This document shows, one piece after another, positions 1 through 41,760 of a stretch of 41,760 nucleotides of DNA. Below the pieces are notes generated by a model that saw nothing but the letters and a program-made list of their open reading frames with translations, did not search any database and had not been told where the DNA came from. Source of the DNA: a virus (taxonomy: Duplodnaviria; Caudoviricetes); the IMG/VR virus record IMGVR_UViG_3300008255_000217, positions 1-41,760 of that record, one strand, 5' to 3'. How positions within the stretch are numbered: position 1 is the stretch's first letter; every line of letters starts with the position of its first letter. A program made the translations under genes and the position numbers.

Positions 1-21
1 CACATTCGGAGATTTTTTTCC

Positions 22-492
22 GTGACAGAGCAAAATTCACCAGCGGCGGGAGATGGAGTTCAAGAGCGCGATCTGTTTGGCGCTCCAGTGACCCAAGTGC
101 GCGAACGGTGGGGGCGTCCTTCGTTCAAGAAAACCCCGGAAAACCGGGAGTTTGTAGCGGCGCGCGTGGCAATGGGCTGGACGCAGAAGCGGATTTCCAT
201 CGCGATCGGTTGTGATGAGAAGACGCTGCGCAAGAATTTTTCCCGTGAGCTGGATCATGGCAGAGATATCGTGGAAGGCATGGCGATCGATGTTCTGATG
301 CACAAGATGCGCCAGGGCAACGGTCCGGCTATCACCAAAGTGCTCGAGCGCATCGACATGGCGGACCTGAAGACGAAGCCGGCAGCCCCGAAAAAGCCGG
401 AGCCACTGGGCAAGAAAGATCAGCTGCGGGCAGCCGCGCACGAGCCGATCGGGAGCTGGGCCGATACACTCAACACGGAAAAACTGAACTGA
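22..492 (+). CDS. terS: Terminase small subunit
   Basis: 156 aa, HTH-like segment (WTQKRISIAIGCDEKTLRKNF), directly upstream of terminase large subunit at genome end. Confidence 0.8.
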   Translation: MTEQNSPAAGDGVQERDLFGAPVTQVRERWGRPSFKKTPENREFVAARVAMGWTQKRISIAIGCDEKTLRKNFSRELDHGRDIVEGMAIDVLMHKMRQGNGPAITKVLERIDMADLKTKPAAPKKPEPLGKKDQLRAAAHEPIGSWADTLNTEKLN

Positions 493-493
493 G

Positions 494-2209
494 ATGACAG
501 CTTTAGCCTGTCCTGACTGGTTCGAACGGCTTCAGGCTGGCCTAACACCGATGCCGGATCTCGAGCTTGATGAGGAAGCCGCGGCAAGAGCTGTCAGGAT
601 CTTTGACAAGCTGCGGCTACCGGACGTGCCAGGAACGCCATCCATGGCGGAGGCGGCTGGCGACTGGAACCGTGATGTGATCAGGGCGATCTTCGGATCG
701 GTGCTGACCGATGTCGACGGCAAGATCACCGGACGGTCGATACGCAAATTTTTTGAGCTGGTGCCAAAGAAGAACGCCAAAACCACCAAAGGCGCTTCGA
801 TCATGCTGGTGGCACTTCTGCTTAACCGCAGGCCGCGCGCCGAATTCCTTCTGGTGGGGCCGACGCAGCAAACTGCGGAGCTCGCTTTCAGTCAGGCCGC
901 AGGTATGATCGAGGCTGATGATGAGGGGTTTCTGCTCAAGCGGTTTCAGATCCAGCAGCACAAGCTGACGATCGTCGATCGGACCAACGGTGCGAAGCTG
1001 AAGATCAAGACGTTCGACAACAAAGTGATGACCGGGGTCAAACCGGTTGGCGTTCTGATTGATGAGCTGCATGAACTTGGAAAGTTCTCCTATGCGGAGA
1101 AGGTTCTTACCCAGATCCGCGGTGGCATCATCGCCAACCCGGAAGGGTTCCTGGTCTACATCACCACCCAATCGGATGAGCCGCCAACGGGTGTGTTCAA
1201 GAGCGAACTGGAATATGCGCGGGATATCCGCGACGGCAAGGTCGAGGGTGACCTTCTGCCTGTGCTCTACGAGTTTCCAATCACAATGCAGGCGGCCAAG
1301 GATGAGCCGTGGCGCGACCCTTCCAACTGGCCGCTGGTGCTGCCAAATCTTGGACGTTCGATTACCATCGGAACCTTGATGAGTGAATTTCGCGAAGCCA
1401 ATGCGAAGGGCATCGAGGTTCTGTCTATCTGGGCGAGCCAGCATCTCAATATCGAGATCGGGATCGCGATGCACCGGGATCGTTGGGCTGGAACAAAATA
1501 CTGGCCGTCAGCGGTCGATCCGGAGCCGATCACGGTTGATGGCCTGATCTCGCGTTGTGATGTGGTCTGCGCCGGCGTCGACGGTGGCGGGCTCGATGAC
1601 CTTCTGGGGTTGGCGCTGGCGGGCCGGGACAAGGTGACGCGAGACTGGCTGTTCTGGTTTCATGCCTGGGCGCATCCGGATGTTCTAGAACGGCGCAAGG
1701 AAATTGCCGATCGGCTGCGGGCTTTCTCACGGGATGGCAATCTGACGATCTGCGATGAACCTACGCAAGACGTTGATGAAATTGCCGACCTGATGGAGCG
1801 GGTGCATGTGGCGGGGCTGTTTCCTGAGAAATACGGCATCGGCCTCGACCCTGTCGGCGTTGCGGCCATCACCGACGAAATTGCCAAACGGGGCATTGAT
1901 CCGGAAATCATGACAGCGGTCGGCCAAGGCTACCGGCTGTCGGGCACGATCAAGGGTTTCGAGCGGAAGCTCAAGGACGGGACGCTCTGGCATGACGGTT
2001 CCGATCTCATGACCTGGTGCGTCGGAAACGCGAAAGCCGAACTGAGAGGATCAGCACTGATGATCACCAAGGAAAAGTCCGGTACCGCAAAAATTGATCC
2101 GTTGATGGCGGGTTTCAACGCTTTTGCGCTTCTGGCGCGCAACCCGCAAGCGGCAGGTCACATGAACATTAATGATTTTCTCGGCGGCGCCGTGATGGCG
2201 ATGCGCTGA
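494..2209 (+). CDS. terL: Terminase large subunit
   Basis: Walker A-like VPKKNAKTT, Walker B VLIDELHE, nuclease motifs GVDGGGLDDL and KIDPLMA. Confidence 0.95.
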   Translation: MTALACPDWFERLQAGLTPMPDLELDEEAAARAVRIFDKLRLPDVPGTPSMAEAAGDWNRDVIRAIFGSVLTDVDGKITGRSIRKFFELVPKKNAKTTKGASIMLVALLLNRRPRAEFLLVGPTQQTAELAFSQAAGMIEADDEGFLLKRFQIQQHKLTIVDRTNGAKLKIKTFDNKVMTGVKPVGVLIDELHELGKFSYAEKVLTQIRGGIIANPEGFLVYITTQSDEPPTGVFKSELEYARDIRDGKVEGDLLPVLYEFPITMQAAKDEPWRDPSNWPLVLPNLGRSITIGTLMSEFREANAKGIEVLSIWASQHLNIEIGIAMHRDRWAGTKYWPSAVDPEPITVDGLISRCDVVCAGVDGGGLDDLLGLALAGRDKVTRDWLFWFHAWAHPDVLERRKEIADRLRAFSRDGNLTICDEPTQDVDEIADLMERVHVAGLFPEKYGIGLDPVGVAAITDEIAKRGIDPEIMTAVGQGYRLSGTIKGFERKLKDGTLWHDGSDLMTWCVGNAKAELRGSALMITKEKSGTAKIDPLMAGFNAFALLARNPQAAGHMNINDFLGGAVMAMR

Positions 2210-2210
2210 C

Positions 2211-3542
2211 ATGGGTATGTTTATCAAGGCGGTTGCCGCCCCTTTCAAGCTATTCAACGCGGTTTCGGATGAGATCGCAAAAAGCCGGCGGCTTTCATTG
2301 GTAAACGGGCCGGGATGGGCGGCGTTTGGCGGGCGCGAAAGCAACGCCGGCAAGCGGGTCAACATGGATACTGTGTTGCAGCTGTCGACTGCCTGGGCTT
2401 GCATCAAACTCAACGCGCAGGCGGTTTCGTCGCTGCCTGGCGCGATCTATGAAAAGCGATCTGACGACAGCCGGGTCAAGGTTGATGATGATGATGTCGG
2501 GCAGGTGATCTTCGACAGCCCGAACCAAGACCAGACTCCGCTCGAATACTGGGAGGGCACCGTTGCCTGGCTGATGACCAGCGGAAATGCCTACTCGGAA
2601 AAGGTGACGATCGGAAAGCGCCTGGTTGCACTCGATCCGATCATGAGCACGCATTGCAGGCCGGTTCGCAAGAGTGACGGAACTCTGGTCTATGAAATCC
2701 ACGACCGGGGGAAAACCGAGACGCTGCCGCGGGACAAGGTGTTTCACCTCAAAGGATTCGGCCAAGGGCTCAAGAGTGATGACGAAGGCATGTCGCCTAT
2801 CGCTGCCGGTGTGCATTCGCTGGGTGCGGCCATGGCCGCCCGTGACGCGGCGGCGACGACATTTGCAAATGGCATGCGGCCGACCGGCTTTTTCCTTTTC
2901 GATCAGGTTCTCGACAAGCCCCAGCGCGAGCAAGCGCACAATGCGCTTGTCAAACCATTGCAAGGATCGAGCCAGTCCGGTGGTGTCGGCATTCTCGAGG
3001 CCGGGGTCAAGTGGCAAGGCGTCAGCCTCAATCCTGAAGATGCGCAGATGCTTGAGACACGGCGCTTCGATGTCGAGGAAATCTGCCGCTGGTTCGGTGT
3101 TCCGCCGATCATCATCGGCCATGCCGGCGAAGGGCAGACCATGTGGGGGTCGGGTGTTGAGGCCATCCTGATCGCATGGCTGACGCTGGGTATTGACCCG
3201 ATCTGTGACCGGATCGAAGCACGGATTCGAAAGCAGTTGATCGCGCCCTATTCCAAGCCGCGCCGCTATGCGGAATTCAACCGCGAGGCCTTGCTGCAGA
3301 TGGATTCGGCGGCAAAGGCCGGGTTCCTTTCAACGATGGTGCAGAACGGACTTATGACCCGCAGCGAAGGCCGCGCCAAGCTCAACCTTCCGAAGATGGA
3401 AGGGGCTGACCAACTTACTGCGCAGACGAACCTTGCTCCACTGGATTCGCTTGGCGCGGACGGTCCAGGAATGCAGGCGCGGGCAGCGCTTGCGGCGTGG
3501 CTGGGGATCAATCAGGAAGGCAAAAAAGATGACCAAGCGTAG
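2211..3542 (+). CDS. HK97-family portal protein
   Basis: Motifs VFHLKGF, GMSPI, ILEAGVKWQ, DAQMLETRRF, EICRWFGVPP; position after terL. Confidence 0.95.
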   Translation: MGMFIKAVAAPFKLFNAVSDEIAKSRRLSLVNGPGWAAFGGRESNAGKRVNMDTVLQLSTAWACIKLNAQAVSSLPGAIYEKRSDDSRVKVDDDDVGQVIFDSPNQDQTPLEYWEGTVAWLMTSGNAYSEKVTIGKRLVALDPIMSTHCRPVRKSDGTLVYEIHDRGKTETLPRDKVFHLKGFGQGLKSDDEGMSPIAAGVHSLGAAMAARDAAATTFANGMRPTGFFLFDQVLDKPQREQAHNALVKPLQGSSQSGGVGILEAGVKWQGVSLNPEDAQMLETRRFDVEEICRWFGVPPIIIGHAGEGQTMWGSGVEAILIAWLTLGIDPICDRIEARIRKQLIAPYSKPRRYAEFNREALLQMDSAAKAGFLSTMVQNGLMTRSEGRAKLNLPKMEGADQLTAQTNLAPLDSLGADGPGMQARAALAAWLGINQEGKKDDQA

Positions 3543-4392
3543 ACTTCCGATGGCGGACATTGCAACCAAGCCGGGCTTGCGAACCGTAACGTCGCCCTCA
3601 TCGCTTGACCGGTGGAACCCCGGCGTCAAGGCGGCGGCGGAGCAGGATGGGGATGCGACAATTTCCATCCTCGATGTGATTGGCGCCGACTTCTGGGGTG
3701 AGGGCGTCACCTCCAAACGGGTGGCGGGTGCGCTTCGTGCGATCGGTGAGCGTGATGTGACGGTTTCGCTCAATTCGCCCGGCGGGGATTATTTCGAGGG
3801 GTTGGCGATCTACAACATGCTGCGCGATCACCCTGCCAAGGTGACTGTCAAGATCCTCGGGATCGCCGCTTCGGCGGCCTCGGTGATAGCCATGGCAGGC
3901 GACGAGATCCAGATTGCCCGGGCCGGGTTCCTGATGATCCATAACACCTGGGTCGTGGCAATGGGCGACCGCAACCAGTTGCGGGAGGTTGCAGATTGGC
4001 TCGAGCCGTTCGATCTGGCGGCGGTTGATATCTATTCCGCGCGCACCGGCATTTCCGCGGATGAACTGACGAAGATGCTTGATCGCGAAACCTGGATCGG
4101 TGGCAGCGCGGCTGTTGATCAGGGGTTCGCTGATGCTCTCCTCGACGCCGATGAGATATCGGCAGGGGCAAAGAACTCAGCGGGGAAAATTCACCCGGTT
4201 TCGGCCTGGCACAAGGTCGAAGCGCTGCTGGCGCAGGCAGGGTCGACCACGAGATCGGAGCGCCGGGAACTACTGGCCGCACTGAAAGGGGGCATGCCTG
4301 GCGCTGCCTCAACCGGCATGCAGGACGCTGCCGTCATCACCGAAGTTGAAAACCTATTGTCTGATATCCGGGCGATACGCGCCGGAGTCTGA
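3529..4392 (+). CDS. ClpP-like prohead maturation protease
   Basis: LNSPGGD, GIAASAASVIAMAGD, FLMIHN motifs; ATG 3529 preferred over the TTG 3433 of the ORF track. Confidence 0.92.
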   Translation: MTKRRLPMADIATKPGLRTVTSPSSLDRWNPGVKAAAEQDGDATISILDVIGADFWGEGVTSKRVAGALRAIGERDVTVSLNSPGGDYFEGLAIYNMLRDHPAKVTVKILGIAASAASVIAMAGDEIQIARAGFLMIHNTWVVAMGDRNQLREVADWLEPFDLAAVDIYSARTGISADELTKMLDRETWIGGSAAVDQGFADALLDADEISAGAKNSAGKIHPVSAWHKVEALLAQAGSTTRSERRELLAALKGGMPGAASTGMQDAAVITEVENLLSDIRAIRAGV

Positions 4393-4403
4393 AAGGAAAG
4401 CAC

Positions 4404-5729
4404 ATGTTGAAGAAAATGATGATGCCAGCGGTCTCGCTGGCCCTGCTCGCGGCTGCGCGTCCGGGCGCCGTTCTTGGCTCCGTTCGCGCCGAGGCCGACG
4501 CCGGCAAGCTGGAATCGCTTCTCAAGGACGTGAAGTCGGAAATGACCCGCGTCGGTGACGAGGTGAAGCGGACAGCCGAAGACGCCCTGAAACAATCCAA
4601 GGATGCTGGCAAGGCTTCCGAAGAGGTGAAGGCAAGGGCTGACGAGCTTCTGATGAGCCAGAAGAAGCTCGCCGACGCCCACGAGAAGATTGAGAACAAG
4701 CTCGAAGCTCTCGAAACCCGCAACCGCGATCTTGAGCAGCAGGTGGTCTCCGGCTCTCGTAATGGTGCCGAGCCGGTCAAGTCGTTTGGCGATCGCGCTG
4801 CAAATGATGAGGCGATGCGGGCCTATGCCGCCGGCGGCTCGCGTGGCACGGTCAGGATCTCGCTGCCGGTCAAGCAGGCGATCACCTCGGTCAGCCCCGG
4901 TGGTGGTGGCCTGATCTGGTCGGATCGCGAAACCGAAATCGTCGGACTGCCGCAGCGCACGATGACGATCCGCAACCTGCTGACCCAGGGCCGCACGTCC
5001 TCCAACAGCATCGAATATGCAAAACAGACCGTGCGGACCAACAATGCCGGTATGGTCTCGGAAGGCGTGCAAAAGCCTGAGTCCGATTACAAGTGGGAAC
5101 AGGCTGACGCGAATGTCCGCACGATCGCGCACTGGGTTCATGTCAGCCGCCAAGCGATGGAAGATGCCGATCAGCTGCAGACCGAAATCGACAGCGAGCT
5201 TCGCTACGGCCTGATGCTGAAGGAAGAAAGCCAGTTGCTCAATGGTGACGGCACCGGGGTCAATCTCTCGGGTCTGGCCACTGAAGCGACCGCCTATTCT
5301 GCGCCGTTCTCCGTCACCGGCGAGACCATGATCGACACCCTGCGGCTGGCTCTTCTCCAGGCATCGCTTGCGGAATACCCTGCCGATGGCATCGTGCTGC
5401 ATCCGACCGACTGGGCGCGTATCGAGCTGACCAAGGATGGCGAGTTCCGCTACATCTTCGCCAATGTCATCCAGATGTCGGGTCCGCAGCTCTGGGGTCG
5501 CCCGGTCGTTGCCACGCAGTCGATGACGGAAGATGATTTCCTTGTCGGTGCCTTCCGGGCAGCGGCCACGATATATGACCGGATGGATCCGGAAGTGGTG
5601 GCATCGTCTGAAGATCGCGACAACTTCATCAAGAACATGATCACCGTACGGGCCGAAGAGCGCCTGGCACTGGCGGTCAAGCGTCCGGCGGCGCTTGTTC
5701 TCGGTGATTTCGGCAACGTGTCCGGCTGA
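4404..5729 (+). CDS. HK97-fold major capsid protein with coiled-coil delta domain
   Basis: EGVQKPES, TIAHWVHVSRQAMED, LWGRPVV, RAEERLALAVKRPAA; RBS GAAAGGAAAG. Confidence 0.95.
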   Translation: MLKKMMMPAVSLALLAAARPGAVLGSVRAEADAGKLESLLKDVKSEMTRVGDEVKRTAEDALKQSKDAGKASEEVKARADELLMSQKKLADAHEKIENKLEALETRNRDLEQQVVSGSRNGAEPVKSFGDRAANDEAMRAYAAGGSRGTVRISLPVKQAITSVSPGGGGLIWSDRETEIVGLPQRTMTIRNLLTQGRTSSNSIEYAKQTVRTNNAGMVSEGVQKPESDYKWEQADANVRTIAHWVHVSRQAMEDADQLQTEIDSELRYGLMLKEESQLLNGDGTGVNLSGLATEATAYSAPFSVTGETMIDTLRLALLQASLAEYPADGIVLHPTDWARIELTKDGEFRYIFANVIQMSGPQLWGRPVVATQSMTEDDFLVGAFRAAATIYDRMDPEVVASSEDRDNFIKNMITVRAEERLALAVKRPAALVLGDFGNVSG

Positions 5730-5793
5730 TCCTGATTGGCTCATTACGTCGGGCGGTATTGGCCGCCCGATTCATGAACCAATGGAGTTTCAG

Positions 5794-6021
5794 ATGAAGA
5801 TCAAGGCATTGAGAACATTGACCGGAGACTATGGCACGGTCCGCCGCGGCGCTGTCGCCGAGCTGGCTGACGGCGTTGCAGAGCGTCTCGCCAAGCGGGG
5901 ATTGGTGAAACCTGTGTCGAAGGCCACGAAGGCAAAACAGGGGGCTGCCGGGACGGCATCGGCAAACCCTTCGAAAGCCCAAGTTGGTGGCCAGACTGGG
6001 AAGGGCAGACAGTCGTCATAG
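5794..6021 (+). CDS. Small basic post-capsid protein (putative head-associated)
   Basis: ATG 5794 after GGAG; MKIKALRTLTGDYG...; position typical of small HK97-like head genes. Confidence 0.65.
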   Translation: MKIKALRTLTGDYGTVRRGAVAELADGVAERLAKRGLVKPVSKATKAKQGAAGTASANPSKAQVGGQTGKGRQSS

Positions 6022-6590
6022 TCGCAGGCGGCCCTACTGCGACCGACGCTGATCTGGATTTGTGCGAGGGCAAGGCGCGGGTCATCACCGTCAACAATTC
6101 GTTCAAACTCTATCCCGATGCCGACATCCTTTATGCCTGCGATTATGCCTGGTGGGAGCACCACAAGGGGGCGCCCGACTTCAGCGGGCTGAAGCTGTCG
6201 ATCGACTGCAAGGCGGTATCCCGTCCCTGGGGGGTCCGCCAAGTGGGCATCAACAAGAAAGACGACCGGCTAGAATTGGTGCGGCGGGGCACGGTGGGCT
6301 GGGCCGGAAATGGTGGCTTTCACGCCTTGAACCTCGCTGTGCAGATGCATCCCGGAAAGATCGTGCTCGTCGGGTTCGACATGCGGATTGATCATGGTCT
6401 GCATTGGCACGGGGCGCATCCCTCGGGAATGAACAATCCTTCGCGCCGGAATGTGGAACGCTGGCGCCGCTGCATCGATGATGCCGCTGCGGTGATCTCG
6501 CGACTGGGAATATCCGTCATCAACGCAAGTCCGATATCGGCCTTGCAGGAGTATGAGAAAATGACCTTCGAAGAGGCGTTGTCATGTTGA
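5964..6590 (+). CDS. Maf/DUF115- or sialyltransferase-like (GT-A variant) protein, probably entered by -1 frameshift
   Basis: Frame open upstream of the TTG at 6060 and reads WWPDWEGQTVVIVAGGPT, then ITVNNS, GNGGFHALNLA, IVLVGFDM, HWHG, VINAS. Confidence 0.6.
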   Translation, partial: KPFESPSWWPDWEGQTVVIVAGGPTATDADLDLCEGKARVITVNNSFKLYPDADILYACDYAWWEHHKGAPDFSGLKLSIDCKAVSRPWGVRQVGINKKDDRLELVRRGTVGWAGNGGFHALNLAVQMHPGKIVLVGFDMRIDHGLHWHGAHPSGMNNPSRRNVERWRRCIDDAAAVISRLGISVINASPISALQEYEKMTFEEALSC

Positions 6591-7159
6591 TCCGGCTCTC
6601 TCAGCCCAGTGCCATGGCTTTGCCACTGGACGCTGCCAAGGCGCATCTGCGCCTCGATAGTGATGATGCCGATTCCGATGCCTTGATCACACGACTGATC
6701 AAGGCGGAAACCCGGCGTTACGAGGACTTCACCGGACGGATTATGTCCACCACTGACTTCCGCATGACTTGCCAATCGTGGTCTGATCCTTTGGTCATCC
6801 CGGCCGCGCCAGTGCGTAGTGTCACTGCAGTCAAGTATTCTGATGCTGACCATGCTCTGCAGACGGTCGATCCCTCGGACTGGGCTTTTGTATCAACGTC
6901 ATCGGGTGGAGAGATTTGGTTCGAATCCGGCTTTTCGCTGCCGACCCTTTCGACGCGGCCTGATCCGGTGTGGGTCGAATTTCAGGCCGGATATGACGAT
7001 CCTGATGCTTCGGGATCTGGTGATGATCCGGAGTTGGAGGCGGTTGAGGCGGACCAGAGGACGATCAGCATGATGGTGGCCAGGATCCACGATCATGATA
7101 TGGCGATACCGGACGATGAGCTTCGCAGAATCGCCGGCACAAGGAGGATCTTGCGATGA
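6584..7159 (+). CDS. Head-tail connector (HK97 gp6/SPP1 gp15-like)
   Basis: LDAAKAHLRLD...DALITRLIKA, PVRSVTAVKY, VEFQAGY. Confidence 0.88.
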   Translation: MLIRLSQPSAMALPLDAAKAHLRLDSDDADSDALITRLIKAETRRYEDFTGRIMSTTDFRMTCQSWSDPLVIPAAPVRSVTAVKYSDADHALQTVDPSDWAFVSTSSGGEIWFESGFSLPTLSTRPDPVWVEFQAGYDDPDASGSGDDPELEAVEADQRTISMMVARIHDHDMAIPDDELRRIAGTRRILR

Positions 7160-7680
7160 TCGGCCTGGGGACTTTCGTCCATCCGCTGGCGTGTCTTGAT
7201 GACAGCTGCCTGGTCGGGGAGAGGGTTCGGATCTATCAGTTTTCCAGCGTCATCCGCGGAGCCTGTATCGGGGATGAGACGGTTATTGCTGCGGGTGCAT
7301 GTGTCGACGGCACCATTGTTGGAAAGCGCTGCATCGTTTCGCCCGGCGTGGATATGGGGCCGGGTTTCGAGATCGGTGACGATGTCTTTCTCGGTCCGCA
7401 TGTGGTGCTTTGCAATGACTATTGGCCACGCACACACAAGAGCGGATTTGACTATGACGCTCTGCGCCGGGGTGACGTTGTTTGCATCCGCATCAGCAAC
7501 GGCGCGTCGATTGGAGCTGGCGCGAAGATAATGCCGGGGCTGACGATCGGCGAAGGTGCGATGATCGCCGCGAATTCGGTGGTGACGGGCGATGTGCCGG
7601 CAAACTGCATCTGGCGTCATGGCGGTGAGATCCGTGCCATACGTGACGAAGACCGGATAGTGCGGGTGCGGCCGTGCTGA
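7156..7680 (+). CDS. Hexapeptide-repeat (left-handed beta-helix) acyltransferase
   Basis: Repeated IG/VG hexads, IGDDVFLGPHVVLCND, IGEGAMIAANSVVTGDVPAN, like sugar N/O-acetyltransferases. Confidence 0.88.
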   Translation: MIGLGTFVHPLACLDDSCLVGERVRIYQFSSVIRGACIGDETVIAAGACVDGTIVGKRCIVSPGVDMGPGFEIGDDVFLGPHVVLCNDYWPRTHKSGFDYDALRRGDVVCIRISNGASIGAGAKIMPGLTIGEGAMIAANSVVTGDVPANCIWRHGGEIRAIRDEDRIVRVRPC

Positions 7681-8288
7681 CCGTCGCCACGCTGTTCTGG
7701 CGGGCGAATCAGGCATCAAGGGACTTTTCCCGGTGCTATGATGAGGTCTGGGTTGAAAAACTCTACCGAGGCTTTGCGCGGCACCTGTCGGCTCCGTTTC
7801 GTTTCGTCTGTTATGTCGACCGGGACTATGAGTTTTGCGAGCCGATCGAGCAACGGCGGATATCAGCGCAAGTTCCCGATTATTCGACCTGCATCGAACC
7901 ATATGAACTCGGTGTTCCGATGATCCTGTGCGGCCTGGATACAATGATCACCGGCAATATAGACGGACTTGCCGAGTATTGCATGACGGCCACCCGGCTG
8001 GCGCTGCCTCGGGATCCTTACAACAAGCGTCAGGCCTGCAATGGTGTGGCGCTCATCCCTTCCGGTTATGAACGGGTAGCGACAACGCATTCCGGTGAAA
8101 ACGATATGGTGTGGGTGCGCGGGTTTGACCATGTGTTTATCGATGATCTTTTCCCTGGCCAAGTCGAAAGCTACAAGGGGTCGATCATGCGGCAGGGGCT
8201 TGGTGATGCGAGGATCGTCTATTTCCACGGCCACAAAAAGCCACATCAGCTTTTTCACAAAAGACTGGTTCAGGAGCACTGGATCTGA
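7674..8288 (+). CDS. Putative GT-A glycosyltransferase (GT8-like)
   Basis: VEKLYRGFARHLSAPFRFVCYVD, degenerate DxD (GLDTMITGNID), C-terminal IVYFHGHKKPH. Confidence 0.72.
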   Translation: MLTVATLFWRANQASRDFSRCYDEVWVEKLYRGFARHLSAPFRFVCYVDRDYEFCEPIEQRRISAQVPDYSTCIEPYELGVPMILCGLDTMITGNIDGLAEYCMTATRLALPRDPYNKRQACNGVALIPSGYERVATTHSGENDMVWVRGFDHVFIDDLFPGQVESYKGSIMRQGLGDARIVYFHGHKKPHQLFHKRLVQEHWI

Positions 8289-8659
8289 TGGCGTATTACC
8301 AAAGCGGCAGCAAGAGCAGGCCACGCGGAGCAGGCCAGTTTGATAAGAGGGTTGTCTTCGACAGCCCTTCGGCTTCCAGCGATGGTGCCGGTGGTACGAC
8401 TTCGGGGTGGAGCGAGGAGTTTTCAGTTCGCGCCTCCTATCGGCGATTGAGAGGTGGCGAGACGGTTCTGGCGGCGCGGCTGAGCGGAGTCCAACCGACC
8501 ATCATCACGGTGCGAGCTTCCAGTCAGACGAAGAGGATTGCGCCAAGCTGGCGCGGCCGCGATGCCGGTACCGGCGAAGTCTTCAATATCCGGGCGATCG
8601 TTCGCACTGATGACCGGGCCTATCTAGAAATCACGGTTGAAAGCGGGGTTGCGGTCTGA
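8288..8659 (+). CDS. Head closure / head-tail adaptor (SPP1 gp16-like)
   Basis: AGQFDKRVVF, DGAGG, GGETVLAARLSG, FNIRAI. Confidence 0.88.
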   Translation: MAYYQSGSKSRPRGAGQFDKRVVFDSPSASSDGAGGTTSGWSEEFSVRASYRRLRGGETVLAARLSGVQPTIITVRASSQTKRIAPSWRGRDAGTGEVFNIRAIVRTDDRAYLEITVESGVAV

Positions 8660-8865
8660 TGGCATGGGTTCGGTTTTGCAAGGATTTCAACTTTTCGCCG
8701 AAGGTTTTCGGCGGGCGTGTGACGACGGCTTACCAGGCTGGGTCGGTCATGAATGTGACAACCGAATGCGCCAGGTCCGCCAAGGCATCCGGGGCGGCTG
8801 TGGCTGCCAAGTCGCCGCGGGCTAACGCCTCCGAGAAAGCCGGGTCGGATGAAGATCGAGCGTAA
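8659..8865 (+). CDS. Small hypothetical neck-region protein
   Basis: 68 aa, coupled by TGATG to upstream gene. Confidence 0.6.
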   Translation: MAWVRFCKDFNFSPKVFGGRVTTAYQAGSVMNVTTECARSAKASGAAVAAKSPRANASEKAGSDEDRA

Positions 8866-9352
8866 GCAGAAGCTACTGGCCAAGATGCGGGCGCTGCCGG
8901 CTGCTGTCCGCCAGGAGATAAACAAGGCGCTGCGGGTTGGCGCCGAGGAAATGAGCGACACCGCCCGGGCTTTCGCGCCGATGGGTGAGACAGGGGCTTT
9001 GAAGGCCTCCATCGGCTACACGTTCGGGGAGTACAAGTCGGACAACGCAAATGTACGCGGTGTCGGCGCCGGTGGCGGGGTTGGCGATCCAGACCTTTCG
9101 GTGGCCATTCATGCAGGCGATGCAAGGGCCTGGTATGCGAGGTTGGTCGAATTCGGCACAAGGGCGCATGCGATCAAGGCCAAGGAAAAGCGGTTGAGCG
9201 ACGGCAGCCAGTTTTATGGCACCGAGGTGCGCCATCCGGGAACCGGCGGCCAGCCGTTCTTTTTTCCGGCTTACAGGCTGACCAAGAAACGCATGAGATC
9301 GCGCCTGCAAAGAGCAACGAACAGCGCTGCGAAAAAGGTGGCAGCACGATGA
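8849..9352 (+). CDS. HK97 gp10-family neck protein
   Basis: TGALKASI, YARLVEFGT, QPFFFPA. Confidence 0.9.
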   Translation: MKIERKQKLLAKMRALPAAVRQEINKALRVGAEEMSDTARAFAPMGETGALKASIGYTFGEYKSDNANVRGVGAGGGVGDPDLSVAIHAGDARAWYARLVEFGTRAHAIKAKEKRLSDGSQFYGTEVRHPGTGGQPFFFPAYRLTKKRMRSRLQRATNSAAKKVAAR

Positions 9353-9738
9353 TCGCGGATGAACTGCAGAAGGCAATTTTTTCGGCGTTGACGTCGGCTT
9401 CGGTCTGCTCGGGTAGGGTCTATGACCAGGTGCCTGAAAGCGCAACGTATCCCTATGTGACGATCGGTGATGAGAACGTCAGGGATGACGGAAACCAGTG
9501 TGCCGATGGCTGGGAGATATTCTTTGATGTTCACGTCTGGTCGCGGCCTGAGAGGGCGAGCAAGGTCGAGCTCAAGCAGGCTTCAGCTGCGGTCAGGAAT
9601 GCGATTGTTTCGATCTCCAGCCTGACAGGATTTTCGCTCGTGTCGATGGAGCATCAGGCGACTCTTTCTCGCAGGGAAAGTGACGGGTTGACCGAGCACG
9701 CTGCGATGACATTCCGGGCGATCATCGACCCGGCCTAG
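9349..9738 (+). CDS. Tail terminator/completion protein (DUF3168-like)
   Basis: LQKAIFSAL, RVYDQVP, YPYVTIG, VHVWSR. Confidence 0.88.
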   Translation: MIADELQKAIFSALTSASVCSGRVYDQVPESATYPYVTIGDENVRDDGNQCADGWEIFFDVHVWSRPERASKVELKQASAAVRNAIVSISSLTGFSLVSMEHQATLSRRESDGLTEHAAMTFRAIIDPA

Positions 9739-9776
9739 ACCTTTTACGGGTCAATCTGCAACCACGGAGAAATCTC

Positions 9777-10229
9777 ATGACTTCTGTACCCCGCATTTCC
9801 GGGTCGAAGCTGCTTGTCCAGATCGGAGATGCAGCCTCGCCGGAGACTTTCACGCATGACTGCCTTATCAACACCCAGCGCGGCATTCAATTCAGTTCCG
9901 ACACGCAGGAACACATCATGCCGGACTGTGACAATCCGGATGATCCTGCCTGGAAAGATGTGAGCAAGGACGGCCTGTCTATCACTGTGACCGGCGCAGG
10001 CATGCTTTACACATCTTCGGTCGAAACCTGGTGGGACTGGTTCAACAGCGACGACGCGAAAAACTGCCGCATCAACCTCAATGTCGCCGGTGCCAGTGGC
10101 GGTGGTTATTGGGCGGTTCCGATGAAGCTGACGAGCATGGAGATCAGCGCTGATGACAACAAGGCAACGGCAACCTGTCAGGTGACGCTTGTTTCGAATG
10201 GCGCTGCGACATGGACGGCCAACGCCTGA
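9777..10229 (+). CDS. Major tail tube protein
   Basis: GSKLLVQIGDAASPETF, PDCDNPDDPAW, VTGAG; RBS GGAGA. Confidence 0.88.
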   Translation: MTSVPRISGSKLLVQIGDAASPETFTHDCLINTQRGIQFSSDTQEHIMPDCDNPDDPAWKDVSKDGLSITVTGAGMLYTSSVETWWDWFNSDDAKNCRINLNVAGASGGGYWAVPMKLTSMEISADDNKATATCQVTLVSNGAATWTANA

Positions 10230-10603
10230 TGGGCCGGCACGCGGCTGTCGAGCTGGATTTCGCAGACGGGACATACACGTTTCGTCTGTCGGTTTCAGGA
10301 ATCGAGGAACTGGAAGGCAAGGTCAGGCGAGGAATATTCCAAATTGCCGATGATCTCGACCCGGCGGTCCGATCAGCGCGGATCAAGACGATCAGTGAGA
10401 CGATCCGAATAGGGTTGATCGGTGGCGGAATGCCACCTGCAGACGCCCTGGCGCTGACCCGACGTTATGTTGATGAGCGGCCGCTGCCTGAAAACCTCCT
10501 GCTTGCCTATTCCGTTGTGCTAGCGGGGATCTCCCGGGTCAACGGCACGGAAATCCCGAAGGAGAGCGCCTCGGGGGAGGCGGACGCGGCGGAGACGGGT
10601 TAA
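10229..10603 (+). CDS. Tail assembly chaperone (GTA gp10-like, lambda gpG equivalent)
   Basis: FADGTYTFRL, IRIGLIGGGM; between tail tube and tape measure genes; start by TGATG overlap. Confidence 0.85.
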   Translation: MGRHAAVELDFADGTYTFRLSVSGIEELEGKVRRGIFQIADDLDPAVRSARIKTISETIRIGLIGGGMPPADALALTRRYVDERPLPENLLLAYSVVLAGISRVNGTEIPKESASGEADAAETG

Positions 10604-10791
10604 CCGATTTCGCCGCGATCTACGCTTCGGCTGCATTGATGAATGGCATCCCGCCGAGCGAGGTGGAGAATATGTCCATGGGACAATGGTTTGCGCTGGC
10701 CGCAGGATGGAACAAGGCTCACCGGCAAGATGTAGAGCCGCCGAGTGTTGAGGAATTTGAGGCCGCCGTTCTTGCGGCAAGAGGTGTCTGA
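10573..10791 (+). CDS. Tail chaperone C-terminal extension (gpT equivalent) via -1 frameshift
   Basis: -1 frame reads DFAAIYASAALMNGIPPSEVENMSMGQWFALAAGWNKAH, ends TGA overlapping tape measure ATG; slippery G GGG GAG at 10573-10579; absent from ORF track. Confidence 0.75.
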   Translation, partial: GGGGRGGDGLTDFAAIYASAALMNGIPPSEVENMSMGQWFALAAGWNKAHRQDVEPPSVEEFEAAVLAARGV

Positions 10792-12722
10792 TGGCGATTA
10801 CGGTAGAGCGCATGGTTGCCGTCCTCGAGGCGAGGGTGGACAAATACGAAAAGGCACTGGCGAAACAAGCCGCCAACACAGACAAGACCTTCGGAAACAT
10901 GGAGGCTCGCGGAAAGGCGTTTGCCACCAACCTCAATACCGCGGTTGCGCGTGGGGGGCGAGGTTTCGATCAGATGGGTCGAAGCGTCAACGCTGTGCGG
11001 GGCCAAACAGCGAACCTTGCTGCTCAATTTCAGGATATTGCAGTGCAGCTGCAAAGCGGAACCAGCCCCTTTACGGTCGCGCTGCAGCAGGGCACGCAAA
11101 TCAACCAGGTTCTTGGTCCGCTCGGTGTCCGGGGCGCGGTCGGTGCTCTCGGTGGCGCTTTCATGTCGCTTATCAATCCGATCTCGCTGCTGACTATCGG
11201 CACGATCGCGCTGGGTGGTGCAGCCGTTCAATATTTTTCGTCGGTGCTTGAAGACGGCGAGCAGTCAAATGCGACTGTTAAAAAGCAGGCTGACCTGATC
11301 CGGCAAGTAGCCGCGGAGTGGGGCGATGCTGTTCCTGCGTTAAGGGCCTATGTCGACGAACTCGACAGGGCGGAAAGCGTAGGCAACCGAAACGCGGTTG
11401 TGCAGCAACGGGTGACGCAGCTCTTCGCCGATTTCAGGGCGCAATTGCCCGACCTCGGCGCCGGCATTGCCGATTTGCTGGGTTTGCTCGAAAGTTATGG
11501 CGGGCAGGAGGCGAATATCACCGCCCTCCGGGATGCGTTCGACACGCTCAGCACAAAGATCAAGGACGGGAAAGCCACGGCCGACGACATGGCCAGGGTT
11601 CAATCTCTCCTGGCGGACATTCTCAATGCAACGGGCATCCCTGCGGCGCAGGATATGGCCGACACCGTCAACGGGCTGGCGGATGCATTTGCGCGCGCGG
11701 CGGGTGAGGCGAGCAATCTTACCCAGCAGAATGCAATTGCCGGACTGGATGGCTCTGCGCTTGCTCCGCTCAACCCGCTGAACGGGTTCAGGTCCACGCC
11801 TTTCCAGAACGAAGCCGAGTTGATGGATGAGCGTGCCCGGGGCACGAAGTCTCAGTACCAGCTCGAGCAGGAGCGAAATGCACGTCGCGGCGCCGGCCGA
11901 GGTTCGAGTGTTTCCGCAGCTGAGCGCGAGCGGCAAGCAGTTGCAGAGCTCATCGAGACCCTGAAGTTCGAGCAGTCGATGCTCGGGGCGACGGATCTTG
12001 AGCGTGAGCGGGCCAATGCACTACGGCGTGCAGGTGCAGCGGCGACAGACGAGCAAAAGGAACAGATATCGCAGATCGTTGATGCGCTCTACGCAGAGAA
12101 GGAAGCGCTTGCCGGCGCGCAAGAGGCTGCCAGGTTCTTTGGTAATACGATGTCCGGTGCTCTGGATGATCTTATCCCGACGATTGAAACCGGAAATGCG
12201 GCGCTCGATAACCTGGTCAACACGTTGGTCAAGGCTGTGGCGCAGGCGGCGATTCTAGGTAAAGGGCCGCTTGCATCGTTGTTCGGTGCAGGGGTCGGGG
12301 GCGGCGTGTCCCGTGGCGGGCTGCTGGGCGGCGCCATTATCCCCGGCATTCTTCATTCAGGCGGTGTTGCAGGTACTGACGGCTACGGTCACGGGCGGTC
12401 GGTTTCGCCATCGGTGTTTGCTGGTGCAAAGCGCTATCACCAAGGCGGCGTTGCTGGTCTGCAACCGGGCGAGATCCCGGCCATCCTTAAAAAAGGCGAG
12501 CCGGTGTTGCCGTCTATGGGCGCGCTCAAGAATATAGCTTCAAGCAGCCAGGCAACAATAGTCAATCTTAAAGCTTACAGCACATTTGACGGCGACACGA
12601 TCCGCTTCATGATCCGTGATGAAAGCGGCAAGGTCGTCGCTGAAGCGGCGCCGGGAATCGTTAGCCAGTCTGTGAGTGCTACAGGCGAGAGGATGCGCAA
12701 ATATCCGGGGTTTGGTAGCTGA
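10791..12722 (+). CDS. Tape measure protein
   Basis: 643 aa Ala-rich helical protein, NLAAQFQDIAVQL...ALQQGTQI, C-terminal HSGG/HQGG-GEIPAILKKGE motifs. Confidence 0.92.
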   Translation: MAITVERMVAVLEARVDKYEKALAKQAANTDKTFGNMEARGKAFATNLNTAVARGGRGFDQMGRSVNAVRGQTANLAAQFQDIAVQLQSGTSPFTVALQQGTQINQVLGPLGVRGAVGALGGAFMSLINPISLLTIGTIALGGAAVQYFSSVLEDGEQSNATVKKQADLIRQVAAEWGDAVPALRAYVDELDRAESVGNRNAVVQQRVTQLFADFRAQLPDLGAGIADLLGLLESYGGQEANITALRDAFDTLSTKIKDGKATADDMARVQSLLADILNATGIPAAQDMADTVNGLADAFARAAGEASNLTQQNAIAGLDGSALAPLNPLNGFRSTPFQNEAELMDERARGTKSQYQLEQERNARRGAGRGSSVSAAERERQAVAELIETLKFEQSMLGATDLERERANALRRAGAAATDEQKEQISQIVDALYAEKEALAGAQEAARFFGNTMSGALDDLIPTIETGNAALDNLVNTLVKAVAQAAILGKGPLASLFGAGVGGGVSRGGLLGGAIIPGILHSGGVAGTDGYGHGRSVSPSVFAGAKRYHQGGVAGLQPGEIPAILKKGEPVLPSMGALKNIASSSQATIVNLKAYSTFDGDTIRFMIRDESGKVVAEAAPGIVSQSVSATGERMRKYPGFGS

Positions 12723-13456
12723 TGGCTGATTACATCACTGAGACACGGGATTTCCCGTCCAAGCTTCTATGTGTCGAGGAGAATTCCTTTTTCCTTAAGC
12801 CGACGGGTGAGGCATTCCGTTCGAAGTACAATCCGGCGCCAAGATCGGCGGGGCCGCGGTACAAGCTCTGGAATTGTTCGGTCGCAACGAGCCTTCTGCG
12901 AAACACGGACAGCGGGGATCTGCGCTTTGAGTGGGAAGCATTCGTGCATTCTCTTGACGGGGTAAGGGTAGCTTTCCGTATCCCGGACAGGTTTAGAAAA
13001 TTGCCACGGGGGTTGGCAGCGGGTCTCTCTCTCAGCGCATCGGGGGATGAACTATTTCGGGTCAATGGCGGGACGAATTACAGTCTGACAGACACGACTC
13101 ATCTGATAGCCGGGTCAGGCACAGCGCAGATAGCAGAGGCGGCGGCAAGAAACGCGAACACGATCCGGATCGCCGGTCTAGTGCCTGATGCCACTGTTTT
13201 CCGACCTGGAGACCTTATGGAGATCGGCGGGAACTTGCATGAAGTTCAGCAAATGGCGCTTTCGAACTCATCGGGCGAGAGCCGAGTTGTGCTCAACAAC
13301 AGGCTCTGGAAGCCCGCGCTTGCCGGAGATCTCGTGACGTTGCAGAGTCCCCGTGGCCGGTTTGTGATGGTTGATAATGACCAAGGTTCCACCGTGAGGG
13401 CGTCCCGTTGGTCTTCATCTTCCATCGAGATGATCGAAGCGCCTTATGTCGAATAG
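12722..13456 (+). CDS. Distal tail protein (putative)
   Basis: Directly after tape measure gene, translationally coupled, beta-rich. Confidence 0.6.
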   Translation: MADYITETRDFPSKLLCVEENSFFLKPTGEAFRSKYNPAPRSAGPRYKLWNCSVATSLLRNTDSGDLRFEWEAFVHSLDGVRVAFRIPDRFRKLPRGLAAGLSLSASGDELFRVNGGTNYSLTDTTHLIAGSGTAQIAEAAARNANTIRIAGLVPDATVFRPGDLMEIGGNLHEVQQMALSNSSGESRVVLNNRLWKPALAGDLVTLQSPRGRFVMVDNDQGSTVRASRWSSSSIEMIEAPYVE

Positions 13457-14036
13457 GTACAATCGGTCCAAAACCATCAGCAGGCACCAGATCGAGGCGA
13501 ACCAGCCGGATCTGTTTCTGGTTGACATAACCACGCCTGCCGGGACCAGCTATTTCTTCAATGGTCTGGGCCTGTTTGACTGGAACGGAAACACCTATCT
13601 CGGCACCGGCCAGCTTGGTTCGATCGAGATCGAGGGTAACGGGTCGGAGATCGCCGAAACGCAGGTGAAATTCACGCTTTCGGGCGTTGACGAGGGTGTG
13701 ACCGATCTTCTCGACAGCACGGTCAAACCCGGCACTGCCATTGTTCGCCAAGCGTTTCTTCGCTCGGACTGGACGGTCGATGTCATCAAGACCATTGAGG
13801 AATGCCTGCTCGAAAAGATGGAATTGAGCGTAGGCGATGGAACAGCATCGATCACGCTCGTTGCCAAGGGCGGGTTCCACGAAATCAACTCCAGATCTTC
13901 GGCGCATTGGGATCCTGAGAACCAGCGCCAGAAGCTCATCGCAGCCGGGATTGATCCGGACGGGGCCGGTAAGGACACCGGCTTCGATCTCATGAGCGAA
14001 ATGCGCGACAAGCTGATTGTGAGTCAGGCGGAATAA
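13446..14036 (+). CDS. Tail tip/hub protein (putative)
   Basis: WNGNTYLGTGQLGSI, FTLSGVD motifs of minor tail proteins. Confidence 0.65.
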   Translation: MSNRYNRSKTISRHQIEANQPDLFLVDITTPAGTSYFFNGLGLFDWNGNTYLGTGQLGSIEIEGNGSEIAETQVKFTLSGVDEGVTDLLDSTVKPGTAIVRQAFLRSDWTVDVIKTIEECLLEKMELSVGDGTASITLVAKGGFHEINSRSSAHWDPENQRQKLIAAGIDPDGAGKDTGFDLMSEMRDKLIVSQAE

Positions 14037-14446
14037 TGGACGTTTTTTTTGAGCATGTCCGCCGACCGTGGAAACGCGGCGGGTCGGATTGTTATGTCGC
14101 AATCGCGGACCAGGTGCGGGCATGGACTGGCATTGATCTGATGGCCGGGTGTCGTGGGTTTTCGACGCTGGCCGGGATGTTCCGGCTGGTCCGCAAGGCG
14201 GGATATGCCGGGCCGGTTGAGGCCATGCAGGCGCGGCTTGAGGAAAACGGATGGTCCGAAGTTTCGGACATGTTTGAAGACCGTGACCTGACCATCGTCC
14301 GCTTCATCGAAGACGGCAAACGGCAGATTGCTCCGGCAGTGTTCGCAGAGGGTTTCTGGAATGTCCGGGGCAAAGGCGGGTGGCTTGCCTTGCGACATGA
14401 AGAGTCCGGCGTGATGACGGCATGGAGGCGCGGCGATGGGCATTGA
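14036..14446 (+). CDS. NlpC/P60-like tail tip assembly protein
   Basis: PWKRGGSDC...WTGIDLM motif; lambda gpK-like position. Confidence 0.65.
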   Translation: MDVFFEHVRRPWKRGGSDCYVAIADQVRAWTGIDLMAGCRGFSTLAGMFRLVRKAGYAGPVEAMQARLEENGWSEVSDMFEDRDLTIVRFIEDGKRQIAPAVFAEGFWNVRGKGGWLALRHEESGVMTAWRRGDGH

Positions 14447-15965
14447 AACCGCTATCGCTTCAGCCATCGGATTGGCTTTGTTCCAGGCCGGGGCTCCTAT
14501 CGCCCTGGTCAATGCCGGGGTCTTTCTTGGCGGCAACGCAATCGCCATAGGACTGAGCGCCGCATCTGTCGGTTTCCAACTCGCCGCCGCGCGGCAAGGT
14601 AACGTCAGGCCGCTCACTCCTGAAGCGCAGGGCGTGCAGCAACTCATTCGTCAGGCCATCCCGCCGCAGCGCCTCATTTTCGGCGAGGTGGAGACGTCTG
14701 GTGCACTGTTCTTCGCGGCGGGCGATCCGCCATACACATGGTACGGTCTGCTGCTTGCTGCACATCAGGTGGAGGCGCTGAGGTCGATCCGGATCAACAC
14801 CACGGAAGTGACGATCGGCGATGACGGTTTTGCCACGTCAACCCCGTTCCGGGATGGCGACAACAAGTACCTCGAGGTGAGCTTTCGAAACGGTTCGATC
14901 GACCAAGCCATCGATCCGATCATTGCCCGCGACTTTCCCGATATGCCGGCCACCTTCCGGCAGCGAGGCCACGCAACCATTGTCATCAAGCGCACGCACG
15001 GGTTCGGTGGGAGCGTTGCCGCGAAGAACGAAGATTACAAAAGGATCTGGGGGGAGACCGGTCAGTTCAATCCGCTGATAAGGTTCCGTGGAGCGAAGAT
15101 GTTCGACGTGCGCAAGCCCGGCCATGTGCTTGAGACGCCTTCAACCCACGCATGGAGTGACAACGCCGCGCTGTGCTTTGCTCACGCGCTCACATTCCAA
15201 TGGCCCGACCGGCGGATATTCGAGCCGTCCCGCCTGAATTGGGATGGTATCGCCCGCGCGGCTGACGAGTGTGACAAATGGGAGATCGACCGGAACGGCA
15301 ACACGTTCCGCCGCTACACCACCAATGGCGTGGTGATGTCGACAGACCGCATCTACGACATGCTTGAAAGCTTCCGGACCGCCATGGGTGGAGACATCGC
15401 GATGGAGCGCGGCAAGATTTACCCGGTGCCCGGCGTGGCGCGTGAGCCATCTGCGACACTTCACAATGCAATGATTGTCGGCGGCTTCCGGTACTCTCGT
15501 GAGCGGGAGTTCGGGCAGCTTGTCAATATCGTGAAAACGCAGTTCCAGGCCCCTGACCGGGAATACCAGACCGTTGAAGGCCCGGTGCTGAGAGACACAT
15601 CGGCCATCACCGCCGATGGTCAGCCGCTTGAAACGACCATTTCCCTGCCGTTCACACAAGGCGATCCAAGAGCCCAACGCATGGGGCACATGGCGATGAA
15701 ACAGGCGAGGGCGCCTCGTTCACTGGAAATCGGAGTGACGAGTGAGGCCGAAGCCTGGGAGATCGGCAAGGTGTACCGGGTCCATCTCGTCGGCGGCATT
15801 CTGGAGAAGGTCAACGGGCTCTACACGCTGGCGGCAAAATCGCCGTCGCCGGGCCTGCGCGGCTATCAAATTGTTCTCACCGAATACGACCCCACGGCCT
15901 TCGATTTCGGGCCGGAAGATGAGCAAGACTTCGAACTTGATGACGACACGAAGGAAGCCGCCTGA
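14436..15965 (+). CDS. Central tail tip protein (gpJ/Tal-like)
   Basis: PQRLIFGEV, WSDNAALC, AADECD, RYTTNGV, LPFT...AQR motifs. Confidence 0.78.
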   Translation: MGIETAIASAIGLALFQAGAPIALVNAGVFLGGNAIAIGLSAASVGFQLAAARQGNVRPLTPEAQGVQQLIRQAIPPQRLIFGEVETSGALFFAAGDPPYTWYGLLLAAHQVEALRSIRINTTEVTIGDDGFATSTPFRDGDNKYLEVSFRNGSIDQAIDPIIARDFPDMPATFRQRGHATIVIKRTHGFGGSVAAKNEDYKRIWGETGQFNPLIRFRGAKMFDVRKPGHVLETPSTHAWSDNAALCFAHALTFQWPDRRIFEPSRLNWDGIARAADECDKWEIDRNGNTFRRYTTNGVVMSTDRIYDMLESFRTAMGGDIAMERGKIYPVPGVAREPSATLHNAMIVGGFRYSREREFGQLVNIVKTQFQAPDREYQTVEGPVLRDTSAITADGQPLETTISLPFTQGDPRAQRMGHMAMKQARAPRSLEIGVTSEAEAWEIGKVYRVHLVGGILEKVNGLYTLAAKSPSPGLRGYQIVLTEYDPTAFDFGPEDEQDFELDDDTKEAA

Positions 15966-17182
15966 TGACGACATCTCTTGAGCAGGCTTTCCCCGGAACG
16001 TCTGTTTCCAATGCCACCATGATCGCCAAGCTGGCGGAGCAGGGCATCATCGTTGTTGATGATCTCGATGCGGTGACCAGCGAGGATTTCTCCATCCAGC
16101 CCTGGGCCGGGATATGCTCGCTCGCTGATGGCGCTCTGTTCATGTACGACAGCACGGATACGACATCTGCGCATGATGGCTCGACCGTGATCGTGGTGTC
16201 TGGCCGCCGCTATATCCTGCAAAGCCAGACCATTCCCGACTACTTTGCGGTCAGTCAGGGCGACACGTCTCCACCCGGGTCTCCTTCTCTGGGCGACCAG
16301 TATGTGATTGGGGCCGCACCATCGGGTGATTGGGCGTCAAAGGCCAAGAACCTTGCCACGTGGACAGCTCGGGGGTGGGTGTATCGGGTGCCGCAGCGCG
16401 GTCAGATCGTGTGGGTGAACGACGAAAACACGTTCTACCACTATTCAACATCCGATGTATGGACGCAGGGCATTCCTGTTTCCGGGATCACCAATGGGGC
16501 GATCACGCCGCTCAAGCTCCGCCACCCGCTTGCTGTCATGGTGGTCGAAGATGTGCGCAATGCACCTCCCGGCTCCATCCCTGCCAACGGCACCGCTTAT
16601 GTGGTCGGGAACAGCCCAACAGGGGCGTTCGCCGGGGAGGCTGGTGGTGTCGCTTATGTGGATGGCGGGGCCTATACCTTCATCGATCCTTTCGAGGGCG
16701 CAACAGTCTATGACAAGGATCAGGGATTTGATCTCTGTTATCGGTCCGGCACATGGGAGCGAAAGGTTCCAGGCTCGGCGATCCCCAATGTTTATTACAG
16801 TTCGGTCACAGCTCCCGGGAGCCTCAATTACTCAACAGCTGAAATCACGACATTCACAAAATCGGTCCAGGGCGTGAGCGCGAGCAACAGGTGGAGAGTA
16901 GACGTCTTCATAAACGCTCCTACTGCGACGACCGGTGGGGCCGGGAATGGAAGATTGGAAGCAGCCGTCTACGTTGATGCTGAATCCTCTGCGCGGTCGA
17001 AGCCATTGTCATTCCCGGCGGTCGATGGTGAGAAGTTTTGTGCCAACTTTACGTGCTTTATCGACGTGCCTGACCTCTCTCCGCACAACATCATCGTGAA
17101 GCTTTCAGCGGATACCGGCACGCTGGTGTTTTCTCCTGGTGGAACAGTGACAACGCTTCAAATTACCGAAGTCAAAGGCTGA
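15965..17182 (+). CDS. Tail fibre/adaptor with two DUF2793-like repeats
   Basis: PPGSPSLGDQYVIGAAPSGDWA and PPGSIPANGTAYVVGNSPTGAFAG repeats. Confidence 0.72.
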   Translation: MTTSLEQAFPGTSVSNATMIAKLAEQGIIVVDDLDAVTSEDFSIQPWAGICSLADGALFMYDSTDTTSAHDGSTVIVVSGRRYILQSQTIPDYFAVSQGDTSPPGSPSLGDQYVIGAAPSGDWASKAKNLATWTARGWVYRVPQRGQIVWVNDENTFYHYSTSDVWTQGIPVSGITNGAITPLKLRHPLAVMVVEDVRNAPPGSIPANGTAYVVGNSPTGAFAGEAGGVAYVDGGAYTFIDPFEGATVYDKDQGFDLCYRSGTWERKVPGSAIPNVYYSSVTAPGSLNYSTAEITTFTKSVQGVSASNRWRVDVFINAPTATTGGAGNGRLEAAVYVDAESSARSKPLSFPAVDGEKFCANFTCFIDVPDLSPHNIIVKLSADTGTLVFSPGGTVTTLQITEVKG

Positions 17183-17184
17183 TC

Positions 17185-20100
17185 ATGACATCCTCAAAGA
17201 CGCTTGAATCCACGCGCTACGGCGCGGGGAACCGCAACATTGCGGATACCGACTTCTCGATCTATCACCGCGACCAGGTGGTAAACTCGGGCGTCGATAC
17301 CGTCGCGGATTTCCGGCTCACAGATTGGGAGTTCCAGAAGTGCATTCTGGTTCGCGAGATGGGCGCGATCTACACCTATGACCCTGCGAGCACAGCGGCG
17401 GATGATGGTGATGCTGTCCTTCATGACAACCTCGGGCGCCGTTATCTCAAGGGCGCGTTTGATGGGGCTGCTGTTCCAGGGACTGATGGTGCTCCCGGCG
17501 GGTCATTCGCCTTTGCATTCGACGGCGCATCACAGACGATGGCAGACCCTGGGCCGGGGCTTTTCCGCCTGAACAATGCCACGCCAGCAAGCGCGACGGC
17601 CATGGCTCTGGCGGCCGACCTTTCGGACTCGTCGGATGTATCCGCGCTCATTACCGCCAGATTGCAATCCACGTCGACGGTCAAGGCCCGCCTCGTCGTT
17701 ACCAACGGGACAAACCGGCTTGAATACGATGTGACCGGCGTGTCTGATAACGGGGCATGGGTCCAGCTTACGCTTGATAACGGCTCGATTGTCGGCTCGT
17801 TGAGCGATGAGGCGCCGTGTGCTCTCGTCTTCTCTGAAACCGGTGATCGTGGCGATGACGGCCAGGCCTTCGATCATAACGGCGTCGGCGTCCCGTCAAA
17901 TGGCCTTGGAGAGGACGGAGAGACCTACCTCAATATTGCGAACGGCGACACCTACATCAAGGCTGCAGGGGATTGGGGTTCTCCCTCTGGTGACATACTC
18001 GCCACAATCCTCGGAGACTACACCGAGCTCGTCAACCGCCGCGAGTTCGAATCTGTCGCTGACCTTGCTGCAGCAACGATCGCAGGAACAACAAAGCGGG
18101 TTAGAACTGCGGCCTACGATCCACTTTACGCAGATCTTTCTACGATGGGAGGCGGGTGCGATCATGTTCGCATTTCAAAAGCGGACTTTGATTCAGCTGG
18201 CTTCCCTGATCTGGCTCTGACGAGAAGTCAGGACCGCTTGATGCCGGATGGTGTTACGGTAGATGCCACGAATGGCGGGTACTGGTTGGCTGTCGCGACC
18301 GGCGCCATCAATATTGCCATTTTTGGGGCGCGTCAGGGGTCAGCGAGTTATGCCGAGCGGAACTCTGCGGCGCTCCAGGCTGCGCTCGATTATTGGGTTG
18401 CCAGCCCTTTTGCTGATGCGGTTATCACCAGCGATCCGGGCACCTGGCGGTTCGACCCCTCGTCGTTCGTCGTTAACCCCGGCGGTCCGTTCAAAAACAT
18501 CACGATCGAGGGCGACGGCCGTTTCGGCACAACCTGGGAAACCGAGCTATCTGGCACGGACAGCATTTTCCTGGACAACTCCCCTGGCGGTGTAGCGGAC
18601 CGGAATTGCCGCTTCTATCTACGCCGGATCAAGCTCGTCTCACGCAATGCTGATGGCACTGTTTGCCCTATCTTCGTTCGCAATCTCAACTGGCTTGAGG
18701 GATGCTTTGAAGATGTGGGCACAGTACAGGGAAGCCAGGGGCAGATTGGCAATACCCACACTGTTCTGTCCGGCATATGGAACGCTGATATCGTCAATTG
18801 CCACTCTAATGGCGGTGGCCTTTATGTGCCGGCCAACCCGCTGAGTGATACTGTCCGGTTTACTCTGACGGCTGATAGCGCAATTGTCGAAGCGACAGAA
18901 GCTGTTTTCAGCGAGGACGATGAGGGCATCAAATTCATCTTCGGGCCTGAAGGCGGTGCATGGGTCGGAACGGTAGCCAGCTACGACAGCCCTACGCAAG
19001 TTACGATGACCGAGCCTTCCCCATACTCATCCGGCGCCGGTGCGGAGATTGCTTATTCTGAACCCATCAGGGCAACCACTACGGCTTCGGGGACCACGGT
19101 AACGGTAAACCGTCCTCGAATGGAGGAAAGCCATGTCGGGCGGTATGTGGTTATCCGTGGGGCAGGGACGTCCAGAAGTCGCCGCTCCTTCCATCGCGCA
19201 AAAATCCTGAGTGTGGCAGGGGATGGGTTGTCGTTTACCATGGATCGACCAGCGGTATACGCGGTCTCTCCTTCCGATTCGGCCGCCACCAGCGCGCGCG
19301 GAGCGATGGCCATTTCGCCGGTTCACCTGGTTCTCTACGACGGGAACACGGCGAACACCACCAACGACATCACTTTCATCAACTTCCGGATCGAGTTGTT
19401 CCGTGGGGTTGGTCTGGTTATCGAGGACGGTGTCCAGCTGAAATTCACCGAACAGAAAATCCATGGCGACGGGCTCCCCACGGCAGAGATCGCTACGGGC
19501 TACCGGCCGGATTATCACAGCCAAGCAGGCATGTGGATTCAGTCACGCGGAGGGTTCTGGAAGGGCGGGTCGCTCGAGGCCGCGGGTTTCGATGATGGGC
19601 GGATCGTTTGTTCCGGCTCTGAGCAGTTCAAGGTCAATGATGTGTGCTGCCGGTGTAACATCGATCAGGCAATCCTGTTCTCTGAGCACCCTTATGGCCA
19701 GTTTGCGGAGTTCAGATTGGGAGATGCGCTAATCTACAACCAGCAGTGGGATATGACGACTGCCGGCCTCACATCACATGAATATATCGCGGGCAGAGGC
19801 GCCCAGGTTCTTGAGCATATTGGGAGTGTCAACCTAAGCTCTACCTTCAACAAAAGGTTGGCATCGGGAAACAGTACAGCCAATAGCGGCGGCGCCGGCC
19901 AGACTGTGTCGAACGGGGTGACGCTGAAAATCAAGATGCCGCCAACCCGCAGAAATGACGGCCTCAACTCTCAAGGCTCGATCGAGTTCTTCCTGAGTGA
20001 TGCGTCAAACGCGAAAGTCGGCTTCACCACAAATGGCGCTGGGTATCATCATTGTACCTTGAGCTACGGTGGCAGCCTTTGGGCTGTAAGCGACACTCCC

Positions 20101-20211
20101 GAATTTGAAACAACGGGCAAGATCACAGTCTCATGTGATGATGACTACATCTACGTGGTCAACGATTCCGTATCGCGCTTCATGACATGGGACATTCGCA
20201 GAGGCCAATAA
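17185..20211 (+). CDS. Tailspike / putative polysaccharide depolymerase
   Basis: 1008 aa; pectate-lyase-3-like entry INIAIFGA...NSAALQAALD followed by beta-helix-like sequence; last gene of tail module. Confidence 0.72.
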   Translation: MTSSKTLESTRYGAGNRNIADTDFSIYHRDQVVNSGVDTVADFRLTDWEFQKCILVREMGAIYTYDPASTAADDGDAVLHDNLGRRYLKGAFDGAAVPGTDGAPGGSFAFAFDGASQTMADPGPGLFRLNNATPASATAMALAADLSDSSDVSALITARLQSTSTVKARLVVTNGTNRLEYDVTGVSDNGAWVQLTLDNGSIVGSLSDEAPCALVFSETGDRGDDGQAFDHNGVGVPSNGLGEDGETYLNIANGDTYIKAAGDWGSPSGDILATILGDYTELVNRREFESVADLAAATIAGTTKRVRTAAYDPLYADLSTMGGGCDHVRISKADFDSAGFPDLALTRSQDRLMPDGVTVDATNGGYWLAVATGAINIAIFGARQGSASYAERNSAALQAALDYWVASPFADAVITSDPGTWRFDPSSFVVNPGGPFKNITIEGDGRFGTTWETELSGTDSIFLDNSPGGVADRNCRFYLRRIKLVSRNADGTVCPIFVRNLNWLEGCFEDVGTVQGSQGQIGNTHTVLSGIWNADIVNCHSNGGGLYVPANPLSDTVRFTLTADSAIVEATEAVFSEDDEGIKFIFGPEGGAWVGTVASYDSPTQVTMTEPSPYSSGAGAEIAYSEPIRATTTASGTTVTVNRPRMEESHVGRYVVIRGAGTSRSRRSFHRAKILSVAGDGLSFTMDRPAVYAVSPSDSAATSARGAMAISPVHLVLYDGNTANTTNDITFINFRIELFRGVGLVIEDGVQLKFTEQKIHGDGLPTAEIATGYRPDYHSQAGMWIQSRGGFWKGGSLEAAGFDDGRIVCSGSEQFKVNDVCCRCNIDQAILFSEHPYGQFAEFRLGDALIYNQQWDMTTAGLTSHEYIAGRGAQVLEHIGSVNLSSTFNKRLASGNSTANSGGAGQTVSNGVTLKIKMPPTRRNDGLNSQGSIEFFLSDASNAKVGFTTNGAGYHHCTLSYGGSLWAVSDTPEFETTGKITVSCDDDYIYVVNDSVSRFMTWDIRRGQ

Positions 20212-20267
20212 AGGCCGCCTGTATCCTCTTGCTGGTCAGTTGTTTTTTAACGCACAAGGAGATCGAT

Positions 20268-20486
20268 ATGAGCCTCATTCACAATTGGCGGGCAGTGCTT
20301 CGCCGCGCCTGGTCAGTGCGTCTGATGATCATGGCCGGCATCCTTTCAGGATTTGAAGTGGCTCTACCTTTTCTCGACGGGCTCTTGCCGGTCGCGCCTG
20401 GCGTGTTCGCAGCCCTTTCCGCTCTGACAACTGCCGCGGCATTCGTTGCCCGGCTTCTCGCTCAAAAGGACATGGACGATGAGTAA
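20268..20486 (+). CDS. Putative holin
   Basis: ATG after AAGGAG; LIHNWRAVLRRAWSVRL, two hydrophobic segments, upstream of endolysin. Confidence 0.72.
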   Translation: MSLIHNWRAVLRRAWSVRLMIMAGILSGFEVALPFLDGLLPVAPGVFAALSALTTAAAFVARLLAQKDMDDE

Positions 20487-21177
20487 ACGCGCAAAAACCT
20501 TGCTCGCTGGCGGCGCTGCAGGCGTTGTCGCATTGACGGCCGTATTCATGGAACCGTGGGAAGGAACCAAGAACCTTGCCTATTGGGATCATCTCGGAAG
20601 CGTCTGGACCGTCTGCACTGGCGAGACCAAGGGCGTCAAGAAAGGCGACCGCTACACCGACGAGGAATGCGCAAAGATGCTGCGTGCCACGCTGGAGAAG
20701 GATTATCACCAGCCCCTGACAAAGTGCATACCCGGCTTCGATGGCTACCCGATGGGTTGGCAGGTGGCGATGCTCAGCCTGACCTACAACATCGGCACCG
20801 GCGCGGCCTGCAAGTCAACGGCCGCCAGGCGCGCGATCGCCGGTGATCTGGAAGGATCGTGCCAGGCAATGACATGGTTCAACAAGGCCGGCGGCAAAGT
20901 TGTCCGGGGTCTCAAGCTGCGCAGGGAGATGGGAGACGCAACCCGGATCGGAGAGCTCGAGATCTGCCTAGCTGGCCTGGAGATGCCATCGTCGCCGACA
21001 CAAAGTGTACCCGTTCCAGTCCCACGCCCGAATGATGTGGCCAAAAGTTCACAAAAAGGCGCCGAGGACGCGATTGAAGCGCCTGCGGGCAGTCTGATGG
21101 CCGTCGGCATGTTCATCGCTGTTGTGGCGGCCGTTGGCGGACTCATCTTCATCCGTCGTCGGAAGGGTGGCCAGTGA
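20479..21177 (+). CDS. GH24 lysozyme (SAR-type endolysin) with extra C-terminal TM segment
   Basis: WEG...YWD...WTVCTGET catalytic region, SLTYNIG, GLKLRR; Gly/Ala-rich N-terminal hydrophobic stretch. Confidence 0.9.
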   Translation: MSKRAKTLLAGGAAGVVALTAVFMEPWEGTKNLAYWDHLGSVWTVCTGETKGVKKGDRYTDEECAKMLRATLEKDYHQPLTKCIPGFDGYPMGWQVAMLSLTYNIGTGAACKSTAARRAIAGDLEGSCQAMTWFNKAGGKVVRGLKLRREMGDATRIGELEICLAGLEMPSSPTQSVPVPVPRPNDVAKSSQKGAEDAIEAPAGSLMAVGMFIAVVAAVGGLIFIRRRKGGQ

Positions 21178-21413
21178 TGTGGTGGCCTGTTGTCAAATGG
21201 GTGGCTTTGGGCGCTGCGGTTATCTTCATTATCCACCTAATCCGCGCCGACGGCGCACAATCAGTCAAAAATTCTATCGAAAGGCAGAACAATGAAGCCG
21301 CTCAAAATGCTGATTTCACTCGGCTTGATTTTGATGGTTGCGTCGGGGATGACAAGTTGTGGAACTTCGGCGCCGGCAAGTGTGAGCGGGTTACGCAGCG
21401 TGGTCGGGACTGA
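21174..21413 (+). CDS. Putative i-spanin (Rz-like)
   Basis: N-terminal TM segment, follows endolysin, overlapped by lipoprotein gene. Confidence 0.55.
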   Translation: MMWWPVVKWVALGAAVIFIIHLIRADGAQSVKNSIERQNNEAAQNADFTRLDFDGCVGDDKLWNFGAGKCERVTQRGRD

Positions 21414-21546
21414 CCTCAAGGGCGCCAAGGGCCTCACTCCGAACGATCAGCGCAAGATCGACAGGACAGTTGTCGGGATCTGCGCAGCCGACATCTGGAC
21501 ACGGGCGGAATGCGCTGAACACGGCCGACAGAGCCGCACACAGTAA
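21292..21546 (+). CDS. Putative o-spanin lipoprotein (Rz1-like)
   Basis: Signal peptide with lipobox-like MTS-C, overlapping previous gene in another frame. Confidence 0.6.
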   Translation: MKPLKMLISLGLILMVASGMTSCGTSAPASVSGLRSVVGTDLKGAKGLTPNDQRKIDRTVVGICAADIWTRAECAEHGRQSRTQ

Positions 21547-21664
21547 GCGGGCCGAGCGGAGATGCGACCTTCCGCGCGGCCCTGACCAAACAAGCCTAAC
21601 AAGGAGGCCGGAATGGCTGCGGTGATGAGTATCAGGACAGGGGTAAAACAATGGTGAACCCCTC

Positions 21665-22039
21665 ATGAGCGAGAACACGATTGAATTCATGCTCGGTAAG
21701 CTGAGCAATGGAGTGGAGTCGATCGGAAAGCAGGTCCACGAAATTCGATCGGATATGAAAGACGCGCAAGACAAGGCTGATGTGAGCCGTGCGAATGTGC
21801 ACCGTCGCCTTGATGAGTATGGCACCCGGACCGGCCACTTGGAGGGGGCAATCAAGAGACTTGGCGGGGAAGTCGGTGAGATGAAAGCAGTCACCGACGA
21901 TGTGATCGCTATGCGCCAACAGGCTCAGGGTGCCGGTACGCTTGGCCATGCGCTGCTGCGCGTCGGTGGGTGGGTGCTTGCGACCGCTGGGTGGTTTGTC
22001 GGGGTCTATACCTACTGGACAGGCCGTCCGCCGCCCTGA
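21665..22039 (+). CDS. Coiled-coil protein with C-terminal TM helix (DUF1515-like)
   Basis: SRANVHRRLDE, GAGTLG then hydrophobic helix. Confidence 0.6.
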   Translation: MSENTIEFMLGKLSNGVESIGKQVHEIRSDMKDAQDKADVSRANVHRRLDEYGTRTGHLEGAIKRLGGEVGEMKAVTDDVIAMRQQAQGAGTLGHALLRVGGWVLATAGWFVGVYTYWTGRPPP

Positions 22040-22144
22040 CCGAATTCGCCGCATTCCGCGGCGTCTGCCCGCCGGTGCTGACCGGCATGTCCAGTCGAAC
22101 TCGTCGGGTTGGCTGCAATCTGCCTGACACGTTCCATTAAAATG

Positions 22145-22179
22145 AGCACCGCTGTCCTCACGGATGGCGGGGCTTTTTT
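22145..22179 (+). terminator. Intrinsic terminator ending late operon
   Basis: CCGCTGTCC-TCAC-GGATGGCGG stem followed by GGCTTTTTT. Confidence 0.75.
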
Positions 22180-22186
22180 GCGTTCA

Positions 22187-22216
22187 TTGACCTTGGTTGT
22201 CGATCAGGGGTAGTTT
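22187..22216 (+). promoter_or_regulatory. Putative sigma70 promoter of moron
   Basis: TTGACC-N18-TAGTTT between terminator and ATG 22252. Confidence 0.45.
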
Positions 22217-22251
22217 TGCGAAGGGGCAAGTTTTGAAGGATTCAAACTGAA

Positions 22252-23109
22252 ATGCAAAAGTGGTTGGTCTTATCAAACTGCCAAACGGTAGGTCTCGCAA
22301 ATTGCCTCACGTTGATGACAAAGGGGATCGAGATCACAGGGTTCAACGCCAATCAATTCGGGCGAGATCTCGACAACATCAACGCCAGTATCCCGGGGTT
22401 TGACCGAGTTATCGTGCATAGGACGGCTGAGAGCGTTCCTGGTGCACGTATTGACACAGCCAGGCTTATCAACCGGGTGCCGTCTATAGAATTCCGCGCC
22501 TATCACCCAGACACGACATTCGCATTTATTGGTCCTCACTATCTCCAGGGGCCGATGAACGCGAATCATTCGCTGATTCTCCTCGCGGCGCACGAGCTCG
22601 GCATAGGCGCGGATGACGCGATCAAGCTCTTCTGTCCGGAGGTCTTTGGAGCATGTGGTTATTTTGACCTCTGGGAAATGGAGCGAGACGCGATGCTCAG
22701 GCCCTTTGATGCCGCAGGCATAAGCTTGCATGACACGGCGCTCAGGTGGGGCAGGCATGAGCCATTCATGCATACATTCAATCACCCGAAAATTCGCTGC
22801 CTATTCGATCTCGCGGATGCGTTCCTAAGTTCGGTTGATGTGCCGCATTCAAGAGTGGACCTGCTTCCTGTCGATAATCTTGTTTTCGGGCCATGTTACC
22901 CTGTCTACCCGGCCATCGCCGAGCGATACGGGGTCTCAGGCAGCTATGATTTCAAGCCGCAATCAGGATATTCCGTGATTGGCCTTAGAGAATTTGTGGT
23001 TGGCAGCCTGGATGTCTATCGCGCTCATCCCGTGGGATCGATAAAGCCGGACGCAGCGGTGCAAGCCAGGTTCGATCTGGTCAAGCATGTGATTCAGGAG
23101 TTTATATGA
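22252..23109 (+). CDS. WcbI-like polysaccharide biosynthesis/acetylation protein
   Basis: N-terminal SNCQ, FRAYHPD, FMHTFNHPK motifs. Confidence 0.72.
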   Translation: MQKWLVLSNCQTVGLANCLTLMTKGIEITGFNANQFGRDLDNINASIPGFDRVIVHRTAESVPGARIDTARLINRVPSIEFRAYHPDTTFAFIGPHYLQGPMNANHSLILLAAHELGIGADDAIKLFCPEVFGACGYFDLWEMERDAMLRPFDAAGISLHDTALRWGRHEPFMHTFNHPKIRCLFDLADAFLSSVDVPHSRVDLLPVDNLVFGPCYPVYPAIAERYGVSGSYDFKPQSGYSVIGLREFVVGSLDVYRAHPVGSIKPDAAVQARFDLVKHVIQEFI

Positions 23110-24161
23110 TGAGCAACCCTTATTCAGGTCTGCAGGATTATCAGTTCTGGCGGCGAAGCGTTTCGCGTGTTGAGCCTCATCGCCTGGATCCAGTTGTCGC
23201 GCCAAAGTTCTCGATCGAGAAATCAGATCTTGTCGCGACGGCCGGGAGTTGCTTCGCGCAACACATTTCCCGAAAGCTGAGCCAGATCGGGTTCTCGTAT
23301 TACGTCCCCGAAGACGGAGAAGGGATTGCTGCAACTGAACGCAGCGCACGGAACTTCGGTGTTTTCTCTGCCAGGTACGGCAACATCTACACCACGCACC
23401 AACTTCTGCAGTTGTTCTCTGAGGCTGTGGTGGGGCGGAAGCCTCATGATCTTGCGTGGCAAAGGTCAGATGGGCGGTACGTCGATCCATTCCGCCCGCA
23501 GGTGGAGCCTGAGGGGTTCAGCACGCAGGATGAGGTTGTGGCGGCCCGGCAGGAACACCTCGCCAAAGTTCGAGATGTATTCCTGAAATCGAACGTGTTG
23601 ATCTTCACGCTTGGCCTGACAGAGTCATGGCGTTCGAAAGTCGATCATTCGGTTTTCCCACTCGCGCCAGGTGTTGCTGGTGGAAGCTTTGATGAGACTG
23701 TTCATGAGTACGTCAATTTCGGCGTTGATGAGGTGTTCGAAAGCCTCAATAACTTCCTGACCCTGTTGAAAGGCGTTAACCCCGAAGTCAAAGTGCTGCT
23801 TACTGTATCCCCGGTTCCGCTGATTGCGACCTATGAGGACCGGCATGTCATCGTCTCTACAGTCTACAGCAAGTCGGTCCTGCGGGTAGCCGCAGAAATG
23901 GCAACGAAGGGGCGCGATTGGGTTGACTATTTTCCGTCATACGAAATCATCACGTCGAGCGCATCAGGTGGCGCATATTATGCGGAAGACTATCGGGAAG
24001 TGACGCCGGTTGGCGTTGCGCATGCAATGCGCTGCTTTGTCAATCATTATGCAGGGGAGGGGCAGCAGCAACCTGCCCCGATCGACCCGGATTTGCAACG
24101 CCTTCGCGATGAAGCTACCGGGGTTGTGTGTGACGAGGAAGCGCTTGACGCCATAGGCTAG
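23106..24161 (+). CDS. GSCFA-family (SGNH-like) protein
   Basis: TAGSCFAQHI, FTLGLTESW, LTVSPVPL, SKSVLR, YFPSYEI. Confidence 0.92.
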   Translation: MMSNPYSGLQDYQFWRRSVSRVEPHRLDPVVAPKFSIEKSDLVATAGSCFAQHISRKLSQIGFSYYVPEDGEGIAATERSARNFGVFSARYGNIYTTHQLLQLFSEAVVGRKPHDLAWQRSDGRYVDPFRPQVEPEGFSTQDEVVAARQEHLAKVRDVFLKSNVLIFTLGLTESWRSKVDHSVFPLAPGVAGGSFDETVHEYVNFGVDEVFESLNNFLTLLKGVNPEVKVLLTVSPVPLIATYEDRHVIVSTVYSKSVLRVAAEMATKGRDWVDYFPSYEIITSSASGGAYYAEDYREVTPVGVAHAMRCFVNHYAGEGQQQPAPIDPDLQRLRDEATGVVCDEEALDAIG

Positions 24162-24295
24162 TTCATTTTGCTTTTGAGGTACTCATGCTGCTTGAGCTTG
24201 GCGTTCTCGACCGCTCTGTCGTAAGCTTGCATTAGTTCTGACTTTTGGGGGCCGGCTTTCTCTGATGGTTGATCGTCTGACTTACTGTCGGTCAT
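24158..24295 (-). CDS. 45-aa hypothetical protein (MTDSKSDDQP...KSKMN)
   Basis: AGGAG RBS, follows 24305-24592 in same operon; stop overlaps GSCFA stop; below ORF-track cutoff. Confidence 0.5.
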   Translation of the reverse strand: MTDSKSDDQPSEKAGPQKSELMQAYDRAVENAKLKQHEYLKSKMN

Positions 24296-24304
24296 GGCCT
24301 GCTC

Positions 24305-24592
24305 CTATTCAGTGACGATTGGAATAAGCTTGTACGTCCCATTCGGGAGAATGTTTGAACCATATTCAATCCGTGCCTGGCTTCTGGCCTGCTCTGCCGG
24401 AGAGGGTGCAGGGTACTCCGGAGTTTCTTCGCCCGTGATGTCCTTGTGCATCGCCTTGATCCTTGCTTGGTCGGCTTCTTCGTCAGCCCCGTCGCCGCCT
24501 GTTTGGCCTTGAACGAACATGCTATCCCAATACGCAGCGCGAAGGATCGCGATCAAGGTTGCCTTGTCTACCGTAACGGTTTCGCCTGCCAT
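24305..24592 (-). CDS. Hypothetical protein
   Basis: AGGAGAG RBS, 95 aa, in leftward operon. Confidence 0.6.
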   Translation of the reverse strand: MAGETVTVDKATLIAILRAAYWDSMFVQGQTGGDGADEEADQARIKAMHKDITGEETPEYPAPSPAEQARSQARIEYGSNILPNGTYKLIPIVTE

Positions 24593-24601
24593 GCCACTCT
24601 C

Positions 24602-24835
24602 CTAATTGGTTGGCCAATTACCGCTGCACATCCTAACGGCGCCAAAAGCTTTCGTCGCTTGGTCGAGTGACGATGAGGCAGCGGCATTTAGGTAGCGTTC
24701 TGAGCAACGATCGTAACTTGTTGGCTTGAAATAGATCGCCGCCCCTATGATAAGTGATCCCCCTAATATCGCGAGCGCTACTTGATTGATGTTCCACTGG
24801 ACACCGTCGCTCATATCCCTCTCAGGTGTCGCCAT
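24602..24835 (-). CDS. Small membrane protein
   Basis: MATPERDM... with TM segment VALAILGGSLIIGAAIYF and a Cys pair; start coupled to upstream stop. Confidence 0.55.
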   Translation of the reverse strand: MATPERDMSDGVQWNINQVALAILGGSLIIGAAIYFKPTSYDRCSERYLNAAASSSLDQATKAFGAVRMCSGNWPTN

Positions 24836-25134
24836 TACATGCTCTTTGCTTTCGCGGCCTGAGAAGGTGGCCCATCGATCCACTTTGAGACGAAGCCCAT
24901 TTTTTCCTTTGTGTGGTAATCCTTGATTACGTAGGTAGCGCCAGTTTTCAACATGACTTTTGTCATGTCCTTGGCTTCGTCACGCTTATGGCAGTCGATT
25001 GGGCAGGTGTTAAGGGTGAGAACCTTAACCGCCTCATCGATCGTTTCAAACCCGCCGTGGATCGTTTCTCTAATGTCGCCTTCTGACGACATCGATTCCT
25101 TAAAGATACCGTACACCTCTTGGGCTCCATTCAT
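24835..25134 (-). CDS. Hypothetical protein
   Basis: 99 aa, ATGA overlap with upstream gene. Confidence 0.55.
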   Translation of the reverse strand: MNGAQEVYGIFKESMSSEGDIRETIHGGFETIDEAVKVLTLNTCPIDCHKRDEAKDMTKVMLKTGATYVIKDYHTKEKMGFVSKWIDGPPSQAAKAKSM

Positions 25135-25574
25135 TTGCCGCCGAAGCGGGTTGCCAGCTGGCCGCGCGACAGGCGAACACCAGTCTCGGCCTCAATGCGT
25201 TCGGCCACCTGCTTGCGGGTCAGCGCCTTGTTGTCATAGAGCGCCTGCGCCCACTTTATTTTGTCAGCGGGGATCTCGCCTTTCAGCTTCGGCCCGCGCT
25301 TCTGTAATTCCTTTTCAGGCACATGAACCGTTGCGCCCGCTGCCTCTATGGCCTTGCGCATCTGGTTCGCCTTGGCTCCTGGGCCTAGATCGCTCAACTG
25401 GATCATGACCACGACCACGCCGGGGCGGCACGTCGCCAGCATGGCGGAAAGCTCCGCGCGATCGTTCTTTTTGCCATCAATAAAAACCTTCCCCGGCTCA
25501 AACTCAAAACCGAGTTTGCGAAGTTCGCGGTCGCTGCGATCAAAGCCATAGGCGATATAAACATCTTTTGTCAT
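25131..25574 (-). CDS. Degenerate serine resolvase-like protein with C-terminal HTH
   Basis: KVFID...DRAELSAMLATCRPGVVVVMIQLSDLG resembles resolvase core; RGPK...LTRKQVA HTH; YxRVS motif absent. Confidence 0.6.
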   Translation of the reverse strand: MTKDVYIAYGFDRSDRELRKLGFEFEPGKVFIDGKKNDRAELSAMLATCRPGVVVVMIQLSDLGPGAKANQMRKAIEAAGATVHVPEKELQKRGPKLKGEIPADKIKWAQALYDNKALTRKQVAERIEAETGVRLSRGQLATRFGGK

Positions 25575-25740
25575 GCGCCCGTTGTACGCCATTTATGTTC
25601 ATATTTTCAATAGCACGATGTTTACACGCATGTCCATATTTATACATATGAAATGCACGAATTGATTATTGACTTTTGCGCGAATTTCTGACGGTATTGT
25701 TGGCAGATTGAAAATCACGCAAGGGACATCGGATTTCACC

Positions 25741-25904
25741 CTAGCCATGCGATCCGGAACACATCGGAAACCGCATGGCTAATTTGCAAAATTAAGCTAT
25801 TGAAATATAAGCTTTATGCAAGTCCCTCCGGGCCCACCATTCACTTTCTAAATCAATAGGTTGTGAGGCGATTAGCCAGGGTTAGCCATTGGGCGGCTAG
25901 CCAT
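25741..25904. repeat. Putative integrase arm-type sites (TAGCCA repeats)
   Basis: CTAGCCAT ~25741, inverted ATGGCTAA ~25776, TTAGCCAG ~25872, TTAGCCAT ~25882, CTAGCCAT ~25897 flanking the core. Confidence 0.6.
25819..25839 (+). other. attP core, copy of a tRNA 3' end
   Basis: CAAGTCCCTCCGGGCCCACCA = half T-arm + acceptor strand + CCA, ~60 bp past the integrase stop, AT-rich flanks. Confidence 0.8.
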
Positions 25905-27024
25905 CGTTGAACATGGACATGACCTTGTCCATAGCGTCGACGGCAAGCAGCAGGGATTCGGCGTCTCGTGAGTAGAGCTCGGCGTGGGCGATGGTGTCGT
26001 GGCCGAGGATGGTCATCAGCTGGCGGGTCGATGCGCCGCCTTCGGCAAGGCGCTTGCCCAGCGTCTTTCTCAGGCCGTGGATGGTGCAGCCTTTTTGCAT
26101 GCCGGCAGATCGCGTCCAGTCGGCCATGCGGCCGGTCAATGATTTTTCCGAAAACGGTTTGCCATAGGCAGTGACGACGATCTCGGCTATGCCCGCCGGA
26201 GCGTTTTCGCGGGCGGCGTCGAGCGCTGCGGTCAAGGGCGGGGCCTCCGGCACGAACAGGTATTTACCGGTCTTGTGCTGGATCATCTCAAAACCGCGAA
26301 CAATGCGCGGCTGGCCGTTGTGGGTGAGGCTGCGGGTGGTCCGATCCGACCATTTGAGCGGTGCGATGTCGGAGCGGCGGTTGCCGAGCCATAGCGCAAT
26401 CTCGAACACGAGGCGCGGGGTGGTGCCTACCGGCCAGCGGCTGGTGAAGGATGCGATGTCGGCGGGGGTCCATGCGCGCCAGCCACCATAGGCCGGGCGG
26501 CAGGAAATGCGCGCCGACGGGTCGTGGTCAATCCATTCCTCGTCAAGCGCCACGGTGATCATCTTGCGGATGGCGACCAGCAGATGCTTGGCCTTGTGCG
26601 GCGTGGCTGAATGATCGGCAAGGATCTGGTTGATGTGCCGGCGCTTGAGGTCGGCCATCGGCGCATCCGCCCAGGTCAGGCTTGAGCCGTGCGCGATCGG
26701 GGTTTCGAGAAGCCGTGTGGCGAGGCTGTCATTCTTCTGTCGGGTCAGCGGGCTTGCCGCCTTCCATTTTGCCGATCGCTTCCAGCGCGCCCAGGCATCG
26801 GCCATGGTGCCGGTGGTGTGGCGCTGGGGGAAGTGCGCGAGGTTTGCGCGGGTTGACGGCTGCGCCTGGCCAGTGCGGGCGGCTTCATAGGCTGCATCAA
26901 AGCCGGGTTCGCCGGGCTGGCCGCGCAGTGAAACGGTGCGGCCGCCATAGCGGAAGCGCCAGCGTGTGGCGCCGTTGCGATCTTTGAAAGAGGATATGCC
27001 GGGATAGTCATCATGGGTGGCCAT
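25897..27024 (-). CDS. int: Tyrosine integrase
   Basis: GNRRSD (R), HKTG (K), HGLRK (HxxR), LGH and LYSR (Y). Confidence 0.95.
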   Translation of the reverse strand: MATHDDYPGISSFKDRNGATRWRFRYGGRTVSLRGQPGEPGFDAAYEAARTGQAQPSTRANLAHFPQRHTTGTMADAWARWKRSAKWKAASPLTRQKNDSLATRLLETPIAHGSSLTWADAPMADLKRRHINQILADHSATPHKAKHLLVAIRKMITVALDEEWIDHDPSARISCRPAYGGWRAWTPADIASFTSRWPVGTTPRLVFEIALWLGNRRSDIAPLKWSDRTTRSLTHNGQPRIVRGFEMIQHKTGKYLFVPEAPPLTAALDAARENAPAGIAEIVVTAYGKPFSEKSLTGRMADWTRSAGMQKGCTIHGLRKTLGKRLAEGGASTRQLMTILGHDTIAHAELYSRDAESLLLAVDAMDKVMSMFNDG

Positions 27025-27085
27025 GGCGCACCCTATAGCGGCGGATTTGCGCTTGGCAAGCCTGTGCGGGGCGATGTGGCCGGGC

Positions 27086-27334
27086 TCACGCGCTGCCCTG
27101 CTGCGCCATGTCGATCATGTTGACGCGGGCTTCGGGCAGGTCGTTGAAGGCCATGTCGAGGGCAAAGCGGTCCCAGATCACCCGGCCATCAACACGCTTG
27201 GGCCGGGGCATGGCGCCGCGGGTGACCAAATCATCGAACTTGGTAGAGGATACGCCGACATAGCGCGCTGCGTCGTCACGGCTCAGCCCGCGGGGTGGAT
27301 AGGCAATCGCATCGGGGCGGGGTGTCCGGCTCAT
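27086..27334 (-). CDS. Excisionase/AlpA-like HTH protein
   Basis: PRGLSRDDAARYVGVS...MPRPKRVDGRVIWD; upstream of int. Confidence 0.8.
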   Translation of the reverse strand: MSRTPRPDAIAYPPRGLSRDDAARYVGVSSTKFDDLVTRGAMPRPKRVDGRVIWDRFALDMAFNDLPEARVNMIDMAQQGSA

Positions 27335-28416
27335 GGCTGTGGTGGCTCCGGCATTGCGTTGTGTTCGCGTCCATCAAGTTCCCGGCCTGCGGCTTTGGTT
27401 CCGAGTTTCAGCCATGCAGGGCCATCCGGGGCCATGTCGACGTCGAACCAATCAAACTGATCCTTGTTCTGAATAAAGCGGCTTGCCCGCGGGTGCTGTG
27501 CATTGAACCAGATGCGATCTCCATGATCTTCGGCATCGCCAGACAGATGCTCGCCCCATTGCTTGAAAAAGAACGGGACCCTTGCAGCAACGCATTGATC
27601 GCGGATATCGCGTGCCCAGTCCGGGTGCATGGGCCGTGCGCCCTTGCCGGACTCGCCGCCGACGATCACCCAGTCCAAGGTGTTGTCCTTCCATGGCTCG
27701 AGCTCCACCTCTTCAAACGGTTCTTCGCAATACAAGGCGCTCATGTGCTGATCGCCGGGGTTGTCGTCCGCGATCGTGAGGTCGGCGAGATCCAGCGGCC
27801 CGAGCAGCGGCTCGGCGCTGATAAAGCGGATGGCTGCCGGGGTCGCCAAAAGATCTGGAATGCGCTCGTCGGCGCGGGTCTGGTCCTCAACGCTGACGCC
27901 AAGCCAGACATTGGGAAGGGGCCACCAATGAGCGCCCGGTTCGACATGCGGCAATGGCCCGACCGGCAACTTGTCAGTGCGAAGAGGTTGAACCGCATCG
28001 GCTATCCTGCCTATCGCTTCATCGAGATAGCCTCGCATCCGCGCCGATCGCTTGGTCAGCACCTGGAATGTGTGCTGCGGGCAGAGCGCCATGATGGCGA
28101 ATATCCGGTCGATTACCTCGTCGGGTACGTTCTCGTGGAACAGGTCGGACATCGAGTTGACGAAGAACATGGTCGGCTTCTTCGTGCGCAGCGGCTTGAG
28201 AAAAGCCGTGTCGCCGGCGATTCCGATCTTGCCAGTCCAGACATAGCCGCCTTTCGATGGCTGCACGGTGCCGTGATACTGCTGTGTGGCCGGGTTCTTC
28301 GACAGCCGCGGCGCGGTCCTGCGCATGGCGTAGCAATTGGTGCAACCGGGCGAGACGACAGAGCAGCCGACGATCGGGTTCCATGTCTCTTCGGTCCATT
28401 GGATCTTGGTGGTCAT
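27331..28416 (-). CDS. Phage Gp37/Gp68 (DUF5131) family protein
   Basis: TKIQWTEETWNPIVGCSVVSPGCTNCYA, FVNSMSDLFHE, FISAEPLLG, WVIVGGESG, FFFKQWG. Confidence 0.92.
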   Translation of the reverse strand: MTTKIQWTEETWNPIVGCSVVSPGCTNCYAMRRTAPRLSKNPATQQYHGTVQPSKGGYVWTGKIGIAGDTAFLKPLRTKKPTMFFVNSMSDLFHENVPDEVIDRIFAIMALCPQHTFQVLTKRSARMRGYLDEAIGRIADAVQPLRTDKLPVGPLPHVEPGAHWWPLPNVWLGVSVEDQTRADERIPDLLATPAAIRFISAEPLLGPLDLADLTIADDNPGDQHMSALYCEEPFEEVELEPWKDNTLDWVIVGGESGKGARPMHPDWARDIRDQCVAARVPFFFKQWGEHLSGDAEDHGDRIWFNAQHPRASRFIQNKDQFDWFDVDMAPDGPAWLKLGTKAAGRELDGREHNAMPEPPQP

Positions 28417-28420
28417 TGTG

Positions 28421-28790
28421 TTGTCCTCACGCTGTCGCCTTCGGCTGCGCTCCGGACGGGGCGGTGCACTTGCATCGGCGCCCGGTCGGGCTTGCGGCCT
28501 TTGGCCGGTTCACACCCTCGAAGCCAGTTGATAGGCTGTCTCGAGCTTTTCGAGATGGCGGATCAGCAGGCTGGTGGCGGTGAGGATCGATGTGGCGGCG
28601 ATAGAGGCGATCAGGCACCAGCCGGCGACGCTGACCGGGATCTTCTGGTTGGCGCGGGTCAGGTTCTCGCCGTCGAACGGGGGGTGGGTGATGTGTTTCA
28701 TGTTTTGTCCTCACGCTGTCGCCTTCGGCTGCGCTCCGGTCCCTTGTTTGCGCGTCTGTGGCGTCGCGGCGAGGGCTTGCGGCCTTTGGC
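28421..28790. repeat. Two copies of a bipartite leader element (35-bp + 18-bp blocks)
   Basis: TTGTCCTCACGCTGTCGCCTTCGGCTGCGCTCCGG at 28421-28455 and 28705-28739; GGGCTTGCGGCCTTTGGC at 28488-28505 and 28773-28790. Confidence 0.92.
28510..28701 (-). CDS. Small membrane protein between the repeats
   Basis: 63 aa, GAGGA RBS provided by the repeat, one hydrophobic helix. Confidence 0.6.
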   Translation of the reverse strand: MKHITHPPFDGENLTRANQKIPVSVAGWCLIASIAATSILTATSLLIRHLEKLETAYQLASRV

Positions 28791-28800
28791 GGGGTGGCTG

Positions 28801-28995
28801 TCAAAGAGTCCGGGTGATGCGGATTTCCGCACGTTGCATGGGGAGATCGATGCGGGGGATGCCGACGGTCTCGATGTGGACGCGCAGATCCAGCTTGTTG
28901 GCTTCGCCGATCAGTGCGTTGAGTTCGCGAACTCTTGTTTTCAGCTTTTCGGCTATGTCGACATGTGCGTCAGCCGGCTGTGTTTGGCCTGTCAT
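28801..28995 (-). CDS. Hypothetical early protein
   Basis: 64 aa, ATGA-coupled chain of leftward genes. Confidence 0.55.
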   Translation of the reverse strand: MTGQTQPADAHVDIAEKLKTRVRELNALIGEANKLDLRVHIETVGIPRIDLPMQRAEIRITRTL

Positions 28996-29252
28996 TCCGG
29001 TGTTCCTTCCTCGGCTTCATCCAGTCCTCCGGTTTCCAGCACTCTGGCCATTTTTGCGATGGCCGAGGCTATGGAGGTGGCGGTCATGGATGCGGGTTTG
29101 TTGTCTTGTGCGGTAAAGCCTGCGGCATCGCCGGCGGCGAGTTCCTGCTCGGTGGCCAGATCCGCGATGACGCGCGCCACACGGTGCGGAGCTGCGGCCT
29201 TTGCGGCGGCTGCCAACGTCTCAAGCGCTGCCCTTTCGCGGCCGCTTGTCAT
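28992..29252 (-). CDS. Hypothetical early protein
   Basis: 86 aa, ATGA-coupled. Confidence 0.55.
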   Translation of the reverse strand: MTSGRERAALETLAAAAKAAAPHRVARVIADLATEQELAAGDAAGFTAQDNKPASMTATSIASAIAKMARVLETGGLDEAEEGTPE

Positions 29253-29554
29253 GAGGAAAGCCGTAGCGGTATGGTGTGGCTGGCAAATCCGACCGCGCTG
29301 GCCACGGGGGTGCTCGGGAAAATGGTTGCAAGCGTTGCCAGTGCCTCGGCGGTTTCTCCGCAGGCTATCTGATCCGCCAGAAGCCGCAGAATCCTGTCGG
29401 TGTCATCGGGGGGCAGGAATTCACGCGCCGCGGTCATCATGTTCTTTGTGATGCGGCCCGCGCGCATGCGGCACTGCAATTCTTCGATCAACTCGCGGTC
29501 GGACAAGTCGTCAATGACGTCATTGAGATCGATGTCAACTGTAACAGTGGTCAT
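29249..29554 (-). CDS. Hypothetical early protein
   Basis: 101 aa, GGAG RBS, DDLSDRELIEEL motif. Confidence 0.6.
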   Translation of the reverse strand: MTTVTVDIDLNDVIDDLSDRELIEELQCRMRAGRITKNMMTAAREFLPPDDTDRILRLLADQIACGETAEALATLATIFPSTPVASAVGFASHTIPLRLSS

Positions 29555-29578
29555 GTCCTGTCTCCAAAGCAGTCCGGT

Positions 29579-29821
29579 TCAGCCTTGTCGACGGGTGCTC
29601 AGGCGGCGGGCTCGGTCGATGGCTTCTGAAGACAGCCGCTTGATGACAGGTGCAGTCCAGCCGCGCTGAACAAGTGTTTCGGTGCTGACGTTCTGGCCAG
29701 CAAACGCCATTTCGCGCATGTCACTCGCCATGCGGTCAATCAGTGCCATGCGGCAGGAAGGCGACGGAACCTGCGTTGTGGTGGCGCCATGCGCCGGGGA
29801 AGCCTGGTAACGGATCATCAT
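29579..29821 (-). CDS. First gene of leftward (pL) operon, hypothetical
   Basis: MMIRYQASP... after GGAGAG RBS; longer ORF-track start lies in the operators. Confidence 0.6.
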   Translation of the reverse strand: MMIRYQASPAHGATTTQVPSPSCRMALIDRMASDMREMAFAGQNVSTETLVQRGWTAPVIKRLSSEAIDRARRLSTRRQG

Positions 29822-29828
29822 TCTCTCC

Positions 29829-29862
29829 AAAAAAAGCCGGGATGCGTTCAAAGCACCCCGGC
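29829..29862 (-). terminator. Intrinsic terminator in pL leader
   Basis: Minus strand GCCGGGGTGC-TTTGAAC-GCATCCCGGC-TTTTTTT. Confidence 0.72.
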
Positions 29863-29916
29863 CAAATGGGGCGGTCAGGCCCACAGGGGAACAGTCACTG
29901 AGAGGTGACGGAGAGA

Positions 29917-29961
29917 ATGTTATGGGCAAAAGCCCATTCCTGTCAATGGGCAAAAGCCCAC
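29917..29961 (-). promoter_or_regulatory. pL promoter with two operators (OL)
   Basis: ATGGGCAAAAGCCCAT 29922-29937 and ATGGGCAAAAGCCCAC 29946-29961 flanking minus-strand TTGACA (29941-29946), TAACAT 18 nt downstream. Confidence 0.82.
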
Positions 29962-29993
29962 ATAAGAAAATGCAATTTCAGCGGGGTGTTGCG

Positions 29994-30659
29994 CTATTCG
30001 CGTGTAACAGCAAAAACGACGCGGCCAATAATGATGACTGAGTCGCCATCCGAGGCGTCGTCCTCGACAGAGATCGGAACTTGAAACCGAGGATCATCGG
30101 ATTCCGGCATCAGCCACAGCTTACCGTCAGACCCGGCATGAAGAAGTTTGACCGTGTGCTCCACTTCACCAGAAGGGTGACGGCGCTCCACGATGTAACG
30201 TTTGCCGATAATCGGTTCTTCCTGAGCTTCGATCAGGGAAATGAAAACGACGACGGTTCGCTCAAGGTAGCGTCGATTCATTGAAGGGCCGCGCGTTTCC
30301 GCGGCATGCAGTTCCAGAGAACGATACTCAGGCAAATCAGGCACATACACGACGTATCGTTCTTCCTCATCCCATTCCCAAGACTCGGCAAAGTGGCCTG
30401 CCTGGACAAAAGCCTTAACCTCGACCCGCCTCAGGTTGGGCTCTACGGGAGAGCTCGTTTCCTCCCCCAGTAGGTATGCAGCCGAGCGTTGCACAGCTTT
30501 TGCAATTGCAAGGAAATTGTCAATAGACGGGATACGGTCGCGCTCGAGGAGGTCTCGCACGAAAGTTTCTCCTTTTCCGGCTCTGAGCGAGACATCCTTC
30601 ATGGACAATCCACTGTCAGAAATTGCGGCGCGGAGGCGGTTTTTCCAGTCATCCTTCAT
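29994..30659 (-). CDS. cI: CI-like repressor (XRE HTH + S24 autopeptidase)
   Basis: RLRAAISDSGLSMKDVSLRAG HTH; GPSM (Ser) and TVK (Lys); start MKDDW preferred over ORF-track start. Confidence 0.9.
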   Translation of the reverse strand: MKDDWKNRLRAAISDSGLSMKDVSLRAGKGETFVRDLLERDRIPSIDNFLAIAKAVQRSAAYLLGEETSSPVEPNLRRVEVKAFVQAGHFAESWEWDEEERYVVYVPDLPEYRSLELHAAETRGPSMNRRYLERTVVVFISLIEAQEEPIIGKRYIVERRHPSGEVEHTVKLLHAGSDGKLWLMPESDDPRFQVPISVEDDASDGDSVIIIGRVVFAVTRE

Positions 30660-30661
30660 GT

Positions 30662-30738
30662 GTGGGATGTAGCCCATTTTCATCAACTTTCGCACGTGGG
30701 TTATTGCCCATTGACAAATGGGCTTTTGCCCATATCCT
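30662..30738. promoter_or_regulatory. OR region: three operators and pR
   Basis: GTGGGATGTAGCCCAT 30662-30677, GTGGGTTATTGCCCAT 30696-30711, ATGGGCTTTTGCCCAT 30718-30733; TTGACA 30711-30716, TATCCT 30733-30738. Confidence 0.85.
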
Positions 30739-30746
30739 TGCTGACC

Positions 30747-30947
30747 ATGATTACGCTTGAATCGATCATCGCTGCGATTGAACGCCACTGTGCCACGACG
30801 GGCATGGCGGAAACGACGTTTGGCAGAAAGGCCGTCAACGATGGAAAGCTTCTGTCGCGGCTTCGCGACGGAAAGTCGATCAACATCGATACGTACAACC
30901 GCATTTTTGCGGTCATCGAAGCGGAAACGCAGGAGCCAGCGGAATGA
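30747..30947 (+). CDS. cro: Cro-like repressor
   Basis: 66 aa divergent from cI; GMAETTFGRKAVNDGKLLSRLRDGKS. Confidence 0.82.
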   Translation: MITLESIIAAIERHCATTGMAETTFGRKAVNDGKLLSRLRDGKSINIDTYNRIFAVIEAETQEPAE

Positions 30948-30967
30948 GCGGCTCCAACAAAACTCAC

Positions 30968-31043
30968 TGCAGGATGGAGAAGTGGACATCTCGGGTGGCT
31001 CATAACCACCAGATCCCCGGTTCGAATCCGGGTCCTGCAACCA
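30968..31043 (+). tRNA. tRNA-Met(CAT), initiator-like
   Basis: 76 nt cloverleaf: acceptor TGCAGGA/TCCTGCA, D stem GAGA/TCTC, anticodon arm GGTGG-CTCATAA-CCACC, T arm CCCGG-TTCGAAT-CCGGG, encoded CCA. Confidence 0.92.
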
Positions 31044-31046
31044 GAT

Positions 31047-31137
31047 CCATCGGACGGGCATCCTCCTCCCGCCCGTCCGGTGGTGCCGCCGGGGTCGCGT
31101 CCGGCTTCACGGGCGGAAGCATGCCCTTCCGCCCGTG
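31047..31137 (+). ncRNA. Putative three-hairpin sRNA with CCUCCUCCC loop (cuckoo/alpha-r14-like)
   Basis: 13-bp stem 31047-31059/31071-31083 with loop ATCCTCCTCCC; short stem 31088-31105; perfect 12-bp stem 31108-31119/31126-31137. Confidence 0.6.
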
Positions 31138-31193
31138 TTCGAGGATCAAGGCCCGCCGGCGCGTGTGGCCAGTCGCCCGAAAAGGAAAATCCG

Positions 31194-31433
31194 ATGATTG
31201 AGATGGTTCGTGTGCTGGCCGACGCCTGGCTGATCGTGCTGGCGCTTGCCGCCTGCGGTTTCGTTGCCTCCGATTTTGACCGGACGCGGCGGGCAGACTG
31301 GTTTGCCCTGATCCTGATGCTGCCTGCGATCGTGTGGGGGCTGCTGCTTGCCGCGGTGGATCTGTGGGGTGTCGCCGGTCGCTGGCCGGGCACGCTGTGG
31401 GCAATGATTGCGGGGCTTTTGAACATCGGCTGA
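31194..31433 (+). CDS. Small membrane protein
   Basis: AAGGA RBS; 2-3 hydrophobic segments. Confidence 0.6.
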   Translation: MIEMVRVLADAWLIVLALAACGFVASDFDRTRRADWFALILMLPAIVWGLLLAAVDLWGVAGRWPGTLWAMIAGLLNIG

Positions 31434-31569
31434 CTGGCTCCTTACGGGGTTTCGGTCAGCTGCGAGATAACCAGTTCCAGGCGTTTCCCACATTGGGAAA
31501 ATCTTCGGGAATTTCCCGGAGCGGGAACGATGTGCGCCGGGCCCTGGCCGGCAAGAGCAGGAGAAAGAT

Positions 31570-32067
31570 ATGAGCGCGATTTCAACAGCATGGCAACACC
31601 GGATCAAGTCTGCGCAGCGCGATCTGATCGCCCGGTGCGGCGGGATCGAGCGGGCGGGCGAAATCACCTCTTTCGGCAAGAGCAATGTCGGGCGCTGGAA
31701 CAGCCCGACCGATCCGGACCTGATGCCGCTCAACGCGGTGCTGGCGCTGGAAGCCGATGCCGGCGTGGCGCTGGTCACCTCGGTGATGGCCGGGCTGAAC
31801 GGGCGCCGCGTGGTCGAGGCCGACTGCGAGGGGGCCGGGCCATCTGCGGTGTTTGCCAAGCACGCCGAGGCGGTGCGGGCCGCAGGCGATTTGATGAGCG
31901 CAGGCGCGCAGGCCTTTGCCGATGGTGTTCTGACACCGGCGGAGATGGCGCTGATCGACCGCGCCGCAAGCCAGGTTGAGGCGGCTCTGGTCTCCCTGCG
32001 CCTGTCGATCGGGCAGGGCAAGGCGGACGGGGCGCAGGTGGTGCAGTTCGGGGCGGCTGAGAAATGA
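31570..32067 (+). CDS. CII-like phage regulatory protein
   Basis: [18 protein letters not shown]...[21 protein letters not shown]; position after cro. Confidence 0.65.
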
Positions 32068-32348
32068 GCGGTCCGGGGCACAATTCCTCCGATGGCGGGG
32101 CTGTCGCCCGTGACCAGCTGCGGTCGATCGTTGAGCGGATCGAGCGGCTGGAAGAGGAAAAGAAGGTGATCGGCGACGACATCAAGGCTGTCTACGGCGA
32201 GGCCAAATCCAACGGCTTCGACGTCAAGGTTTTGCGCCGGGTGATCGCCATCCGCAAGCAGGACCAGAACGACCGGCTGGAGCAGGAAGCCATTCTCGAC
32301 ACCTATCTGCATGCGCTGGGGATGGCGCCAGAGCCGGAGGATGGATGA
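32064..32348 (+). CDS. GapR-like (DUF2312/UPF0335) DNA-binding protein
   Basis: [18 protein letters not shown]...[20 protein letters not shown]...YLHALGM. Confidence 0.92.
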
Positions 32349-33220
32349 TGCGAAAGATCGAGGTATCCAAGTTTCTCAAGACCGACAGTGAGCCTGGTCC
32401 TGCGCCAATGTTGCAATGGCTGGAGATTGACCAACTGGTGGTCGATGACAGTTATCAGCGTGAACTGAAGGTCGGCAACTGGAAGGCTATTCACCGGATT
32501 GCCACCGGGTTCCGGTGGTCCCGGTTTTCGCCTGTGTTTGTTTCCCCCGTCGAAGGTGGGCTTTACGCCATTATCGACGGGCAGCACCGGGTTCATGGGG
32601 CTCGGATGGCGGGCATTGAAAGTGTGCCCTGCCAGGTTGTTCACATGACGCGGGAGGAGCAGGCGGCAGCTTTTGCGGCGGTCAATGGCGATGTGACGAA
32701 GGTCACGGCATGGCAGGTTTTCAAGGCCGCGTTGGCGGCTGGTGAAAGTTGGGCTGTGGAGGCTGCCAGTGCCGCGGCGGAGGCCGGGTGCGAGCTGATG
32801 ACCTCGAACACGAGCAGCTGGACCAAGCAGCCAAAGCAGATTTACGCCGTTACCGGCTTTCGCAAGATGCTTGCCTCCTACAAGCGTCCTCACATCATTG
32901 CTGCGCTGACTGCAATCGCCAGTGCCGAAGGCTATGCAGACAGCCCCGAGCCTTGGGACGGCAGCGTTTTGCTGCCGATGCTTGCCGCCTGTGCGCAACG
33001 CCCGCGCGCTGTGGCACACGGGGATGTCTTTATCGAGTTTCTCGAGTTGTGGCCCATCTGGGATGAGGTTGAGCGTATCCATGTGGCGACGAGAGACCGG
33101 ATCCGGAAGGGGCTGCCCTATGTCGGCAAGAAGGAGCAGCTCGAAAGCGCGCTCATAGATGCGATCGACCGGAAGTTTGTCGATCGGATCAGGCTGCCCG
33201 AACCGGAGGGTGAGGGATGA
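32345..33220 (+). CDS. ParB/Srx-like N-terminal domain protein
   Basis: [18 protein letters not shown]. Confidence 0.78.
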
Positions 33221-33447
33221 GAACCGGCGTTTCCCTGATGGATCTCCAGTCCGGTCAATGCAAGTGGCCTGTCAATGACGGGGATCCGTTTCTGTTTTGT
33301 GCGGCGCCAGCTTTGCCCGGTTCTTCCTATTGCGGCTGCCATGCGGCGATTTCGGTGGGTGCTGGCACGCCATCGGAGCGCAATGCGGTGCGGACCGCCC
33401 GGTGGGTGGTTGGCAGTGAAACCCCTTTGACCAAACCAGTGGAGTAA
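33217..33447 (+). CDS. GcrA C-terminal-domain-like protein
   Basis: LMDLQSGQCKWPV...FLFC...SYCGCHAAIS. Confidence 0.8.
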   Translation: MRTGVSLMDLQSGQCKWPVNDGDPFLFCAAPALPGSSYCGCHAAISVGAGTPSERNAVRTARWVVGSETPLTKPVE

Positions 33448-33452
33448 AAGTC

Positions 33453-34265
33453 ATGCTTGCCAGTGTTTCGCGTACCTATTCCAACCCGGCCACCGTTGCC
33501 GCGCTCATCCGTGTCAACGGGCTTGATTCGGTCCGGCGCACCGGCCTTGTGCCGCGCGAGTGCATTCGCCAGGTCAGGCGCGGGCTGAAGGCTCATGCGT
33601 TTGACGAATACAGGACAATGCTGGCCGAACGGCGGCGCGGTTCTGCCGATTGGCGGATGCTGAAATTTGCGCGGCGGCATGGCCATGAGTGTCTGGCTGC
33701 GGCCGAGCGGCGGCCGCATGATGCGCGGCTGGTGGCGGGGCTGACCGACAGCTGGATCGAGCACTGCAGCGCCGGTGAAATTGGCCGCAGGCACGGCTGG
33801 GATGTGGGTTTTCGGCTGAGCCGCATGACCCGTGTCTCGGTCTATGCCAAGGCGGCTGACATGGGTATGGATCTCGAACTGATCGAGGCGTTGCAACACA
33901 AGCGCCTGATGCAGCAGGAGGCATCTCCGGTGCTGCGTCGGCTGCAAGTTGGCAAGCGGGTGATGGCGCGGACATGCCGGCTGTTTGGCGTGACGCCGGC
34001 GGAATTGTGCTCCGACATCCGCGAGCGAAAATTCGCCGTGCCCCGGTTTTTCTATTGCTACTGGATGCGGCGCGTCACCGGTTGGCGTGATGCGCAGACC
34101 GGTAAGCGGGTTGGCGTGATGAGCTATCCGGAAATCGGGCGGCGGCTGGGCGGGCGCGATCACACGACTGCGCTCAATGGCGAACGAAAATGGCCGTCAT
34201 CGCGCGAGAGGGCACGCAAGCTGATCGAGGCGCGGCAGCTCTTGGGGGCGCGTGATGGGCGCTGA
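33453..34265 (+). CDS. Protein with DnaA domain-IV-like C-terminal HTH
   Basis: FGVTPAELCSDIRERKFAVPR...SYPEIGRRLGGRDHTTAL. Confidence 0.75.
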   Translation: MLASVSRTYSNPATVAALIRVNGLDSVRRTGLVPRECIRQVRRGLKAHAFDEYRTMLAERRRGSADWRMLKFARRHGHECLAAAERRPHDARLVAGLTDSWIEHCSAGEIGRRHGWDVGFRLSRMTRVSVYAKAADMGMDLELIEALQHKRLMQQEASPVLRRLQVGKRVMARTCRLFGVTPAELCSDIRERKFAVPRFFYCYWMRRVTGWRDAQTGKRVGVMSYPEIGRRLGGRDHTTALNGERKWPSSRERARKLIEARQLLGARDGR

Positions 34266-34803
34266 ATTTCCCAGACGGCGGGTGGCGCTGCGTCAGGCAG
34301 CGGGCGGCACGGCGGTGATGGAGGCCGAATGCGGTTTTGGGCTGGCGATCGTGCCGGTGCCGGAAATTGCCATCCGGCTTGGCTCCACCGCCTCCGCGCC
34401 TGACGGCACGCAGGGGCCGGGCGACCGGCAGGTGCGGGGCACCGGGTTTACGTTTTACCACGCGGCATCGGGCGTGCGGCTTTTGCCGCAGGGCTGGTTT
34501 TTCACCACGCTCGAGGCGGCGCGCGAGGGGTTGGCGGCGATCGGGCAGCGCTGGCCTGATGCCTTTGATGTCCAGGCCTCGAGAAGCATCGAGCGGTTGG
34601 GCGGGCCGGTGATGGAGGTGTTGTGCTGTACAGGCGTGGTGCGCGGCAAGTGGAACGACCTTTCGCGCGCGCTCGACGGCCATGACGAGGATGCCTGGGC
34701 GGCAGGCCGCGAGGCCCGGCTTGCGGCGATGGAACGCATGGGCGGCAAGGCGCTGCCGGTGCCCGATGGCGCTGCGATGCGGCGATCTGCGAGGGCGGCG
34801 TGA
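34252..34803 (+). CDS. Hypothetical protein
   Basis: Overlap-coupled within early right operon. Confidence 0.5.
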   Translation: MMGAEFPRRRVALRQAAGGTAVMEAECGFGLAIVPVPEIAIRLGSTASAPDGTQGPGDRQVRGTGFTFYHAASGVRLLPQGWFFTTLEAAREGLAAIGQRWPDAFDVQASRSIERLGGPVMEVLCCTGVVRGKWNDLSRALDGHDEDAWAAGREARLAAMERMGGKALPVPDGAAMRRSARAA

Positions 34804-35282
34804 TGGAAGGCAGGGCGATGTTTGACAAGATAATTGCGATCTCGGAACGGCGTGGCCCGGACATTGAAATCGGCGGGTCTGAAGACCCCTATCTGCGCCG
34901 CTGGTACATCATCCCGCGCAATCGCTGGTTCAATGTTTACCTGCATGAATTCTGCCGCTCCGATGATGACCGGGCGCTGCATGATCATCCCTGGTGGAAC
35001 ATGTCGCTGCTGCTGCGCGGGCAATATACCGAACACACGATCGCCAAGGGCGGCGTCAACATCCGGACGGTGCGCTGCGCGGGGCAGTTCAAGTTTCGCG
35101 GGGCGAGATCTGCGCATCGGATCGAGCTGACGCATGGGCATTGCTGGACCTTGTTCATCACCGGGCCGCGGCTGCGGGAATGGGGATTTCACTGCCCGCA
35201 AGGATGGCGGCACTGGAAGATTTTCACCAGCGGCGAGCGTGGTGAGCTGGTTGGGCGCGGCTGTGGCGAGGATGACTCCTGA
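34800..35282 (+). CDS. Cupin-like conserved phage protein
   Basis: YLHEFCRSDDDRALHDHPW...GQYTE...HRIEL...WTLFITGP. Confidence 0.65.
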   Translation: MMEGRAMFDKIIAISERRGPDIEIGGSEDPYLRRWYIIPRNRWFNVYLHEFCRSDDDRALHDHPWWNMSLLLRGQYTEHTIAKGGVNIRTVRCAGQFKFRGARSAHRIELTHGHCWTLFITGPRLREWGFHCPQGWRHWKIFTSGERGELVGRGCGEDDS

Positions 35283-36517
35283 TGAATGCCGGGGTCGAAA
35301 GCCAGGCGCTGGCGCTTGCGGAGAGCATCAGGGATCTGCCGCGTGGCGGGGCTTCGGTGCCGGTGGCGATTGCGCCTTGTGAGGATCTGGCCGGGCTGGT
35401 GATGCGGGCGCGGGCGCTCTTGGATGATGGCGACGTGGCGGCAGCAAGGCTGCTGGCCGATGCAGCCTATGGGCAGGCGGCGACGGCGGCGGGTGCTGCG
35501 GGCAAGATAAGGGCGTCCGCCGCGCTGGTGGCCAAAGCACACCGGCTGCAGGGCGATGCGCTGCTGATCGAGGCGCAGGCGCGGATGCGGATTGCCGATG
35601 AATGGGACACTGCCGAGGCCAATGGCCAGATCAGCCGGGGCGGGCGTCCGGCGAAACATCAGGATCAGGAAGGTGAAAAACCCGTATCCAGCAGAAACGG
35701 GTTTACCGCCGCTGACACCGGGTTGAGCCGCAAGCAGATCTCCGAAGCGCGGCAATTGCGCAATGCCGAACGCAAAAGCCCCGGCATTGCCGAGCGGGCG
35801 ATTGCGGCGCGGCTGCAGCAGGGGCTGGCGCCGACCAAGGCCAATTTGCGGGTGGCAGTGGGGACGGCCACGGCGACGAAGGAAGATCGCGGGCTGAATC
35901 TATACCAGACGCCAGCCGAAGCGATGCGGGTGCTGCTGGCGCTGGAAGCCTTCGGGCCGCTGGTGCTGGAGCCTGCCTGCGGGCGTGGCGCGATCAGCGT
36001 GCCGGTCGAGGCGGCGGGGCATGAGGTGCTGCTGTCCGATATCGAGGATTACGGCACGGCTGACCAGCACGGCACCTGTCAGGCTGTGGCAGATTTCCTG
36101 ACGACGAAGCGTCGCAATTTTGTCGAGCCTGATGAGGTTGTCGATATCATTACCAACCCGCCTTACGGCTCGGACATGAATGCTTTCATCGCCCATGCGC
36201 TGAGAGAATTCCGGCCCGGCAAGATGGCGCTTTTGCTCAACCTCAACGCCTATGCCGGCTTTGATGATGCGGACCGCAATTTCTATTTCGATGAATGGCC
36301 GCCTGCGCGGATCTACGTGTTTTCGCGGCGGCTGCCGATGATGCACCGCGATGGCTGGGATGGCCCTGTGGCGTCGAGCCGGATGAACACGGCGTGGTTT
36401 GTCTGGGAACGGGTGTTCGGGGCAAACGATGCCAACCGCTATGGCGACGGGCCGAAGATCTCCCGGGTTGACTGGAAGGACTTTGAAGACCGTTCCCCGC
36501 TGGGGGTGATGGCATGA
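35282..36517 (+). CDS. Amino (N6-A/N4-C) DNA methyltransferase with N-terminal helical domain
   Basis: SAM motif VLEPACGRG, catalytic IITNPPY. Confidence 0.8.
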   Translation: MNAGVESQALALAESIRDLPRGGASVPVAIAPCEDLAGLVMRARALLDDGDVAAARLLADAAYGQAATAAGAAGKIRASAALVAKAHRLQGDALLIEAQARMRIADEWDTAEANGQISRGGRPAKHQDQEGEKPVSSRNGFTAADTGLSRKQISEARQLRNAERKSPGIAERAIAARLQQGLAPTKANLRVAVGTATATKEDRGLNLYQTPAEAMRVLLALEAFGPLVLEPACGRGAISVPVEAAGHEVLLSDIEDYGTADQHGTCQAVADFLTTKRRNFVEPDEVVDIITNPPYGSDMNAFIAHALREFRPGKMALLLNLNAYAGFDDADRNFYFDEWPPARIYVFSRRLPMMHRDGWDGPVASSRMNTAWFVWERVFGANDANRYGDGPKISRVDWKDFEDRSPLGVMA

Positions 36518-36804
36518 GGCCCGAATTTTCACCGGAAATGCTGCGGCTGTTTCTCATGGCGCGGATCTCCGATGCAGTGTTTCGTGCTGGCGGTCCGAAG
36601 CCTGCAGGTGGGGTGCGCTACGATGCCACGCGCAAGGCCAAGGCAGTGATCCGCAAGGCGGCTGGTGTGACCAATTTCGAATTCAATTTTGCCTGGGCGG
36701 GGCGGCTGAATGATGCCGCACCTCGGGCAAGGCTGTGGGGGGCGATGGGCTGTGTGCCTGCCGACCACGGCATCACTTTGACGGATGATGGAGGGCAGCA
36801 ATGA
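36514..36804 (+). CDS. Hypothetical protein
   Basis: ATGA-coupled, 96 aa. Confidence 0.55.
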   Translation: MRPEFSPEMLRLFLMARISDAVFRAGGPKPAGGVRYDATRKAKAVIRKAAGVTNFEFNFAWAGRLNDAAPRARLWGAMGCVPADHGITLTDDGGQQ

Positions 36805-37124
36805 CCGGACTTCAAAACAGTCGCAACCCGGCGCGGGCGGATTTTGACTGGCGCATGTTTGCGCAGTCGATCCGCACCGCATGTGCTGCAGACGGACGCT
36901 CACAATGGGCGTTGGCTCAGGAAATCGGCATCACCGAAAGTGACCTTTCGCGGGTGCGCGGAGGGGCCATGGTGAGTGTCGGAAAGGCCATTGCATTGGC
37001 GCGATGGCTGAAATTGCCGCTCGAAAACTGGTATCTTGCGCCGCTTCCGGAGCCGCCTCTCAAGGCAGTGAAATCAAGGCCTTGCACCACTCCAAACGTG
37101 AAACATCGCGAGGCTGCGCAATGA
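36801..37124 (+). CDS. XRE-family HTH protein
   Basis: SQWALAQEIGITESDLSRV. Confidence 0.72.
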   Translation: MTGLQNSRNPARADFDWRMFAQSIRTACAADGRSQWALAQEIGITESDLSRVRGGAMVSVGKAIALARWLKLPLENWYLAPLPEPPLKAVKSRPCTTPNVKHREAAQ

Positions 37125-39139
37125 GTTCGCCTCTGATCATCGATTGTTTCGCAGGCGGTGGCGGGGCCTCGAACGGGATTGAAATGGCGCTCGGACGCTC
37201 GCCGGATTTCGCCATCAATCACGACCCGGTGGCTGTGGCCATGCATGCGGTCAACCACCCTGATGCGGTGCATTTGTGCCAGAACGTCTATCAGGTTGAC
37301 CCGCTTGACCATTTCGCCCGCGCGCATATCGGCTTCGCCTGGTTTTCACCCGACTGCAAGCATTTTTCCAAGGCCAAGGGCGGCGCGCCGGTGCAGCGGA
37401 ATATCCGCGATCTGGCGTGGATCATTCCGGGCTGGATCGAGCGGATCCAGAAATCGGGCGGCAAGGTCGACGTGGTGGCGATCGAGAATGTCGAGGAATT
37501 CCAGACATGGGGGCCGCTGCTGACAACCAGCAAGGGGCTGGTGCCGGATCCTGACCGCAAGGGCGAAACGTTCCGTGCCTGGTGCAAGAAGCTGAAACAG
37601 CTTGGCGGCAAGATCGAGTGGCGCGAGTTGCGCGCCTGCGATTATGGCGCGCCGACGATCCGCAAGCGGGTGTTTATCCTGATCCGGTTTGACGGGCAAA
37701 AGATCGTCTGGCCGGAGCCGACGCATGCCAGTCCGGACAGCGAGGCGGTGAAGAGCGGTAAGCTCAAGCCATGGCTGACAGCCGGGCGCGACGTGATCGA
37801 CTGGTCGATTGCCTGTCCCTCGATCTTCGACAGCAAGGCGGAGATCATGGCCAAGCATGGGCTGCGCGCCGTGCGGCCCCTGGCGGACAACACGCAGGCC
37901 CGGGTGGCGCGTGGCATCAAGCGCTATGTGCTGGACGCGGCAAGGCCGTTTCTCGTCAACCTGACCCACGGGGCGCGGCTGGAAGATGCGACGGAGCCGA
38001 TGCGGACCGTGACCGGTGCGAACCGTGGCGAGAAGGCTGTAGTTGCTCCTTCTCTTGCTGCCTACTACGGCAAGGGCAATGGCGGCGAGGACCGCAGCGC
38101 CGACGCGCGCGAACCGCTGAAGACCGTTGTGACCGAAAATAGGCATGCGATTGTTGCGCCGGTACTTGCCGGTTGTGGTGGAAGGGCAGGGCAGAGCCGA
38201 CCGCGCGGTGGTGATGAACCTATGGCGACGGTGACGGCCAAGGCTGATACGTGCCTGATTTCTCCGGTGATGACCTACGCTCAGCAGGGCGGCGCGGTGC
38301 GCGACCCTTCGGATCCGCTGCACACAGTCACGGCTTCAGCAAAGGATCAGAATGCGGTGATCGCGCCGCACCTGATGACCATGCGCAATGCCGGCAAGCC
38401 GTATCAGGGTGCTGACGAGCCTGCGCACACGGTAACCGCTGGCGGGGCAGGACTGACCTGTGTTGCGGGGTATGTGGCTCAGCACAACAATGACAGAAGG
38501 CGCATCGGTGGCGTCAATCCGGGCCGTTCTGCTGATGAGCCTGTTTCGACGGTGACTGCATCTGGTGCGCAGCAGGGCGTGGTGGCGGCAAGCATGTTGT
38601 CGATGAAGGGCAGTGACAGGCGCGCCAGTGCGGCGGATGAGCCTGCTCGGGTGGCTTGTACGGGTGGTGGGCAATCCGCACTCGTGGCGGGTGCCTTGAC
38701 CAAGTATTACGGCACAGGCGACGGACAAGAGCCCGGTGATCCGCTGCACACGGTGACCACGAAGGACCGGTTCTGCCTGTCACAGGCGGCGCTTGCTGCG
38801 CCTCCCTTCGGGCCGGAACATTATGAGCGTGCGCGCGAAGTGGCGGTGTTTCTGCGCGCGCATGGCTTCTGGGATGAGCGGGAGTTCGTGACGCTTGAGG
38901 TGGATGGCATCACGCTGGTGATGGTCGACATCGGCATGCGGATGCTGACACCGCGTGAATTGTTCAACGCGCAGGGGTTCCCGGCTGACTACGAGATCGA
39001 CCGGGATCTTGATGGCAATGTGTTTTCCAAATCCGACCAGGTGGGCCGGGCAGGTAACAGCGTGTGCCCGCCATTGGCGGAAGCGATTGCGCGGGCCAAC
39101 GTGCCTTACCTGGCGCAATTCCGGGAGGCTGCGGAATGA
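37121..39139 (+). CDS. C5-cytosine DNA methyltransferase
   Basis: DCFAGGGG, SPDCKHFS, ENVEEF, RKRVF, GNSVCP; central region of repeated (D/E)PxxTVT units. Confidence 0.93.
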   Translation: MSSPLIIDCFAGGGGASNGIEMALGRSPDFAINHDPVAVAMHAVNHPDAVHLCQNVYQVDPLDHFARAHIGFAWFSPDCKHFSKAKGGAPVQRNIRDLAWIIPGWIERIQKSGGKVDVVAIENVEEFQTWGPLLTTSKGLVPDPDRKGETFRAWCKKLKQLGGKIEWRELRACDYGAPTIRKRVFILIRFDGQKIVWPEPTHASPDSEAVKSGKLKPWLTAGRDVIDWSIACPSIFDSKAEIMAKHGLRAVRPLADNTQARVARGIKRYVLDAARPFLVNLTHGARLEDATEPMRTVTGANRGEKAVVAPSLAAYYGKGNGGEDRSADAREPLKTVVTENRHAIVAPVLAGCGGRAGQSRPRGGDEPMATVTAKADTCLISPVMTYAQQGGAVRDPSDPLHTVTASAKDQNAVIAPHLMTMRNAGKPYQGADEPAHTVTAGGAGLTCVAGYVAQHNNDRRRIGGVNPGRSADEPVSTVTASGAQQGVVAASMLSMKGSDRRASAADEPARVACTGGGQSALVAGALTKYYGTGDGQEPGDPLHTVTTKDRFCLSQAALAAPPFGPEHYERAREVAVFLRAHGFWDEREFVTLEVDGITLVMVDIGMRMLTPRELFNAQGFPADYEIDRDLDGNVFSKSDQVGRAGNSVCPPLAEAIARANVPYLAQFREAAE

Positions 39140-40455
39140 GCGTTCTGGTGATGACTGAAGTGTTTGCTGCGCGTTTTGGCACATCCAACCGCAAGATGGT
39201 GGCGCTGCGGCTGGCGGATTTTGCTGACAACCAGGGGCGTGGGATGTGGCCATCTGTCACGACCATTGCGCGCGAATGCGAGATTGCTCCTCGTACGGTG
39301 CAGCGTGTGTTGCGTGAATTCGAGGACGAAGGGCTCATCATCTGCCAAGAGCGCGGCAGCGGGCGGCGGACATCGCGCTATGACTACAACATGGCCAAGC
39401 TGCGCGAACTGCGGGCTGCTGCAGAGGGGATCTCGCCGGACGTGAATACCTCGAAGGCAGCAGATGAATATGCTGAGGGAGAGGCCGAAAACGGGGCCGG
39501 AAACGAGGGGTGTCACGGTGTCACCCCTGACACTGACGACATGAGGGGTGACACGGTGTCACCTCTGGGGTGTCACGGTGTCACCCAATCCGTAATGGAA
39601 CCGTCAATAGATCCATCAACAGAGAGAGAGCGCGCGAGCGCGGATGTGCCTGGGGTGGAAGGGGATGAGGCTGATGGTTCGGAAGCTGTCGCGGCGGCTG
39701 CGGAGAAGCCTGATTCTTCGACCGTGCCGGAAACGGCTGATTTTCAGAAACGGGTCATGCGGTTTTGCAATGGACGGGGTTTTGATGCCGGTCCATGGCC
39801 GGATTGGGATACGTCCTCGCCGGGATGGATCGGGCGTCAGTTTGCCAAACTGGCGGAAACCGACCGTCAGCACGCCGAGCGGTGGCGGGACGCCTATCTG
39901 CGCGACATCGCCACACGGCGCAAGAAGCCGGTGCCTGTGGGCACGTTCTTCCGTGACAGGCTGTGGGAAGGGCTGGACCCGGCGCTTCTGCAGCGTGCCC
40001 AAAAGGCTGCGGAACAGGGCGCGAAGCCTGCCGAATATGCCAAGCCCGAAGGCTGGACCGTTTCCATGGGGCCGGTGTGGGCTGCCTGTCTGGCGGAGGT
40101 GCTGTTGCGCGGGCCGGAGCATGGCGAGCATGTGCCGGGCAATGGCGTGTGGCTGCGGTTCAACATGACCAAGGGCTGGCCGAAGCTCGCAGCACTCTAC
40201 GATCTGGCCAGCAACAAGCGCGGGCTGGTGCTGCCGGAACGGTTTCACCGGATGAAGGATCTGGTCGAGTTCGTGCCCGAGGGCGGCAATGTGTGGGCCG
40301 CATGGGAGGCCGAATTCAAGGCCCGCAACTGGCCGGCATGGCCACGGCGCGAGGGCATGGACGGCATGTATTTCCCGGTTGGCGGACCGGACGGATTGCC
40401 CGCATTCGAGCGGGAGCTGGCAGCAAGACATCAAACCAACGAGGCGGCTCAATGA
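39136..40455 (+). CDS. Replication initiator (N-terminal wHTH)
   Basis: LRLADFADNQGRGMWPSVTTIARECEIAPRTVQRVL; internal iterons. Confidence 0.8.
   Translation: MSVLVMTEVFAARFGTSNRKMVALRLADFADNQGRGMWPSVTTIARECEIAPRTVQRVLREFEDEGLIICQERGSGRRTSRYDYNMAKLRELRAAAEGISPDVNTSKAADEYAEGEAENGAGNEGCHGVTPDTDDMRGDTVSPLGCHGVTQSVMEPSIDPSTERERASADVPGVEGDEADGSEAVAAAAEKPDSSTVPETADFQKRVMRFCNGRGFDAGPWPDWDTSSPGWIGRQFAKLAETDRQHAERWRDAYLRDIATRRKKPVPVGTFFRDRLWEGLDPALLQRAQKAAEQGAKPAEYAKPEGWTVSMGPVWAACLAEVLLRGPEHGEHVPGNGVWLRFNMTKGWPKLAALYDLASNKRGLVLPERFHRMKDLVEFVPEGGNVWAAWEAEFKARNWPAWPRREGMDGMYFPVGGPDGLPAFERELAARHQTNEAAQ
39507..39586. repeat. Iterons / putative replication origin
   Basis: GGGGTGTCACGGTGTCACCC at 39507-39526 and 39567-39586, near-palindromic GGGGTGACACGGTGTCACC at 39545-39563. 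Confidence 0.78.
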
Positions 40456-41159
40456 TGCATGATCGGACTTTCAGTGGCAGGGCTGCGGGCAGGGCAAAGC
40501 GGCTCAAGGTGCGCTCTGTGAGCGTGGGTGAGATGACGCCTGCGCAAATGGCAAGGGTGTCGGCTGTGCGGCCCACACTTGATGAAACGCTGGTGCGAAT
40601 CAGCGAGGAGCATCTGAGCCATGCGGTTCTGCCTGCGCCAGCTGATTCGCCCTGGTGCTGCCTGAAAGTGTGGTTCGGACGCGAAATGGCTGTGCAGGAA
40701 ACTCTGGATAATCACAATATCGAGTGTCTTGTGCCGATGCGGAAAGGGCGTGAAAGGCGGGTCCGGCATCGGGTAATTCCTGCTCGAATGGAGCCTGCAA
40801 TCACCGGATATGTGTTTGCCAGGTTCACCATCACGGCGGAAGCGCTGTCTGGAATGCGGGCCGTGGAATGGGTGCGGGGCGTGCTTGGCGAGGATGGCAA
40901 GCCGTGGTGCATCAGCCATGAAAAGGTTATGCAATACAAGGCTCTGGCCGATGATGGCGGGCTTGACTGGGAGAATGTCGGGCATGTGGTCTACAGGCAA
41001 GGCGAAGTGGTGCTGGTGACGGAAGGGCCGTTCGGCGGGTTTCGTGGCGAGGTGATCTCGGCACGGCGTGATGGGCGTGGTGATGCGGTGGTCGAGGTGG
41101 ACATGTGCGGGCGCAAGGTGCCCGTGACGCTGCCTGTTGCAATTCTGAAGAAAGTGTGA
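40452..41159 (+). CDS. NusG/RfaH/LoaP-family antiterminator paralogue
   Basis: NGN domain (WCCLKV..GREMAV, PAITGYVF, VRGVLG) and KOW (GEVVLVTEGPFGGFRGEV, VEVDMCGRKVPV). Confidence 0.88.
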   Translation: MMHDRTFSGRAAGRAKRLKVRSVSVGEMTPAQMARVSAVRPTLDETLVRISEEHLSHAVLPAPADSPWCCLKVWFGREMAVQETLDNHNIECLVPMRKGRERRVRHRVIPARMEPAITGYVFARFTITAEALSGMRAVEWVRGVLGEDGKPWCISHEKVMQYKALADDGGLDWENVGHVVYRQGEVVLVTEGPFGGFRGEVISARRDGRGDAVVEVDMCGRKVPVTLPVAILKKV

Positions 41160-41171
41160 ATTTAAATGCGC

Positions 41172-41335
41172 TGGGATGATCCGATGATCCTGAGTGAGCC
41201 CTTGACCTGACGGTGCGATGTCGCAGCCCGAGGGGAACGAAGCGAAAGCTTCGGGGTCGGTACGCCGGTCGGACCCCGCCTTGAACGGCCCCTGATGCGG
41301 GCAAAGCGATTCAAGGCCAGTGCGCAAGCTATGTC
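41172..41335 (+). ncRNA. Putative structured late-leader RNA
   Basis: CGAAGC-GAAA-GCTTCG, GGGGTC/GACCCC enclosing CGG-TACG-CCG, GCCTTGAA/TTCAAGGC enclosing GCCC/GGGC. Confidence 0.6.
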
Positions 41336-41349
41336 TGGATCAATCTCCA

Positions 41350-41658
41350 TTGGTAAAGCTCAAGGCTGTCAAGTCATCGATCAGTGCTGCGCCCGGCAGG
41401 CTGAAGGCGCCGCCAAAGCTTGCCGATGAATTTTATCGATCGCCCGAGTGGCGCAGGCTTGTCCGCGAAATCAAGGCAGAGCGTGGTGCTTGGTGTCAGC
41501 GTTGCGGGTCCGGTCATCGGATCATCGGGGATCACATCAAGGAACTGAAGGACGGTGGGGCAAGGCTCGAGCGCTCGAATGTAGAGTTGCTGTGCCAGTC
41601 CTGCCACAACAAGAAGACCGCAGCCGCAAGGGCAACGCGACTTGGCGCGCGGGCTTGA
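41350..41658 (+). CDS. HNH endonuclease (HK97 gp74-like terminase accessory)
   Basis: FYRSPEWRRL, CQRC, DHIKEL, NVELLCQSCHNKKT; start uncertain (GTG 41320 or TTG 41350). Confidence 0.9.
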   Translation: MVKLKAVKSSISAAPGRLKAPPKLADEFYRSPEWRRLVREIKAERGAWCQRCGSGHRIIGDHIKELKDGGARLERSNVELLCQSCHNKKTAAARATRLGARA

Positions 41659-41714
41659 ACCACACAAGCCGATGATACCAGTACAAGGGTATCCGCCCGA
41701 GTGCGGGCTACCTT

Positions 41715-41760
41715 GTTGAGGGGGGCGGGTCGAAAGTCCCCAGCCCCTTCGGCCTAGTAC
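41715..41760. other. Probable cos/packaging region continuing into positions 1-21
   Basis: G-run + TCGAAAGTC after HNH gene; window start CACATTCGGAGATTTTTTT precedes terS, the usual HNH-cos-terS layout. Confidence 0.6.

Follow-up and report, generated by a model that had tools for sequence, protein, structure and literature searches.

How does a phage make an enzyme domain whose reading frame has no start codon of its own? The question is raised by a small gene and an overlapping transferase-like reading frame in a virus record of 41,760 bases, the whole of which we refer to as the window. The window encodes terminase, portal, protease, HK97-type capsid, long-tail, lysis, integrase, repressor and replication genes, and by this gene content it is a temperate siphophage. 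Its nearest named relatives belong to Nitratireductor, Rhizobium, Ensifer, Mesorhizobium and Paracoccus, which makes an alphaproteobacterial host probable. A preliminary description had proposed that ribosomes slip by -1 at the heptamer A_AAC_CCU, followed by a hairpin, and thereby fuse the two products. On the basis of comparisons among homologous loci, we suggest that a conserved programmed -1 frameshift very probably does yield a minor fusion of the small domain to the transferase, and that it takes place at the tetramer C_CCU.

Reading frames and gene neighbourhood

All genes of this module are on the + strand. The small gene (5794-6021; phrog_2616, E 4e-12) comes directly after the gene of the HK97-type major capsid protein (4404-5729; PF05065, E 1e-64; phrog_10). 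A GGAG ribosome-binding site is seen at 5784-5787, 6 nt 5' of its ATG at 5794, and AAAGGAGG precedes the equivalent ATG in the homologous locus L002. Frame 0 closes at the TAG at 6019-6021 and gives a 75-aa product made up of a folded domain, an Ala-rich linker and a short tail. The -1 frame is open from 5871 to 6590 and, as the preliminary description stated, holds no ATG, GTG or TTG before the TTG at 6060. From 5967 to 6590 it encodes a 207-aa Maf/GT42/MptE-like transferase domain without its own start, recognized by fold and by its match to phrog_4603 (E 7e-50). In the structural model of this frame (pLDDT 96.7), strand 1 lies at residues 14-18, counted from 5970, while the TTG at 6060 is residue 31; a start at this TTG would therefore cut the transferase fold, in agreement with the earlier claim that the first canonical start removes strand 1. 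The heptamer AAACCCT at 5964-5970 is likewise present as described, in phase with the reading frame from ATG 5794 (GCA AAC CCT TCG). It is the sole phased X_XXY_YYZ heptamer in the overlap, and such heptamers occur at 8 of the 4006 codons of seven long ORFs in the window. A slip at this position predicts a fusion of 58 + 207 = 265 aa. The junction carries no sign of an assembly indel, a possibility that the preliminary description had raised: two independently assembled contigs from other runs span it with 0 differences and 0 gaps (X4, 5528-6227; X7, 5784-6267), as does a contig that is possibly not independent (X1), also without differences.

The start of the next gene, encoding a head-tail adaptor (6584-7159; phrog_442, E 1e-17), overlaps the transferase stop. 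It is followed by a hexapeptide-repeat acetyltransferase gene (7156-7680), for which the closest NCBIfam model, a NeuD/PglB/VioB sugar acetyltransferase, scores below its cut-off, and by a second glycosyltransferase-like gene (7674-8288; phrog_1962, E 3e-39). This pair (7156-8288) is placed within the head-neck module, with the head-tail adaptor gene on one side and the head-closure gene on the other. In the flanking DNA fetched for 53 frameshift-type loci, homologues of the two were seen in 14 and 17 loci, respectively. Elsewhere in the window, no PHROG match was found for a 1008-aa ORF located behind the tail fibre genes or for four further ORFs of 258-387 aa (17185-20211, 22252-24161 and 31146-33082), and two DNA methyltransferase genes lie directly upstream of the replication initiator (35282-39139).

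Conservation of the overlapping layout

To assemble homologous loci, three collections were scanned, in two of which the best 80 of 342 and the best 80 of 281 confirmed matches were kept, and three phage records were added. The resulting 206 matches, minus 42 duplicates, seven without the anchor motif and three with too little upstream DNA, gave 154 loci. In 63 of these the small domain is in frame 0 and the transferase in frame -1, so that the overlap noted in the preliminary description is conserved; a further two loci are in-frame fusions, 75 have a transferase with its own start and no domain, and 14 have neither a start nor a detected domain. All but one of the 63 layout loci lack an ATG, GTG or TTG 12-40 codons before the anchor, the exception being L068, which has an in-frame ATG 32 codons upstream despite the layout. 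The transferases are diverse, with a median pairwise identity of 51% and 29 sequences left after dereplication at 60%. Where enough DNA was present, 48 of 53 frameshift-type loci have the end of the capsid gene at most 700 nt upstream, as opposed to none of 48 own-start loci; this was determined by tblastn, for which the capsids of own-start loci may be too distant; by eye, many own-start loci follow a head-tail adaptor gene.

The layout is also found in the isolate genomes L083 (Nitratireductor indicus C115), L089 (Paracoccus denitrificans DSM 413) and L090 and in the phage record NC_020840. The latter, the only cultured-virus record with the layout that was examined, is annotated with two separate genes and a truncated enzyme. 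This record (L125) is labelled Tetraselmis viridis virus S20 but classed in Caudoviricetes. Its region 3106-7411 has the same shift, GAC CCT TTG, with a stop directly before, and then a cluster that comprises a glycosyltransferase gene, another homologue of phrog_4603 and a methyltransferase gene. Of the 40 matches to a search for 'longer' proteins, 39 were 0-frame-type products and one was a fusion; a tblastn search with the small domain against cultured phages gave no match.

The conserved unit of the probable shift site is a tetramer

Among the 63 layout loci, 57 have C_CCU in phase, five have only U_UUU and one (L108) has neither. The domain profile was built from C_CCU-carrying loci of the first set, which makes the count for that set circular in part. 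A fairer test is the metagenome set, which was fetched only once the motif had been defined, though a few loci in it closely resemble earlier ones. In this set all 18 layout loci have a tetramer (15 C_CCU and three U_UUU) as opposed to one of 32 own-start loci. C_CCU is also present in 12 of the 14 unclassified loci, and in the total of 75 own-start loci C_CCU and U_UUU occur six times and once, respectively. The motif is tied to one phase: among the first 48 loci without a start, CCCT is in the shift phase in 41 and in the other two phases in one and none, compared with 4, 3 and 2 of 41 own-start loci. The U_UUU variants fall in two clades.

The heptamer did not hold up as the conserved unit. 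AAACCCT is found at 6 of 43 sites and at 8 of 51 in the larger set, any XXX_CCC_U heptamer at 13 of 51, and C_CCU_UUN at 15 of 51. The codon before CCU (n=51) is CGC in 15 loci, GAC in 11, AAC in 9, GGC in 6 and CAC in 4. Because this codon varies but always ends in C, the conserved unit is the tetramer, and from this comparison the shift site in the window is C_CCU at 5967-5970, read as AAC CCU in frame 0 and as CCC UUC in frame -1, rather than the heptamer. The site is kept in dozens of distant phages.

Two further features of the sites were observed. In 43 of 51 loci the codon that follows CCC in the -1 frame (5970-5972 in the window) encodes Phe or Tyr, even though the distance to the domain ranges from 3 to 111 nt. 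L108 (~2900-3040) has the layout without C_CCU or U_UUU, a 0-frame stop at the anchor and a frame-0 ATG before the motif; perhaps the shift takes place elsewhere in this locus, or the gene is broken.

In PMC4066793, six tetramers were shift-prone in E. coli when combined with a pseudoknot (in the order A_AAG, U_UUC, U_UUU, C_CCU equal to C_CCC, and A_AAA; 0.26-5.6%); C_CCU and U_UUU, both used here, are on this list. According to the same source, such tetramers are barely shifty without a stimulator. The weak C_CCU needed a strong 3' pseudoknot in E. coli, which counts against the proposal, no convincing 3' structure having been found here.

Selection changes frame and natural fusions fix the junction

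Of 67 dereplicated frameshift-type loci, 11 have a stop in the -1 frame at a distance of 0-3 codons before the site, which in L125 and L158 directly precedes CCC, and 18 have no ATG, GTG, TTG, CTG, ATT, ATC, ATA, ACG, AAG or AGG before the W-P-x-W motif. Because of these close stops and the lack of even near-cognate starts, independent initiation is unlikely. In all 67 loci frame 0 extends past the motif, whereas 24 of 62 own-start loci have a frame-0 stop within 12 codons. When the window is compared with L002, synonymous and non-synonymous changes number 16 and 3 in the small domain, read in frame 0, and 57 and 26 in the transferase body, read in frame -1; the 17-codon overlap, with 3 to 3, is uninformative. 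By these substitution patterns, selection changes frame across the shift site.

Some relatives encode the fusion in a single frame. Eight in-frame domain-transferase fusions were found, namely L063 and L077 (= P0161) and, by eye, P0038, P0043, P0049, P0071, P0121 and P0124, and they are located at no fewer than three places on a FastTree tree. L063 aligns without gaps to the trans-frame product predicted for its sister L145, and the same is true of L138 and the product predicted for its sister L051; because both pairs are colinear, the register of the junction is fixed. In L051 (~2950-3050) the C_CCU shift is kept behind a 13-codon leader without a folded domain, and in L138 (~1260-1360) the same leader is in frame with its own ATG. 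The fusions P0121 and P0124 extend into methyltransferase-type (PF13578) and further domains and reach 770-775 aa.

With the layout in 63 of the 154 loci, C_CCU in 57 of these, one phase strongly preferred and fusions occurring naturally, the proposal of a -1 frameshift with a fusion product is strongly supported.

A distant SD-like tract is a candidate stimulator

Upstream of the shift site, the window has an SD-like GGGGG (5940-5944), 23 nt from the CCU codon, where most relatives have GGAGG; the difference is a Glu to Gly change that keeps the SD likeness. Of 67 loci, 41 have GG[AG]GG at a distance of 14-30 nt on the 5' side of the CCU codon, compared with 13.7 ± 3.0 expected (maximum 25 in 1000 synonymous resamplings), and after dereplication at 60% in 14 of 28 compared with 4.2 ± 1.5, with the reservation that the 14-30 nt range was picked after the data had been seen and that the loci are related. 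The spacing has its mode at 23 nt (23 of 41 loci), and 26 of the 67 loci have no such tract. The strength of anti-SD pairing exceeds the null by 2.4 ± 0.3 kcal/mol, while in a control 12 codons upstream it falls short of the null by 0.6. Known -1 SD stimulators are located 9-14 nt upstream (PMC5009743), or 6-17 nt in PMC4066793; here GGAGG was found 5-13 nt upstream in none of the 67 loci, at odds with the usual 9-14 nt. An SD-like tract at 14-30 nt, farther away than known -1 stimulators, would be new here. We lean slightly towards the view that it stimulates the slip; alternatively, the tract could pair with the shift site in free mRNA.

Between the tract and the site lies a weak GCC-N5-GGC mini-stem (5947-5957), assigned from pair counts. 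Its 3-bp core is present in 17 of the 23 loci with 23-nt spacing, compared with 6.9 ± 2.0 under the null; in the same 23 loci its mean folding energy is no better than the null and there are no two-sided compensations. Such a stem could shorten the effective SD distance.

Downstream of the site, the hairpin of the preliminary description (5978-6000) can be drawn, within 5977-6006, but it folds no better than shuffled sequence (z -0.59; 53 of 200 shuffles fold equally well). Across loci, downstream folding has a mean z of -0.95 compared with -0.48 in own-start controls, with z < -1 in 18 of 43 compared with 9 of 41. The core pairs of the hairpin derive from conserved W-W-P codons and are also present in own-start homologues; the sole enriched pair is a synonymous U-A in the W-W-P loop (21 of 51 compared with 2 of 48). 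The hairpin is not supported as a class-specific stimulator.

Protein folds of the transferase and the small domain

Fold comparison was by VIA-align. The modelled transferase domain matches Maf (5mu5; Z 15.7, rmsd 3.1, 183 aligned residues), the kinase HPPK (12.2), SteA (11.7), CstI (2p56; 10.6) and GT29 (9.5) and, as far as the model goes, has a variant Rossmann GT fold. It shares this fold with Maf, CstI, GT29 and MptE-HPPK, but with only 9-17% identity and as a bare 207-aa domain without the other domains of Maf. Among curated families, PF01973 scored 16 bits against a cut-off of 34.6 and no NCBIfam model matched, leaving only phrog_4603; a sequence search of the PDB gave no match, and matches in BFVD are uncharacterised or MptE-like viral proteins.

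The small domain (~residues 1-41, 5794-5916; pLDDT ~90 over residues 1-40) is modelled as an L9-N/GINS-B/gpFI-C-like beta-beta-alpha fold. Its matches are 5ghr (Z 6.8), L9 (6.4), gpFI-C (2lsm; 4.9, rmsd 1.1 over 41 residues, 29% identity) and YqbF of the skin element (2hjq; 4.8). This fold is common: all Z scores are below 8, and L9 and GINS score equal to or above gpFI-C. The lambda gpFI and YqbF genes, too, are positioned after a capsid gene. By sequence, the domain has weak DUF7302 and DUF7210 matches and, in PDB sequences, only insignificant L9 and GINS matches, and none of the 50 members scanned against Pfam matched the FI family. The likeness to gpFI is one of fold, a fold also seen in L9 and GINS; the domain is C-terminal in gpFI, which has no enzyme attached. 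The 0-frame tail is net positive in 59 of 67 loci, a figure without a control. gpFI is described as bound to the prohead capsid lattice (PMC4856287), and Maf enzymes are described as O-glycosylating a structural protein with nonulosonic acids.

Proposed mechanism and alternative explanations

Based on these data, we propose that the small gene very probably makes the 75-aa product and, when a minority of ribosomes slip by -1 at 5967-5970, as is likely, the predicted 265-aa fusion. The tRNA-Pro would, again very probably, re-pair from CCU to the cognate CCC in a single-tRNA slip of the Z_ZZN type, and decoding would resume at UUC. The shared domain would then bind the prohead or capsid as gpFI does, and because of this proposed binding few copies of the enzyme would be recruited among many short ones, the logic of G/GT applied to the head. 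From the gene position, the likeness to the gpFI-C fold and the in-frame fusions, we give capsid tethering of the enzyme through the shared domain an even chance. That the enzyme adds a sugar, probably of the nonulosonate or Kdo type, to virion proteins is a possibility to which we give slightly less weight.

Several other explanations of the locus were considered. The window derives from a single metagenomic contig and an assembly error or a decayed gene could mimic the layout, yet independent contigs are identical across the junction, the layout recurs in three isolate genomes and NC_020840, and the -1 frame is under purifying selection, making this explanation next to negligible. The transferase could also initiate independently at a non-canonical codon, ATT 5901 or ATC 5958, with the SD-like tract as its ribosome-binding site: in the window the ATC is three codons before CCC and 13 nt after GGGGG, an ATC is found 3-5 codons before the site in 7 of 43 loci, and low-level SD-driven initiation at AUA was seen in the assay of PMC4066793. 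Because 18 of 67 loci have no near-cognate codon and L125 and L158 have their stop directly before CCC, and because such a start leaves the in-phase C_CCU, the U_UUU substitutions and the colinear fusions unexplained, we regard it as very unlikely. Transcriptional slippage adding one base to the mRNA is less probable again. Hairpin-driven slippage of this kind is known, and in several loci G-rich 5' sequence can pair with the site; against it, there is no long homopolymer, folding of the whole region is only 0.8 ± 0.4 kcal/mol below the null, and the motif is tied to one phase (41/1/0), which RNA polymerase cannot sense. A further alternative, that of the preliminary description, is a tandem slip of two tRNAs on A_AAC_CCU with the 3' hairpin. 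The heptamer is present and phased in the window, and with XXX_CCC_U or C_CCU_UUN at a part of the sites, tandem slips may raise the rate at some loci including this one. However, most loci have CGC, GAC, GGC or CAC before CCU, mixed purine/pyrimidine heptamers are poor in E. coli (PMC4066793), and the hairpin is not significant; we consider a tandem slip improbable, and its product would be identical anyway.

More serious is the possibility that the frameshift is real but only keeps the enzyme scarce, the domain having no role in targeting and the substrate being something other than the capsid, such as the host surface or a small molecule. The shift without a folded domain in L051 fits such dosage control and argues against tethering as the sole purpose; moreover, 75 of the 154 homologues stand alone, HPPK and SteA share the transferase fold, and P1 pmgO is found outside the head operon, as a non-essential gene (PMC10695390). 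On the other hand, the in-frame fusions retain the domain and arose more than once, and stand-alone homologues are still found among virion genes, with one of them, PAJU2 ORF10, annotated as 'structural protein'. We see this explanation as a substantial possibility, but one clearly short of an even chance.

Relation to known systems and implications

The frameshift proposed here resembles that of lambda G/GT (PMC5009743) in that a small gene follows a major virion gene, a low-level -1 shift joins a second frame without a start, and the two products share their N-terminal domain. It differs in belonging to the head instead of the tail, in adding an enzyme, in using the tetramer C_CCU instead of a heptamer and in coexisting with in-frame and stand-alone relatives. 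The TAC fold and the position between the major tail and tape-measure genes that characterize G/GT are not those of the small gene; the TAC of the window is the tail assembly chaperone at 10211-10603 (PF11836). Its gene ends ACG GGT TAA, with a -1 frame that continues uninterrupted into the following ORF (10636-10791), and 17 nt upstream of the GGT codon lies a GGGGGAGG tract. At 10570-10791 the sequence thus has a probable second, G/GT-type frameshift at G_GGU beside the stop, again with a distant SD-like tract.

The shift site itself is closer to the Z_ZZN sites of the IS3 family (PMC4066793), for which C_CCU and U_UUU are tested shift-prone tetramers with cognate re-pairing and an SD-like 5' stimulator is known; IS elements favour A_AAG and U_UUY with strong 3' structure, however, whereas here C_CCU dominates and no 3' structure is evident. 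In T3, T7, A2, A118, A500 and PSA (PMC5009743), frameshifting also supplies a head-related protein with an additional domain in a few copies. Extensions of the T3/T7 type add mostly Ig-like domains to the major capsid protein, whereas here an accessory gene receives a transferase. Phage-encoded glycosyltransferases modify capsid proteins in mycobacteriophage Che8, as cited in PMC11256854; those phages infect a different host phylum, and the passages used of that paper mention no frameshift-made fusion. Full-text literature searches, in which most subscription journals are not covered, and term searches within PMC3711429 and PMC10783043 gave no description of this frameshift; the supplements of PMC3711429 and PMC4066793 list predicted frameshift clusters, possibly including this family. 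The present locus contributes the test of tetramer against heptamer, the exchange of C_CCU for U_UUU in some loci, the colinear in-frame fusions and the SD-like element at an unusual distance.

Production from the -1 frame would explain the truncated N-termini called in such genes (P0001, P0013 and TVGG_00049). A role in head-targeted glycosylation is plausible. The complete chain, in which the distant SD-like tract and the mini-hairpin drive a single-tRNA slip and a few Maf-like enzymes, loaded on the prohead by a gpFI-like domain, glycosylate the capsid of alphaproteobacterial phages as a widespread but unannotated head-module system, is tentative and rather unlikely to hold in every part. 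The frameshift proposed here would be a second conserved programmed one in tailed-phage morphogenesis beside that of the tail G/GT, and it would deliver an enzyme; it would show the weak C_CCU tetramer in use in nature together with an SD-like signal that is unusually far away, and it would point to virion glycosylation in phages of Alphaproteobacteria.
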